From Octopus sinensis (Eukaryota): a stretch of DNA of 64,000 bases. The translations under genes were made by a program, and so were the position numbers. Below, one piece after another: positions 1 through 64,000 of this stretch. Position 1 is the first letter of the stretch. Every line of letters begins with the position of its first letter. The DNA lies in assembly GCF_006345805.1 (NCBI RefSeq), contig NC_043015.1, positions 11,656,001-11,720,000 on the forward strand. The letters are read 5' to 3'. Under the pieces are notes generated by a model. It was not told where the DNA came from and ran no database searches. It worked only from the letters and a program-made list of their open reading frames with translations.

Positions 1-399
1 CAAAAGGATAGGAAAACTTCATTAAAACTGTGAAACTATTCAAATTATTTAAGTTTTTACATAATTGCAACAAAATATTTCACTCCTGCGCATAATATAT
101 TGCAATTTGATACACTATGAATTACCCAATCAGCAATTTTCTGTAAAATTCAGTTCTTTCGGAGAGGCCTAATATATATATTTACGCGCAGATTAATTTA
201 CTGTTCTTTGGACGTTAAATGACTATCTACAAAGGAACCCCATAGACAAGTAACTATTGTTCCACAGCAGGTACTCTCCCAGCCAGCAGAATTGAATTAA
301 ACACACCAACAAACTACAGTATAACAGTACAGTCAGCGCTGTTTACACCAATGACGCCATACCACTATTTATAGCACTGGGATTTTCAGACGAGTAATT

Positions 400-440
400 T
401 GAGTGTATATGTGTATATATATATGTATACATATATATGT

Positions 441-488
<48 letters not shown>

Positions 489-497
489 GTGTATATA

Positions 498-539
<42 letters not shown>

Positions 540-615
540 ATGTATATATATATACATATATTTACATATATATTTATATATGCCTACGTATATATATATG
601 TATGTGTGTATATAT

Positions 616-680
<65 letters not shown>

Positions 681-688
681 GTATGTAT
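400..688. repeat. (TA)n/(TATG)n compound microsatellite
   Basis: Directly visible dinucleotide tract; source of the spurious YIYI ORFs. Confidence 0.95.
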
Positions 689-691
689 AAA

Positions 692-1030
692 GGCGCATGG
701 CTCAGTGGTTAGAGCGTCGAGCTTACGATCGTGAGGTTGTGAGCTCGAATCCCGGACCGGGCAGCATGTTGTGTTCTTGAGCAAGGCACTTTATTTCACG
801 TTGCTCCAGTTCACTCAGCAGTAGAAATGAGTTGCGACGTCACTGGTGCCAAGCTGTATCGACCTTTGTCTCTCCCTTGGATAACACTGGTGGTGTGGAG
901 AGGGGAGGCTGGTATGCATGGGCGACTGCTGGTCTTCCATAAACAACCATGCCCAGACTTGTGACTAGGAGGGTAACTTTCTAGGTGCCATCCCATGGTC
1001 ATTCATGACCGAAAGGGGTCTTTACCTTTA
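692..1030 (+). mobile_element. tRNA-derived SINE (family C), apparently full length
   Basis: Head GGCGCATGGCTCAGTGGTTAGAGCG (A box) ... GAGCTCGAATCC (B-box-like), then the central motif TTGTGTTCTTGAGCAAGGCACTTTA and a short (CTTTA)-like tail; flanked by TA microsatellites. Confidence 0.8.
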
Positions 1031-1093
1031 TGTATGTATATGTATGTATGTATATATATATATATTGATATATATATGTATATACACATACGT

Positions 1094-1150
<57 letters not shown>

Positions 1151-2129
1151 ATATATATATATATATACTGCTGGAGTACAACTGCTGTTTAGCTATAATT
1201 TTGAATATGTGTAGCAGAGTTGTGAATCTGCTCTAAATTGAACCTAAGCAACGTGTTTCGATCACCTTTGGGTATATTTCTTCCCGTTCATTTCACTAAT
1301 GTGCTGAAGAAAAGGCATGCATTGAATTACAGTTGATAATGTCTTAACACTTTAGTTAGAATTAGATAATGCTTAAAAATATTTTCAAGCTCGAGAGAAT
1401 GTAAATAATTTCCAGCTTTTGTAAATGGTTCTGTTATTACATTTTACATAGAATATAATCATCGGTTTGGGAAATCGTAATGAAATAAATAAAATCCAGT
1501 GTAGTCGGTACGTTTTCTTCAAATTATTAATTTCTCTCTTTTACTGACCTTTTCATTTATGTTCGCTTACGAGCATCCCTTGCGTGATGTTTGCAAAGTG
1601 TTTCAAAATATTGAAGACATGCCAGCATGTCGAGAGTTGATGGGTGTGCGTGCCGCCGAAAGAAACGTAATGTGTGCGTATATTACTTTATTCTGCATAG
1701 ATGTAAATGCTGTTAGATAATTAATTTCAAGAACTAAGAGCGTGGAAGAGATGACATCAGTTTTTATAGGTTGTAACAGAATGACGATGAAAGAGAAATG
1801 TTTAAGCAAATATAATAATGTTACATGTTAGTCACCTTTTAAACTGACCACTCAGCAAACCAATCAGTGCTTAGTACTTAAATCTTCTTTAATCACAGGT
1901 GATGCCTGACTGAACAAATCTATGACCACCGTCTCGTTTGTTGTTAATCAGTCAAATTCTAGAACGTAGAATTTCACCATTTTTAGCCAGTACAATGGGG
2001 TGTTTTGTTTTTAATTATATATTTGGTGTTATTAATAGTTGATCAAGTGGCCACGTAAAGACCGCTTTTAACTCGTTCATTGAATCGATCTTGCTTTGTT
2101 ACTACCCCTGCGATTTCCACCAGACTGCG

Positions 2130-2167
2130 AGTCTGTCGAAGAGCGTAGGCTCGAAACGTAAAAGACT
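2130..2167 (+). ncRNA. Degenerate minimal type I hammerhead ribozyme motif (Penelope-like repeat relic)
   Basis: AGTCT..tcGAAGAG-cgtagg-CTC-GAAAC-GTA-aAAGACT: stem I, stem II and GAAA..GTA are present; the CUGA box is damaged. Confidence 0.5.
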
Positions 2168-2382
2168 TTTTTCTATTTCTGAGCGCTATACTAATACATT
2201 TGTTTGTTTGTACTCCACCTGCTTTCGTCTTTTGTTTATTTTCCTAAACTTTCCCTTTTTATATAAATATATATAGTGTAGTGTAGTCGTCAGAAATATA
2301 TCAATGCAAGTTTTATCTATCTCCAATGCTTAAAATTAATTTGTAAGATTAACTAGTAATACAAAATAAAAGTTTATGCATA

Positions 2383-2793
2383 AGCGTAGGAGTGGCTGTG
2401 TTGTAATTAGCTTGCTTACGATCCACATGGTTCCGGGTTCAGTCCCACTACGTGGTACCTTGGGCAAGTGTCTTCTACTATAGCCTCGGGCCGACCAAAG
2501 CCTTGTGAATGGATTTGGTAGATGGAAACTGAAAGAAACCTGTCGTATATATGTATATGTATATATACATGTGTATGTTTGTGTGTTTGTCCCCCAACAT
2601 CGATTGACAACCGATGTTGGTGTGTTTACGTCCTCGTAACTTAGTGGTTCGGCAAAAGACACCGATAGAATAAGTACTAGGCTTACAAACAATAAGTCCT
2701 GGGGTCGATTCGCTCGACTAAAGGCGGTGCTTCAGCATGGCCGCAGTCAAATGACTGAAACAAGTAAAAGAGTAAAGAGTAAAAGAGAGAGTA
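2383..2793 (+). mobile_element. tRNA-derived SINE family A (octopus OK/OR-type like), full length
   Basis: GGAGTGGCTGTG..GTAA (A-box region), GGTTCAGTCCC (B box), CCTTGGGCAAGTGTC CORE-like motif, internal (TA)/(TG) tract, (GTAAAAGA)n tail; many homologous copies in the window. Confidence 0.9.
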
Positions 2794-3940
2794 ATTTTAC
2801 CAGCCAACAAGGTGCTTCCACGAGTTAGCACAGCAAAGTAGAAATGACAGCCAAATAGTTTTTAAATCACAAACAAGCGCATAAGAGAAAAACGGAAAGA
2901 TACAATGGAGAATATACAACCTGAAAACGTGATGTTCACAGATGGAAACTATTTGATCAGATATCCTGCTCGAGCAGGCCAGTTCTGAGACTAAACAATA
3001 ACAACATAAAACTTTATTCGCGTCAGTGTAGCTACAATAGCGAACAGTTAATGCAGGTTATTACGCTAAATTTAGAATATTATAGAATCAATACAGCTCA
3101 CTTGTTACAGAAACACATTTAAAAAAAAATATCTTATTCACCCACTCTCGTTTTGAAAAGAACCTAAAAATTAAAGGAAGCTTTTTCAAAATCTGAAAAG
3201 GAACGTTGCAGAAAATAGGAATACAAAAAAATATTAATTTAACCAGTTAAAAAGAAATTGCCAATTTTAGCTTTCATAAAGCAGCCATCATCTTTAGAAA
3301 TTCTCTCATATAATTCAGTGAGAAAAGAATCTAACGAAAGAAGCAGTTACAAGAATACCATGGCACCCAATTGCAATATGTTAAGTACAAGACTCGGCTT
3401 ACACTGGTGTATTTATTGGAAAACTACTTTAGCAAGTTTCAAAAATATTTTCCACCCACATGTGTAACTATTTTTACTAAAGTGAATGGCGGCAAAAAAA
3501 AAACTTGCCTTAGTAAGCTGTGTGATGTTAAAAATTTTCCAAATATATCAGAGTAGGATGAGACTAAAGTCCCGTTGGAAGTTTTATCTGGCGGAGGGTA
3601 AAGATGAGATAAAAATTGATTGACAGATATTCTGGTGTTATAGCGGCCCATGTTACTACACTTTTCTGAGCCAACGTAAACATGTAGCTATTGTAAATAA
3701 ATAAAATAAAATAGCATATGTAATTTCTCCTACATATTACACTGGGGTTAGATATTAGTGACTTAGATACACTGTCAATGGAACACACACGTTTATACAT
3801 GCATATATGTTGGTAGATATATGCATGTTTGTTTACAAAGTGTACATATATATATATATCCTTTCAAAATGTGACCTCGTATGTACCGTTGCCGACTTTT
3901 TCCCTCTGTCTTCCCTTCTCTGGATCTTTCCTTCGCCTAT

Positions 3941-3975
3941 GTTTCCGACGAAGCGCTCCGCTCGAAACGTTAAAC
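3941..3975 (+). ncRNA. Degenerate minimal hammerhead ribozyme motif within a ~210-bp CT-rich repeat relic between TA tracts
   Basis: GTTT-CCGACGA-AGCG-ctc-CGCT-C-GAAAC-GTT-AAAC; the core has CCGA instead of CUGA. Confidence 0.45.
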
Positions 3976-4101
3976 CCTCCTTCTTTCCTTCTTTCCTGAG
4001 CGTCCAATAATACTATATTTGTTCTACGTCCTCGCGTTGTTGTGATTTTTTGTGCTTTCTTGTTTGGATTAACTAACTATATATATATATATATATATAC
4101 A

Positions 4102-4291
4102 ACATCGCTTGACAACCGATGCTGGTGTGTTTATGTCCCCGTCACTTAGCGGTTCGGCAAAAGAGACCGACAGAATAAGTACTGGGCTTACAAAGAATAA
4201 GTCCCGGGGTCGACTTGCTCGACTAAAGGCGGTGCTCCAGCATGGCCGCAGTCAAATGACTGAAACAAGTAAAGAAAAAGAAAGAAAAAAA

Positions 4292-4292
<1 letters not shown>
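4102..4292 (+). mobile_element. SINE family A, 3' half
   Basis: Matches 2600-2790 (TTGACAACCGATG...GACTGAAACAAGTAAA). Confidence 0.85.
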
Positions 4293-4376
<84 letters not shown>

Positions 4377-4387
4377 ATATGTATATA

Positions 4388-5221
4388 CGAGGTGGAGGAA
4401 AATGTATCCGATTGATTTGCGGAGTACAAAATAATAACGCATGAGCAAAATCCCCATGGGTATTAGGTGCCTCGTGTCTGTAGGTGGCGCCGTTCGCCCG
4501 CAGACGTGAAGAGTGTGTTCTGTGATTCTTTTGCTTTCGAGTCAAGATGACCAAGCGCATAGAGCAAACATACTGTATCAAACTCTGCCAAAAACTTGGT
4601 GAGACGGAAGCCCACACCATCGAGAAGATTCAAAAGGTCTCTGGAGATGATGTTATGGGGAAAACACAAAACAGGGAGCGGTACAACCGGTTCATAGATG
4701 GCTGCACCTCAGTGGACAGTGAGTCATGAATATGCACCACAAGGTCAGGCAATTAATAAAGAATACTGCTTGGGGGTTCGTAGCCTTCGTGAAACTGTGC
4801 CGCGAAAACGACCCGATCTGTGGGCAGCAAAGAACTAAGAACTTCACCATAACAATGTACCTGCTCATTCCTCCCACGTCCTCCAAGCATTCCTCGTCAA
4901 GCAAAACACACCACTTGTTCGTCAGGCTGCTTATTCCCCAGGCTTGGCTCCGTGTGGATTTTAGGTATTCCCAAAGCTCAAAATAAAGCACTCAAAGAGA
5001 GATTTGAGTCAACAGAGACATTAAGCAAATTTCGCCGGCACAGCTATACAGCATCACAAAAAGCGATTTCCAGAAATGTTTCCAGCAGCGGCAGGAACGC
5101 TGGCAGAAGTGTGTAGTATTCCAAGGCGAATACTTTGAAGGAGACTAAATCAAAATGGTGACTTTTTAAATATTACTTGTATTTTTTGGCCAAAGGTCGG
5201 ATACTTTTTGACTACACCGCG
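4388..5221 (+). mobile_element. Internally deleted, defective mariner (Tc1/mariner) DNA transposon
   Basis: Imperfect TIRs CGAGGTGGAGGAAAATGTATCCGA / TCGGATACTTTTTGACTACACCGCG with TA flanks. Transposase remnants: MTKRIEQTYCIKLCQKLGET (HTH) and LHHNNVPAH...YSPGLAPCGF (YSPDLAP motif), with stops and frameshifts. Confidence 0.9.
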
Positions 5222-5785
5222 TATATATAATTGAAGACCAAAAGGAGAGTGGAGATTTATTCACATCCAAAAATTTTATTAAAATGTTTTCTACGGCTTA
5301 TATATCGATGGCCAATTGAACTAATTGAAAAAAGCTTTCTGCGTTGGTATTCAGTTGAGGGTGATAACGTTTCTTTATAAATCGAATTCAATTTTGATCT
5401 TATAACCACCTATACTGGTCTTACAAGTATGTATGTATGTATGCATGTAAGTACGTACCTACGTATGTATGTATGACTATGTATAATATATAAATTTATA
5501 TACACACACACATACACTCACTCTCACACACGCACACACTCACACACACACATACACACACACATATATTTATTGTTTTTGTATACGGTTGGGAAGATTG
5601 TGAGAACTCGCGTGTTTAAAAATCAGATTCCCTTCTTTCACGGGAGGGTTGTTATTCTAATAATAAGCACACGCACAACCATTTTAGTTCTTTCGTTATT
5701 ATTTGTCAATTCGTTCACATTTATCCAATTATCTAAACAATGATTTGATTAATCATTCATCTATCATTCGATCAGCTAAGCTTAT

Positions 5786-6350
5786 CAATGTGTCCAGAAA
5801 GTTCGTGCCGATTTTTAAAGGAAAGCAAAAGGTCAATACATACTTGCCATTACATTTTTAATCAACCAAATTTGAACCATTTTGTTGCACAATGCGTCTC
5901 CATCTTTTCTTTAACTTGAAAATATCCTCTTCCCAGAATTGAGGGGGTTTCATGGCAAAGAATTCATCAAGGTATCTTTTTAGGTCATCCAAGGAATCGA
6001 AGCTTTTACCAACAAGATTATTCTGCAGAGACCTGAATAAGGGGAAATCAGAAGGAGCAATATGTGGAGAATATGGAGGGTTGAGTAATACATCCCAGCT
6101 GAGCTGCAGCAGTTTTTGTCTGGTTCCCAAAGTATCAAATGCCGAAAATGAACTTTCTTATCTTCCATTTTAAAGGGTTACAGAATTAACACAGGTTATA
6201 GGAACATAAACCTTCTTCTACGAAAAGATAGCTTAAACTGTGCTCTAAATAGAGGTGTAGTCAAATCCTATTTTATGGATTCAACCACGTTCTAATATAA
6301 GTGGAAAGTTAAGCTACTATAAATCGGCACGAACTTTCTGGACAGCCCAA
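5786..6350 (-). mobile_element. Non-autonomous mariner deletion derivative (~570 bp), mellifera-subfamily-like
   Basis: TIR (TTGGGC)TGTCCAGAAAGTTCGTGCCGATTT at both ends; N-terminus MEDKKVHFRHLIL joined directly to C-terminal WDVLLNPPYSPHIAPSDF. Confidence 0.9.
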
Positions 6351-6457
6351 TACTTTGGTCGCCAATCACGACTTCAGTAATGACATGCATTCTTTACTCC
6401 AGGTTTGCTTCAAACTTATCTGACAACAAAGAACTATTAATAGCTCTTGTTACCTAA

Positions 6458-6852
6458 GGTGGCTGAATCGTTAGCTGAATCTTCGGGCAAAATTCTTACT
6501 GGTATTTCTTTCGTCTTTACGTCCTAAGTTCAAATTCCAACTGTGTCGACTTTGTCTTCTGCCCTTCGAGATCAATAAAATAAGAATCAGTTAAGCCTCT
6601 CCCCAAATTTCCGGCCTTGGGCTTTTAGTGGAAAAGATTATTATCATTACTATTAAAGTGGCGAGCTGGCAGAACTCCGAGCAAAATGCTTAGCGGCATT
6701 ACACGCGTCTTTACATTCTGAGTTCAACTTCCTTCGAGGTCGATGTTGCTTTCTACCCATTCAGGGTCGAAGAAATAAGTACCAGTAGGATCGATGTAAT
6801 CGACTATACTGCTTACCCTAAATTTTGGGCTTTGTTCCTAAAGTAGAAAAGT
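6458..6852 (+). mobile_element. Two diverged tandem copies of tRNA-derived SINE family B
   Basis: GGCGAGCTGGCAGAA..GCAAAATGCTTAGCGGCATT..TTCTGAGTTCAA..GGTCGA motifs, ending at the (TTA)n tract. Confidence 0.75.
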
Positions 6853-6871
6853 TTATTATTATTATTATTAA

Positions 6872-6948
<77 letters not shown>

Positions 6949-6964
6949 TGTTGTTATTATTATT
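6853..6964. repeat. (TTA)n microsatellite
   Basis: Visible trinucleotide tract. Confidence 0.95.
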
Positions 6965-7365
6965 GTAGGTAGTGGGTAACGATTTTCTTCATTACTTCAG
7001 GGAGTGACGACCCTGTCTGGCTCCGGCTGACAGTACCCGGTATGGACTCCTATCCCGGGTTACGGAAAGGAGACAACCTTCAAAGAAATCCGGAGTGGAG
7101 CCCCGTAGGCGGTTTAGTGTTCGACTCGACACTCTTTCGGCAGCTCCTGCAACCAAGCTGGTTCCAAACGTAATACTCTGCATTCCTTTGGACTACGTCA
7201 GCAAGGTCAAGAGAGGAATCCTCACGATTGGGCTACCCAAGATTTTCTTACATCTAGCCCAGGCCTGCGCGAAACTGGAAAGGAAACTGGAGAGGACATG
7301 AAATATCCAGACTGGATTAATTTATGCGCAACTCCATTGTCTCCCAAGACAAAAGGATACCAACA

Positions 7366-7372
7366 ATTATTA

Positions 7373-7446
<74 letters not shown>
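7366..7446. repeat. (TTA)n tract: tail or target site of the R4/Dong element
   Basis: Directly abuts the 3' UTR of the minus-strand LINE. Confidence 0.9.
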
Positions 7447-7447
<1 letters not shown>

Positions 7448-10400
7448 TATGTTTGACTTTTGCTTTATATTTGTACAAGTTGGCTCCAAGTCTCACCCAG
7501 AGACCTCAAGAGACAACAGGGTTGGAAGTTCATGTTGTTGTTATGCCTAGTGTGCCATATATTTGGGGGGTGGGGATGTTGTACTAATGAATGTCTAAAA
7601 AAAAATAAAGTTTTTTTTTTTTTTTTTTTTTTAAACCGAAAATTATGGTTGTTTTAAACCTTGAGGTTACATAGAGAGTATTTTGCGTAGGATATGAGCA
7701 GTTCCCATGAGCACTATCTTTTGAACTTCTGCCATTTTTGGGTTTCCTGGTATCTGAGTTAGATAGCTATCAGCCCCTTTTGCTATCATTCCCAGGGCAC
7801 CTATGACAACAGGTATTGTTTTAGTCTTCAGCTTCCACATTTTGCTGATTTCTATTTCAAGATCTTTATATTTGCTCAGTTTTTGGTAGGTCCTGACAGA
7901 TACGTTTATATCGATTGGGACAGTCATATCAATGAGGAGGCATGTTCTTTGTTTGAAGTCTTTCAATATGATGTCTGGCCTATTTGCATCTATCTTCCTG
8001 TCAGTTTGAATGGTGAAGTTCCAGAGGAGTGAGATGTGGTCATTTTCAAGCACTGGGGGTGGTTTGTGTTCCCACCAGTTTTTTTCATGGGGCAAATCCA
8101 GGTTTTTACAGATTACCCAGTGAATATATTGTGCAGCTCTATCGTGTCTGTTGAGATACTCTGTAGGCGCTAGAAGACTGCACTTGGAGACCACATGGTC
8201 AATGGTTTCATTTTGTTGCTTGCATACACGACATGTTGGACTGCTTCTGATCTTTAATATGTTGGCCTGGTAGTTTCTTGTTGGTAGGCATTGATCTTGA
8301 GCTGCTATGATAAACCCCTCTGTTTCAGATTTTAAGCCAGAGGCCATTAGCCATTGATGGGTCAGGGCTTTGTCGATATCTGCATTATTCGCTCGCTTTG
8401 GGTATTTGCCATAGAGAGGTTTTTCTTGCCATTTATTATTCAGAATATCTAAGGCCGCAGTTTTGGCACGGGTTTTCATGCGCCTAGCTTTTTCTGTGCT
8501 TGTTTCTCGTATGTCTATCTCTAATTCCGAAATTGGTTGTATTCGGAATTCACTTAGATATTCCTTTGCCTGTTTTGTGACTGAGTATGATGCTTTCTTG
8601 TTTTCATGTTTTGAGACAAGTTTTAACATCCAGTCCTCAGAGTTTTTCAGGTAGGTGTCTAGGCCAATTGTAGCAATCTTCATTGTTATTGCCAGTTGCA
8701 AAAGACCACGGCCTCCCTCTTTTCTTGGCAGATAGAGTCGTTCTGTATCTGCCTTAGGGTGGTGCATTCTATGCATTGTCAACAGTTTCCTTATTTTTCT
8801 GTCGAGCTGACATATTTCAGTAATTGACCAGTTAACAATATTGAAACTGTAAGTCACGACTGGTATAGCTAATGCATTGGTTGCTTCGATCCTGTTTCTT
8901 GCATTCAGCTCTGTCTTGAGTATTGCTCTCACTCTTCGATAGCATTCTCTCCTGATCCTTGCCTTCATCTCTGAATGCCTTATTCCGTTCCCTTCAATTA
9001 CCCCTAGGTACTTGTAGCTCTCCGCTGGGTCTAGTTCTTTTATGACATTCTGTTGGTCAAGGTTAACGTTAGATGTTTCTGTCATTTTTCCTTTGATAAA
9101 GGTAGCCTTTGCACATTTATCGAGGCCGAATTGCATTCTGATGTCGTCACTGAATTGTTTGACTATCGCTAGTAAGCCCTTGAGTTGTTGATCATTTTTT
9201 GCAAAAAGCTTTAAATCATCCATGTAAACGAGATGATTTATATTTTTATCAAACATTTTATACCCGTACTGCGCGTCATTGAGCACTTTGAGAGAGGTAT
9301 TAAGGATAAACAAAAGAGGAGTGGTGACAGTGAGTCACCCTGGAAAATGCCACACGAAATTTTTACATCACCAGCATTTAGGGATTCACTGTCACTGTTC
9401 AGAGTTAGTGTGGTTCTCCATGATCTCATACTTACAGTCAAGAAGTTTCGCAGAGTTGGTGCTATCTTATACATTTCAAGGCATTTCCTAATCCAGCTAT
9501 GTGGTAGGCTATCAAAAGCCTTTTTATAGTCTATCCAGGCTATTGATCAGTTTTTGTGTCGTTTCTGACAATCTTCTAAGATCATCTTATTGATGAGTAG
9601 TTGGTCTTTACAGCCGTAGGATCCACGTTTACATCCTTTCTGTTCATTAGGGAATATGCTGCTGTCTGTTAAAAAACTATAGGTATATTCCGTCAGGACA
9701 GATGTTAGTGTTTTGTACATAGTTGTTAAGCAGGTTATGGGTCTATAGTTTTTTGGTTCATTTGTTTCTTCACTTTTTGGAAGCAGGAATGTTAACCCAT
9801 TAACTAGCCAAGGAGGCATCCTACTAGGGTGTTGCAAAACATCATTGTACAGTTCTGTTAGCAGTTCATGGCTCTCTGGGAAGGCATTCAGCCAGAAGTT
9901 AGGAATTTTATCCTTTCCTTGAGACTTTCATTTGCTTGACCTCCTGAGAGCAGATCTTATATCTTCTACCTTGACACCCTCCCACTTTTGCTCTTCTAAG
10001 GGGTCCAGTTCTGTAGATATTCTGTCAATCCAGGGGGCCTTTTCGTTGTGTGTTTTTTCTTCTGCCCAGATTTTATTCCAAAATCTCTGCACTTCTTCTT
10101 TTGATGGTACAGACCCTGCAGTAAACGCTGTTTTTCCTATCTTCCTGTAAAAATTCTTGGTGTTATTTTTGAACATGTTGTTGTCCTTGAAAAATCTAAC
10201 ACGCTTTTCATACCTCGCTATGCGGGCAGCTTTGGCAGATACCTTTTGTTTGATGGTTTCTATGGTGGCATCAATATCAAGTATAGTTTTCATATTGTAT
10301 TTTTTCAGTAATGTTTGGGTTTTTGTAGGTTTGGTAGTCTTGTGAGCCTTAAGGTTTTTCAAATATTCAATGTCAGATCTAAATACTTTAATTTGTTGTT

Positions 10401-12398
10401 GCAGACGCTCTTGCCAAGAAGGCTTTTTGTGGGACTGTTGCCGTTTTCTAATCTTTACACCACATAGGATCGTTGAAATTTTCGCGGATGCATAGTATAG
10501 GTGGTTGAGGTTTGTGATATCAACATCATTAACTGAAATTATATCCTTAAGTGCAAGCCGGATTTTACCAATTATTTTCATGTTTTGGTTAGAGTTGCGG
10601 ATTTTAGGAAGTGTATCACGCTCATCCATGCTGGTTTCTTTAATTTTCAGCCATTCAATCATGATTTGATTTTTTAGCTCATGTAGTTCTGTTGGGTCAA
10701 TATTTGTGTGACTTTCTTTATCTATTTGATGCTCATCTGTCTTAGTGTTTATGATTGGTTCAGGGCGTATTTCACTTTGCCTATCACTTATACTAACTCT
10801 TTCAATCCTCTCTTCGTTTTTATCCGCCCTGGGCTGGTCTATAATCATTTCCTCTGTATTATCTTCTCTAGCTGCAGCTTCGTTCATTTTATCCGATATT
10901 GCTTGTCTAACCTGATCAATCTCTACTTCAGTCAGTAATTTCTTTTTTATAATGTTTCTTCTAACATTGGCAAGCTTGTTACTGTCTATGTAGGGTCTTA
11001 CTTCAGGGTGTTTCTGTCTCCAGTTTAAGTATGCTTGTACAGTGCTAGACTTATCTGTGGGGAAATATATGGCATGGTAGAAGGCCTCAAGAACTTCTTT
11101 ATTATCTTCCCTAGACCATTTTTCCTTCTTTTCTTTTGATTATTGGTGATGAGCATGGATGGCCATCTGTTGGAATATTCCGGTTGTGGGGTTCGTCCAG
11201 CTCCTGTGTGTTGGGAAGATTTGATCCAGTAACTGATTTTTCAATCAGGATTTGGTTCAATTTTCGGGTACGTGGTCTTTTGTAATCCGCGCAATGACCA
11301 ATGCGGTTTATTGTTTGATTTGTTGACCTTGAAGCATGACGAGCATCCATTCTTATATTAGGAGATGGATCTGTCAGTTTAGGGTTCACTACATGTAAGC
11401 ATTGCTCATAGCGCCGCTTCTTAAGACTAGCAGATCTATATTCGTCTGTATTTTTTTTGTTGATAGTTTTATCTCCGGACATTTTTTTTTTTTCCTCCTT
11501 TCCTCCTCTTCCTTTCTTCAAGGCTTACTGTGTCTGTATTAGTTCGAAATAATGAGAATAAAATACGGAGAAGGAAACGAAAAGAAAGGGAAAAAGACGG
11601 GATCTGTCAGTTATTATTGTTATTACTATCATCTTCACCACCATCACCATCATCAGCAACATCACCATCACCATCATCATCTTCAATGTGTAGCCACAGC
11701 CACCATCAACACTCCATTGTGTTGGAGAATGGGTGGTTAAAGAATTCATGTTCTTTGGGTCTATAAATAGCTACGGTAGATGGTGGAGACAAAGGACGTT
11801 AATGGTCAGTAAAAGGTCAAACCTGTTTACGTTTATTTATTTATTTATTTTTTCCTTTCTCTTTTCTTCTTCACCACATGCATATGTATATGTATATATA
11901 TGTATATTCACTCACACATATTATCTGATGTTTTCGTCGAAGATTTTTTTTTTCTTTTTTTTAAATAACTTTCTGAGTTCAATGTTATGTATATATTTTT
12001 AAATTTCTGAATTCAGTTGTATGTATATAGTTGTAGGTGCTTAATTCCATAACTTTTTATCGTGCATTTAATTGTGTTGTTACAATAAAAGGTAATTTAA
12101 AAGGCAATTTTACACATTCTTATAGTCATGAGAGACGACTAAATGTAAATGTTCACACAGAATTGGAGATATGTATGTTTCTAATTTTTCTTGTTAGGTG
12201 TACGTTTGTATGAGCTGTAGATATGTAAGTTTTCTTTTTTTACTTATTTTGAGGGTAATTCAAATTACTTACAGAAAACAGTAGATCTTCCAGTTTTCTA
12301 CAGTTGACCTGCTGGGTTCGCTGTTGCCAGTTCAGAGCATCGTAAAAATACGTCCATCCTCTGTCACGTCCAGCCGCCTTCTGTCACGTCCAGCCGCC
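7447..12398 (-). mobile_element. Near full-length R4/Dong-clade non-LTR retrotransposon (RT + CCHC + restriction-like endonuclease)
   Basis: Single-ORF architecture with (TAA)n at both ends (7366-7446, 12399-12439). The 5' limit is inferred from the flanking tract. Confidence 0.88.
7667..11521 (-). pseudogene. R4/Dong ORF broken by a few frameshifts: Myb-like N-terminus, reverse transcriptase, zinc knuckle, PD-(D/E)xK endonuclease
   Basis: ORF pieces 11111-11521, 9928-10887, 9547-9837, 9238-9474 and 7667-9313. Motifs: WSREDNKEVLEAFY, NYRPITCL, EQKGC, GIFQGDSLSPLLF, VYMDDLK, YKYLG, CRVC..ETIDHVVSKC, RHD, RPDII..IDMTVP..KLSKY. Confidence 0.93.
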
Positions 12399-12939
12399 TT
12401 ATTATTATTATTATTATTATCATTATTATTATTATTATTGCAGACACACTACACATATATATGTATATACGTTGCATTCTGTTATACATAAACGTACACA
12501 CAAGCATAAATACTTACCGACATACATACACATGTCTGTTACGTAGTGAGGGTTAAAATCTTTGGATACATCCCATAGTTACCTTTAATACGAAACGCAA
12601 ACACCGCTGCCGCATCAGTAAGTTACATAACTGAACTATCAGACAAATATTTGTCAAATATACAACTCAACTTATCTGAATATAGTTATGAGTTTAATGA
12701 TATTAGCTATAAATACAGCTTTGCGGAGGTAGTAAAATGTAGATTAACCGATTGCTGCTGAAGTTGTATGAATAATTGAAACGGCGTCGTGTAATCGTCC
12801 CCAACTTTACTGTCTAAGATGCGATATGATAAATATGACAGATTTTGAAGTTTATCTTATATACCAAGTATTATCTATATTTCGCATATAATGACAGCTA
12901 AAATATTTCGGTATACCCCATTGTAAACTTTAAGAAGTT

Positions 12940-13265
12940 TTCTTCCCAACTACATGGTTTGGGGTTCAGTCCCACTGCGTGACACTTTCGACGCTTGGCT
13001 TCTAAAATAGCCTCGGGTGGGCTAAGTCTTTGGAGTGGATCTGACAGACGGAAACAAAAATCCCGTTGTGTATATGAGTTGAGTGTATGTGTGTGTGTAT
13101 GTGTGTGTATGCACGCGCATCTGTGTTTGTCCCCCACGTACCTTTGACAACAGATGGTATGTTTATTTCCGCGTGACTTACCATTTCGGTAAAAGACAGC
13201 GAAGTAACAGGCCTAAAAATATGTATTTGTGTTCTTTCGTTCGACTAAAAGCTCTTCAAGGTGTT
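12940..13265 (+). mobile_element. Diverged SINE family A copy
   Basis: GGGTTCAGTCCCACTGCGTG...GACAGACGGAAAC...TTCGACTAAA homology. Confidence 0.7.
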
Positions 13266-13351
13266 TGCTTATATATGTTAAAGGAAATAGAGAAATACAA
13301 TCGACATATAAATTAATTAACATTATAATATAATATAATTATACTATTATA

Positions 13352-13764
13352 GGCGCGGGAGTGGCTGTGTGGTAAGTAGCTTGTTTACCAACCACATGGT
13401 TCCGGGTTCAGTCCCACTGCGTGGCACCTTGGGCAAGTGTCTTCTACAATAGCCTCGGGCCGATCAAAGCCTTGTGAGTGGATTTGGTAGACGGAAACTG
13501 AAAGAAGCCCGTCGTATATATGTATATGTATATATATATGTGTGTGCTTATGTGTCTGTGTTTGCCCCCCCCCCCCTAGCATTGCTTGACAACCGATGCT
13601 GGTGTGTTATGTCCCCGTTACTTAGCGGTTCGGCAAAAGAGCTCGATAGAAGAAGTACTGGGCTTACAAAAGAATAAGTCCCGGGGTCAAGTTGCTCGAT
13701 TAAAGGCGGTGCTCCAGCATGGCCGCAGTCAAATGACTGAAACAAGTAAAAGAGTAAAAGAGTA
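13352..13764 (+). mobile_element. SINE family A, full length
   Basis: GGCGCGGGAGTGGCTGTGTGGTAAG ... GTAAAAGAGTAAAAGAGTA. Confidence 0.92.
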
Positions 13765-13894
13765 TAAAAATATATAATAGAATGTAATATAACATAACAA
13801 ATAATTAAAACAAATATATATCGTACAATTTGTTTCTATTCGTATCCACTAATGCATTTATTAAAAAAATCATATTTATGCATTTCAATCTCAT

Positions 13895-14042
13895 CCAACC
13901 ACCTTGTTCTGGGTTCAGTCACATTGCGTAGAACCTTGAGCAAGTGACTTCTACTATAGCCTCGGGCTGACCAAAGCCTTGTGAGTGGAATTTGAGTGGA
14001 AACTGAAAGAAGCCCATTGTATAAATATATGTATGTATACAC

Positions 14043-14088
<46 letters not shown>

Positions 14089-14140
14089 GTATCAGTGTTT
14101 GTACTCCCACCATCGCTTTACAACGAATGTTGGTTTGTTC
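13895..14140 (+). mobile_element. SINE family A, partial
   Basis: GGGTTCAGTC..CCTTGAGCAAGTG..GAAACTGAAAGAAGCCC plus the internal TA tract. Confidence 0.75.
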
Positions 14141-14670
14141 TAGCATAAACCAGAAGGCGACACCGAGAATAATGTGTATATGATCTTATGTGACTTTACA
14201 ATCCAATGTCATTCAGTGATTGATAGTCAAATACCAGATGTTATTGTAGATGATAAAAGGAAGAAGGAAACCAAGATCATTAATATTGCCATACCAGAAG
14301 ATGCACGAGTGAGTGACAAAGAACAGTAAAATATTGGAAAGCACATGGCTACTAAAATACGAAACTGCACGGATGTGGGCAATAAAGAGAGTAACTACCA
14401 TCCCAGTAGTTGGTGTGGCACTGGGTTCATTAAGAGCCAGGTTTGAAAAAATATTGGAAAAATTGAGATTGACATGAAGATTGGACATACTCAGAAAACT
14501 GCTTTATTGGAGGCAGCAAGAATATTGTGATTGGTACTTGGATGTTAGGTATCGTGAAAAGACCTGTGAGACCCTTAACAACAGATTGTTGTCCCGTATC
14601 ATAGAATTCGTCGGAGTAACTGAAATCAAGAGCTCTGAGCAGTGAAATAATAATAATAGTAATAATAACA
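14141..14670 (+). mobile_element. 3' fragment of an R4/Dong-type LINE (RLE domain + 3' UTR + TAA tail)
   Basis: Translates HKPEGDTEN..DFTIQCHSVIDSQIPDVIVDDK..IINIAIPED, then IPVVGVALG and QKTALLEAARIL; ends in AATAATAATAAT. Confidence 0.8.
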
Positions 14671-15059
14671 ACAACTACATCAGCGAAAATAATAAAGTAC
14701 CAACAACAGAGAATGTAATAAAGAAATACTCAGAATTACACAATATTTGTTTAATTTTGCATGCATATATATTTACACATGCCTCTATCCAATTGATGAT
14801 TTATAATATGTGCTAATTCTAAATTTTCTCTCTTAATTTTCTATGCTTCTACGTGATTCTTTTGATAAGTACCGACCATTATATCTTCGTGTTGACCAAA
14901 GACTTGTAAATGATATTTCGTAGACCGTATGGATGTCAATAATAAGGATCATTCCCATTCTTGGATCTATTGTAAGAATCCACTCTGTCGAAAGAAAGGT
15001 AACGATCTTCCGCCCTCCTAACCAGTTTCAGAACTCCTAAACAATGACCATGGGCATTA

Positions 15060-15277
15060 ACTTCCCTTGACTGGCTTCCATATGTTACAAATTGCGGAAA
15101 CCCTCTCTTTCCAGGTCAATTTTGATTATACCGCTTACTCAGATTGTCCCTGAATGAGAAAATTTGATTATAGATTTTCTCATTCAGGGACAATCTGAGT
15201 AAGCGTTATAATCAAATTTGACCTGCAAAGAGAGGGTTTCCGTTATTTGTAACATATCGGAGCCAGACAAGGGAAGT
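15060..15277. repeat. ~218-bp near-perfect palindrome (fold-back, MITE-like)
   Basis: ACTTCCCTTGACTGGC...GAATGAGAAAAT / ATTTTCTCATTC...GCCAGACAAGGGAAGT; arms ~105 bp, loop ~10 nt. Confidence 0.9.
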
Positions 15278-16746
15278 AGGTGATCATCATATGCTTTCCA
15301 TCCATGATCAAATCAGATTCCTGCCTTGAAAGTTGCAGTACATTGTTCAATGAGTCACTCTCTTTTCAACGTTGTAGGGTACAATCTGTAAGCCTTCCCG
15401 CCGTTGTTTCAAGACGGTTAGAAAACACGCAGATATACCAAGGATAGATTTTACAATGTCAGAGTAGGTTTCATACACACCTCTATCGTCATGTTGATTT
15501 TTAATTGAGACAGTAATTCGTAATTCTATAAAGAAAAGCGTTGTCTATTGAATATACGAATGGGTCTTAATTCAAATTGATTGTTGAGCTGAAAGGAAGA
15601 TTTATCTCATGTAGGATTTCATTAAAATTTTTACGATCGAAAATTTCGATTCCTTGTAAAGTTGAAAGCCAAAGTATACCGAAGACTGGATTCCAATTTA
15701 GAATTCAAATAGACATAACAACACATTTTAATATATTACATCTGGAACTTCAGGCCTAATTCAGTCTTCATCAAATATGTATATAGTTAAACATGAACAA
15801 GCTGCAAATATTCTATTTCTATTAACTAATGTGTTCATCATAATTTATGTAGACAGTAAAATTTAATTTGAGGAAGATTTTATTGTCCATGCTGCTAGCA
15901 GATAAAACGACACGTGGAGGTCTCTCGTTGGCTCATAGCTCTATTGTTTTGAAATATTGCTGTTGATATTGATGTCTTGACTAGCTCAAATGAAAAAGTA
16001 GACAAAATTCAGCACTGAAAATTGTTTTTTTCAAAATAATCGAAAAATAGACATTGAATCGAGAAAATTAAAATCAATACAGTTTCATATTGAATAGATG
16101 ATATTGACAATCTTTGTGTATATGAGAATTTATAGCAAAGCTTGATGAATAAATTTGCCCTCTAGAAGGGAAGAATCTAACATTTTGGACATATAAACAT
16201 AGCTGTGACAATAAGCTCACGTTTAAAATTTGTCAATGCAAAAAAGCAGTGGGTGCTGCTTCATCGCCGCCCTAAGGTATTATGGCATACAATACAGTAT
16301 AACCGTTCTATTACTAAATGGAGCAGTAAACGTAAAAATATTACAGTATAATCAAATACTGAAAAAATAGCTGACTGGGAAACACATGCGCACAGATACA
16401 CACACAATTCTGCATATATATATATATATATACACTAGCATCTGTAATACAGAATTTTAAAATATATTATAGCGGTCCTCATTGTAAACGCATTAACCCT
16501 TTCTAATTGGCGCTGGGTATATGTTGAAGAAACTTTGGTGACAACTTTTAGCAGTTTAAACGAATACATAGAGGCTTCCATAAGATCTTTTAACGTCTGA
16601 GAGATAATTCATGTCAATACAAAAATAATATACTTTGATTATGCGTGAAATAAAAATACATTACAGTGGAGGAATAGTAGATCTATTTACAGTATTACAG
16701 TCACCATGTTATTCCTTATACAATTAGGCTTGTAAATATTAGGTTC

Positions 16747-17325
16747 CGTTAGCACGCCGGGCGAAATGCTTAGCGGTATTTCGTCTGCCGCTACGTTCTG
16801 AGTTCAAATTCCGCCGAGGTCGACTTTGCCTTTAAGGCGGCGAGCTGGCAGAAATGTTAGCACGCCGGGCGAAATGCGTAACCGTATTTCGTCTGCCGCT
16901 ACGTTCTGAGTTCAAATTCCACCGAGGTCGACTTTGCCTTTCATCCTTTCGGAGTCGATAAATTAAGTATCAGTTACTCCCTGGGATCGATTTAATCGAC
17001 TTAATCCGTTTGTCTGTCTTTGTCCTCTGTGTCCTAAGTATTTCGTCTGCCGTTACGTTCTGTGTTCAAATTCTGTCGAGGTCAACTTTGTCTTTCATCT
17101 TTTCGGGAATATTAGGTTCCATTAAGGCGGTGAGCTGGCAAATTCGTTAGAACGTCGGATAAAATGCTTAGAAGAACTTCGTGTACCTTTACGTTCTAAC
17201 TTCAAATTTTGCCGAAATCGACTTTGCTTTTCATTATCTCGAGGTCGAAAAAATAGTTGCGAGGTGAGCAGCTTACCACCACCCTCAAAATTGCAAGCCT
17301 TGTGCCAAAATTTGCGACCAATATT
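16747..17325 (+). mobile_element. Cluster of SINE family B copies and partial duplications
   Basis: Repeated GTTAGCACGCCGGGCGAAATGC..TATTTCGTCTGCCGCTACGTTCTGAGTTCAAATTCC..GAGGTCGACTTTGCC. Confidence 0.88.
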
Positions 17326-18098
17326 AGGTCCCGTTCTTTATTCAGAAGCAATCAGTAAATAATGCTTACAAATCCATGATTTACAGCTTCATGGGAAGTA
17401 GACTTTCATTGTATAAAATATACAATCCTTACTATTCCGTCTTTACAATGAAGTAAATTTTGTATAAAATATGCAATACTTTCTCCAGAAATTTCCAATT
17501 CATTATTTATTAAGGCTATTGACTTTATGAATACCTCTGAAGGGCATTTTATTAATTGGTTTTAAATCATCAGATTACTTACATGAACGAATACTTTTTA
17601 TGTTGGGAAAATACATTTACTTAAAGGGAATATCATCGCACACTAATAATTTCCTACTTCACAAAAACTACATATGTCAAAGTATCAGAAATCCAACGAA
17701 GTACAGGACGAGATTGCGATTTGATAGAAGCCGTACGTTAAAAAGACATATATTTGTGCAAATATACATATGTTAGCAAAAGCGGAAAGAATTCTGCATT
17801 ATTTTCCTTTTAGCAGCGCTTCAAAAGTTTACACTCACACAGAGACATTACATATATATACATATTTGTAACATTCATACAAAAACACACACACACACAC
17901 ATTGAAGCATATGTCCTCGAACAGATATAATTTTTCTATACATCACATAAAACATTCCAATGGCTTTGAGTTAAGATTTCGAAACTAAAGACATTAGGAT
18001 GACTCACATTCCGACAGATTGATCGAATTACACAAAATATTGCTGTTGCGTAATAAAACCGATGATTTATATAATGTTCATAGTGTACCATCCCAGAA

Positions 18099-18676
18099 GG
18101 CGGCGAGCTGGCAGAAACGTTTGCACGCTGGGCGAAATGCTTCGCAGAATTTCGCATGCCGCTACGTTGTGGGTTCAAATTCCGCCGGGGTCGACTTCGC
18201 CTTTCATCCTTTCGGGGTCGATTGAATAAGTACCAGTTATGCACTGGTTCGATATAATCGACTTAATCCGTTTGTCTGTCCTTGTTTGTCCCTTCTGTGT
18301 TGAGCCCCTTGTGGGTATTAAAGAAATAGATATTTCGTCTGCTGCTACGATCTGAGTTCAAATTCCGCTGAGGTCGACTTTGCCTTTCATCTGTTCGGGG
18401 TTGATTAAATAAATACCAGTTATGCACTGAGGTCGCTGCAATCGACTTAATCCGCTTGTCTGTACTTGTTTGTCCTCTCGGTTTCTAGCTCTTTGTGGGT
18501 AGTTAAGAAATAGGTATTTCGTCTGCCGCTACGTTCTGAGTTCAAATTCCGCCGAGGTCAACTTCGCCCTTCATCCTTTCGGGGTCGATAAATTAAGTAC
18601 CAGTTACGCACAGGAGTCGATGTAATCGACTTAATCCCTTTGTTTGGCCCCTTGTGGGCGACAAAGAAATAAGAAG
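18099..18676 (+). mobile_element. SINE family B: tRNA-like head plus three tandem 184-bp body units
   Basis: Head GGCGGCGAGCTGGCAGAAACG; the unit restarts (TATTTCGTCTG) at 18331 and 18515. Confidence 0.9.
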
Positions 18677-18701
18677 TATTTTTGATCGGAACTTTAATCT
18701 A

Positions 18702-18867
18702 TACTCTCTTTACTCTTTTACTTGTTTCAGTCATTTGACTGCGGCCATGCTGGAGCACCGCCTTTAGTCGAGCAAATCGACCCCGGGACTTATTCTTTGT
18801 AAGCCCAGTACTTATTCTATCGGTCTCTTTTTGCCGAACCGCTAAGTGACGGGGACGTAAACAACCA

Positions 18868-18908
<41 letters not shown>

Positions 18909-19073
18909 TACGACAGGCTTCTTTCAGTTTCCGTCTACCAAATCCACTCACAAGGCATTGGTCGGCCCGGGGCTATAGCAGAAGACACTTGTCCAAGATG
19001 CCACGCAGTGGGACTGAACCCGGAACCATGTGGTTGGTTAGCAAGCTACTTACCACACAGCCACTCCTGCGCC
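18702..19073 (-). mobile_element. SINE family A with a short internal deletion
   Basis: Reverse complement of the family A consensus; the segment after the TA tract is missing. Confidence 0.9.
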
Positions 19074-19314
19074 ATATCCAGAACAGATTATTTTATCTAC
19101 GAAATAGTAAAAGCAATATTTAATGAACAGAAACAGATTCAAAGATATTCCACTCACTGCATGCATACATCTCAAAAAAATAGCATAGGAAAAGAGAATG
19201 AATATTTTATAGCCATAAGCATATTTCATAAATCGTCCCAGCTAACTTTTCTAACCTCTGTCTGAATATATACACACGTCTGTGTGTGTTTGTGTGTGTG
19301 TACGTTGATAGATA

Positions 19315-19700
19315 TCTTTATATATAAAAGAGAAGTTGTGTGTCTGTCTCCTACTATCTAGATTCCTAACTACTCCCACATTTTGCGGTGCAGTTTAACC
19401 AAAACCGGGTATCTTATAGTCGTGATTCATATCGAGCCCTTCTGGGTATTAGCGCGCGTCTACGATGAGTCTACGATTTAAAAAAAAAATTACCATCATT
19501 TTTTTCCATTTTAATGCATTTTCTTCGCTAATATATAAGGGACGTAACTCTCTAAAAATGTCTACGATGAGTCAACGATTAAAAAAAAATTAACATCCTT
19601 TTTTTCCCATTTTTAATGCATTTTTTTGCTATAACTCTCTAAAAATGCTTATATAGTTATTTCCCTTACAAACCCGAGCAACGTCGGGCGATACTGCTAG
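19315..19700 (+). mobile_element. Non-autonomous Helitron
   Basis: 5' A|TCTTTATATATAAAAG; 3' hairpin CCCGAGCAACGTCGGG about 8 nt before CTAG|T; inserted between A and T with no TSD; internal ~80-bp duplication. Confidence 0.85.
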
Positions 19701-20355
19701 TTGTCCATACCATAATTGTAAGTAAAATTCAAATATAATCTTTAGATACTTGTACCTACCTATTTTCTCAACCATATATGTCGTAATTTATTCTACTACC
19801 TTTTGCTTTCTTCGTATCTGCTTCATGATCTCATATTCTTAGAACTTGGCATAGTTCTGGTTCATAAAGTAATCTAAGAGCAAATCAGTCAACAACGCTG
19901 ACTGAATTTCACATAAAACTATTGCTTTATACGTTTGTTTAGAGTTGCCTCTCTTAGGTAAATCCCATTGACAAGAGCCAAGAAACTCGAAACATTGATA
20001 TCTGGCATTCGTGATAGATGACGACACTGAACAAACCGGGTGATTTCACACCTTTTTAACCATAAGAAAGATATTTTCTCTACGGTAACTGCAGTGAATT
20101 TGCCTTTTAGCAGTTGAAATATGTCACAAATATATTTTAACTAACCTATATATATATATGTGTGTGTGTGTGTGTAAACGTATGCATATATATAGTTATA
20201 TATGCATGTATGTATTTATATATGTGTATACACGAATATGCTTAAGTCTTGGCAACACAATTCTTTTTTTTTTATTCGTTACAGCCAAGATCATGACGGA
20301 GTACAACTATGTCTAAGTGTCCATACATTTATGTAGATATACATATAAATATATA

Positions 20356-20424
<69 letters not shown>

Positions 20425-21609
20425 GACATATATATATGCGTGTGTGCCTGTGTATAGGGGAGAGAAAGAGAGTATGTGTGTGTGTAAATGTATGCTTACA
20501 TATTAATATATATCAACTTGCATAAAATCTACGATTGTATTTTATATGTGTGCTAAATCAAAGATATACTTTGTAATCGTGTGTATACAATTACCTTGTA
20601 TACACTAGACTTAAACAACATATGCATTAATACTTCAGAAATGTCAATCCAAAAATAGGTATGCCTGCGCTGAGTAAGTTAAAAACGGTGTCGCGCTAAG
20701 CTATAATGCTGGCAAAGAAAGAGAAAGTCTAGACAGGGTGATTAAAGAAATAAATGATTTTCTTACTTCAAAGATCACAGCGTTTTCAATATATTTGTCG
20801 CGATATATTGTATATATACTTTAATAATGAAATTTATGAAGAATTAAAAGATCTTTTCTGTTTGGCAGCCACTTTTGAATTTCTTCCAAATTACTTAATA
20901 TCTGGCGTACTGGTGTAGTTTTGTAAAGTAGTCATTCGCATGAAATTCATTTTCATCACAAATCAATAAATAAAGAGTTAATAGATTTTAAAATTTGCAA
21001 ATTTTGGGTAAGTTTAGCCAATCGAAAGCCACAGATATATAGGTGCCTGTTTCCATACCAACAAGGCAAGCTGTAAACGAGTCGTTTATCACGTGCTCTT
21101 TTTATCGCTTGTTAAATGCTTAAAACACATGTGGCATGAAATGTTCTAATAATATCAGTCAAACAGGCCTTAAATCACGCATACTCTTTTTCTTTTTTGA
21201 TTTATACATAATCGTATGAAATCGCAAAAATTTTCTGAAAATTCAAAAAAATAAAACAATTTATGAGGGCTTATATGGCCTGCATAAAGCAGAAATCCGG
21301 CAATATTAAATTTGTTTAAGTTAGTTACAGCTTCCTGTAACTAATAGGGTAAAAATTATCAAATTTAAACCTCTGTAACTTTTTTTTTTTAGCTGTTCTA
21401 GAAAAAGTGAATTATCTCCTGTGATTCAGCGTGAAAAATTGCATTAATATACCAAATTTTAAAATTTCACTAAACTTTAAAATTTCCACAGGTATATCCA
21501 AACAGAAAATGTCCGAATTAAATACCCCAAGCTCCAGTCGAAGGATACCTAAATAAAGGGTAATATGGTTGATGTGCTAAGAATATAGAAGAAATATCGT
21601 TCCATGCAC

Positions 21610-23250
21610 TTACTGTGGATAATCATGGGACAAATTCTAGGGGCCATGATGTATTTATATTGGTGAGGCAGGATGCATGCGTGATGGCCCAATCAGCTTC
21701 TGAAAGATCATGATTAATCACACCGCAGTCTGCATTATGAAGATCCATAATGTCAAATGGATGGATTGGAGAGATGCCATTGGGATTGATCTTTGGATTG
21801 TGGAATCTCAGATCACAGTAGTGGTGATTTTCCACTGCAATATTGCGGATAGTGTCAGTGTGGTTATGAAACACTAGGTACAAGGTGTTTTTGTGACATC
21901 TTGTTGGTTCGAGAACAAGTTGGGTCAGGAAAAACTCATCCAGGAAATCAAAAAGCAATTCGATTGCTTCCTTATTAAGGCTTAAGTTGAAAAAAAAATG
22001 GTTTCAAGCGTTTTGTGGACCATTCAACACTAGGAAGTTTGAAGTCACCCATCATTAATATGTTGTCATCATGACACAGATGGATGAAACACTTAATAAT
22101 GTTGAGACATTCCTTGAAGCGTAGTAGAGGAGTTACGTGTGGCCTATCGAGCCCAACTGCTATTAAATTTTTGGTTTTAGTGTACACAGAAGCTACTTCA
22201 CAGTAGCCATTGGTAAATATGTCCGTTGCTTCAGCGGGAAAAGAATCGTGCACGAAAATGGATGTCCCTCCTTTCCTTCTGCCAACACGATCTGTACGGA
22301 TAACTTGTAAAATTCTTCACGCTTACTCCAGCTTCCAAGTGGAGGTTACTGAGATGACGTCAGTGAGAACGAAGAAAGGGATATGGTGTGGATGGTAATT
22401 CACTCAATAAATTGGATCTTCCATTTTTGGGCATTGGTAGAAGGGCTGATGCCTTGTGAATTGCGCAGAAATGTTGAGGCGATTTTGACTGTTTGCTTGT
22501 TAATGGCAGCAATGGGAGTTTGTGCAATAGAGTGGTGCTGGTGGTGGAGATTGGCATCGTGTGATGGATAGAATACTCTTTTGTAGCTCTTTTGCCAGAT
22601 TTATTATGGCTATAAACGAAATTTGTTTTTTGTTGTTTTTTTTGGGGGGGGGCTCGGGTCAAACACTTTAGTTTGACCACGAATTCTTCTGTTTGGAGAA
22701 CTGAAAATGTTTGGGGTTGCGGGTTTTGTTGTTGTTGGTGGTGGTGGTGGTGGTGGTGGTGGTGGTGGTGGTGGTTTTGGTGGTGGTGGTGTGGTGGTGG
22801 TGGTGGTGGTGGTGGTTTTGGTTGTGGTGGTGGTGGTTTTGGTTGTGGTGGTGGTGGTGGTAGTAGTGGTGGTGGTGGTGGTGGTGGTTTGTATTGTTGC
22901 TGTTGAACAGTATTTGAAGGGAAAATATGCTGGAGTTTTTCCAAATTGTCCGTTAATTAATTTAAATGCCACTTCAATTTGTTTAAGTTTGTTTTGAATC
23001 TGCTTCTCGGAACGATTTCCTAAAAGTTGAACTGTACGCATCACTATTAGGTTCCGGCATGATGTGCCTATGTTCTCTGTTTCGGCAAGACAGTTCTATG
23101 AATTCATTAGAAGATCTATTTCATTCTCAGACTATTTTTTGTTTAGATTTTTGTTGTTGAGTAGTCATCCTAGAGTCTTTTGTGCATTTGTTTTTTAAAT
23201 ATATTTGTTAATTATTGATTTACTCTCTGCGTGGAGCGTTCAGTTGTGTA
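21610..23250 (-). mobile_element. Decayed 5' part of a CR1/L2-group LINE (APE endonuclease remnant plus probable ORF1 remnant)
   Basis: RKGGTSIFV, MMGDFKLPSVEW and LTQLVLEPTR..NTLYLVF are APE-domain motifs. The upstream region is interrupted by a (GGT)n expansion; boundaries are approximate. Confidence 0.7.
22735..22888. repeat. (GGT)n microsatellite
   Basis: Visible trinucleotide tract; gives the poly-P/T/H/V ORFs. Confidence 0.95.
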
Positions 23251-23424
23251 GAAACTTATGCAGCAATAGTGAGGAATTAGTGTAAAGATAAATATTTACA
23301 GATGCTTTAAGATAAAATATGTATATTTTAGTGCAAAACTTTTTGCTTTGATGAGGTAATTTGTGGGTAGAAATATATATGTTGATGTTGTTAATATAGA
23401 AACTAGGGGGTGGTTGGTCACAGG

Positions 23425-23427
23425 TGG

Positions 23428-23478
<51 letters not shown>

Positions 23479-23667
23479 TGCTTGTCACTACCACCTTCCG
23501 ACAACCAGTGTTGCTGTGTTTATGTCCCCCGTAACTGAACGTCTCGGCAAGAGACCAGTAGAAAAACACAAGTTCTTGGGTCGACTCGTTCAACTGAACT
23601 TCGTCAAAGCAGTGCTACAGCATGACTACAGTCGAACGACTGAAATAAGTAAAAGTAAAAAGATAAA
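23425..23667 (+). mobile_element. SINE family A, diverged 3' half after a (TG)n tract
   Basis: GACAACCAGTGTTGCTGTGTTTATGTCCCCGTAACT..GACTGAAATAAGTAAAAG. Confidence 0.7.
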
Positions 23668-24140
23668 GGTTAGAAAGCCCTAACATATGAGTCTGTTCAA
23701 TCAAAGTTAAACAGTAACATTAACGACAGCAACAACTGAATCCATCGACAAGTGTGGGTAGTCCTTGAGAGATGTACCCCTGCATTACCACTCGCAAGAT
23801 CTTTTACAAGGGATCCTATGGATTTTAGTAACCTACATGTCGAATGATGATGACGGACTTCCTGAATTCGATTCTGTTGTATGATTTTTCAGGACTTATA
23901 CCTGTCTATGACGAATCTCTTATGAACTTTCACCCTCACACCACCCCCGGACATTCTTGCTTTCCCACTTTATTTACATATCATTATTCCCCTTCCTGTG
24001 TAGATATGTCATAAAGGATTTTGAGCCTAGCGACTGCGTGTTCATAATTCATTTTATGATACATACCGTTGCTATTATGCAAAAGTGTCTAAGTCCAAAA
24101 CGTTGCTTTTGCAGAAAAAGAAAAAGATAGTTTCATCATA

Positions 24141-24609
24141 GGTGTAAGAGTGGCTGTGTGGTAAGTAGTTTGCTTACAAACCACATGGTTCCGGATTCAG
24201 TCCCACAGCGTGGCACCTTGGGCAAGCGTCTTCTACTATAGCCTTGGGCCTACCAAAGCCTTGTGAGTTGATTTGGTTGACAGAAACTGAAAGAAGCCCG
24301 TCTATATATGTATATTTTTCTTCTGTATTTTCAGCTCAGATCTGCGGGCATGCTAATGCACCGCCGTTAAATGTATGTGTGTGTGAGGGGGTACATGTGT
24401 GTATATGTTTGTGTGTCTGTGTTTGTTCGCTTGACAAACGATGTTGGTGTGTTTACATCCCCGTAACTTAGTGGTTCGGCAAAAGAGACCGATAGAATAA
24501 GTACTAGACATACAAAAAATATATCCTGGGGTCGCTTTGCTCGACTAAATGCGGTGCTCTAGTATGGCCACAGACAAATGACTGAAACAAGTAAAAGAGT
24601 AAAAGAGTA
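24141..24609 (+). mobile_element. SINE family A, full length
   Basis: GAGTGGCTGTGTGGTAAG ... GTAAAAGAGTAAAAGAGTA. Confidence 0.88.
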
Positions 24610-25178
24610 CAAAATCCATAGCAAATCCGTTGTACTACACTTTGACAATTTTTGATATCGTGGCATCTGAAGGAGCTCGAGATACGACAGTTTGACCATA
24701 AGAACCGGCTATTGCAAGCAAAAGTATATTTATTGAAACAAATGCATTTGGCCAAATTTCGACATACGACAGTTTAACATAATAGCAACGATATATGTTT
24801 GTGTGAGTATATATACATAGGTGTGTATGTAGTTGTATCTCGATGAAATCATTACACCAAGAATAAACTCAAGCATGGTTCTGTTTTACTTCTTTTGTAT
24901 TATTGAACACGACACACAGCCCGATTCAAGAATTGAACTCACTATGATTGTGAACCCCACGCCATAATCACTAAGCCACGTGCATTCACTAAAAAAAAAA
25001 TGAACATATAAGAACAATCTTACGACAAGACCTGTGAGACGAACAGTGAAGGTGCCATAAGCGGTGAGGCAAAAGAGGTGCTTTTGGGACACGTTGTCAC
25101 TGATAAGGTCATAAACTGTTAATTTAGAATTTCAACAAACTGAACGATAAACCAATTGATCAATTCTCTAGCCATATA

Positions 25179-25746
25179 TTGGGCTGTCCAAAAAGTTTGT
25201 GCCGATTTTTAAAGGAAAGCAAAAGGTCGAGAAATACTTGCCATTACATTTTTAATCAACCAAATATGAACCATTTTGTTGCATAATGCATCTCTATCTT
25301 TCCTTTAACTTGAAAATACCCTCTTCCCAGAATTGAGGTGGTTTCATGGCAAAGAATTCATCAAGGTATCTTTTTACGTCATCCACGGAATCGCAGTTTT
25401 TACCATTAAGACTATTCTGCAGAGACATGAATAAGTGGAAATCCGAAGGAGCAATATCTGGTGAATATGGAGAGTGGGGTAACACATCCCAGCTGAGATT
25501 CAGCAGTTTTTGTCTGGTTCCCAAAGTATCAAGTGCCGAAAATGAACTTTCTTATCTTCCATTTTAAAGGGTTACAGAATTAACACGGGTTATAGGAACA
25601 TAAATCTTCTTCCACGAAAAGATAGCTTAAACTGTGCTCTAAATGGAGGTGTAGTCAAATCCTATTTTATGGACTCAAAAAAATATTCTAAAATAATTGG
25701 AAAGGTAAGCTACTATAAATCGGCACGAACTTTCCGGACAACCCAA
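25179..25746 (-). mobile_element. Second copy of the ~570-bp non-autonomous mariner
   Basis: TA|TTGGGCTGTCCAAAAAGTTTGTGCCGATTT ... AAATCGGCACGAACTTTCCGGACAACCCAA|TA; collinear with 5786-6350; encodes WDVLPHSPYSPDIAPSDFHLF. Confidence 0.92.
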
Positions 25747-26015
25747 TAATTGATTAGAAATTAAACAGAAATGAAACAACCAATGTCTGTGTGTCCTTAT
25801 AAGCTATGTAATCATCGCAAACTACAGTAATACATTAACATGTAGGTGGTGAGGAAAAAGACTCAGGCTGGTATCAAATTGTCATTTTGCTTAAATGTAT
25901 GCTTGTGTATATAAGTTTACGTACATATGTGTGTGCGCGCGTGAGTGTTTGTCTTTTTGTGTGTATTCATACATATGTGTGTGCTTATGTGTGTGTCTGT
26001 GTGTATTTACACACA

Positions 26016-26062
<47 letters not shown>

Positions 26063-26080
26063 GGAATACACACACCTACG

Positions 26081-26157
<77 letters not shown>

Positions 26158-26838
26158 AATACACACATATACACACACATTCACACACATTCATACACAG
26201 ACACGTAACATAGCGTGTATATGTTTACACTGACAGTAGTATTTACATTTCGATTAGCAATTGTATATAATTAAAATACCACTTGATTTTAGTCATATCT
26301 TATTTCTAATTAGACTGACTAGCTCTTGAATATTTATGAAGCAAATTATCAAATATTTCAATATTTGAAGTTATTAAATGGTGGCGTCTCCAGTTCAAGT
26401 CCTATTATCACGGGACTATCTGCGTCTCTGAATATTTTGTGTCAAAACTTTTGATGATGCATCAAGTATGTTGGTATTGTTACACTCAGCGTATAATTAC
26501 ACATATATTAATTACTGAGACATTTAGTATATCCTCATAGATGTCAGTACTACAACGCTTAGTTTATTATAGTATATACAAACATACATAAATACACACA
26601 CACATACATATATATTCTACTCATCGCTTGTCCAATATATAACATCTATATAATCACCGAATTACGATGCAACCTTAAGTTACTACTCAGTCGCAATAAG
26701 CAACCTATCCCTTTTATTTTGTATTTCCCTCTTACGATTCCCTTCGTACATTTCCCTTACCCACCACATCGTCATTTACTTCTTTTCCATACTTCCAGTT
26801 CCTTCCCCATCTCCCCCTAGCTTCTTCTTCAACCTGTA

Positions 26839-27425
26839 CCTATTTCTTTACTACCCACAAGGGGCTAAACACAGAGGAGACAAACAAGGACAGACAAACG
26901 GATCAAGTCGATTACATCGACCCCAGTGCGAAACTGGTACTTAATTTATCGACCCCGAAAGGATGAAAGTCAAAATCGACCTCGACGAAATTTGAACTCA
27001 GAACGTAGCAGCAGACGAAATACCTATTTCTTTATTACCCACAAGGGGCTAAACACAGAGGGGACAAACAAGGACAGACATAGGTATTAAGTCGATTACA
27101 TCGACCCCAGTGCGTAACTGGTACTTAATTTATCGACCCCGAAAGGATGAAAGTCAAAATCGACCTCGACGAAATTTGAACTCAGAACGTAGCAGCAGAC
27201 GAAATACCTATTTCTTTATTACCCACAAGGGGCTAAACACAGAGGGGACAAACAAGGACAGACATAGGTATTAAGTCGATTACATCGACCCCAGTGCGTA
27301 ACTGGTACTTAATTTATCGACCCCGAAAGGATAAAAGGCAAAATCGACCTCGACGAAATTTGAACTCAGAACGTAGCAGCAGACGAAATACCGCATAGCA
27401 TTTCACCCGGCGTGCTAACAATTCT
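26839..27425 (-). mobile_element. SINE family B with three near-identical tandem 184-bp units
   Basis: CCTATTTCTTTA recurs at 26839, 27023 and 27207; partial head at the right end. Confidence 0.9.
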
Positions 27426-28597
27426 GAGTACCACTTACCACTAACTACCGCTTGCCTTTATTACCAATCTATCCCTCCTTGTCTCCTTCTCTGTCCACCA
27501 CTTTCTATTTACTCCCATACCTTCTTCAGGATATTCCCTTTGTCACCAACCCCCACTTCATTCTTCGAACCCCCTTTTCACAATCCTAATGATGCCTATC
27601 ACTAATCCACTCTCTCCAATTTAATACTGGCCCATCCCCTTCTTCACCGTTACAATTTCCCTTTCTCAGTTCTTTAGCCCCTACATTCATGGCTATCAAC
27701 ATGTTGCCAAACCCAACAACGACTACTCTTCATAATACTGGAACTCATCTCCCGACTCTCCATTTCTACTTCTCTCAAAACCTTGATTACTCACCCACAC
27801 TTCTTCCTGTTCTGGCTGTCCTATCCTTCTTGCTCTTTCTTGCTTCAACACTCTCCACACTTCGTAGTCACATACTTCCCATTTTCACTTACTTCTATTG
27901 GCCTTCCTCTTCACTCATTCTACCTTTAAACTTTACTGCATTATGATTTGAAATGTAAGATACCTATCTCTCCACTTGCAGTTGGAGGCTCGATTTACCT
28001 AATGTTTATATGCTTCCACTATTGATTGCATATCCTTAGCTGTTCGCGAACTACTTCTGCCTGCATTATGATGTTAGTCTAAGCCCCCAGAAACAGTTGT
28101 CGGACCTCTAATACCTTACCTTCTCCCCTTAACCATTTGCGCCTTTGTGTGTGTATGTATGTATGTATGTATGTATAGTGTTTTTAAAGACAGCTCTTTC
28201 ATAAGGGATATCATCACCGGACGAATACTGCAGAGTAGATTTTTGCCTATCACAATATATTTACATTAAGTACGATACGTAAATACCTATGGTTAGCAAG
28301 GTTACTTTACGTTATCAGTTCGATTCTCACTGTAGTTAACTTCCTTTTTCAAGTACACGGGGTGGATAAAACAACGTACCGGTGAAGTACTAATGTCCAT
28401 TTAAACCACTTTACTCATCAACCGAACTGGAGATTCTGGGCCACAAACTCAGCACATCTATATATTCTGCTAGAACACACACAGAGTCTGCATGACATCT
28501 ATTCAAAGTTAATAACATGAATAATGATACTACATTGTAATCAATTGAATGAACTGCATTTTAATACATACATAGATACGTGCTTATCTATCTATTT

Positions 28598-28937
28598 ATA
28601 TATGTGGTCAATTCAAATATATATTATCCTCATTAGGGATTAATAAATCCCATATTTCAATGGCTTAATCCCCATCACATTAAAAGAAAATTTCCACGAT
28701 GCGTTATGGATTATTATAATAGGTAAAATACAAATAGATTTTTAAAAAACACTAAGAAGACTTTAGACAATAAAGTCTTCTATTGTGTTTTTAAAAATCT
28801 ATTTGCATATTACCCATTATAATAATCCATAACGCATCGTGGAAATTTTCTCCTAATGTGATGGAGATTAACCTATTGAAATTAGGGATTTATTAAACCT
28901 TAATGAGGATAAGATATCCTTGAATTGATCATATATA
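28598..28937. repeat. ~340-bp imperfect palindrome flanked by TA tracts (fold-back, MITE-like)
   Basis: Arms such as GAAAATTTCCACGATGCGTTATGGATTATTATAAT / ATTATAATAATCCATAACGCATCGTGGAAATTTTC; centre GAAGACTTTA-gacaa-TAAAGTCTTC. Confidence 0.88.
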
Positions 28938-28986
28938 TTTATATATATATATATATATATTTATTTATCACCTATATATATATATA

Positions 28987-29510
28987 CTAGCAGCATAGCC
29001 CGGCATTGCCCGGGTATGTAAGAGCCCTGGAGCAGACATGATGCTCGCTGTGAATTTAGAAAAAAAATTCCTGCCAATTTGTGAAAGATATTGTCGAAAA
29101 TATGTCATCTTGAATTTGAACGCGATTTCCCAAAATGGCATGATTTTATCGATTTTTTTCTGATGGTAAGGTATTGCATGGAAAACTAACATCAGAATTA
29201 AGTTTCTTAGGGTAACATTAAGCTTCACCATGAGTTTGGTGAAAATCGATTGCAAGTTGCGAAAACTACAACAGAAAATGTGTTGCAAATAAAAAGCCTA
29301 GATTCTCGACCCCATGTCGAATTTATCGATTTTTTCAGAACTGGGGGAACTTTTCAAAATTTTCGCTGCGTTAGTTTTGAATTATGACATTGGGCTATGT
29401 GTGTGTTAAGTTTCATCAGAATCGGTTGAAAGCCGTGGTCAGGGTGAGGGTACAGCCTGACAGACACACAGACACACAGACAGACAAACTGCCGTTTATA
29501 TAAAGAGAGA
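28987..29510 (-). mobile_element. Non-autonomous Helitron
   Basis: The minus strand starts TCTCTCTTTATATAAACGGC and ends CCCGGGCAATGCCGGG-ctatgctg-CTAG|T; inserted in (TA)n. Confidence 0.85.
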
Positions 29511-29519
29511 TATATATAT

Positions 29520-30135
29520 GCATAAGGGTGCAAGATAGCACCTGCAACTGCTAGAAATGAGAGCTAAAAACATAACTCGAATAGCCACACAATATCACTA
29601 AACTCATGAGATATGCAGGGAGTGCGAAAGGAAAGCCACGACATCTTTCTTCGATGAGATAAAGCCATCGAATGAAGCAGTTTGATAAAACCCTATCACG
29701 TGATTTCGAAATTTAACCAACACGCTCTTGTTTCTCCCTGAGTGTTTCTACAACTTGTTCAGGGCTGAAGAGATAGCTTGCTACACATTTGCTCATGAGA
29801 GAAAAAAACTGTTGAACAGCGAGCACTAAAACTCAAAACGGTTAAAGTGTATTTAATACAATTAGATATTATAATGGTAAATTAATATATTACGATATAT
29901 TAAATATATTATAATATAGGTCACTATAGCAACTAAAACCAAAAAGGTTGGTTATTTTATGTGACTATTCCAGTTATAGTTTTAGCTCTTATTTCTAGCA
30001 ATTGCAGGTTCTACCCTGCACCCTTATTTATGAATTCTACCTTTTGTGTTTTAATTGCTATAGCCACCTTTATTATATCGTATATAATATATCATGATAT
30101 ATTAATTTACTATCATAATATCTCATTGTATATAT
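29520..30135. repeat. Interleaved inverted-repeat element (inverted arm plus permuted direct arm)
   Basis: 29522-29590 is inverted at 29960-30027; 29855-29948 is inverted at 30039-30135. Confidence 0.75.
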
Positions 30136-30136
30136 T

Positions 30137-30516
30137 TTCTTTTCTCTTTTATCTGTTTCAGTCATTAGACTGAATTTTAGACGAATGTATCGACCGAATC
30201 CTTATCTTTCTAAAGCCTGGTATTTATTTTATTGGTGTCTTTTACCAAGCCACTCGATTACGGAGACTAAACGCACCAGCACCGGCTGTCAAGCGATGGT
30301 GGGGGACAAACAAAGATATAAAGGCACATACACACACACGCACATATGAGCATATACAAGTTCCTTTCATTTCTCCTTTACCAAATCCACTATTAAGGTT
30401 TTGGTCGGCCTGAGGCTATAGTAGAAGACACCCACACCATGTACCACGCAGTGGGACTCAACCCGGTATCATGTGATTGGGAAGCAAGCATCTTACCACA
30501 CAGCCTCACCTGCGCG
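30137..30516 (-). mobile_element. Diverged SINE family A
   Basis: CCACGCAGTGGGACTCAACCC, CTTACCACACAGCC and TGTTTCAGTCATT motifs. Confidence 0.8.
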
Positions 30517-30531
30517 TATAAGTATATGCGT

Positions 30532-30594
<63 letters not shown>

Positions 30595-30653
30595 ATGTAC
30601 GCACATATATATCTATACACGAGTGAGCACATGAATGCACAGGATGTGTGTGT

Positions 30654-30696
<43 letters not shown>

Positions 30697-30712
30697 TCTA
30701 AGAGAGAGAGTG

Positions 30713-30713
<1 letters not shown>

Positions 30714-30810
<97 letters not shown>

Positions 30811-30825
30811 CAGATAGATAGATAT
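30714..30825. repeat. (GATA)n microsatellite
   Basis: Visible tetranucleotide tract. Confidence 0.95.
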
Positions 30826-31884
30826 GCCCATATTCAGTTGCCTGACCAAGTGCACACCTTAGTAGCTTAGAGAAGCGCTGGAACGAATCCTCAGATAGGA
30901 AAGCACAAATAAACTCTGTTAAATGTATTGTGAATGTTATTCTCCTCACACAGACACACGGACACACGCGCACATACTACGCAACAAATATACTCACATA
31001 TCTTTTTACCAAATTTAAATTACATTTAGAATACTACATAATTAAAATATAGCTTGATTTGTAATTAGAGTTCATTCCTTGGATATTCATGGAGCAAATA
31101 TTTCAATTTCGAATGAGATCAAATGATGAGGTTGGTGCATCAAATTTAATTTCCATGGGATTATCTGAATTCCTAAATATTTTGTGATAAAACTGTTGAT
31201 GAATCTCGAAACGTATTTGAAATTTAAATTATAGCAGGTGTAAAAATTAACAGCCATCATTAGAAGTAATTATACTTCCAGGTAAACACATAATTAGCTC
31301 AATAAATAATATTATTTTAATAATTTCAGTAAATGAGGGAGACATCTACCAATATGTACCTGTCGTATAAGCCCTTTTCAGTGAACCACGGACTTCATTC
31401 TACTTGTAGAAAAAGGGATGAGAGAATCAGGCAAGTTATACAATGACATTTATTATAAAAGTATAAATATGTTGTTTATATGAAACATAGTATATCAGTA
31501 TAAACACATTATTAACGTCATATTTCGTTTATCTACAAAGACAACACTTTGTGACATTTAGCATGCTTTTATAAATATATTTGAATCGTGAAGTTAATAT
31601 ATATATATTATTATTATTATTATGCATATACACACAACAGTTTAGACTGTTGGAAAAGAAAAAATCCTAACATCGGGCTACAAGTAACCTTAGATTCCAA
31701 GAAGCTTCCTAAGTACCCTAGCTAATAACATTGTTTTCTGGAGCTGTACGAAACTATGTTTTATGCCTGTTTCTTCTATCCATTTGTTCAAATCTTTAGA
31801 GATAGTTCCTAATGCATCTATAACTGCTGGGATACATTTTACACTCACTTTTCGTAGTCTCTGTAATTCAATGGCCAGGTCTAG

Positions 31885-31886
<2 letters not shown>

Positions 31887-31948
<62 letters not shown>

Positions 31949-33688
31949 ATTTGGCTCAAAAGCAAATAGCAAGGCCATGTAGGGGGACATGGAGTTAAGT
32001 ACAGGGTGGTGTTCATGTAAAGAGTTCAGGCCACTTGAGGTCAAGGGAGGCTTTGAACAAAGCGGTCGTCGGCATCTTCACCATCTCGTCTGGCAGCTTG
32101 TTCCACGGATCCGCAACCCGGACGGAGAAAGCTCCTCTCCTTCGATTGAGATGAAATCGTCGCAGGTAGAGCTTTTCGGAATGACCCCGCAGCCGACGCT
32201 CTGGAGCAGGAGTGAAGAACAGCTCTTTCGAGAGGTTACACTTTCCGCTTATGATGTTGTGGGCGAGAATGAGATCACCACGGCGGCGGCGTTTTTCAAG
32301 AGAATAAAGGTCGAGCGTCCTGAGCCTTTCTTCATAGGACAAATTTTTGAGACCATGAACCATGCGGGTAGCCAGCTTCTGGACTCTTTCGAGATGCTGT
32401 ATGTCTTTGAGGAGATAAGGAGAAGAGGCTTGAATCCCGTACTCCAATATGGGTCTCACCAGCGTGACATAGAGTGGTAGGAATATGGCTGCTGTGAGCA
32501 TTCCGAATGACCGTCGAATCAAGAACAGAATTCCGCGTGCTTTGTTGGCAGCACTGGGCCGAAGGCGAAAAGGAGGAATCCACCAAGATACCCAGGTCCT
32601 TTACCTGATCGGTCCTCTCCAGCAGCAGACGACCCGGCTCGAAATCAAGTTGAGTTGCAGGAGGAGAGCCAACAGGCAGATGACAGCACTTTGACACGTT
32701 CAGACACAGGTCCCATTCGTTAGACCACTTTCAAATTTGGTGGAGGCATCGACGAAGATCCTCTATATCACCGCGAGGAGCGACCAGTTCGATATCGTCG
32801 GCAAATAGAAGGGTGTGATGCGTGAGGTCTTCGGGCAAGTCATTTATGAAGACTAAGAACAATAAGGGCCCAAGCACTGAACCTTGAGGCACGCCACTGC
32901 TCGCACTGGAGACGTCGGACCGCGAACCATTAACTTGGACTTGGAAGGAGCGATCTGAGAGGAAGGCACCAACCCATCGTACAATATCCGGATGGAAACT
33001 ATATGCTTGAAGCTTGACAAGTAATAGGCGGTGGTTTACCGAGTCAAAAGCTTTGGCAAAGTCCAATAAAACGATGTCAACAGCATCACTATCATCGAGG
33101 ATGCGCGTCAACAATTCTTCCATTACCAGTAAGTTGGTCAAGCATGATCTCCTCGGCACGAAGCCGTGTTGGGAATCAGAGATAGAGGCTGTGTTTTGGA
33201 GGTGGAGCATCATACTTTTCTTAAGGATGGTTTCGAACATCTTGCTGATTATTGATGTAAGGGAAACCGGTCGGTAGTTAAGCGGGTCTTCGCGGCTCCC
33301 TTTCTTGAAAATTGGGCAGATTATCGCTGTTCTCCAGTCCGCAGGTATAACACCCGTCGCCAATGACATATTGAATAGATGTGTTAAGGGCTCGCAGATG
33401 ACCGGAGTCAACGCTTTGATAACCCGTGGGTGTATGCCATCAGGGCCGTGACCCTTGTTGACATCGAGGCCTTGAATAACACGTTTGACGTCGGTAGTTA
33501 AGCGGGTCTTCGCGGCTCCCTTTCTTGAAAATTGGGCAGATTATCGCTGTTCTTCAGTCCGCAGGTATAACACCCGTCGCCAATGACATATTGAATAGAC
33601 GTGTTAAGGGCTCGCAGATGACCGGAGCCAACGCTTTGATAACCCGTGGGTGTATGCCATCAGGGCCGTGACCCTTGTTGACATCGAG
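31887..33688 (-). mobile_element. 5'-truncated CR1-clade LINE with (AACT)n tail
   Basis: RT motifs NYRPVSLTS, QHGF, DFAKAFDSV, GVPQGSVLGPLLF, LFADD, and the CR1 C-terminus VRPILEY..LERVQ..SYEERLRTLDL..RRRGDLI. Tail (GTTA)n to 31948; TAGGT direct repeat at 31882-31886 and 33689-33693. Confidence 0.93.
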
Positions 33689-33763
33689 TAGGTAAATTGC
33701 TATTTTTTACTATATCTCTCATATTGATTTTTTTCATCATCTGAGACTGTGAATTCAATTATA

Positions 33764-33843
<80 letters not shown>
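33764..33843. repeat. (CTA)n microsatellite inside the R4 endonuclease coding region
   Basis: Perfect trinucleotide tract. Confidence 0.95.
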
Positions 33844-36398
33844 AATCAGCATTCTAGATTCTATTCTCTGTCAGTCTGAATGTTACAGTCTCACAACATT
33901 TTATATTTCTTCCTTTCTAATAATATACTAGGTTCATGTTCACATCATTTATTAGTATGGTCAAATCCTAGCTTTTTACATAACTTCCAGTGGATTACTC
34001 TCCCTAGGTTGCCATGTCTTCTCTTCTATTCTTTCTGTGCCAGCATGCTTCATTCACTTACTATTTAAGTAACACTTTCCTCTTTTGATTTGCATAACCT
34101 ACATTGGGAATCTACTTAGTTTTTGTTTACCTTGGCTTTTATGCAATTAGTACTTAATGCTTGATCTTGTGCAGCTACTAACAAACATTCTGTCTCCCTT
34201 TTCAACCTTCCTTTCTGCAACTATAACCATGACTCACTACTACTATTTGCTGCAACTATCTTTGGAAATCTACCATAGAAACCCTTTTCCTGCCAGTCAG
34301 ATAACCTTTGTTCTTTTTTCTGGTTTTTAAATTGGTTTGTTTTTGTTTGCTTTGTTTTTTTTTGTTTCCCTAGCAGCTCTTAATAAACTTTCTTCACTAA
34401 TGCTACATACTAGTCTATATCTTCTCTAGCTAACTCCATGCAGTCTTCTACTGATGTTAGCCCTCTTCCACCTTCCTTTCTATGTAGGTATAATCTTGCT
34501 ACTCCTGCCCTTGGGTAGCGTCCTCCATTCATATTGAATTCCTTTTTAGTTCTTCTGTCTAGCTTGGCGAATTCGGTTTTTGTTCAATCTACAAAAGCTT
34601 ATGAGTATCTAAGTAATGATACTGTCCAAATATTTACCGCCTTCACTAAATACGGACCATTCAGCTTTCACTTCTTTAGCTTTCTCACCCTTCTTATGTA
34701 CTCCTTCTCAATTTTCGTTTTTATTTCTATAGTTAGCATTCTTTCAGATTTTAATATTGCAAGAAACTTAAAATTCTCCCCTTCTTTTAATGATTTTAAT
34801 GTCTGGCCATCTGTTTATTGGATTCCTTCACTATTGATTATGAGTCGTCCTCTTCACTATCGACTCTGTTTACCTATTTCCTTTACATGACTAATATTGC
34901 ACATATATCTATGCCAAATTCCATGCCTATACCTTTGTTGAAGCATCTTATTAATGAATCTATCTCTTTTTTCATTCTTACTTCAGATCAACCATGTAGA
35001 GAAAATGGTAATTTTTTCCCTGCTATTTCTAAACTGATATACCTGCCTTTCCTTCCTTATTACTAAACTGAGGTGGGTGAAACATAAGGCAAATATTAAA
35101 TGGGATAACATGTCTCCTTGGAAACATCGTCTCTTGATATTAACATTCCCTAAGTGTGTGTCACCTGAGTAGAGATCTTTCCATTTCTTCATCCTAAAGC
35201 TAATTAATTCTCTTATGTTCTCTGCTATACTGAAGATGCTCAAACATTCACTTATCCATGAGTGTGCGATCATATCATAGGCTTTCAATATATCCATGCT
35301 ATTGTTAGATTTTTCTTTCCAGCTTTTACTTCATTTAGAATTGCTCTGTCTATGTATAATGCAGCATTCAGTCCTCTAGCCTTCTTCCTGCAACATGTTT
35401 TCTTCTGGCAGTAAATTCTGGTTATCAAGGTTCTCATAAATGTTTTCTGAAAGCATTCCTGTTAACAGCTTCCACGATAATGGTAAGCAAGTGGTTTCTC
35501 TATAGTTGTTAGCGGTATCACCCTTGCTCTTATCTTTTATAATGAGTGTTGTCCTCCCGCTATTCGTCCATTAAGGAAATTCTGAAGTCGTTTTCCCTGA
35601 CCTCCCGTGTTAACTACTAAATTTCTTTAGCCAGTACGCTAGAACTAAACCTCACTGCTTCTCACTCACTATTTCTTCCTCACCTTCTTTAACCACACTG
35701 CATCTCCATTATTATTTACTGGTTTATCCCAGATATTACTCCAGAACTTTCAAGCTTCTTTTGCATTAAGTTTCTCATTTTTAGTACTTCGTTCTCTACT
35801 ATTTATTGAGTTATAAAATCTCCTCTCGTGTGTCTCAAATAAACTATTCTGTTGATACTGATCTACTCTTTTCTGATATCTGGAAAGTTTGCCTGCTTCT
35901 GCTATGATACACTGTTTCAACTCTGCTATTACTCTCCCAAATCCTTTCTCTTTGACTAAGTATCCTTTCTCAGGGGAAGATATACATCTTGTGTTTCCTA
36001 AATTGTTCAGTTTCCAGGCCTTTATTCTACAACGTCTTCACTTTGGTTTGTAGTGTCCTTTTCTACATTTGCTTTTTTAAATCCTTCCATGTGAGATATT
36101 TAATCTTCTAGTGGCAACTACCCCTCCTGCATAGATCAACACGTTAGTGTCTCCCATAGTTTTAGTATCTATCCTACTGATAACATAATCTACTTTCCTA
36201 GTCAGTAGCTTCCTTCTGCTAGTATCTTTTAATGCTGGCAATCCTTTTCTTATTTTATTCATTACTTCCTGCAACTCATATAAAATCTTCTGGTCTTCCT
36301 CACCTAAATCACTTAAGTCGCTGGAGCCAGTTGTCTGTTCATTATTGGTAGCGCTATTATTAGTTTTTACTTTAGATTCTTCTTTGGTTTGAGCTGTA

Positions 36399-36812
36399 GG
36401 CGCAGGAGTGGCTGTGTGATAAGTAACTTGCTAACCAACCACATGGTTCCAGGTTCAATCCCACTGCGTGGCATCTTGGGCAAGTGTCTTCTGCTATAGT
36501 CTCGGGCCGACCAATGCCTTGTGAGTGAATTTGGTAGACGGAAACTGAAAGAAGCCCTGTCGTATATATGTATATATATATATGTATGTGTGTGTGTTTG
36601 TGTGTCTGTGTTTGTTCCCATAGCATTGCTTGACAACCGATGCTGGTGTGTTTACGTCCCCGTCACTTAGCGTTTCGGCAAAAAGAGACCGATAGAATAA
36701 GTACTGGGCTTACAAAAAGAAGTCCCGGGGTCGAGTTGCCCGACTAAAGACGGTGCTCCAGCATGGCCGCAGTCAAATGACTGGAACAAGTAAAAGAGAA
36801 TGAGAAAGAGTA
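36399..36812 (+). mobile_element. SINE family A, full length, inserted in the decayed R4 element
   Basis: GGCGCAGGAGTGGCTGTGTG ... GTAAAAGAGAATGAGAAAGAGTA. Confidence 0.92.
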
Positions 36813-37719
36813 TCTCTTATGTTGTTGTTTGTCTATCCTATTGCCTGGTTTTTCCTTTCCAGTTCTCTTGTGATCTCTTCTACTTCTAAATTATGTCATA
36901 AACGTTTTTCTCCTAATAGCATTAGCTTGACCTACTAACTTCTGCTCAGTCACTTTAAACATTCCCATCTGTTTTATATAGCCCCTTCTTTTAGGTTCAC
37001 TTTCTACGTAGCACTCTATCACTATCCTGTTTTCTTCGCTGCTCCACTTCCTCCTCCTTACACTGTTATCTGGCGATGCTGTATTATGGTAACAGCTGTG
37101 GTCAATCTGCATCTTTACTGAACCATTGCAGAGCGATAGGCCTTCCGTTATAAGTCCAGCTTCATTTTCGCTGTTGCAACTAGAGTTACTTCGGAAACTC
37201 TTGTCTCTCATAAAACTGAGGTAAGATAACGTTCGTCACCAACGTCATCAGCACTATTATTTTTTGACCTCTGATAGTTTCAAGCAACTTTCTGCTGCAT
37301 CATTTGTTGCACCCATGTGCTGGTGGGGTGGTGGTGTGTTCTGCATTTTTGTGGGGGATATTGTATTGCATCAGTATATTTTGTTACGGGGTTCGGTTTG
37401 AGTCTTCTGTTGTATTGGTTTTTATATTGTGTGGTTTATGCAGCACAGGTTGTGTTCTTCTGTCTGGTATCAGCCTTTTATGGCGCATGTTGTGGGCTTT
37501 GATCATTTTGTTGGGTATTTTCGGTATGAGTTTATTCCTGTATGTTTTTGGAGGAGTGTTGCATAGTAGTGTGTGCAATCATAAATCGTAGTAATAATGG
37601 TTATCTGTCCACCATTCTTTTTCTTTTGGTTATTTTGTTATGGGTTCGTTTTACAACGTTTACTTTTTTAATTGAACACCGCCCATGTACATGTGTTGGT
37701 GTTTCTATCGTTGTTACAT

Positions 37720-37863
<144 letters not shown>

Positions 37864-37879
37864 TATCAATATATCAATA

Positions 37880-38480
37880 TATCATATCAGTATCACCGTA
37901 TCCATACATCGACCACACTCTCAGACGTTGGTATAAAACGCTAGTGAGAATGCACTTACAACTCTTTATTGATTGCCTCATCCTTTTCCATCTTGGCTCG
38001 AATCGTTTAACTAAGTCGTCTTCCCATCTTCGTGGAGGCTTTCCAAATGGCCTATCCGGAATCCTTGGTACCACTTGGCATCTATACGGATCCACTTGCT
38101 CTTCAGCCTTGCAGCATGTTCGGCTCAATGAATCCGTACTTTCGGTATTCTCCGATCACAATATCCACACCGCTCTGTTCACGAATTACTTCGCTTAGAA
38201 CATGATCGTAAATGATATTCCTAATATACATTTTTCCATGGCCCTTAACGACGTAGTCAATCGACGTATTCAGTCGACGTTCTTCCTTTTTTGTAGTAGC
38301 CTCTAGCAATATAAATATGTAGATATTGTGACTTGCAGTACATCACCACAGACATGCTAGTATTTTACGTGTGCTTAAACCAAGGTTGCACATCATCGAA
38401 CACACTTTTGTTCAAAGATACTGCGTTACGCTTGTTAACCAGACGCAGTATATTTTTCCTATTTTCACGATGGGTAGATG
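37880..38480 (-). mobile_element. Decayed 3' fragment of an RTE-type LINE
   Basis: DHVLSEVIREQSGV and RPFGKPPRRWEDDL resemble RTE C-terminal motifs; many disruptions. Confidence 0.65.
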
Positions 38481-39605
38481 GTAGATGAGATTTGTGGTTC
38501 TTTTTTCCACTACATCGAACATCTGAGTTGGGGTTACTTTGTTGCTTACGAAAGATAGCAAAAACATAGAGTTAAAGGAAAACAGAAAACAAATTTTTGG
38601 AAATAGTTTTACTCACACATGAGTTCTGAATTGAAACACTCTTGGGGTTTACATTTCTACATTCCAACTTAGAATAACAGACTTAATAATATAATTAGTT
38701 GAAAAATAAAGAGAACTGGTGCCAGTTAAATCGATTTTTCCCTCTAAAAATACAATGTACATATATAGTTCTAAAAAGACTATAATCTACTGCTCAAAAA
38801 GTGTGCGTGTACGTATTTTATATATATATATATATATATAATATATATATATATTATATATATATATTCGTGTATGTGTGTGTGTATTTGCCATAGGCGC
38901 AATTTGCACCGTCTGCAAGTCAATGTGTTGTCCGTCGGAAAGTCAAGTGTCACCTTGGAGTCCCTACCATCTTAAAGTTTGTCTGTCAGAATGCTAATAA
39001 CTAGAATTGATATCGCAAAGTATTGCTGACCATCGTTCCAATAATGGAGTTGTGAAGCATTCTTTCTCTAATTTCATATAAATAACCTCAAAATAGGATT
39101 ATGCTACCTCAAAAATACCATGTGTACTAACTCTAAATAGAATATAGCTTAAAATTTATTCAAATGAAATCGTTGAAAATGCAAAACCGGTTCGTGAAAA
39201 CTAACATAGTTGTGTGTGAATATAAACTGCAATACATTCTCCAGTATTTATGGGTCTACCAGTGGGGAGAGTGGAACTCTATTTCATAGTTTTCCCCGCT
39301 TGAAGAAGCAGCTAAGCTTCACTCAAATTACAGTTTCGTGTGATATAAATGAAAACAGTGACTCAATATATATGTTCTTAGATATTCCTAAAGCGCTGTG
39401 TTGGTTACGGATAGAATCATTCTGATAACAGATCTCCTCGGTTATGAATGACCAAGTGTAAACGTGAACAACAGCAGTAACTTAAAATTATTTGGTAGTG
39501 TTGCTCTGAAATTCTATTTATTAACCAAATGCACTGTATGTTTACCAAACTAATGAGTGATTAAAAATTGCTGATGAATAACAAAACCAGAAACATACAT
39601 AGAGT

Positions 39606-39668
<63 letters not shown>

Positions 39669-39708
39669 GTTACAATTAAAATTGTTTAAATATTGTTATC
39701 CTAGGTAA

Positions 39709-39912
39709 GGTTGCGAAATGACAGAATCGTTCGCACGCCGTGCAAATTGTTTAGCAGCATTTCGTCCGTCTTTACGTTCTGAATTCAAAACCTGCCGAGG
39801 GCAAGTTTGACATTCACCCCCTTTCGGAGTCGATAACGTAAGTACCAGTTCGATGTAATATACTTACCCCATATCCCGAAACTGCTGGTCTTGTGCTATA
39901 ATTTGAATCCAT
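39709..39912 (+). mobile_element. Diverged SINE family B
   Basis: GAATCGTTCGCACGCCG..GCATTTCGTCCGTCTTTACGTTCTGAATTCAAA..GTCGATAA..AAGTACCAG. Confidence 0.75.
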
Positions 39913-42005
39913 TATTAGTCCTTGATTAATGTCCGTTATTTTTTTTCACAGAAAATAAATTCAGAATTAGTAGCTCACAAAATAAATATGTTAATATCCA
40001 TTAATGTTAAAGAATTTGGTCGGTGGAGTTTGGAAAAAATCCGAAAGATTTCTTTTGGTAAAAACATTTTATTAGTAGTGTGAGTGCTTTTCTGGGAAAT
40101 GTAGATACTTTCATGCAAGAAATCAATGTTAATATAATGACCTCTAGTGTTCAAGTATGCCACTACTTCATTTAGGTTTCGCACGGGAGAATGAAGAAGA
40201 AACAGTATGTGTATATGTATGTATGTGTGTGTCTTCGTGTTTATTTGCGTGCTTGTGTGTTTGTGTGTGTGTGCCCGTGTGTGCGCACGTGTCGCTAATA
40301 GCCATAATTTGCAATTCTCTCAATTCATATCATATTGGCATTCTAGATTAATTATATGCTGCCGGATTTTAATTATCAGTAATGGATCTAAAATGTATTA
40401 GCATTGGGTTTCAGCAGTGCAAATATGCATGGCACGATAATGCTTGAGGTAGAATCAAACAGATAGCGTAAAAATGAAAATAACATTTCAATTTGAATAA
40501 AATAGAGATATTTCTGAGTGGGGGGGACCACTATTACAAAGCAAAGGAGTTCCAGACATCTTTTACATTATTTAACAATGTCTGGCCAAATATTATATGG
40601 AGAACAAATTAATTAAGTTTTATGAAGTTTTCGGTTTTTTTTTTTTTCATAGCATCTTCATATGAGAAGGAATAATGTCAAGGCCTCTCTCACTGGCTTG
40701 AAGTAAGTAGAGCGAATCCTTGTTAGACTAGAGAGCTGACCCGAATGTTTGAAATTCAGTGGGTTCCACAGGTGGTGGTGTAATCTAGAAACGAACAAAA
40801 TCTTTAACCCAAGTAATTGGGTTCCGCACATGTTTTGTCGACAAAATTTCACTCTCAGCTACATTGTTCAAATCAAAGCTTTATTACAATTAGCCCAGGG
40901 TACTATGCAAAGAGATTGAACCCAAGATCACAAAGCTACGGAATGAAATTCCTTACTAGTCATTGCGTTTTTGTAATTTCTAACCCCCTACGACAAAACG
41001 AAATGAGCAAAAGCGTGCAAGCTGTGACTACTCCGTATTTTTACAGGCTTTATACACTCCCGACTGAATTATCTAATAAGGTCTTTTATAAGACATTCGA
41101 TGAGGTATTTCAGAGAATTCAACTGCTACTTCTAGCAGGCCCAGAGCTATTGAAAATGTTTCGTCATTGATTCGAATTAAGATAGCGAAATATTTAGTTG
41201 GAAACAAATAAGAAATAAATATCTGTCAAGTTCTATGTATGCTATTTATGTGTCTGATGCAAAACTCCAGAGCCTGTGGAAAAATCACTTTTGCAGTTAG
41301 ACCCAGAACAGGTTTCAGTGTATCATTTAACAATGAAAGTCTGTTTCAAGACGATATAGTGCAATTTGAGAGCGCAGTCTGCTAGTTGAATGAGATCGAA
41401 CAAGCACATAGTGTCCTTCGTTCTCCAGGTTTGTGCTTTTCACTGGAACTCAAGAATAGGCTTACAGCATATATTTTCTTATAGCAGTCCAGTACCATAG
41501 AATACACACTGCTGGTATCTTTGATGCTTTTTTGCCAGTGCTGGCGTTTACTACGAACCCACGACGTGAATAAGATGTGTTATTCTCCGCTTAGTATGTT
41601 TAAAAATTGGATTTGATATCATTCGAGTTCGAAACAAAATTAATTACTTGATTGAAAGCGAATTTCATAGTACAAAAGATAATGCTTCACTGATAACAAA
41701 AAATTGCAAGAAATGATTATGCAGTAATAATGATTTTATTATTAAAGAAATTGGAGTTATATTTCTATTTCAGTTACGAGTATTTTTTCCCAAGCTTTTG
41801 AAAATACTATTTCGATTCCTTTATGATAATCCCACAAAACTAAAAAAAATAATTAAAAATTCAGTTCATTACAACTTCAATATTTTTACGGTGATAATTT
41901 AAATTGAAATCGTGAGCAGGTCACGATGCTATTGTTTGCTAATATGAGTATGCGTCTGCGTAGATAGATGTGCGTATGTATATACATACATATATATATA
42001 TGTGT

Positions 42006-42062
<57 letters not shown>

Positions 42063-42198
42063 TACTTATGTATATATATATATATATATAATGAAATCAA
42101 ATCAAGTATTTTGAATGCATTTAATACGTACGTTTCAGATCATTTTGCATTAGATAAAAAGAAATTCATTTGTGTATATACCTGTGTGTGTGTACATA

Positions 42199-42250
<52 letters not shown>

Positions 42251-42596
42251 TGTATGTATGTGTGTGTGTGTCTGTGTCTTTGTCTGTGTCTCTGTGTGTC
42301 TGTGCATGTGTGTATATGTATGGATGTGTATATGTGTGTCCGTCAGTCATTATTCAATTTTACTTCAAGATTTCATGCCAATAGAGAAGAAGAGCTGGTT
42401 TCTAACCTAGACCCAATGTTCCTTCGATGGAATATCACGAACATCACTAGGATACAACTGTATGTATGGTTGTATGTGGGCAGTATTTGGAGTCAGTGCA
42501 GATTTGTATGTTGTGGTTTATGTATGTATTCCCATGCAGATAGTTGCTGTCTAAGCAAGTGCATATGTACTAGAATATATGTATATTTGTACGTAC

Positions 42597-42760
42597 ATGC
42601 AGGTGGAGCTGTGTGGGAATGAGCTTGCTTTCCATTTACGTTTCCGAGTTCAGTCCCACTGCGTAGCACCTTGGGCAAGGGTATTTTACCTTGTGAGCGG
42701 ATTTGGTAGACGGAGACTGAAAGAAGCCTGTCGTATATATACATATGTGTGTGTGTGTGT
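42597..42760 (+). mobile_element. SINE family A, 5' half with deletion
   Basis: GAGTTCAGTCCCACTGCGTAGCACCTTGGGCAAG..GATTTGGTAGACGGAGACTGAAAGAAGCC. Confidence 0.75.
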
Positions 42761-43247
42761 ACAGTGAAAAGAAGAAGATGAAGAAGAAGAAGTTGAAGAA
42801 GAAGAAAAAGAAGAAAAAGAAGAAGAAGAGAAGAAGAAGAAGAGAAGAAGAAGAAGAAGAAGAAGAAGAAGAAGAAGAAACAAACAAACAAAAAGACTAG
42901 ACAATTGGCGGAGTGATATATAGTTATTAATGCATAGGTATATATAAGCATATATATATACACACATGTACATACATACACATACATACACAAGTACATG
43001 TACACATATAGATACACACATACGTACATATATTCATGCAGACCCATACACACACTCACTTACACAGACCCACACGCATGTATATGTATATATGTGTGTA
43101 TACATGCATACACATATATATATAAATCCATACACAATCACACATACCACATGATCTTACAGGTATATCAATTACTCCACACACCAATAACTACATGTCA
43201 CTGCGCCTATACATCTCATTTTAGTTTTATTTTTATCAATTTTTTAA

Positions 43248-43657
43248 TACTCTTTCTCTCTCTTTTACAGTCATTTGACTGCGGCCATGCTGGAGCACCG
43301 CCTTTTAGTCGAGCAAATTGACCCCGGGACTTATTCTTTGTAAGCCTAGTACTTATTCTATCGGTCCCTTTTTGCCGAACCGCTAAGTGACGGGGACATA
43401 AACACACCAGCATCGGTTGTCAAGCAATGCTAGGGGAACAAACGCAGACACACAAACACACACACGCATACATATATATATATATACATATACATATATA
43501 CGACAGGCTTCTTTCAGTTTCCGTCTACCAAATCCACTCACAAGGCATTGGTCGGCCCGGGACTATAGCAGAAGACACTTGCCCAAGATGCCACGCAGTG
43601 GGACTGAACCTGGAACCATGTGGTTGTTTAGCAAGCTACTTACCACACAGCCACTCC
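43248..43657 (-). mobile_element. SINE family A, near full length
   Basis: Reverse complement of the consensus; very similar to 36399-36812. Confidence 0.92.
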
Positions 43658-44039
43658 ATATTAATTTTTTTTTTTTATTTTGGCCATACTTGTATAACAT
43701 ATATAGTTTAAAATTCCTCCTGACCACTATTTAAATAAATTAATCTCTAATTATTTTCTGCTCGGGTTTTTAAACTCTAGTGTCCTCCTTTAGGGCCTGC
43801 CCGCCTTTTCTATCTTTTCGTCTTTTTCTGTTCCTATTTGTATCTCTTTCCCAGTTCCGAAACACACTAGGGTCATAAATTGGGTTTCCATACAACATAT
43901 ATCATTAACATCCTCATCATTTGACTCCGAACAATTGTCTAACTTTTTCCATCGGACGAATTTCGGTAACAATGTACTGGTTGACCCACCACCTGTATAC
44001 GAGATACACCGTTTTACGATATGCAGCACTACCAGTTAT

Positions 44040-44120
44040 ATCTTCTTCTTCTTCTTCTTCTTCTTCTTCTTCTTCTTCTTCTTCTTCTTCTTCTTCTTCT
44101 TCTTCTTCTCTTCTTCTTCG
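44040..44120. repeat. (TTC)n microsatellite
   Basis: Visible. Confidence 0.95.
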
Positions 44121-44744
44121 TCTTCCTTCCATCCTTCCTTCATTCCTTCTTTTCTCCTTCTGATTCTTCTTCCTCTCCTTTTTTCTTCCCTCTCCTTCAC
44201 TTACGTCTTCTTCTGATCGTTTTTTTCAACCCTCCTTCCCTTTCTCCCTTCTATCATTATACGTATCTACCATTTTGATTTCCTCCCCCCCCACAAAATA
44301 TCTTCCCCGCATACACACTTTTAATTTTTTCTTTTCTATTTCCACCCGATATTTTCTTCAGAACAAAGTCAGACAGACGCAGAATATAATAGCACACCTC
44401 TGATGCAAGTCCGAGGAAGTGCCTCTCCAAAGTCTAAAACCACAAATATTACGTGAACTTTCTTTTAGAATTTTCGCGTAAACTGGCGTTGCAAATGGAG
44501 ATGGTACGGAAACATTTGTAATTTATAATGAAAGATCTGTTAAAGAATTTTCTTTGTCTACTTTTCATTGGATTATTTACTCTTCGCCTAACCATATGAC
44601 GGCATTATCATCGTGAAACTTGGTTTTCCTACACCAGAAGCATTCCAGCACTGGCTTCCATCCCGGCAGTGCCAATAGCCCAGTATTCGGGATGAGTGCT
44701 CTATATCAAATATACACTTTGTATATTCGAAACTATATGCATGT

Positions 44745-44930
44745 GTGTATGTGTGTGTATGTGTGTCTATGTGTATGTGCTTTTGTGTCTGTGTTTGTCC
44801 CGCTATCACAGCTTCACATCCGGTGTTGTTGTGTTTACGTCCCCGTAACATAGAGGTTCAGCAAAAGAGACCCGATAGGATAAGTACTAGGCTTAAAAAA
44901 ATAAGTCCCAAGGTTGATTTGTTCGACTTA
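44745..44930 (+). mobile_element. SINE family A, diverged 3' part
   Basis: GTGTTTACGTCCCCGTAAC..GATAGGATAAGTACTAGGCTT..TTCGACT. Confidence 0.7.
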
Positions 44931-44984
44931 CGTAAAAGAATATATGTGTGTGTGTATGTATATATATGTGTGTGTGTATGTATA

Positions 44985-45072
<88 letters not shown>

Positions 45073-45223
45073 AATTAAGGACTGAACACGAAAAGTGGAC
45101 AGTCAACATGCTAGATATAGACGTCAAATCGCCATTCACCACAAAAGATTATGTTCTCAGATCAAACTCAACACAAAACCATAGCAATAAACAAGTGAAA
45201 AATATACGAAATAAAATAATTAC

Positions 45224-45288
45224 CCATGTACTAAATTAGTTTCAGCTGTTATTTTCCGCAAGGAAAACTGCAGCCATCATCAGCATGG
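45224..45288 (-). ncRNA. Type I hammerhead ribozyme (array 1, inverted arm)
   Basis: CCATG-CTGATGA-t-GGCTG..TTTTCC ttgc GGAAAA..CAGCT-GAAA-CTA att TAG-TA-CATGG. Confidence 0.85.
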
Positions 45289-45681
45289 TCCGTTATAAAT
45301 GTAATTTGCTGGACTAGATGCAAACACGATACCGAAATATCGCGTGCATGGAGTTCAGCCTATTACACTTTTCGTTTTCAGTCCTTAAGTGGTATATATA
45401 AATATTTTAATCTTCGGATTCTTTTTTAATATGCTAGACCACTGGTCTTAATTGATAAATATCAATTTCTACCCTTAATTAATTTTATATAAATAAATAT
45501 GTTCTCTAACCGATAAATTAACTGCTGCTAATTATTAGCTGCAGTCTAGTTTTCTCGGGTTCCAACGCGCCAAAGTAAAGGCATTTGAAAGATATATTCA
45601 AATGTAATAGGCTGAACTCCATGCACGCGATATTTCGGTATCGTGTTTGCATCTAGTCCAGCAAATTACATTTATAACGGA

Positions 45682-45749
45682 CCATGCTGATGATGGCTGC
45701 AGTTTTCCTTGCGGAAAATAACAGCTGAAACTAATTTAGTAGTACATGG
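45682..45749 (+). ncRNA. Type I hammerhead ribozyme (array 1, copy 1)
   Basis: Same fold, with 3 extra nt in loop III. Confidence 0.82.
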
Positions 45750-46190
45750 GTAATTATTTTATTTCGTATATTTTTCACTTGTTTATTGCTATGGTTTTGT
45801 GTTGAGTTTGATCTGAGAACATAATCTTTTGTGGTGAATGGCGATTTGACGTCTATATCTAGCATGTTGACTGTCCACTTTTCGTGTTCAGTCCTTAATT
45901 GGTATATATAAATATTTTAATCTTCGGATTCTTTTTTAATATGCTAGACCACTGGTCTTAATTGATAAATATCAATTTCTACCCTTAATTAATTTTATAT
46001 AAATAAATATGTTCTCTAACCGATAAATTAACTGCTGCTAATTATTAGCTGCAGTCTAGTTTTCTCGGTTCCAACGCGCCAAAGTAAAGGCATTTGAAAG
46101 ATATATTCAAATGTAATAGGCTGAACTCCATGCACGCGATATTTCGGTATCGTGTTTGCATCTAGTCCAGCAAATTACATTTATAACGGA

Positions 46191-46254
46191 CCATGCTGAT
46201 GATGGCTGCAGTTTTCCTTGCGGAAAATAACAGCTGAAACTAATTAGTACATGA
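46191..46254 (+). ncRNA. Type I hammerhead ribozyme (array 1, copy 2)
   Basis: Same fold; stem III is the perfect palindrome ACTAATTAGT. Confidence 0.82.
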
Positions 46255-46694
46255 GTAATTATTTTATTCGTATATTTTTCACTTGTTTATTGCTATGGTT
46301 TTGTGTTGAGTTTGATCTGAGAACATAATCTTTTGTGGTGAATGGCGATTTGACGTCTATATCTAGCATGTTGACTGTCCACTTTTCGTGTTCAGTCCTT
46401 AATTGGTATATATAAATATTTTAATCTTCGGATTCTTTTTTAATATGCTAGACCACTGGTCTTAATTGATAAATATCAATTTCTACCCTTAATTAATTTT
46501 ATATAAATAAATATGTTCTCTAACCGATAAATTAACTGCTGCTAATTATTAGCTGCAGTCTAGTTTTCTCGGGTTCCAACGCGCCAAAGTAAAGGCATTT
46601 GAAAGATATATTCAAATGTAATAGGCTGAACTCCATGCACGCGATATTTCGGTATCGTGTTTGCATCTAGTCCAGCAAATTACTTTATAACGGA

Positions 46695-46759
46695 CCATGC
46701 TGATGATGGCTGCAGTTTTCCTTGCGGAAAATAACAGCTGAAACTAATTTAGTACATGA
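46695..46759 (+). ncRNA. Type I hammerhead ribozyme (array 1, copy 3)
   Basis: Same fold. Confidence 0.82.
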
Positions 46760-46998
46760 GTAATTATTTTATTTCGTATATTTTTCACTTTTTATTGCTA
46801 TGGTTTTGTGTTGAGTTTGATCTGAGAACATAATCTTTTGTGGTGAATGGCGATTTGACGTCTATATCTAGCATGTTGACTGTCCACTTTTCGTGTTCAG
46901 TCCTTATTGGTATATATAAATATTTTAATCTTCGGATTCTTTTTTAATATGCTAGACCACTGGTCTTAATTGATAAATATCAATTTCTACCCTTAATA

Positions 46999-47042
<44 letters not shown>

Positions 47043-47264
47043 TCAATATAGGGTGCCAAAAAAAAATTTTGTAGAATTTTTTTCCCACCAGCGGCCTAGT
47101 GGGAAAAAATTAAATAGTCATAGACCATTTTTAAGTTCAACATCAACAATCAAGGAACGGCCATAATAGGCCATTCACCCACTAGAAATAACAGCCAAAG
47201 CTTCAACCGCAAATAAAAATCAATTCCGTAAACAGGAGAACATTTAAAAAACATTTACCCTGTA

Positions 47265-47370
47265 ATTTCTTATACGATGCACCGTTTCATCTGCTGTTTA
47301 ATGGTAAACTAACCTGATTAAATTAAATCAGGCCAATCTTCCATAGGCCCTCAGATTCTTCAGTAAGAAT
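47265..47370 (-). ncRNA. Type I hammerhead ribozyme (array 2, minus copy)
   Basis: TTCTTA-CTGAAGA-ATCTG..CAGAT-GAAA-CG gtgcat CG-TA-TAAGAA on the minus strand. Confidence 0.82.
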
Positions 47371-47751
47371 AGCCACAAGTCGGAACAGATATTTTCACGA
47401 GGCATTTCCGACCCTGCCAGGTAATATCTGACCTAAAATTTTCAAATCATCGCACTCGCGCCAAATTTATCGGCGCAAATAATATAAGCCGTCGATTCCA
47501 TTACGGAATTAACCAGAAAATTCATAATTAATCAATATAGGGTGGCAAAAAAAATTTTGTAGAATTTTTTTGCCACCAGCGGCCTAGTGGCAAAAAATTA
47601 AATAGTGTCATAGACCATTTTTAAGTTCAACATCAACAATCAAGGAACGCCATAATAGGCCATTCACCCACTAGAAATAACAGCAAAGAAGCTTCACGCA
47701 ACTAAAAATCAATTCCGTAAACAGGAGAAAATTAAAAAACATTACCCTATA

Positions 47752-47856
47752 ATTTCTTATACGATGCACCGTTTCATCTGCTGTTTAATGGTAAACTAAC
47801 CTGATTAAATTAAATCAGGCCAATCTTCCATAGGCCCTCAGATTCTTCAGTAAGAT
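47752..47856 (-). ncRNA. Type I hammerhead ribozyme (array 2, minus copy)
   Basis: Same fold, 487 bp from the previous copy. Confidence 0.8.
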
Positions 47857-48312
47857 AGCCACAAGTCGGAACAGATATTTTCACGAGGCATTTCCGACCC
47901 TGCCAAGGTAATATCTGACCTAAAATTTTCAAATCATCGCACCGCGCCAAATTTATCGGCAGCAAATAAATATAAGCCGTCGATTCCATTCGGAATTAAC
48001 CAGAAAATTCATAATTAATCAATATAGGGTGGCAAAAAAAATTTTGTAGAATTTTTTTGCCACCCGCGGCCTAGTGGCCAAAAATTAAATAGTCATAGAC
48101 CATTTTTAAGTTCAACATCAACAATCAGGAACGGCCATAATAGGCCATTTACCCACTAGAAATAACAGCCAAAGCTTCAACCAAGCAATAAAAATCAATT
48201 CCGTAAACAGGAGAAAATTTGGCGCGAGTGCGATGATTTGAAAATTTTAGGTCAGATATTACCTTGGCAGGTCGGAAATGCCTCGTGAAAATATCTGTTC
48301 CGACTTGTGGCT

Positions 48313-48418
48313 ATTTCTTACTGAAGAATCTGAGGGCCTATGGAAGATGGCCTGATTTAATTTAATCAGGTTAGTTTACCATTAAACAGCAGATGAAACG
48401 GTGCATCGTATAAGAAAT
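48313..48418 (+). ncRNA. Type I hammerhead ribozyme (array 2)
   Basis: ATTTCTTA-CTGAAGA-ATCTG-(~58 nt)-CAGAT-GAAA-CGGTGCATCG-TA-TAAGAAAT; 8-bp stem I. Confidence 0.85.
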
Positions 48419-48797
48419 TACAGGGTAAATGTTTTTTAAATTTTCTCCTGTTTACGGAATGATTTTTATTTGCGGTTGAGCTTTGGCTGTTATTTCTAGT
48501 GGGTGAATGGCCTATTATGGCCGTTCCTTGATTGTTGATGTTGAACTTAAAAATGGTCTATGACTATTTAATTTTTTGCCACTAGGCCGCTGGTGGCAAA
48601 AATTTCTAAAAATTTTTTTTGGCACCCTATATTGATTAATTATGAATTTTCTGGTAATTCCGTAATGGAATCGACGGCTTATATTTATTTGCTGCCGATA
48701 AATTTGGCGCGATGCGATGATTTGAAAATTTTAGGTCAGATATTACCTTGGCAGGGTCGGAAATGCCTCGTGAAAATATCTGTTCCGACTTGTGGCT

Positions 48798-48904
48798 ATT
48801 TCTTACTGAAGAATCTGAGGGCCTATGGAAGATTGGCCTGATTTAATTTAATCACGTTAGTTTACCATTAAACAGCAGATGAAACGGTGCATCGTATAAG
48901 AAAT
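48798..48904 (+). ncRNA. Type I hammerhead ribozyme (array 2)
   Basis: Same fold. Confidence 0.85.
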
Positions 48905-49289
48905 TACAGGGTAAATGTTTTTTTAAATTTTCTCCTGTTTACGGAATTGATTTTTATTTGCGGTTGAAGCTTTGGCTGTTATTTCTAGTGGGTGAATGGC
49001 CTATTATGGCCGTTCCTTTATTGTTGATGTTGAACTTAAAAATGGTCTATGACTATTTAATTTTTTCCCACTAGGCCGCTGGTGGCAAAAAAATTCTACA
49101 AAATTTTTTTTTTTGCCACCCTATATTGATTAATTATGAATTTTCTGGTTAATTCCGTAATGGAATCGACGGCTTATATTATTTGCTGCCGATAATTTGG
49201 CGCGAGTGCGATGATTTGAAAATTTTAGGTCATATTACCTTGGCAGGGTCGGAAATGCCTCGTGAAAATATCTGTTCCGACTTGTGGCT

Positions 49290-49395
49290 ATTTCTTACTG
49301 AAGAATCTGATGGCCTATGGAGATTGGCCTGATTTAATTTAATCAGGTTAGTTTACCATTAAACAGCAGATGAAACGGTGCATCGTATAAGAAAT
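49290..49395 (+). ncRNA. Type I hammerhead ribozyme (array 2)
   Basis: Same fold. Confidence 0.85.
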
Positions 49396-49780
49396 TACAG
49401 GGTAAATGTTTTTTAAATTTTCTCCTGTTTACGGAATTGATTTTTATTTGCGGTTGAAGCTTTGGCCGTTATTTCTAGTGGGTGAATGGCCTATTATGGC
49501 TGTTCCTTGATTGTTGATGTTGAACTTAAAAATGGTCTATGACTATTTAATTTTTTCCCACTAGGCCGCTGGTGGCAAAAAAATTCTACAAAATTTTTTT
49601 TGGCACCCTATATTGATTAACTATGAATTTTCTGGTTAATTCCGTAATGGAATCGACGGCTTATATTTATTTGCTGCCGATAAATTTGGCGCGAGTGCGA
49701 TGATTTGAAAATTTTAGGTCAGATATTACCTTGGCAGGGTCGGAAATGCCTCGTGAAAATATCTGTTCCGACTTGTGGCT

Positions 49781-49887
49781 ATTTCTTACTGAAGAATCTG
49801 AGGGCCTATGGAAGATTGGCCTGATTTAATTTAATCAGGTTAGTTTACCATTAAACAGAAGATGAAACGGTGCATCGTATAAGAAAT
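49781..49887 (+). ncRNA. Type I hammerhead ribozyme (array 2)
   Basis: Same fold, with one mismatch in stem II (AAGAT for CAGAT). Confidence 0.8.
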
Positions 49888-50055
49888 TACAGGGTAAATG
49901 TTTTTTAAATTTTCTCCTATTTACGGAATTGATTTTTATTTGCGGTTGAAGCTTTGGCTGTTATTTCTAGTGGGTGAATGGCCTATTATGGCCGTTCCTT
50001 GATTGTTGATATATATATATATATATATAATATATATATATATTATATATATATT

Positions 50056-51208
50056 AAAACTTAGATATGTTTCGACCAGAGATTGGTCCAGGCCATGTCT
50101 AACTTAATAGCACCACCTGATAGGATTATTCGAATCCTGTTTAAGTCAAGTTTTGTTCAAGTAGTGAGTTCTTGTTGGGTGAGTTGTATCCAATTATGGG
50201 TGGCTTATCTGGTATTCTTTGAAGGAATCTATCCAGACTCTGTTTAAAGTTGATGGGATCCTTTTCCTCTTTGATCTCCCTCGGGACAATGTTAAATAGG
50301 GCATGGCCTGTTGAGGAAAAGAAATTATGTTGCAGTGTACATGTATGTTGTGATCTTGAATTTGGCAGGGGACGTATAACCCGTGGTCCAAGTCTTCGAT
50401 GATCCTTGAAGCTAATGTTTAGGTCGTTTGGGCAAAGTTGGCGGTATATTTTCCACATCGTACAAATGATGTACCGCTCACGGCGACGTTGGAGGGAGTA
50501 AAGTTTCAAGGCTTTAAGGCGATCCCAATAATCGAGAGCAGCCATGCCTTCAATTTGTTTAGTGAGAGTCCTCTGGGGTGACTCAATTTTGGAGATGTTT
50601 TGTCTTGTGTGAGGAGACCACAGTGGGCAGCAGTATTCAAGGTGTGGCCGTACAAAGGAGGAAAAAAGTGGTATGATGACACCTTGTTCTCTGGACCGGA
50701 AAGTTCTTAAGATCCAGGAACTCATCCTACGAGCTATATCGACCTTCTTGTTGATGTGTGCACTCCAACTGAGATCGTCATCAACAATTACACCCAGGTC
50801 TCTGATATTGTTAGAGGCTGTGAGCGGTTCCCCTGAAGGAAGAGAGTATGGTTGTTTTAGTGAGGAATTTCTTCCAAAATGCATCAGCTCAAATTTTCCC
50901 TCATTCAGTTGCATTTTGTTTCTGTCTGCCCATTGACTCACAGCATATAGAGTTGAGTTCGGTCTGCTTCTTCATTGACGATTTGCTGGAGCTTAGTGTC
51001 ATCAGCGAATATTTTCACTTTGCAGTGATGTACGACACTGGAAAGGTCGTTTACGTAAATTATGAAGAGTAGCGGACCCAAAACAGTTCCCTGGGGAACA
51101 CCGCTGGTGACTTTTGCTGGGTTTGAGTGGACTCCATCAACTACAACATGTTGTGTTCTATTCGCCAGGAAATACTGAATCCAGTGTAGAACTTTTCCAC
51201 GAATTCCA
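50056..51208 (-). mobile_element. 5'-truncated CR1-group LINE (RT C-terminal half + 3' UTR) between TA tracts
   Basis: GVPQGTVLGPLLF, IFADDTKL, RDLGVIVD, VRPHLEYCCPLWSP and LYSLQRRRERY; one frameshift near 50940. Confidence 0.9.
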
Positions 51209-52055
51209 ATATATATATATATATATATGTGTGTGTGTATATATGCATATATATATTTATATATATATACAAACACACACACACGCATACTTACGCATAT
51301 CCGAGTATGGATCTCTTTTCAATCATAGCTGCGTATTTTCACGAAATTGATTAACAATCGTCTTTATAAATTATAAATTGGGCTAAAAGATTCTACAATA
51401 CAGAATGGGTGTGACTGTTGTTAAGACTGTCACACCTCAACCATCTGGCTTCAAGTTCAATTTCAGTACGTTGCGCCACAGTCAATTGTCTCTCACTGGG
51501 CCCCAGGTTGAGCAAGGTTGAAGCAGTAAGTTCATACGGTGAAAGACTACAGAAAGTTGTCAAATTTGTCAACAACCCATAATGAGAATATGCTTTATGA
51601 ATGTTTTAAAGCAGAAAATTTCGCATAGGAACGTTCTGTTTCAAAAACTGTAACTTCCACAACCGGTGTCAAATATAGCAGGAGCAAATCTCTTTGTAAC
51701 AAATAGAATAAGTTCATGTAATGCGTGCATGTCAGTGCGATGCGTTTCTGTCTATGTATGTGTGCGTGCTTGTGGGGATTCGTGTGTGCGGATGAGCACG
51801 AGATTCTATGTTGATGTCTGTGTGAGTATTGTTAACACAGAAACACTATATGTGCCTTAGATTTGTCTTGAACTGATATCTACTGGAAGTGATTTGGTGT
51901 ATTTCCAGTAGTGATGTCAAAACCTTGGCTACTTCATCAAATTGCTAATCTAACATTTTGTTTATATTTGTAAGATCTCAAATCGATTTTTCTTTATCTG
52001 TCGCAAAGTTAAACTTGAATAATCCGAAATACGTCTAGAAACGTGTAGTATATCA

Positions 52056-52093
<38 letters not shown>

Positions 52094-52774
52094 GTTTCTG
52101 CGTGTGTTTGCGTGTAAATAGATAAACACACACACACTCATATAGGTACGTATATATATATTTACATATACACAAAAGTAAGGAAGTTTGAGAATTGAAA
52201 ATACATTTATTTATTTAGCCAAATTAGAATCATAGAATTACGGCTGTTTCCCCACCCTCTTCACGGAATATTAATTTTTGCATACAAGAAATTATGCTTA
52301 AATGGTTATATAAATATGTATGGTCAGCATTATAAAATACAATTATATATTCACAAATTAATGGAAATGAAAAAAAATGTAGCACATCAGATCACTAGAA
52401 CAATGTGGTTATATAAACAGTTTGGACTGATAGCCGAGTTCGTAAGAGGGGCTTACTGTGACCACCGCATAATTCTCTGGAACCATATTTAATTTTATGA
52501 AATCTTACTTTGATGTAGGACCTGAATCCTAACGAAGATACAAAACTCCGTCGTTGAAATGTAGATAACAAAATCAAATTCTCATTCTAAACTTGAAGAA
52601 AGTCTTGCTTGCTAAAAATACACCAATACAAACTACAGCAGTGGTACACATGAATTGGTTGATTTCTTTTTCGCAAAATCCTACTTTATCCAGATTATCA
52701 CTGAAACATTTATCCTTGTACTGAGTGATTCTATGTGTTTACATATGAATATGTGTGTGCATGTATGTATGTCT

Positions 52775-53192
52775 GTAGGTAGGTTCGTAAATAGGGAGTT
52801 AGGCAGGTAGGTAGGTAGTTAGGTAGGTAGGTAGGTAGGTAGGTTGGTAGGTAGGTAAGTAGGTAGGTAGGAAGGTAGGTAGTAAGGTAGGTATGTAGGT
52901 TGGTAGGTAGGTAGGAAGGTAGGTAGGTAGGTAGGTTGGTAGGTTGGTAGGTATGTAGGTAGGCATGTAGGTAGGTAGGTAGGTAGGTAGGTAGGTATGT
53001 AGGTAGGTAGGTAGGTAGGCATGAAGGTAGGTAGGTAGGTAGGTTGGTAGGTAGGTAGGTGGGTTGGTAGGTAGGTAGGTATGTATGTATGTATGTAGGT
53101 AGGTAGGTAGGTAGGTAGGTAGGTAGGTAGGTAGGTAGGTAGGTAGGTAGGTAGGCAGGTAGGCAGGCAGGCAGGCAGGCAGGAAGGCAGGT
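52775..53192. repeat. (TAGG)n/(CAGG)n microsatellite
   Basis: Visible imperfect tetranucleotide tract. Confidence 0.95.
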
Positions 53193-53635
53193 GTATGTGT
53201 GTGAGAGAGAGTACAGATGTGTGAACAACCGAAGTTCGTTTCCCAACTTTATGGTCATGCGTGGGATGGCTTTGAATAGTACCTTACGTAAATGTCAATT
53301 CTTACAGCCTTGGTTCGATTTATAACTATTGAGGGAATCTGGGTAGATGGAAACTGTATAGAAGCCTGTCAGAAGGAACATAATTTCGTACCTGCAAAAT
53401 CAAAAGTTAAACCCTTCTCATAAGCTGTGTCTGTCCTCCTGATTCACCTTGTGAATTACATCATTTGTCCACGTCTCTTCGGTATACTCTGCCACGTGCA
53501 GTTAATGCAGGTGTAGGTAACTTCATTTACTCTAATAACTGAATCCTCGTCGACGAACGACGGAAATTCGCTGCGAGCCTATTACTGTTTTTATATTATA
53601 TATATATATATATATGTATAAACATAGGTTATATG

Positions 53636-53940
53636 TGTAGTAGTTGTGATAGTATTGGTGTTGTTGATAGAGGTGATGATAGTTGAAATGGTAGTGGTTG
53701 TGTTAGTAGTAGTAATAGTGGTGATAATGACAGTAGTAGTAGTAGTAGTAGTGCTGGTGATAATGGTGGTGTCGGTGAGCTGTATTAGTAATAGTAGTAG
53801 TATTAGTTGTAGTAGTGTGGTGGTAGCGATAGTAGTAGTAGTTCTACTAGTTGTTGTTGATGTTGTAGCAGCAGCAGTAATAGTAGCAACAGCAACAGCA
53901 GCAATAGCAGTAGTAGTAGTAGCAGCAGCAGCAGCAGCTG
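53636..53940. repeat. Degenerate (GTA)/(GTG)/(GCA) trinucleotide low-complexity tract
   Basis: Visible. Confidence 0.85.
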
Positions 53941-54245
53941 TATATGACAAGGTAAAAGAAGGAAATCGCTATGGAATAGTAAAAGTTGAAGAGAATATGC
54001 ACCTCATGTTTAGTGCAGAAACTGAACTCGGGGATACAGGAGTGAAGAGGGGGAGGGGGAGGGGGAGATGGGTGGTAGTGATAGATAGAAAATGAGAGAT
54101 GGTGGGGGTGGGTGGAGGACTGGAAAATAGATTCATATCTACATATAATGATAGGCAAGTTGAGTGTTTTATCATTTTCGCGAAACAACAAAGTGAAACT
54201 TCGATGTTAAACGATTGATCAAATATACACACACTCACACACACA

Positions 54246-54359
<114 letters not shown>

Positions 54360-54481
54360 GACCTATATACATATACATACATATATGCATGAAAATTGCA
54401 TACATACATAGACCGATAGATGCCTATATTTACACATACGTATGTATATATATGTATATATATGTATGTATGTATGCATGT

Positions 54482-54570
<89 letters not shown>

Positions 54571-54757
54571 TATACATATGTGTGCATATACAGATACCTA
54601 TGAACACACACATATATATATACATCCCGGTTAGATATGTATTTGTGCATTTACTTTGTCGACGTACGTGAGTATGCTCGCGTGTGTATACTTAATCTAT
54701 GCAACGACAAATATGTAGATAGACGGTTATACATTGGCAACAAAACCGAAAGACAAA

Positions 54758-54775
54758 ACAGACAGACAGACAAAC

Positions 54776-54840
<65 letters not shown>

Positions 54841-55021
54841 CATACATACATACATACATACATACATGCATGCATGCATGCATGCATGCATACATACATA
54901 CATACATACATACATACATACATACATACATACATACATGCATGCATGCATGCATGCATGCATACATACATACATACATACATACATACATACATACATA
55001 CATACATACATACATACATAC

Positions 55022-55066
<45 letters not shown>
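54758..55066. repeat. Compound (GACA)(GATA)(CATA)(CATG) microsatellite
   Basis: Visible. Confidence 0.95.
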
Positions 55067-56425
55067 CGTTCTCATTACACAAATTATTGCATTGTAGTAG
55101 TCGATAATTGAAGACTGATGTTACTCTTGCTCCACCTCCCGCTGATATTTTTTACGTCACCTTGTTCTCTCTTACTACCTAATCATCTATGAAGTTTGGA
55201 ATTTAGGAGAAAGAACAAAAAATACGCGAAAATCAATCTCAGAATTCACAATCAATGCCCTTAAATTATAGCTTGTTCATACGTCTTTTACCGCTGTATG
55301 TCTACCACATTATTGCCATTAGCTTTGGCACAGAGTTTTATCATAGAAGCTGCACCTTATTGAATAGAGGTATCTGCGTATCAGGAATAACACATATTCT
55401 ATTTTGAATTCTGTTGTTGATCAATGAAAATCAGAAATGAGAGGAGCTCGTGGCATTTGTAGTCCTACCGAAGTAGGGAAGGTTAGGTGTGGCCGGTGTT
55501 CAGTTTAGGTCTCTGTAGGACAACGTTTGCAAGAAAACTATGAACAGGAAAAGGAGAAAGTAATTCTCCCGAGGAGTCTAAATCTTGAAAGAAAAGTGAG
55601 GGAATACCATTTTTGTGCAGCGTTTAGAAAGGGAACAAAGGAAGAAAGCTGGGTGTGGGAAGAATAAACGCAGTTAACTCTTCCAAAGGAACAGAGGCTG
55701 TTGTAGTAGCTATAAAGTAGAGGCGGAAATCAGACACAAGTGGTGATTGTAATCTTCTAGCTTTCTTTCTATTCATGACTGGAAAAGGTAATATCAGTGC
55801 AATTAGGCTGCTATTTGTAGCTGCTCAAAGACCTACATAGAAATACCGCCATTTTGTGTTTCTGTGTTCCCTTGCGTGTGTATGTTTGTGTGAGTTGTCT
55901 TTGTGTGCGTATACGTGTGCATGTCTGTGCGTAATAATATCAGTGACCGTGTTATTTTAGAAGTACTCCTTTGTGGATCTTACTTCACCTATGTAAAAGA
56001 TCACGATTGTTGGGCGCTTATATATTTCCCCAGACGCAATCCTTACATAAGGCCATGATGTTTGTGTATTTATTCATTCTAGTTTATATAACTACATTAT
56101 CATACTGAAACTCATTGAATAAACATTTCTCGCAATAGTCTTTTAAGTGTGTGATAATACGTGAAATGAAATGCTTAATATAACATAATACTTCGAAGTG
56201 AACTAGGATATAGATATATGGCAGATACGCTATGACCACTGTACAATAATGCCAGTATGTGTATTTCTCAATATCCGTTGTTCAAACGATATCAAAGGCG
56301 GTGTTGCTGTCGTTCTATTACTGGACTGGATCAGTAAAATCGATACCATTCAAACAATGAAGTTAATTCATTCGACTTTGCACCTCCTCTAAATTTGATA
56401 GTTTCAAGATTCCTATTACTATTGA

Positions 56426-57070
56426 GACGGCTAGCTGGCTGAATCATTAGCATGCAGGACGAAATGCTTAGCGGCATCTCATCCATCCTTAGGTTCTGAG
56501 TTCAAATTCCGCCGAGCTCGACTTTGCCTTTCATCTTTTCGGCGTTGATTAAAGAAAGTACCAATAGAGCACTGGGGGTCGATGTAATCAGACTATATCC
56601 CTCGCACAAAATTCCAGGCCTTGTGTCTATAACATTTCAGGCCTTGTGTCTAAAGGATTATTGTTATTGTTTCAACAACGGCCAGCTGGTAGAATCGTCA
56701 GCTCATGGGGCAAATTGCTTAATGGCATTTTCCAGCGTCTTTACATTCTAAGTTCAAATGCCGCCGTTATCAACTTCTACGCATCTTTTCAAGATAAATA
56801 CTAAGGTTGAGGCATTCGACTAACCCCTTTCCATCAAATTTGCTAGACTTTGCCAAAATTTGAAACTGTCATCATTATTGTTTCACGTTTAAAGATTGTC
56901 AGAATCAATAGCCACAAATAAAGCATCACTCCGTAATATGTTCCAGATTTTACGCCCTGATTTCAAATCCCACAGAGGTTAACTTTGCTTTTTATCTTTC
57001 CTAGCACTGGGGCCGACTGTATTGACCACGCCCTTCCCTTGAAAATTACAAAGCTTGGATCTAATTCAGA
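56426..57070 (+). mobile_element. Three successive diverged SINE family B copies
   Basis: GCTGGCTGAATC..GAAATGCTTAGCGGCATC..TTCTGAGTTCAAATTCCGCCGAG and weaker repeats of it near 56680 and 56900. Confidence 0.75.
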
Positions 57071-57600
57071 AACGTCAATTTTTTAATTATTATTGTTGCA
57101 CAGCTCCATTGACTAGATGAGTCAGGAAAGCAATCCATCAAGTTCCACCAAAGTAGGTAGGTAAGGATGTCGATCTAACTGAATAAACTTCTCCACAAAA
57201 ACATTTCAGGAATTACCCACAGATACACGCTTGTCTATGTTTGTGCTTGTGTGTGTGTGTATGTGAGAGAGAGAGCGAGAGACAGTCGAAGGCGTGGGCG
57301 ACTTGGGTTATGATGATAGCCCTTACATAACGGATATGAAAAGTTGGGAGACTGGTACTACTACTTATAAAGGCTAATCTCTGATTATGACACCAAGCCA
57401 CAACAAGAATAACCACAAAATCTGCGGTTCACACTTATTTTCTGATGACTGGATTAAAGCAACGTTTAATTAAGTTCACTGCTGAAGGACAAGGCGCATA
57501 GCTTGGTCTAAGAATCGAATACATGACCTTACAACAATGAATCTGACAGCCTAATCACCAGGACTGTGTTTTATTCATAGGAATAGAGCTACTGAACGTG

Positions 57601-57812
57601 GACGGTGGGCTGGTTGAATCGCTGGCACGCCGGGAAAATGCTAAGCGTCATCTCGTCCATCTTTATGTTCTGAGTTCAAATTGCGCTGAGGTCGACTTTG
57701 CCTTTCGTCCTTCGGGGTTGATAAAACGAGTACCATTTTAGCATTGGGCTCGATCTATTCGATCTATCCCTCCCCTGAAATTGATGGCCTTGTGCCAAAA
57801 CTTGAAAGCAAT
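57601..57812 (+). mobile_element. SINE family B
   Basis: GGCACGCCGGGAAAATGC..TTCTGAGTTCAAATTGCGCTGAGGTCGACTTTGCC..GGCCTTGTGCCAAAA. Confidence 0.8.
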
Positions 57813-58794
57813 AGAGCTATCGAATAATTTGTAAATACATGTATATTTCATTAGGTTACCTTGATGATTGTAACATTTTGATATATATAACACTTCTGTG
57901 ACGAGAGATGCAAATCATGTTGCACTCTGTTAGAATTGATTTCCGTACACCGGAGAGACATACATATTGCAACAGCATGGAGAATAGCTTTCGTCTCTCT
58001 TCATGTGCAGACTATTTCTTGAGTAATGAAAATTACCCAAATATTTCTACTTTTACATATTTACTTCACAGTAAATATCTCGAGTAGCTGAGGTTTTCGA
58101 ATCTTAGTTTCAGCTACATAGTTCAGTTGTAAATGCATGTCTAGTGTATAAAAGAAATATGTTAAAATTATAATTTCCCTTTTTATCCACTTGATATATT
58201 GATTTGTAATATAGATAGAAGGAATAGTCGACTGATGCATTTTCGTTGAACATTCAAAGAAAGTTGGGGATTAACCACCCTATAATTTGAAGATAGAACG
58301 TAAAGATCCATAAGCTAATATAACCGAATCCGCCAATATTTCATCTTTCTCATATCTTATGTGTTATAGACAGCTTGAAAATTAAGTTAAAGATTATCCG
58401 ATAAATCCAGTGAATTATAAGCGAGTAATCCAAGTTAGCAAACGAGAGTGGCTTCGGTTCCTTCTTAGATTAAATAATATGACATTAAATGGTGTCTCCG
58501 AAACCTTCCAGCCTATCTAATACAGATTTTTCATGTCGCGCACAATTTTTTTTTTTGGGGGGGGGGGGATCGCTTTAAAATACAGGAATTCTGCAATTAA
58601 TCAAACAGAAAAATATGTGTAACCTAATTTCCATGTGTGAGCATTGATAGGTTTTCCCAAGTGAAGGGATCCATCGGAGCCCGTTCTTAATTCCAATCAA
58701 TATCGTTATATGTATCAAAGAAAATACCTCCCCTCAACAGGACACTAGTTAAATTGTAAATCCTTTGTATATGCTCCGAAAGAAGGTCGCTCAC

Positions 58795-58879
58795 CGGCAT
58801 CCCAGATGAGGGCCCCCAGCAGTTTAACAGTTTCTCTAAGAGAAAGTAACTCTATACAAATCCTGCATGTTGATAACAT
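58795..58879 (-). CDS. Candidate first coding exon (MLSTCRICIELLSLRETVKLLGALIWDA, phase-1 donor) of an unidentified host gene
   Basis: ATG at 58879, open for 85 nt, followed by donor G|GTGAGC; lies in a repeat-free block downstream of a CCAAT cluster. No homology recognised. Confidence 0.35.
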
Positions 58880-60045
58880 CTAGTCTTGTGGCACTTGTTG
58901 CACTAGAAAAGTTCAACTTTGGAGGATGAGAGGATGGGACAGGCTTTGCATAAATCGAGTCCACTATAATAATATTTATCGTGCAGATTGTTCGTTAAAC
59001 CGAGACACCAGCACCATCACTATCACACTTTCTTCATAAGTGTAGTGGGATAGGAAGGAAAAGAGGTGACGACAACAGGTAGAAGATCCTATCGTAAGTG
59101 TTATGCGGCACACAGGCGGTCATAGATTGATGGACGTTTTCCACATACCTGTGGCAGATGTGAATTTCGTACATTGTGAAGCTGTGTTTTAGTGAACTTG
59201 CATACGTGGAGCGATGAGGAAGCCCGCCACCAATTTTCTATATAAAAAAGTAAAGAATTGTATAGAGGACTAGATCACAATGGTAATATTCGATAATTCC
59301 ACATTTCTTCCGCTACTTGCAACAGAGATCTTATTCTACCCGTAGAACTTATATAAAAATACATGGACTCGACCGTCGACGGCTAATTGTCTTCAATACA
59401 AACATAACGCAACATCACACTGTTTTTTTAAATTCTATATTACCCTATCGATTCCCCCATCTGTACTCTCTTACAATTAATTAAAACATCTTAATTAAAA
59501 ATCTAAAAGATATTTACAGTAACAGTGTATCTTAATTTACGCTGACAGATTGCCTTCGTTAAAACCTTTCAGTATGTTCGCATTAAATTTTTCGTGACAT
59601 ACAAATGTTACTGTTCTATTACTAAAGTGTTTCAATCACGATTGGCCCGGTTAAAAATAATTCAATTATCAATAGATTCTCTCTATTGCCATTTACTGAT
59701 TAGTTTTACGTTTTAATCTTACATTTTATTACTTGAATTTTTCATTCGCGCTCCAATGACTTGCTAAATTGTTTCGAAATCTAGAATACTAAAACTTCTG
59801 CATACCGCATTCTTCTTAGTACTTGGAAGTCGAAGAAATAGATGGAGGAGAAGAAGATGTGGAAGAAAGAGACGGAAAGAAATTACCATAATCTTCTATT
59901 GAATTTGAGTAAATGAAATATCTCTAACAATGCGAGCGTGAAGCGTCAACGACCGGAACCTCAAGGGCGAGATTAAATCAATATTTTGAAGAGAAACTCG
60001 TTGTATGAACATATAGTTTGTAAGAGAAAATGTGTGATAGCTTAA

Positions 60046-60088
60046 CCAATTAGCCAATAAGTCATTTAATCAAACAACAAGAGCCAAT
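60046..60088. promoter_or_regulatory. Cluster of three CCAAT boxes (candidate promoter)
   Basis: CCAAT at 60046, 60054 and 60084; two are in the AGCCAAT context. Confidence 0.4.
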
Positions 60089-60301
60089 GAGAATCTCGGT
60101 ATGGTCGCCCGCATAGCTAGAAATCGTACCCAACAACCACCTCAAACCAAATCATAGTGTATTAAATGTCGTTGAGGTTACACAATTACGCAATTCGTAA
60201 AATACTTAACTTGATAGTGGTTTCAGAATCATTGGTTTGGCCGAAGGCCTCCTAATCTGTCCCAGCAGATGCGAGAGAACGAAAACAAAACACATGATAA
60301 A

Positions 60302-60343
<42 letters not shown>

Positions 60344-61124
60344 TGTGAGTGTGTGTGAGTGTGTGTGTGTGTGTGTAGGAAAATAAATGGAGAAACAATT
60401 AACAATTAGAAGTCGATTATTGGTATTAGAAGGATATAGTTTAATTATAGTTCAAGAACACCTACAGCTGTTTCAATTTGGTATTTCGAAGTAAATTTGC
60501 ATTTATCTCGTTCCATTTAACAAACATTGTCAGAATGATTTAAAGTTTATCGGATGAATATAGGTAGGAGAAAAAGGAAAATGAAAAGAAAAAGGAAGCA
60601 AGTTCGTTAAGTCTTTAGTCTTGCATTTTTGTGCCCTTAGAGGTCCCTCGTGTGTGTACGTCTCTTAAATTAAATGAATGGAGCAATAAGTGTTAGAATG
60701 GAGCAAAGGTGTTAGTCGAAGGAGTTATACATGGTAGATATATCCGATGTTGTTAATTGTAATGAATAACGCTGTTTGCGACCGCTAGATATGATTAGAA
60801 ATAATGCCCTTGGATACAGGATGTCACCGATTGTGTAAACAACATGAAATACAAAAGCAAGGGAGTTAAATACGCAAACAACTAGAGAAAAAATGGAAAA
60901 CTAGACAAGTAAACCGAGAGAACGACCCTTCATCAGTTGTCGACTGTCAATCTATTCCTCATTTCGAGCATTCAACGACAATATGAATCTTCAAAGACAG
61001 TTGCTCTCATAGATTCTGAAATAAAATTTAGGATTTATGGAGGGTCAAAGCTGGGAACAAAAACAGGACAGTGTAGACATACAAGAAACCTGAAGGAAAA
61101 CAAACGAGGATAGAAATATATATG

Positions 61125-61191
<67 letters not shown>

Positions 61192-61573
61192 GGTGTGTAT
61201 GTGTATACACACACATATATATATAATATATATATATGTATATATGTATGTATATATGTATATATATATATATATATATAATATATATATATATATATAA
61301 ATGTCAGGATTGTCTGAAAAACAAATGTTCGCATTTTAAATATATTTAAGACGAACGTTTCAGATGGTTACGTAATATAACCGTTATTTAATACAATTTT
61401 GTCAGTTGATAAATCAAAATAATTTGAATTGTTGCCCGGAGGGGATTAGTATACTTCTGCATACACATAATCACACAAATACACGCATATATGTGTGTGT
61501 GTGTGTATATATATATATACATATATATATATACACACACACAACATATATGTATTATGTACGTATGTATGAA

Positions 61574-61596
61574 TAGATAGATAGATAGATAGATAG

Positions 61597-61672
<76 letters not shown>
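61574..61672. repeat. (GATA)n microsatellite
   Basis: Visible. Confidence 0.95.
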
Positions 61673-61674
<2 letters not shown>

Positions 61675-62714
61675 GAAGAAAAAGGGATTAATAAACCCAG
61701 TAAGATGTTTATAAAGCACTCAGTGTTAAACGATTTTGTTTAACTATGTCCAACAATCAGATATCAATAAACGCAAGTGGAGTAAACGTTCAAGTTAACT
61801 TTTCATATATGACAAGTAAATCCAAATATTGCTTCGAAGATTTTGAAGAAATTCTGAGTAAAAGACAACAAGAATAAGAATAAGAATGGTGAACATCACA
61901 TCTTTAGTTGATTATTACGCCATGCATTACCGACGATCGTTTCTAATGTGCCAGCATATTTAAATGCAGAAAAAAGGTTTAAAATACCAATCAAATTAAT
62001 ATATCCGAAGATATATACTAACACAAGATAATCGAGGCAATCCAAAACTGGTGAAATTCAAAGAGACCTAAAAAAAGCCAGTTTTCTAAGAAAAGGCATT
62101 CGAGCATTTAACTTTCTATGACATCAGTAAATAACGAAAAAATAAAAAAAATTAACATCGGAATTCTACGTCTCGACAATTAGAAACAGAAATTTTACGT
62201 CACGACAATTAGTCTATTAAATATGCTACATATATATATATATATAAGGTTAACGAATTAAGGTTAAGAAAATACGTATTAAACACAGTATCGAACCTTA
62301 CTTTAAGGTAAGTCCCGGGTCGTGTGTCAGCGGAACACGTTCACCACTTATGGCTAGCAGGCATCATCAGCAAAGGCATGCAGACGTACACATTTATAAA
62401 TATACTCGTGGGCACGCTCCAGCACACACTACATGTATGTATGTTTGTCAATCATACACGCTCAAGCTATACACACCTATACACGCGAATACATCCCTCA
62501 GAGCACAAAGATTCCCCCACCCAGATACATACAGAGATTACATCAACACTGCCACCATGGAGCACACAGGTACACCCAGAGATACACTCACACAGGCACA
62601 ATCACACCATCACATAATTCTCACAGACCCCCCCACACACACACAGACACCTTGCCCCGAAGCTGCTAACCTTGTGCCATATTTTGGAAACAATATTTCT
62701 ACTACTTCTATAGA

Positions 62715-62815
62715 TAGAACCTTTAGCACGATGGGCAAAATCCTTCGCTGCATTTCGTCCGTCTTTACATTCTTAGTTCAGATTCCGCTGAAGTCGATTC
62801 TATCCTTCGCCTACT
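62715..62815 (+). mobile_element. SINE family B fragment
   Basis: TTAGCACGATGGGCAAAAT..GCATTTCGTCCGTCTTTACATTCTTAGTTCAGATTCCGCTGAAGTCGA. Confidence 0.7.
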
Positions 62816-63965
62816 TCCAGTGATGGTGCACATATCATTCCTATACTACTACTACTGTTACCATTGTCACTACTACGAATAGTTCTATCATTATCACTCC
62901 AGTAGTTCAGCTCTATCTCCCTAAGTCAGACGTATAGACCTGAAGAAGACCTGGACTATAGAAGGTATCTCGATCATGAAGCAGGCTATAGTGATCAAAG
63001 TTTTCCAAAACTAGCTGATTGACAGTTAAAACTATTAATCAAACATTCAGTAAGATAATTGGTTAAATGTTAATGAATTGACTAATAATAATGTAAGAAG
63101 TGAAATCGAACGAGTTCCTGTGTTCACAGCTGACCTTATGACCCACCCAAGATATACCAAAATCTGTTTCAAGACGCGAGTTCACATCAAGATTTTTGGT
63201 TTGCAAAAACGAAATTTGAATGAGATGTGACTGCTATTTCTAGAATTTTGATTGAGAGCCTCTCTCAATTCTTCGGTATCTGTTATATAATGTATTGGCT
63301 GATGTTATTGATCTAATAACTTGTAAAATATTTCCCTCCGCCCCCTCTAAAGTCAGTTGGTTGAGAACAATAACATTTGTGTACGTGTGCAAGTCTTATA
63401 GATGGATATACACTTTCCCTCAATGAACTCAATATTTATGTACACATATAAGCTATTCATTCGTACGCACGTTCAAATGTACATACGTGCGTATATATGT
63501 AATCGTGTATGTATGGATTCATGTAAATAAGTACCTATATATGGGGCTGTAAGTATTTATATATGCGTATTAAACTATTCATAATTTAATTATCTTCAAT
63601 ACGTCTAAAAAGAAATTTCTTTCGGCATGTATTCCGATTTGTGTCTGATGTGCGTATTTGAGCTTCTCTCTCTCCCCTCTTTCTCTCCCCCCCCATCTCT
63701 CTCTACCTATCTATCTATCTATTTCTCTATCTATATATCTATATCTATTTCTCTATCTCTCCTCTCTTTTCTCGCTCTTTGAATATCCACACACATGCAG
63801 ATGCGTGCATATATATGCATACACACAACTATATACAAATCTATATCTCTCTCTCATATATATATATATATATAATATATCTATAATATATATATATAAT
63901 TATATATATTATATATATATATATATATTCTTGTATGTATATGTATATATATACATATATACGTA

Positions 63966-64000
<35 letters not shown>

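Follow-up and report, generated by a model that had tools for sequence, protein, structure and literature searches.

EN+ Penelope-like retrotransposons (PLEs; Penelope/Poseidon, Neptune and Naiad) leave an inverted 5′-truncated copy with a tail at one end only and are biased toward (TA)n (PMC8557442). Known PLE tails are 30–40 nt long, and head-to-head is the usual polarity (PMC3846280). Schistosoma carries opposite-strand hammerhead pairs 100–700 bp apart (PMC4209133). At AT-rich DNA, the purified PLE protein of Anolis cleaves both strands and extends them on uncleaved RNA; synthesis begins at two internal sites, both downstream of the ribozyme cut and neither homologous to the target (PMC11167929). 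Metazoan non-LTR retrozymes (Cervera and de la Peña, 2020, PMC7229834; Li et al., bioRxiv 10.64898/2026.07.22.740005) are tandem units with a type I hammerhead, for which PLEs have been proposed as the mobilizer in both studies, with circular RNA as the intermediate (PMC7229834; PMC4209133) and local DNA amplification as the alternative. According to the 2026 preprint (bioRxiv 10.64898/2026.07.22.740005), the retrozyme mechanism remains to be elucidated.

We analyzed a 64-kb window of Octopus sinensis DNA, in which all coordinates below are positions. One TA microsatellite in this window harbors two related non-coding hammerhead-ribozyme repeats, arrays A and B, each of which is a back-to-back pair of arms. 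The tandem unit is ~507 nt in A and ~492 nt in B, and the arms comprise 0.59, 3.22, 2.43 and 3.67 units. The layout is as follows.

44940..45070, no strand: left target, compound (TG/TA)n passing into pure (TA)n
45071..45367, minus strand: inverted arm of A, 0.59 unit (unit 369–507, then 1–158), with a 'short' outer end
45366..45367, no strand: inversion joint of A, CA overlap, unit 369 to unit 132
45366..46996, plus strand: direct arm of A, 3.22 units, with a 'long' outer end at unit 244
46997..47037, no strand: (TA)n between the arrays, flanking A on the right and B on the left
47035..48220, minus strand: inverted arm of B, 2.43 units, with a 'long' outer end at unit 237
48215..48220, no strand: inversion joint of B, palindromic AAATTT overlap, unit 28 to unit 295
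48215..50010, plus strand: direct arm of B, 3.67 units, with a 'short' outer end at unit 131
50009..50054, no strand: right target, degenerate (TA)n, then the 3′ end of an unrelated LINE fragment

Beyond unit 244, the direct arm of A continues imperfectly (12/15 matches) towards ~47009 (unit ~257). In the nearest register, the arms would pair into stems of ~0.3 kb (A) and ~1.19 kb (B) with spacers of ~220–235 nt. Read-through transcripts might then form dsRNA hairpins and serve as ADAR or siRNA substrates, as the first-pass annotation had suggested.

Both strands were scanned with our own descriptor of the type I hammerhead, which gave 11 matches in the 64 kb: one weak match elsewhere and 10 in the arrays, one at every expected place. 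Three of the latter lie on the minus strand in the left arms and seven on the plus strand in the right arms, in agreement with the polarity that the first-pass annotation had assigned to both arrays.

45224..45288, minus strand: type I hammerhead in the left arm of A, core C at 45283, predicted cut after 45229
45687, 46196 and 46700, plus strand: hammerhead cores in the right arm of A, own descriptor
47850 and 47363, minus strand: hammerhead cores in the left arm of B, own descriptor
48321, 48806, 49298 and 49789, plus strand: hammerhead cores in the right arm of B, own descriptor

Rfam gave no hammerhead or other credible family, either at the gathering score or at E≤10, and the ribozyme call thus rests on the descriptor and the folds. 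Three hammerhead copies folded at −18.8 to −30.2 kcal/mol, with the three-stem fold in the MFE structure of only one. Across the joints, the opposite-strand cores are 404 nt (A) and 471 nt (B) apart. The circularized units have predicted MFEs of −138 (A) and −135 kcal/mol (B), corresponding to z of −7.4 and −4.4 against 40 shuffles. Array GC is 0.34–0.36, the longest ORF lying wholly within the arrays is 89 aa, none of the nine array ORFs tested (43 ORFs were listed over the region) matched Pfam, and none of 28 ORFs scanned was a GIY-YIG ORF or an autonomous PLE (RT plus GIY-YIG). The arms continue unbroken across 1 (A left), 3 (A right), 2 (B left) and 4 (B right) predicted cut sites, which upholds the earlier claim that the template exceeded one unit in length. 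No end or joint coincides with a predicted cut, which rules out ribozyme cut sites as the places where the arrays end.

The architecture itself is not new, because head-to-head inversion, (TA)n targeting and one-end extension constitute the published signature of EN+ PLEs (PMC8557442; PMC3846280; PMC4209133). An inverted 5′-truncated copy is joined head-to-head in 2/2 arrays, 4/4 outer ends abut (TA)n, the repeat contains a hammerhead, and hammerheads on opposite strands lie a few hundred bp apart, all as in EN+ PLEs. The TSD is unreadable within (TA)n at both insertions, a remark also made for PLEs (PMC8557442). Unlike EN+ PLEs, A and B have no RT-EN ORF, their putative one-end extension is ~90–105 rather than 30–40 nt, their joints lack a long palindrome, and B has multi-unit arms on both sides of its joint; Naiads, in turn, lack canonical hammerheads. 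With the non-LTR retrozymes, the arrays have in common tandem units that each contain a type I hammerhead, a low GC content, the lack of protein coding and a highly paired predicted circle. Their units of ~490–507 nt exceed the 170–400 nt of PMC7229834 but fall within the 51–972 nt of the preprint (bioRxiv 10.64898/2026.07.22.740005), and a term search of the main texts of both studies found no description of inverted arrays. The non-autonomous pLTR elements of the Chlamys PLEs, e.g. MRC1 (PMC8557442), likewise form multicopy head-to-tail insertions, but they are green algal, mostly lack canonical hammerheads and target (CA)n and (C)n.

Relative to the ribozyme cut, the outer ends lie at unit positions A158, A244 (imperfectly to ~257), B237 and B131, so that all four are 131–257 nt downstream of the cut. 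They differ and all adjoin (TA)n, as had been noted before. They had also been called permuted, which overstates the case because they are confined to 21.5% of the unit (P=0.04); moreover, they adjoin a common motif, and the long ends occupy roughly homologous positions in A and B (A257 aligns to B238 or B232). Homology does not extend to the short ends, as A158 aligns to B146–148 whereas the actual end is B131. Each array has one long and one short end, offset by 86–99 nt in A and 106 nt in B. The overlaps of the outer ends with (TA)n, 8, 2, 3 and 2 nt, are above chance (P=0.009); the 8-nt overlap is that of the A left end and lies at the longest TA run of the unit, while the B left and right ends overlap by 3 and 2 nt. 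Both A ends fall at long TA-like tracts of the unit, and the TA-likeness of the B ends is unremarkable. The motif beside the ends is CCT..ATT.

45073..45080, minus strand: end motif CCTTAATT, A unit 149–156
46991..46998, plus strand: end motif CCTTAATT, A unit 239–246, the last base of the terminal copy differing
47045..47052, minus strand: looser end motif CCTATATT, B unit 220–227
49997..50004, plus strand: end motif CCTTGATT, B unit 118–125

CCTTRATT sites of both units are at ends in 3/3 cases and looser sites in 4/5; the motif was found post hoc, noticed by eye and then tested. The four end contexts are alike (P=0.0006), with P<0.05 in 8/10 further choices of window or ends and P=0.052 and 0.094 for two window choices, and the likeness also holds against an AT-matched null (0/5000). 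The four inner joint points, by comparison, are not alike (score 29 vs a null mean of 28). Ends that are clustered beside a motif fit the two-start-site 'tail' signature of PLEs better than free permutation. As in the proposal made below for A and B, the Anolis Poseidon (PAc; PMC11167929) primes both strands at AT-rich DNA from two internal starts on an uncleaved template. One PAc start lies ~85–92 nt after the cut, in an AC-rich stem-loop without target homology, whereas the ends of A and B are 131–257 nt after the cut, beside CCT..ATT and with 2–8 nt of overlap; no common stem-loop like that of PAc was seen on folding the four ends. The first-pass annotation had regarded fixed ends as a sign of a MITE or satellite, a test that was mis-set because PLEs themselves show two preferred ends (PMC11167929). 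The arrays do not show the terminal inverted repeats with matching ends of a MITE, as the outer ends of each fall at differing unit positions.

The inner joints are as previously claimed, with exact overlaps of CA (45366–45367) and AAATTT (48215–48220). The chance of an overlap of at least 2 nt is 0.19, so the CA overlap alone is not above chance; that of at least 6 nt is 0.004, and the combined value is 0.006. Microhomology is present at 6/6 junctions of the two arrays. The start of the direct arm overlaps the priming point of the inverted arm by 27 nt in one array and leaves a gap of 57 nt in the other (P=0.12). Two substitutions lie within the first 27 nt of the A direct arm (P ~0.001), and the A left arm is identical to its hairpin partner except for one 3-nt insertion. 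Pairing of the joint partners in the circular RNA fold was discarded as an explanation (pair probability 0 in A and ~0.015 in B), and the joint offsets of 270 and 267 nt carry little weight, since their match hinges on an arbitrary genomic orientation.

A and B are distant homologues outside the ribozyme (z 2.7–4.9 in 6/6 settings of shuffled-alignment tests), a relationship that appears only in these tests, as blastn of A against B gave nothing. Searching the remainder of the 64-kb window with each unit (blastn) found no other copy and no donor, and exact 23-nt patterns of A and B had no match in a prokaryotic genome collection. Against the majority units we counted 38 indels (31 deletions and 7 insertions), 28 of them beside a like base, which bears out the earlier caveat about read error. 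Difference density is highest in the B left arm (24.5 per kb). In B, indels are denser in the paired arms than elsewhere (29 in 2373 nt vs 2 in 603 nt, P=0.035); in A they are not (1 in 600 vs 6 in 1326 nt). The A copies are nearly identical, with 4 substitutions in 1928 nt, suggesting that little time has elapsed. Template editing was dismissed, as 0/27 substitutions against the majority units are A>G in the ribozyme sense. Along the implied template, the A position-5 variant reads G,G,A,A; the adjacent A copies R2 and R3 have a variant in common, and positions 170 and 216 of B show each of the four possible variant combinations. Copying of one circular monomer would not alone account for the putative variants that recur between copies, namely A5, B170, B189 and B216. 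Snap-back of cDNA or arm-to-arm copying in B is unsupported, because the match of 8/10 at hand-picked sites becomes 11/19 in an unbiased count, which ranks second of six pairings.

The back-to-back layout is already known from Penelope-like retrotransposons and hence suggests Penelope enzymes as the inserters. We consider it probable that A and B are related non-autonomous, protein-free, pLTR-like families (non-LTR retrozymes) that were inserted in trans by a PLE RT-endonuclease. The earlier interpretation stands in its Penelope-like origin, in a (TA)n break that primed synthesis at both of its ends and in a template of more than one unit, but not in the free permutation of ends. The enzyme would bind uncleaved RNA of more than one unit, either a multimeric transcript or a circle, and would cut both strands within (TA)n. 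Each DNA 3′ end would then start cDNA synthesis from one of two favored internal positions downstream of the ribozyme, putatively beside the CCT..ATT motif and aided by a few bases of UA pairing, which would leave one arm short-ended and the end of the other 90–105 nt longer. The arms record copying past ribozyme cut sites over 0.3–1.8 kb. Complementarity of 2–6 nt may then have joined the two cDNA 3′ ends into a head-to-head insertion. Such an insertion would have occurred twice in the same microsatellite, with later copy-number change possible. A narrower version, which we put forward only tentatively and hold to be doubtful, is that a dimeric PLE inserted the retrozymes as ready-made multimers, copying one circular or multimeric RNA round several times from both ends of the (TA)n break, with RT starts ~90–105 nt apart at the conserved CCT..ATT.

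The identical head-to-head polarity of both arrays speaks for PLE insertion, together with the clustered ends of like context, the homology of A and B, the strong folds of the circularized units and the lack of Pfam matches in the array ORFs tested. Several observations speak against it: there are only two insertions, no TSD is readable, and testing of the end motif followed its discovery by eye; the long–short offset is 2–3 times the canonical 30–40 nt tail; the short ends are non-homologous, and the outer overlaps are above chance, unlike the starts of the Anolis enzyme; and the window holds no autonomous PLE ORF among the 28 scanned, no other copy and no Rfam hammerhead. A rule cannot be founded on a pair of events within a single sequence that contains errors.

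A rival close to the first-pass annotation is L1-style twin priming at arbitrary positions, in which UA-rich pairing would set the starts and adjacent, non-overlapping parts of one long multimer or circle would be copied. In twin priming as outlined in PMC2912911, two cDNAs from two target ends are likewise joined by microhomology, which is found at all junctions here. The above-chance (TA)n overlaps, the TA-like tracts at both A ends, the closeness of the direct-arm starts to the inverted-arm priming points (27 and 57 nt) and the G,G,A,A order of the A variant are all in its favor, and its geometry is compatible with the data, non-significantly (P=0.12). The B ends, however, overlap (TA)n by 2–3 nt only and are unremarkable in TA-likeness, all ends have a common non-TA context that persists against the AT-matched null, and the long ends are at roughly homologous positions; set beside the L1 insertions outlined in that source, A and B also have no poly(A) end, no readable TSD and a multimeric template. 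We therefore regard L1-style priming as unlikely. Growth of short inverted PLE-pLTR insertions into arrays by unequal crossover is quite unlikely: this local amplification is the model proposed for retrozyme arrays (bioRxiv 10.64898/2026.07.22.740005), and inter-copy exchange would give both the variant common to R2 and R3 and the four combinations at B 170/216, but 3/4 arms, including the B inverted arm, need more than one starting unit and separate expansion, and the near-identity of the A copies leaves little time.

Events at the DNA level or in the data have also to be weighed. A break in fragile (TA)n could have been filled from a genomic array or DNA circle, with fold-back or a template switch producing the inversion; fold-back templated insertions are known in outline from PMC11724301 and PMC10766183. 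Microhomology at 6/6 junctions fits such repair, as do the near-perfect match of the A left arm to its hairpin partner and the two substitutions at the start of the A direct arm, which suggest error-prone synthesis at the joint. Repair nevertheless leaves unexplained the repeated polarity, the motif-linked ends and the choice of two related ribozyme elements; the B arms are not mutual copies in hairpin register, the 64-kb window contains no donor, and we judge this route very unlikely. A fold-back chimera or mis-join at TA tracts is highly improbable, even though the indels are deletion-biased and densest in the B left arm and layouts of this kind are recognized as difficult to assemble (PMC8557442). 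In a fold-back, the flank would reappear in mirror image and both arms would stop at one unit position, whereas here the ends differ, the flanks have in common only short matches of 27–28 nt, and the joints are not palindrome centers; simple fold-back, raised earlier as a caveat, is accordingly an unlikely cause of the inversions. The indel enrichment in the paired arms of B would be expected if a real inverted duplication had been read by nanopore (PMC7229812); A shows no such enrichment.

Insertion in trans by a PLE thus remains our preferred reading. Multimers that encode no protein, flank the inversion joint with multi-unit arms and bear a PLE-type integration signature offer a footprint of the sort able to decide how retrozymes spread, and the end motif yields a concrete prediction. 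If a dimeric PLE does insert ready-made multimers, the arrays would define a long-tail variant of PLE priming and name its cis signal, and would allow the retrozyme life cycle, itself unproven, to be tested across the genome.

Two hammerhead ribozyme tandem arrays, A and B, are separated by (TA)n, and each combines an inverted with a direct arm. Unit coordinates start just after the predicted ribozyme cut.

45071-45367, minus strand: array A inverted arm, 507-nt unit, from 369 round to 158
45366-46996, plus strand: array A direct arm, from unit 132 through three turns to 244
47035-48220, minus strand: array B inverted arm, 492-nt unit, from 28 through two turns to 237
48215-50010, plus strand: array B direct arm, from unit 295 to 131

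Searching the window with a type I hammerhead descriptor returned 11 matches. Ten fall in the arrays; those of left arms read on the minus strand and those of right arms on the plus strand, so the arms meet at their 5′ ends and have their 3′ ends towards (TA)n. The back-to-back arms described in the first-pass annotation are real and correctly placed in both arrays, and its microhomologies CA (A) and AAATTT (B) were confirmed as overlaps at the joints; the corresponding chance probabilities are 0.19 and 0.004, respectively. The eleventh match (17450-17573, minus strand) is weak, with a stem III of 1 bp, and probably due to chance. At 45367 and 48218, the joints bring together unit positions separated by roughly half a unit (237/270 nt in A, 225/267 nt in B), with similar spacers of ~235 and ~219 nt. 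The similarity may be fortuitous, or spaced inverted repeats may have survived. The A direct arm opens with 27 nt (45366-45392) that duplicate the final 27 nt of the inverted arm and carry two substitutions at 45376 and 45389 (P about 0.001), in contrast to the nearly invariant rest of array A; one of them makes a 5-bp inverted repeat with the joint perfect and changes the CCTTAATT word, and the other creates a short direct repeat.

As previously noted, all outer ends run into (TA)n, with overlaps of 8, 2, 3 and 2 nt. The ends do not appear to be freely permuted as had been proposed. All four fall 131-257 nt past the cut, an arc of 21.5% of the unit (P=0.04), and each is preceded within about 12 nt by a CCT..ATT word, a motif noticed prior to testing in a sample of only four ends. 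All three CCTTRATT sites in the two units lie at outer ends, as do four of the five looser CCT..ATT sites, the fifth being within the ribozyme. Comparing the end contexts without reference to the motif gave P=0.0006 (0/5000 under an AT-matched null), and ten other window and end choices gave P values of 0.0007-0.094, eight of them below 0.05; for the inner joint points, the score was at the level of the null mean. Each array has one long end, farther from the cut, and one short end, offset by 86-99 nt (A) and 106 nt (B). In the A-B alignment, A257 corresponds to B238 or B232, so that the long ends are approximately homologous in position; the short ends differ by about 15 nt.

The array hammerheads were not recognised by Rfam. 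As in the dimer-type motifs of PMC4209133, they have a short, near-palindromic stem III. The longest ORF entirely inside the arrays is 89 aa, and none of the nine array ORFs tested, from 43 listed over the region, matched Pfam. Predicted circular monomer folds were far more stable than those of 40 shuffles (z -7.4 for A, -4.4 for B). By their sequence, the units qualify as putative non-LTR retrozymes, protein-free hammerhead repeats, as defined in PMC7229834 and bioRxiv 10.64898/2026.07.22.740005. Blastn detected no similarity between A and B. Outside the ribozyme, their alignment exceeds 200 shuffles in six of six settings (z 2.7-4.9) at about 50% identity, with two near-diagonal exact 10-mers in common (P=0.003), suggesting that A and B are distant, collinear relatives.

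The earlier caveat of read error holds: the 38 indels in the arrays, comprising 31 deletions and with 28 next to a like base, have the look of sequencing error, and single-base variants should therefore be read cautiously. In a simple fold-back chimera, also raised earlier, the flank would be mirrored and the two ends would be equal; here the flank is not mirrored and the ends are unequal, which disfavours such an artefact. The indels of B are enriched in the paired arms (P=0.035), which would agree with a real inverted duplication provided that the reads were nanopore (PMC7229812); array A lacks such a concentration.

Other repeats in the window are as follows.

7667-11524, minus strand: near full-length, broken LINE, RT-bearing (RVT_1 and zf-RVT), ending near (ATT)n at 7366-7446
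32013-33688, minus strand: LINE fragment, RT-bearing (RVT_1), with a 220-nt tandem duplication at 33270-33688
50055-51318, minus strand: LINE fragment, RT-bearing (RVT_1), adjoining the right (TA)n of B and meeting another (AT)n at 51209-51269
18149-18643 and 26837-27392: SINE-like 184-nt unit in tandem arrays (2.7 and 3.0 copies), 0% indels

We take the first LINE to resemble the Dong/R4 clade and the two fragments to be CR1/L2-like. The SINE-like arrays are free of indels, in contrast to the indel-rich ribozyme arrays.

The arms cross one (A left), three (A right), two (B left) and four (B right) predicted cut sites, and no end or joint of either array falls at a cut. This excludes a cleaved linear monomer as template, unless the arrays grew afterwards. 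Of the earlier suggestion, a template longer than one unit is supported; it may have been either a circle or a multimer. A lone circular monomer would not by itself yield the variants common to several copies (G, G, A and A at A5; B170/B216 in all four combinations), which would require that copies exchanged sequence later, that templates were switched or that polishing added noise. The variants at 47084 and at B unit 170/189/216 are located in two alternative hairpins, and the 170/189 pair is a compensatory C170-G189 in one copy, G170-C189 in three and a mismatch in two. The geometry of L1 twin priming (PMC2912911) is compatible with the arrays but not significant (P=0.12). The short left arm of A equals its hairpin partner except for one insertion; arm-to-arm copying in B was unsupported (11/19 site matches, second of six pairings).

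The back-to-back architecture is already known from endonuclease-bearing (EN+) Penelope-like elements (PLEs). In many EN+ PLE insertions there is an inverted 5′-truncated copy and a 30-40 bp tail at a single end, with a bias to microsatellites, (TA)n in Naiads (PMC8557442); the usual inversion polarity is head-to-head (PMC3846280), and opposite-strand hammerhead pairs lie 100-700 bp apart in Schistosoma (PMC4209133), compared with a core spacing across the joint of 404 nt in A and 471 nt in B. The long/short-end offset resembles the PLE tail, yet is longer. PMC11167929 describes an Anolis PLE protein that cleaves AT-rich DNA on both strands and extends them. Its template is mainly uncleaved RNA, on which it begins synthesis at two internal sites downstream of the point of ribozyme cleavage. 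In contrast to the Anolis case, A and B have outer ends that overlap (TA)n beyond chance (P=0.009). The two separate insertions share one microsatellite (44993-50054), though the window holds 26 runs of (TA)10 or longer; the site may be a hotspot, or the insertions may have been coupled.

Given the geometry, transcription through the locus would produce dsRNA stems of ~0.3 kb (A) and ~1.2 kb (B). None of the 27 substitutions in the arrays is A>G in sense. In the nearest register, the B hairpin spacer holds a complete hammerhead (48313-48418), and in a plus-strand read-through transcript this ribozyme could cleave the hairpin loop; the A spacer has none.

The repeat landscape of the window is suggestive of cephalopods; if that likeness is genuine, an octopus annotation that lists recently active Penelope families (PMC13282606) would be relevant here. 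We consider it fairly likely that A and B are two retrozyme insertions produced by PLE machinery; long-tail PLE priming with a cis signal at the ends is a bolder and rather doubtful reading. Neither the titles and abstract openings of mostly open-access papers nor term searches of two animal retrozyme papers showed an account of retrozymes inserted as inverted multimers or of the sites where such insertions end. The parts and the architecture are of known kinds, and their combination and the long offset are possibly new detail. By eye and unscored, A unit 5-315 and B unit 14-330 have GGTAA right after the cut and AG-ending stretches ~300 nt on. The units may contain a PLE-like retained intron, in which case all four outer ends would fall within unspliced sequence.

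Follow-up and report, generated by a model that had tools for sequence, protein, structure and literature searches.

What kind of element is a non-coding 505-bp unit that is repeated between two (TA)n tracts, and how did its copies come to lie there in both orientations? The array in question occupies positions 45071–46997 of the window, by which we mean the whole stretch of 64,000 nucleotides that was analyzed, and each copy of the unit carries an intact type I hammerhead ribozyme. The window as a whole is AT-rich animal DNA with many microsatellites, LINE fragments and SINE-like repeats, and its SINE and microsatellite make-up suggests an octopus as host. Among named sequences, a LINE protein encoded in the window is closest to proteins of fish, coral, shrimp, anemone and hydrozoan origin (56–57% identity), and three SINE motifs had no counterpart in the papers searched. 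Read from left to right, the locus consists of (TA)n, a 300-bp inverted partial copy, a direct run of 3.2 units and (TA)n again. Its features, and those of the array next to it, are given below, with monomer positions numbered from the predicted ribozyme cut.

44940–45070, no strand: (TA)n microsatellite of the left flank, the putative target
45071–45370, minus strand: inverted partial copy of 300 bp, running from monomer position ~365 through the cut site to 158
45074–45080, minus strand: CCTTAAT motif located 3 nt ahead of the inverted arm's 3' end; candidate signal for initiation, defined post hoc
45224–45288, minus strand: type I hammerhead of the inverted arm with a 5-bp helix I; predicted cut before 45228
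45366–45370, no strand: head-to-head inversion junction (5' ends of both arms) with an exact 2-nt microhomology, CA
45366–46997, plus strand: direct tandem arm of 3.2 units, from monomer position ~131 to ~244
45682–45749, plus strand: hammerhead 1, whose helix III contains a 3-nt duplication; predicted cut before 45745
45745–46249, plus strand: predicted monomer 1, 505 nt, 33% GC
46192–46253, plus strand: hammerhead 2, with a perfectly palindromic helix III and a 4-bp helix I; predicted cut before 46250
46250–46754, plus strand: predicted monomer 2, 505 nt
46696–46758, plus strand: hammerhead 3, with a 4-bp helix I (A versus the family's G at 46759); predicted cut before 46755
46991–46997, plus strand: CCTTAAT motif that closes the direct arm at its 3' end
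46998–47037, no strand: (TA)n run that separates the two arrays and takes one 3' end from each
47035–50010, no strand: neighbouring array of an unrelated hammerhead unit of ~490 bp, with like anatomy (inverted arm 47035–48220, direct arm 48215–50010, junction microhomology of 6 nt, 3' ends at monomer positions 233 and 131)
50009–50054, no strand: (TA)n run that borders the neighbouring array on the right

The first-pass annotation of this DNA had described three direct copies exactly 505 bp apart plus one inverted copy. The predicted cuts bear this out, with spacings of 505 and 505 on the plus strand and a single cut on the minus strand; the refinements are that the direct arm comprises 3.2 units and that the inverted copy is a partial one spanning the ribozyme. 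Small indels in helix III change the spacing of the CTGATGA cores themselves to 509 and 504. Copies within the direct arm are ~98–99% identical. Read in the sense of the ribozyme, the 5' ends of both arms meet centrally at the 2-nt microhomology and the 3' ends point outward into (TA)n. The 3' end of the inverted arm falls at monomer position 158, exactly where the unit itself reads on as TATATATAA, and that of the direct arm at ~244, so that the two ends are 86 nt apart on the monomer. On the template the two arms overlap by ~27 nt. One array end shows 8 nt of TA microhomology; a target-site duplication is indiscernible inside the (TA)n flanks, where any duplication would be masked by the repeat. 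Because the arms start at different monomer positions (~365 versus ~131) and the junction lacks mirror symmetry, the inversion is not accounted for by a fold-back read, and this artefact was ruled out by the junction geometry.

The neighbouring array has the same plan, namely an inverted head, a microhomology junction and outward 3' ends in (TA)n. Its 3' ends are 102 nt apart on the monomer, and its arms are separated on the template by a gap of ~61 nt. In both arrays the ends lie 130–245 nt downstream of the ribozyme cut. Likeness of architecture and (TA)n context had been claimed from the start, together with a lack of alignable similarity between the two units, and both claims held. Local alignment scores were 21 and 22, compared with means of 23.1 and 21.7 for shuffled sequence, and 165 of 200 and 94 of 200 shuffles, respectively, scored as high. 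Our results also support the proposal that the arrays are two independent families of one element class mobilized in trans, a class that already has a name: animal non-LTR retrozymes (accessible text of PMC7229834 and bioRxiv 10.64898/2026.07.22.740005).

All four hammerheads of the 505-bp array read CCATG-CTGATGA-T-GGCTG..CAGCT-GAAA-CTAATTTAG-TA/CATG, the form described at first pass, and the call proved sound: only 5 of 20,000 dinucleotide shuffles of the unit matched the descriptor on either strand. Across the 64 kb, a general type I descriptor applied to both strands picked out just these four and the six of the neighbouring array. Rfam gave no match at the gathering score and, at E ≤ 5, five unrelated weak matches, none of them to a ribozyme family; the hammerhead call thus rests on the descriptor. 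The long helix II consists of 5 bp, an internal loop and 7 bp; helix I has 4–5 bp, an extra U separates core positions 9 and 10.1, and helix III forms a palindrome. Position 10.1–11.1 is G.U in all four copies, not the conserved G-C. Helix III was computed at −6.7 and −9.0 kcal/mol as a duplex and at 0.0 kcal/mol as a hairpin; pairing with a second copy would be compatible with cleavage as a dimer. The active fold equals the free fold in energy (difference 0.0 kcal/mol) in the inverted copy, and lies 3.6 kcal/mol above it in copy 3 as well as in a circle based on that copy. The predicted free folds partly sequester the core, and the isolated 101-nt ribozyme region was no stabler than shuffles (z −1.2). 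The antisense strand of either unit contained no hammerhead core. When metagenomes were scanned with a 20-nt ribozyme motif, five loci were returned, all of them chance matches; they lay in DNA of 53–58% GC, did not extend past 23 nt and were rejected. A scan of viral contigs returned none.

Folding the monomer as a circle, a check proposed with the original description, gave a clear result. The minimum free energy of monomer 1 (45745–46249) was −141.2 kcal/mol (z −7.5) and that of monomer 2 was −135.5 kcal/mol (z −5.6), and in each case 0 of 40 shuffles were as stable. The predicted circles are branched, with 66–68% of bases paired, and the reverse complement of the unit also folds stably (z −5.7). 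Four hairpins that had been named within the unit are all legible in the sequence, and the predicted circular fold contains two of these as they were described. The longest ATG-initiated ORF of the unit, on either strand, encodes 44 aa and the longest stop-free stretch 53 aa; no tRNA gene was found in it.

The array is best filed as a new family of animal non-LTR retrozyme, the element class itself being known. A complete type I hammerhead is present in three consecutive tandem units and one inverted copy, as expected of a retrozyme, and the sequence-level retrozyme tests that we ran agree with the assignment, the target-site duplication being indiscernible in (TA)n and both cleavage and circle being predicted. 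Retrozymes of coral, mussel and axolotl are reported as tandem units of 150–450 bp that are expressed as circles, with Penelope-like elements (PLEs) as likely helpers (PMC7229834, accessible text). Our unit resembles animal non-LTR retrozymes in its head-to-tail non-coding units with one type I hammerhead each, a GC content below 50%, a stable predicted circle, the occurrence of several unrelated families in one genome, and a PLE as proposed helper. It differs in that 505 bp exceeds the range given in PMC7229834, although it falls within the 51–972 bp reported for retrozyme units linked to PLE termini (bioRxiv 10.64898/2026.07.22.740005, accessible text), and in that its ribozyme has the PLE form, not the canonical one; the mussel retrozyme likewise lacks most canonical loop 1–loop 2 contacts (PMC7229834, same text). 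An inverted head and (TA)n ends are not described in the accessible parts of the retrozyme literature compared.

Two elements of the first-pass interpretation did not survive. A size constraint near 500 nt is unsupported because published families range from 51 to 972 bp and because two cases cannot demonstrate a constraint. The term 'replicon', taken in the viroid sense, is equally unsupported because neither unit has an antisense hammerhead core and because the unit is a high-copy DNA family.

We consider it likely that the 505-bp unit belongs, as a non-autonomous retroelement, to the animal non-LTR retrozymes and that a TA-targeting PLE copies it. Four of five features of metazoan PLE hammerheads are present: the long helix II, the 4–5-bp helix I, the extra base between positions 9 and 10.1, and the palindromic helix III; the fifth, G10.1-C11.1, is replaced by G.U (features from PMC4209133, accessible text). 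PLE copies are also known for an inverted 5'-truncated copy, partial tandems and a (TA)n target (PMC8557442, accessible text), and the frequent inverted 5'-truncated copy and the microsatellite preference, given as PLE hallmarks in the accessible part of a preprint, are found in both arrays. Hammerhead pairs on opposite strands, noted earlier in Schistosoma, lie 100–700 bp apart in PLEs (PMC4209133, accessible text), and here the opposite-strand cores are 404 bp apart. In both arrays, moreover, the arms nearly meet on the template. Against this reading, the core is partly sequestered in the predicted free folds, the 'tail' of 30–40 nt that is typical of PLEs is replaced by ends 86 nt apart (102 nt next door), and a single unchanged circular template leaves unexplained an A at monomer position 5 that two adjacent copies share.

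The unit is not itself an autonomous PLE, as it lacks an ORF, whether for reverse transcriptase (RT) or for a GIY-YIG endonuclease, although it is inserted like one. Nor was a helper found in the window, where no GIY-YIG domain occurred among the 135 ORFs tested (those of at least 68 aa, a subset of the 238 ORFs that reached 55 aa and were not of low complexity). A preference for (TA)n is on record for two Octopus Naiad families (PMC8557442, accessible text). Their published consensus sequences, compared by motif search and by eye, matched neither unit; of five unit motifs, four were absent and one occurred a single time, within coding sequence. Naiad_Obim and Naiad_Ovul thus differ in sequence, and Naiads are further said, in the text available, to lack canonical hammerheads.

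The anatomy is compatible with two-ended target-primed reverse transcription on circular or uncut multimeric RNA. Read-through transcription of tandem copies would come first. The hammerheads would then excise 505-nt monomers, probably dimerized through the palindromic helix III, and host ligase could close the monomers into circles. Judging from the layout of the array, the GIY-YIG endonuclease of the helper may nick both strands of a (TA)n tract, and RT may start from both nicks at internal sites ~158 and ~244 nt past the cut, each just behind a hairpin and the CCTTAAT motif. With a circle or an uncut multimer as template, one cDNA would cover the unit 3.2 times; the second would extend for 300 nt, and the cDNA ends would join by microhomology. 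The outcome, (TA)n, inverted head, tandem run and (TA)n, could thus stem from one event, and the neighbouring array would be a second, independent insertion of like kind into one TA tract.

Published biochemistry offers a partial precedent. When purified, one PLE protein was able to nick the two strands of AT-rich DNA and to extend both, with synthesis beginning at two internal positions downstream of the hammerhead, mainly on uncut RNA (PMC11167929). The element concerned, Poseidon PAc of Anolis, resembles the 505-bp array in these AT-rich nicks and paired starts, and differs in being autonomous, in using mainly uncut RNA, and in starting inside a stem-loop rich in AC that has no homology to the target, whereas the 505-bp array has 8 nt of TA microhomology at one end (PMC11167929). 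The retrozyme model calls for a circular template (PMC7229834; PMC7761336; accessible text of both), and of nine predicted Xenopus retrozyme dimers, eight did not cleave in vitro (bioRxiv 10.64898/2026.07.22.740005, accessible text). A further parallel is found in Chlamys MRC1-type elements, PLE parasites that lack an ORF and are inserted as head-to-tail runs of multiple copies; these are green algal (Chlamydomonas) and match their helper at the 3' end (PMC8557442, accessible text).

Other sequencing runs bear on the alternatives. At least half of the sampled words occurred in 20 of the 24 runs listed, which represent nine studies (eight if the possible source of the assembly is omitted) and four coded organisms. 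None of the 20 is on record as RNA, and the record is silent on expression. Four of the 20 carrying runs were compared over a stretch holding one unit of each array, and these had 7,958, 3,866, 32 and 5 matching contigs. Both units were high-copy in runs X1 and X4, where variant contigs numbered in the thousands and summed depth was very high, from which we infer that the unit is dispersed among loci. By summed depth, which is not copy number, the neighbouring unit stood several times above the 505-bp unit. The same measure, again not one of copy number, was raised over monomer positions ~60–235 in X4 and ~60–165 in X1, the pattern expected of truncated copies ending at two termini. Among 24 of 324 groups of loose ends, one in X4 comprised 13 contigs that left the unit at position 158, with a consensus of 11 TA units compared with 4 in the unit. 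The median length of these loose ends, 13, equals the unit's own continuation, so that a true junction is present only in the longer contigs.

Could the unit be the mere pseudo-LTR of an autonomous PLE, and the locus a cluster of 5'-truncated copies? Both the ribozyme and the insertion are of PLE type, Xenopus retrozymes match PLE termini, and 24 of 57 families matched known elements (bioRxiv 10.64898/2026.07.22.740005, accessible text). A contig of 1,575 nt in run X3 has, near its end, a diverged relative of the ribozyme region that retains the 3' half of the ribozyme, with ~1,300 nt upstream. In runs X3 and X5, however, the unit itself was a single contig of 536 and 535 nt, respectively, whose ends overlapped by ~30 nt. 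That is, in these two low-depth runs it formed a single closed cycle of 505–506 nt with no branch into an ORF. Add to this that the 3.2 head-to-tail repeats have no ORF between copies, and that none of the 135 window ORFs was a PLE ORF, and we regard this explanation as unlikely.

Similarly improbable, in our view, is a retrozyme mobilized by a LINE of the CR1, RTE or R4/Dong type through twin priming, the process proposed for L1 inversions. The geometry of the arms is compatible with that mechanism (PMC9148063, accessible text), and RT-bearing LINE fragments are common in the window, one of them adjoining the right (TA)n flank at 50055. Yet the unit has no poly(A) or simple-repeat tail of its own and, compared with the whole window, no sequence in common with the window LINEs; its ribozyme is of PLE type, and inversion occurred in two of two arrays.

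Variation among copies is relevant to a further explanation, in which a single inserted terminus expanded on the spot into a minisatellite through unequal crossover, or in which a long-read assembly artefact made the inversion. We looked at 40 of 90 variants, 12 of them in the 505-bp unit. Among these 12, none lay in the catalytic core and one lay in loop 3; there was no clear compensatory pair, some break a hairpin, and the changes at 46554–46559 fail to keep pairing, which counts against the PLE-copied retrozyme favoured above. A G at 46759 is present in all the family depth and would give a 5-bp helix I. All three direct copies have T at the position of 46559, where G accounts for 99–100% of the depth in X1 and X4, and this shared T indicates that the array derives from one template lineage. 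The A at monomer position 5 that two adjacent copies share is absent in the family and weakens helix I; it could reflect assembly error, later conversion or an uncut linear multimer as template.

This private substitution speaks for growth in place or an artefact, and differences between copies are mostly the single-base indels typical of long reads. Among the listed contigs none spans the inter-array junction (the repeat there was skipped, and the inversion junction lay outside the compared stretch). Growth in place has also been suggested as a route, and is favoured, in one preprint (bioRxiv 10.64898/2026.07.22.740005, accessible text). However, both arrays show one anatomy despite their different sequences, their ends, which lie directly in (TA)n, do not correspond to whole numbers of units, and the absence of mirror-image arms at the junction is unlike a fold-back read. 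We therefore think that local growth or misassembly is an improbable origin of this array.

Least probable of all is a viroid-like, size-constrained replicon that copies RNA to RNA and leaves DNA copies only occasionally: the unit shares with viroids and viroid-like circular RNAs its size, a hammerhead, a ribozyme-bounded monomer, a predicted stable circle and stable folds on both strands, and RNA-to-RNA replication has been claimed for plant retrozymes (PMC9695139, accessible text), but its ribozyme is on one polarity only, its fold is branched, published unit sizes vary widely, and it is very abundant as genomic DNA. The closed cycles in X3 and X5 would be expected equally from tandem DNA or circular RNA; one of them comes from a run only guessed to be RNA, at a depth of 3.1, and the high copy number was seen in a run guessed to be DNA.

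Returning to PLE-driven insertion, we asked whether the array ends have a sequence in common. The motif CCT(A/T)(A/G/T)AT occurs exactly twice per monomer in both units, and each of the four sites lies at most 7 nt from one of the four array ends, just behind a predicted hairpin. The motif was defined after the ends were known. In a permutation test for the best word shared by 20-nt windows, a width of 7 gave 8 of 1,000 (all positions) and 4 of 1,000 (AT-restricted), and a width of 9 gave 49 and 51 of 1,000, respectively; the significance of this post hoc motif is thus p of about 0.005–0.05. At the edges of (TA)n runs in the window (n = 116), the motif lay upstream of five, four of which are these array ends. 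As a signal the shared motif is suggestive only. The accessible text of a 2020 review reports that animal retrozymes carry no conserved motif pointing to a helper (PMC7761336).

We tentatively raise the possibility that unrelated retrozyme families have converged on, or have kept, one minimal signal for PLE RT, and that both (TA)n nicks prime while the enzyme rolls round the circle. The signal, held just as tentatively, might be a hairpin followed by (C/T)CCT(A/T)(A/G/T)AT, present twice per circle, 120–240 nt past the cut. If such a shared signal is real, the arrays would be a direct genomic record of animal retrozyme movement, and the inverted head and 'tail' of PLEs would also be explained.

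We found no cephalopod retrozymes, and no inverted retrozyme arrays bounded by (TA)n, in the literature searched, which leaves subscription journals mostly outside, and Repbase or Dfam may list the units. A repeat annotation of Octopus vulgaris records 31 recently active PLE families, and the words 'ribozyme' and 'hammerhead' are absent from its accessible text. If the host is an octopus, cephalopod retrozymes would be reported here for the first time as far as that literature goes, and these are very abundant. For the movement of animal retrozymes to new sites, a PLE helper has been proposed on the basis of co-occurrence and similarity of sequence. Two unrelated young arrays with PLE-type ends, side by side in one TA tract, favour the insertion of a ready-made multimer. 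The value of the locus lies in a clean insertion anatomy that is repeated twice and in exact start sites, which can be tested with purified PLE protein.

The array next to the 505-bp hammerhead units is built from an unrelated unit of ~490 bp, and its hammerheads have the core CUGAAGA, a very long helix II, and a helix I of no more than 8 bp. Helix III is self-complementary, with a predicted duplex of −17.5 kcal/mol. Copies diverged more from one another in the ~490-bp array than in the 505-bp array. Summed depth in public runs, which is contig depth over the unit rather than a copy number, was several times higher for the ~490-bp family. The array and the other repeats discussed below are as follows.

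Features of the window (RT, reverse transcriptase)
7670–11139, minus strand: near-complete but broken non-LTR retrotransposon (RT and zinc knuckle)
18149–18643, strand opposite to 26837–27392: 2.7 older copies of the 184-bp segment
26837–27392: SINE-like repeat in which an internal segment of 184 bp occurs as three tandem copies, 95–96% identical
32016–33540, minus strand: LINE RT fragment
34986–37235: decayed RT fragment resembling the 7670–11139 element, the second example in the window
43270–43660: SINE-like repeat of ~390 bp containing a (CA)n/(TA)n tract in its interior
47035–50010: neighbouring ~490-bp array, six hammerheads (descriptor scan of the window)
50055–51318, minus strand: LINE RT fragment

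The non-LTR retrotransposon, which we take to be of the R4/Dong type, adjoins a (TTA)n/(ATT)n tract (6853–7446) and carries what looks like a restriction-like endonuclease motif. It had 587 relatives, with a top identity of 59–60%. The ~390-bp SINE-like repeat was present in at least six near-full copies in the window (73–92% identity), and a partial copy (44734–44928) lies immediately left of the 505-bp array. The hammerhead scan of the window detected no hammerhead in the SINE-like repeat with the 184-bp segment. A copy of the 184-bp segment overlaps an 83-aa frame (56500–56748, plus strand) with a weak Tesmin/TSO1-like CXC match (E = 0.003, under the curated cut-off), which is probably due to chance.

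The motif CCT(A/T)(A/G/T)AT, our candidate initiation signal, also occurred upstream of a (TA)n edge at 62246 (minus strand), the sole such edge in the window besides the array ends, and this edge belongs to a different sequence from both arrays. In public run X3 (record 10), a 1,575-nt contig bore, close to its end, a diverged relative of the ribozyme of the 505-bp unit, and the stretch of ~1,300 nt upstream could be an autonomous Penelope-like element or a host transcript.

Both LINE fragments are presumably CR1-like, and the one at 32016–33540 has a 220-bp internal duplication (33270–33688). Because the other fragment is bordered by (TA)n at 50009–50054 and broken up by (TA)n at 51209–51269, we infer at least three insertions into the TA tract at its border.

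What the first reader, a model, noticed from the sequence alone, without database searches (positions are those of the whole stretch)
47035..50010. ~490-bp non-coding tandem array with a hammerhead ribozyme in every complete unit (six copies, both strands): candidate cephalopod retrozyme family
Seen: each complete unit contains ATTTCTTA-CTGAAGA-ATCTG..CAGAT-GAAA-CGGTGCATCG-TA-TAAGAAAT. This is a full type I hammerhead core (CUGANGA, GAAA, GUA cleavage triplet) with three closing stems. Units are near-identical, lack a credible ORF, are rich in extra hairpins (e.g. AATTTTTTGCCACTAG..CTGGTGGCAAAAAAATT, GTCGGAA..TTCCGAC) and sit in (TA)n. Known: tandem hammerhead repeats define metazoan non-LTR retrozymes and Penelope-like-element pseudo-LTRs, and transcription across two hammerheads releases a monomer that can circularise. 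Inference: this locus encodes ~486-492-nt self-cleaving monomers and was laid down by rolling reverse transcription of a circular RNA. I do not know whether this family has been described.
Basis: partly seen in the sequence, partly recalled or inferred. Interest (0 to 1): 0.9.

Follow-up and report, generated by a model that had tools for sequence, protein, structure and literature searches.

The report
Ribozyme repeats inserted as inverted pairs
This is one of many hundreds of copies of a young non-coding mobile repeat whose 490-base unit holds a predicted self-cutting ribozyme; its copies sit as two back-to-back arms with two fixed ends and one shared sequence type, likely because a Penelope-type enzyme copied one RNA circle from both sides of a DNA break.

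Summary
Six type I hammerheads lie in ~491-bp non-coding units, but the locus is two back-to-back arms, not one array. It is one insertion of a young dispersed family (2,709 exact motif hits in the genome), a non-LTR retrozyme by architecture.

The new information is in the insertion footprints. Copies sit in (TA)n. Their outer ends fall at two fixed points of the unit, 109 nt apart. Two-armed copies carry one end of each kind: 24 of 24 fetched, 23 of 23 in a separate coordinate check. All units of a locus, across both arms, share the same variants (arm pairs identical 32 of 33 within loci, 124 of 1,854 between). Two internal start sites, an inverted truncated copy and TA targeting are Penelope-like-element signatures.

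Twelve related elements share a covarying RNA fold around the two sites.

Best reading: a Penelope-type RT-endonuclease primes from both strands of a break on one circular monomer. Cleavage, circles and expression are untested. The autonomous partner was not found.

The parts
47035..48220 (-). Family A, left arm (2.4 units). Outer 3' end at site 2 (nt 241 counted from the predicted cut), at 47035; inner 5' end truncated at nt 29
48213..50010 (+). Family A, right arm (3.7 units). Inner 5' end at about nt 295; outer 3' end at site 1 (nt 132), at 50010
48213..48220 (.). Junction of the two arms: 8-nt microhomology
48313..48418 (+). Type I hammerhead, predicted cut after 48410
48798..48904 (+). 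Type I hammerhead, predicted cut after 48896
49290..49395 (+). Type I hammerhead, predicted cut after 49387
49781..49887 (+). Type I hammerhead, one mismatch in helix II, predicted cut after 49879
47752..47856 (-). Type I hammerhead, shortened helix I (two T missing)
47265..47370 (-). Type I hammerhead, one T missing in helix I
48979..49137 (+). Predicted RNA scaffold, one copy per unit: helix P1 encloses a hairpin and site 1 (49028); conserved YUAG-RCCR-CUGG motif (49072-49082); hairpin P3; site 2 (49137). The 109 nt between the sites equal the Penelope 'tail'
46996..47034 (.). (TA)n target tract, shared with family B
50011..50054 (.). (TA)n target tract, right side
45058..45370 (-). Family B (505-bp unit), left arm ending at its site 1; hammerhead at 45225-45288
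45366..47018 (+). Family B, right arm (3.3 units) ending at its site 2; hammerheads at 45682-45748, 46191-46253, 46695-46758

Best explanation
The locus is one insertion of a young, dispersed, non-coding hammerhead repeat (a non-LTR retrozyme) made of two back-to-back arms with two fixed ends in a TA tract, likely written by a Penelope-like RT-endonuclease that copied one predicted circular RNA monomer from both sides of a DNA break. Steps: (1) Inferred: an arm is transcribed; neighbouring hammerheads pair through the palindromic stem III and cut out a ~491-nt monomer. (2) Inferred from other retrozymes: a host ligase closes the circle. (3) Structure supported by covariation, binding inferred: the enzyme holds the P1/P3 scaffold. 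(4) Footprint shown, enzyme inferred: both strands of (TA)n are cut; one DNA end primes at nt 132 and the other at nt 241, with 2-3 nt of AT match. (5) Single-template origin shown, rolling inferred: both cDNAs run round the same monomer for up to about 13 turns. (6) Footprint shown: their far ends join by short microhomology or a few added bases.
For: Dispersed and young: 213 matches among 39 of 959 candidates scored, the 150 listed being 92-100% alike; 2,709 exact motif hits, control 0; 444 and 797 exact end-plus-TA junctions. TA on both sides in 34 of 35 loci. Ends: of 35 loci, 24 have two outward arms, all with one end at each site (21 exact, 3 within 10 nt); 10 are one-armed and end at one of the sites; 1 is atypical. 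Separate check on contig 1 and the first 96.6 Mb of contig 2: 23 of 23 outward-facing pairs are site 1 + site 2. Family B: 20 of 21. One template: 68 variants fixed in all covering units of a locus, 41 across both arms, 1 fixed in one arm only; 58 locus-fixed variants against a mean of 0.99 in shuffles; arm pairs identical 32 of 33 within and 124 of 1,854 between loci; 21 locus types among 35 loci. 44 of 54 arms cross two or more cut sites, and no added-base scars stand at the cut. Scaffold: 10 of 16 pairs change on both sides among 12 elements, 0 of 500 shuffles; a degenerate scaffold pattern has 4,156 hits, control 1. Penelope signature: two internal RT start sites that define the tail, and both strands cut and extended in AT-rich DNA (PMC11167929); inverted truncated copy, tail at one end, TA bias (PMC8557442). 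RT + GIY-YIG elements with open frames of 775-781 aa are in this genome and also end in (TA)n.
Against: No autonomous partner found: the 3' ends of five Penelope-like families lack the scaffold motif and have no DNA likeness to the unit, and 0 of 28 Penelope-like hits on contig 1 lie within 20 kb upstream of a listed motif site. The tail is 109 nt; published tails are 30-40 bp. Homogeneity shows a monomer bottleneck but not a covalent circle. 7 of 54 inner ends lie within 30 nt of the predicted cut (p 0.045; family B 3 of 40, not significant), which hints that some templates were linear. Three variants are shared by same-rank units of both arms (L031, L042, L062), as a linear multimer would give, though other cross-arm partial variants are at unequal ranks. 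The polymorphic sites were defined on the same loci, which favours within-locus identity. The hammerhead core is no better conserved than the rest within the family (14 of 1,305 against 0.8%). Li et al. 2026 saw cleavage in 1 of 9 predicted retrozyme dimers. The 34 fetched loci were the best search hits, so they lean to long arrays.
Confidence: 0.68

Rival explanations
1. Same Penelope-type twin priming, but the template is linear: an uncut multimer, or one cut monomer whose ends are held together by helix I so that the RT jumps the nick again and again.
For: In the one reconstituted Penelope system, uncut RNA was the main substrate and ribozyme mutants still inserted (PMC11167929). Mild excess of inner ends near the cut (7 of 54). 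Three same-rank variants shared by both arms.
Against: An uncut multimer would pass a new mutation on in one unit only; here 17 of 28 locus-fixed variants are private to one locus and fill whole arrays, up to 14 of 14 units. Jumps often leave added or lost bases (recalled from R2 and L1); no such scars stand at the cut. The nick-jumping version is not excluded.
Confidence: 0.17
2. Monomers are inserted singly and arrays grow later in place by unequal crossing-over and gene conversion, as a satellite (the route proposed by Li et al. 2026).
For: A few unit pairs within one arm share several private variants (L052 units 10 and 8, 4 and 3), so some local duplication or assembly noise occurs.
Against: Both inverted arms are multi-unit and share one type; only 1 variant is fixed in one arm alone; distance within an arm 0.008, between arms 0.009, between loci 0.015. 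Fixed paired ends and TA flanks are insertion marks.
Confidence: 0.06
3. A LINE-type RT (or another enzyme) mobilises the RNA, the inversion being L1-type twin priming.
For: LINE-like reading frames are in this window (label recalled), and no Penelope partner with a matching 3' end was found.
Against: No poly(A) or simple 3' tail of its own; both start points are internal and fixed; the two arms overlap in template position instead of being adjacent pieces, which L1 twin priming gives (recalled). One relative carries a Penelope-RT fragment fused in sense to its 5' end (L181; a single case).
Confidence: 0.06
4. The inverted arrays are long-read fold-back or assembly artefacts.
For: Units differ by many homopolymer indels; two loci show several inversions (L041, L052).
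Against: The two arms end at different fixed sites and the flanks are not mirror images. Contigs of other runs end in TA at site 1 (X1, 48540) and site 2 (X1 49141, X16 49137). The rule repeats in a second family.
Confidence: 0.03

Closest known systems
Metazoan non-LTR retrozymes (Cervera and de la Pena 2020, PMC7229834; Li et al. 2026, bioRxiv 10.64898/2026.07.22.740005)
   Same: Short non-coding tandem units, one type I hammerhead each, GC 36%, no LTR features seen, highly self-paired predicted circle (z -3.8 and -5.6), co-existence with Penelope-like elements.
   Different: Unit of 491 nt (170-400 in the 2020 paper, but within the 51-972 of the 2026 preprint). Long helix II insert and 10-nt palindromic stem III. 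The texts I read do not describe inverted two-armed insertions, fixed paired ends, TA targeting or a shared RNA scaffold; a 2020 review states that such repeats show no conserved motif pointing to their mobiliser (PMC7761336).
Endonuclease-bearing Penelope-like elements (Poseidon of Anolis, PMC11167929; Neptune, Naiad and others, PMC8557442)
   Same: Inverted 5'-truncated copy, tail at one end defined by two internal start sites, AT/TA targets, hammerhead with palindromic helix III.
   Different: No ORF; many whole units per arm; tail 109 nt against 30-40; the one-of-each pairing is strict here.
Non-autonomous Chlamys elements such as MRC1 (PMC8557442, passage)
   Same: Non-coding partners of a Penelope-like clade with multicopy head-to-tail insertions.
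   Different: Those resemble their autonomous family at the 3' end and the clade lacks canonical hammerheads; here no partner match was found and a hammerhead is in each unit.
pDo500 satellite of cave crickets (PMC2837043, abstract only)
   Same: Hammerhead in each repeat; the name implies a unit near 500 bp (size recalled).
   Different: Described as satellite DNA; here the copies are dispersed young insertions with defined ends.

Membership tests
non-LTR retrozyme | Tandem units each with a complete type I hammerhead (at least two in a row) | tested here: met
   4 in a row on +, 2 on -; 120 identical motifs in fetched loci and window
non-LTR retrozyme | No protein-coding frame | tested here: met
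   Longest stop-free stretch 63 codons
non-LTR retrozyme | Short unit, GC under 50%, self-paired circle predicted | tested here: met
   490-492 bp, GC 0.36, circular fold z -3.8 and -5.6 in 30 shuffles each
non-LTR retrozyme | Dispersed multicopy insertions | tested here: met
non-LTR retrozyme | Self-cleavage of the RNA | not testable with these tools
   Predicted only; stem III favours a dimer
non-LTR retrozyme | Expressed as linear and circular monomer RNA | tested here: inconclusive
   No RNA holder listed; contigs cannot show circles
non-autonomous Penelope-like element | [quoted passage not shown] | tested here: met
   nt 132 and 241; 24 of 24 and 23 of 23; tail longer than published
non-autonomous Penelope-like element | Inverted 5'-truncated copy | tested here: met
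   25 of 35 loci have both orientations
non-autonomous Penelope-like element | AT-rich or microsatellite target | tested here: met
   34 of 35 loci
non-autonomous Penelope-like element | 3' end shared with an autonomous RT-GIY-YIG element | tested here: inconclusive
   Five families checked, none match; the searches score only top candidates, so other families were not seen
autonomous Penelope-like element | RT and GIY-YIG reading frame | tested here: not met
   None in the unit; Penelope-protein matches in the fetched A and B loci are fragments in flanks
viroid-like RNA replicon | Ribozyme on both polarities of the unit | tested here: not met
   Only one polarity carries a hammerhead; both strands appear only because the arms are inverted. 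Only hammerheads and Rfam families were scanned
plant LTR retrozyme | Type III hammerhead within LTRs around a unique middle | tested here: not met
   Type I topology, pure tandem units

The most novel reading that the evidence does not exclude
A superfamily of ribozyme RNA circles uses one conserved RNA fold to hand two fixed start sites to a Penelope-type RT dimer, one to each strand of a cut TA tract, so that both subunits roll round the same circle and write an inverted multi-unit array in one event. This would be the first genomic proof of rolling reverse transcription by a Penelope enzyme, would explain the tail and inverted copies of Penelope elements, and would give a compact RNA handle for a telomerase-related RT.
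Probability: 0.4. Interest if true: 0.8.

Novelty: new variant of a known kind. Interest (0 to 1): 0.62.

Why it matters
The element class is known. Two questions about it are open in the papers read: which enzyme moves animal retrozymes, and whether arrays come from rolling reverse transcription or from later local amplification. A related open question is how Penelope elements make inverted copies and a one-sided tail. This family gives countable footprints on all three: strict one-of-each ends, one template per insertion, and a conserved fold with two mapped start sites. It names exact nucleotides and helices to test in an assay that already exists for a Penelope protein.

Tried and rejected
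Rfam, whole window and 45000-50100: no hammerhead match; a narrow core pattern missed the motifs because helix II is long. Expression: no RNA holder listed; 23 rows from 10 studies and 5 organism codes hold part of the stretch, RNA being a guess; 4 of 23 runs were laid, all contigs, so no statement on transcripts or circles. Partner hunt: the first Pfam family asked for is not in the library; GIY-YIG and protein searches gave five Penelope-like families whose 3' ends lack the scaffold; family E loci hold no Penelope frame of their own; 8 further motif sites showed no GIY-YIG frame within 0.7-1 kb upstream; the RT fragment in L181 belongs to a further family (40 of 133 candidates scored) that I could not fetch. 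A protein search gave 865 relatives of one Penelope protein, of no use for the partner. Own-against-swapped pairing was only moderate: P1 ranked first in 5 of 14 elements, P3 in 7 of 13. An excess of inner ends at the P3 3' strand (11 of 54, p 1e-4, window chosen after seeing the data) did not repeat in family B (4 of 40, p 0.15); not used. Loci L041, L044, L052 and L065 and arms under 100 nt were left out of the inner-end counts. Target-site duplications cannot be read in (TA)n. Three look-ups in earlier findings gave nothing. Literature searches for this family or this mechanism gave no description; Repbase and Dfam could not be searched, and the supplement of PMC7229834 could not be read and may list such repeats.

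Full report
Observation. Each has an 8-bp helix I, the CUGAAGA and GAAA core, a 5-bp helix II with an insert of about 58 nt, and a 10-nt stem III before UA. None of 3,000 shuffled units passed the same scan. Rfam does not detect them. Stem III folds at -0.2 kcal/mol alone and -17.5 with a second copy, the dimer design described for metazoan type I hammerheads (PMC4209133, passages). There is no credible reading frame.

Shape of the locus. It is two arms back to back, 47035-48220 (-) and 48213-50010 (+), with ribozyme-sense 3' ends pointing outward into (TA)n and an 8-nt overlap at the junction. Directly to the left, in the same TA tract, lies a second element of the same shape with a 505-bp unit, a different sequence and its own hammerhead (family B, 45058-47018).

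Copy number and age. The genome search gave 213 matches from 39 of 959 candidates; the 150 listed are 92-100% alike and lie on many contigs. An exact 20-mer of the unit has 2,709 hits, control 0. Units of different loci differ by 1.5% in substitutions, sequencing error included. Family B had 1,720 candidates, 40 scored.

Fixed ends. I fetched 34 loci from the listed hits; they lean to long arrays. Counting from the predicted cut, outer ends fall at nt 132 (site 1) or nt 241 (site 2). Of 35 loci, 24 have two outward arms and all 24 pair site 1 with site 2 (21 exact, 3 within 10 nt); 10 are one-armed and end at one site; 1 is atypical. Inner ends vary and join by overlaps of up to 10 nt or by added bases. 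34 of 35 have TA on both sides. Genome-wide there are 444 exact site 1 and 797 exact site 2 junctions. Among the 153 listed for contig 1 and the first 96.6 Mb of contig 2, 24 neighbours lie within 10 kb: 23 face outward and all 23 are one of each; 1 is two same-strand site 2 ends. Family B gives 20 of 21, its sites about 95 nt apart. Contigs of other runs also end in TA at both sites, which argues against an artefact.

One template per insertion. In 255 unit pieces, 68 variants are fixed in all covering units of a locus, 41 of them across both arms; 45 are partial and 205 single; 1 is fixed in one arm only. Shuffling units among loci gives 0.99 fixed variants against 58 seen. Arm pairs are identical at polymorphic sites in 32 of 33 cases within a locus and 124 of 1,854 between loci; family B 14 of 16 against 137 of 650 (sites were defined on these loci, which favours identity). 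There are 21 types among 35 loci. Inference: a mutation can fill a whole two-armed array only by passing through a single unit, so each insertion is copied from one monomer. 44 of 54 arms cross two or more cut sites and the sequence across the cut shows no scars. A circle is the simplest template. Against it: 7 of 54 inner ends lie near the cut (p 0.045) and three variants are shared by same-rank units of both arms.

Shared RNA fold. Other elements met in the flanks share a YUAG-RCCR-CUGG motif between their two ends. A degenerate pattern of motif plus closing strand has 4,156 hits, control 1. In 12 elements, helix P1 (enclosing site 1) and hairpin P3 (before site 2) keep 88.8% of cells paired, with 10 of 16 pairs changed on both sides, 0 of 500 shuffles and all slid controls lower. 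I drew the structure from family A, and relatedness is not controlled, so this is support, not proof; an own-against-swapped test was only moderate. A 2020 review says animal retrozymes show no conserved motif that points to their mobiliser (PMC7761336, passages).

Which enzyme. For the Anolis Poseidon protein, RT starts at two internal sites whose spacing is the genomic tail, and both strands of AT-rich DNA are cut and extended (PMC11167929, main text read). Penelope-like insertions often carry an inverted truncated copy and a 30-40 bp tail at one end, some clades preferring (TA)n (PMC8557442, passages). This family shows all of these without a reading frame. The genome holds RT + GIY-YIG elements with open frames that also end in (TA)n, at least three of the families at two points. 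None of five families shares the scaffold, so the partner is unnamed. One relative has about 118 nt of Penelope RT sequence fused in sense to its 5' end (L181), a single hint.

Comparison and novelty. It meets the sequence criteria of non-LTR retrozymes (PMC7229834, main text read, supplement not readable). That paper names Penelope elements as likely mobilisers and proposes tandem cDNA from circles. The 2026 preprint (main text read, supplements not seen) adds likeness to Penelope terminal repeats in frogs, favours local amplification for arrays, and leaves the mechanism open. My searches found no description of this family or of paired fixed ends in retrozymes; repeat databases were out of reach, so the family may be deposited under another name. 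Verdict: a real, young retrozyme family; the class is known, and the insertion rule and shared fold appear new and make the mechanism testable. Cleavage, circles, expression and enzyme are inferred.

Noticed in passing
window 45058-47018: Second hammerhead repeat family (505-bp unit, beyond the tandem finder's 500 limit) with the same two-armed shape, in the same TA tract. Families A and B also lie about 1.4 kb apart in L080/L050.
   Followed up: yes
L175, L176, L178, L182, L063:6920-7230, L146-L165: Short palindromic elements of a few hundred bases in (TA)n with site 1 on one arm and site 2 on the other, most without a detected hammerhead. They look like MITEs but are likely truncated products of the same two-site process.
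   Followed up: partly
L181:533-650 (-): About 118 nt coding for the DKG region of a Penelope-type RT, fused in sense to the 5' end of a related element; possibly a template jump onto the enzyme's own mRNA. Its source family has 133 candidates in the genome.
   Followed up: partly
L104, L108, L102, L110, L116-L145, L166-L174: At least five Penelope-like families, several with open 775-784 aa RT + GIY-YIG frames; one has a 479-aa frame upstream of the RT frame. They end in (TA)n, some at two points about 30-55 nt apart.
   Followed up: partly
L041, L052: Insertions with three inversion junctions and four arms; real repeated switching or assembly error.
   Followed up: no
L059: Two changes in hammerhead stem III, fixed in all three covering units, turn the palindrome into a four-pair hairpin; may allow monomer cleavage.
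   Followed up: no
family A, nt 171-187 of the unit (window about 49067-49083): The conserved motif can pair either upstream (helix P1) or with itself downstream; a two-state switch that offers site 1 or site 2 is possible.
   Followed up: no
L037:1-345, L106:7260-8370, L179, L035, L057, L063, L084, L112, L138: Further hammerhead motifs with the same core and different stems in flanking DNA; this genome holds many families.
   Followed up: partly
window 50141-51318 (-), 7667-11139 (-), 32013-33540 (-): Fragments that look like LINE-type RT frames (label recalled; the Pfam scan of 50141-50971 gave no family). The A array sits about 90 bases from the end of one.
   Followed up: no
window 18149-18643 and 26837-27392: Tandem arrays with a 184-bp period; likely a SINE-like repeat.
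   Followed up: no
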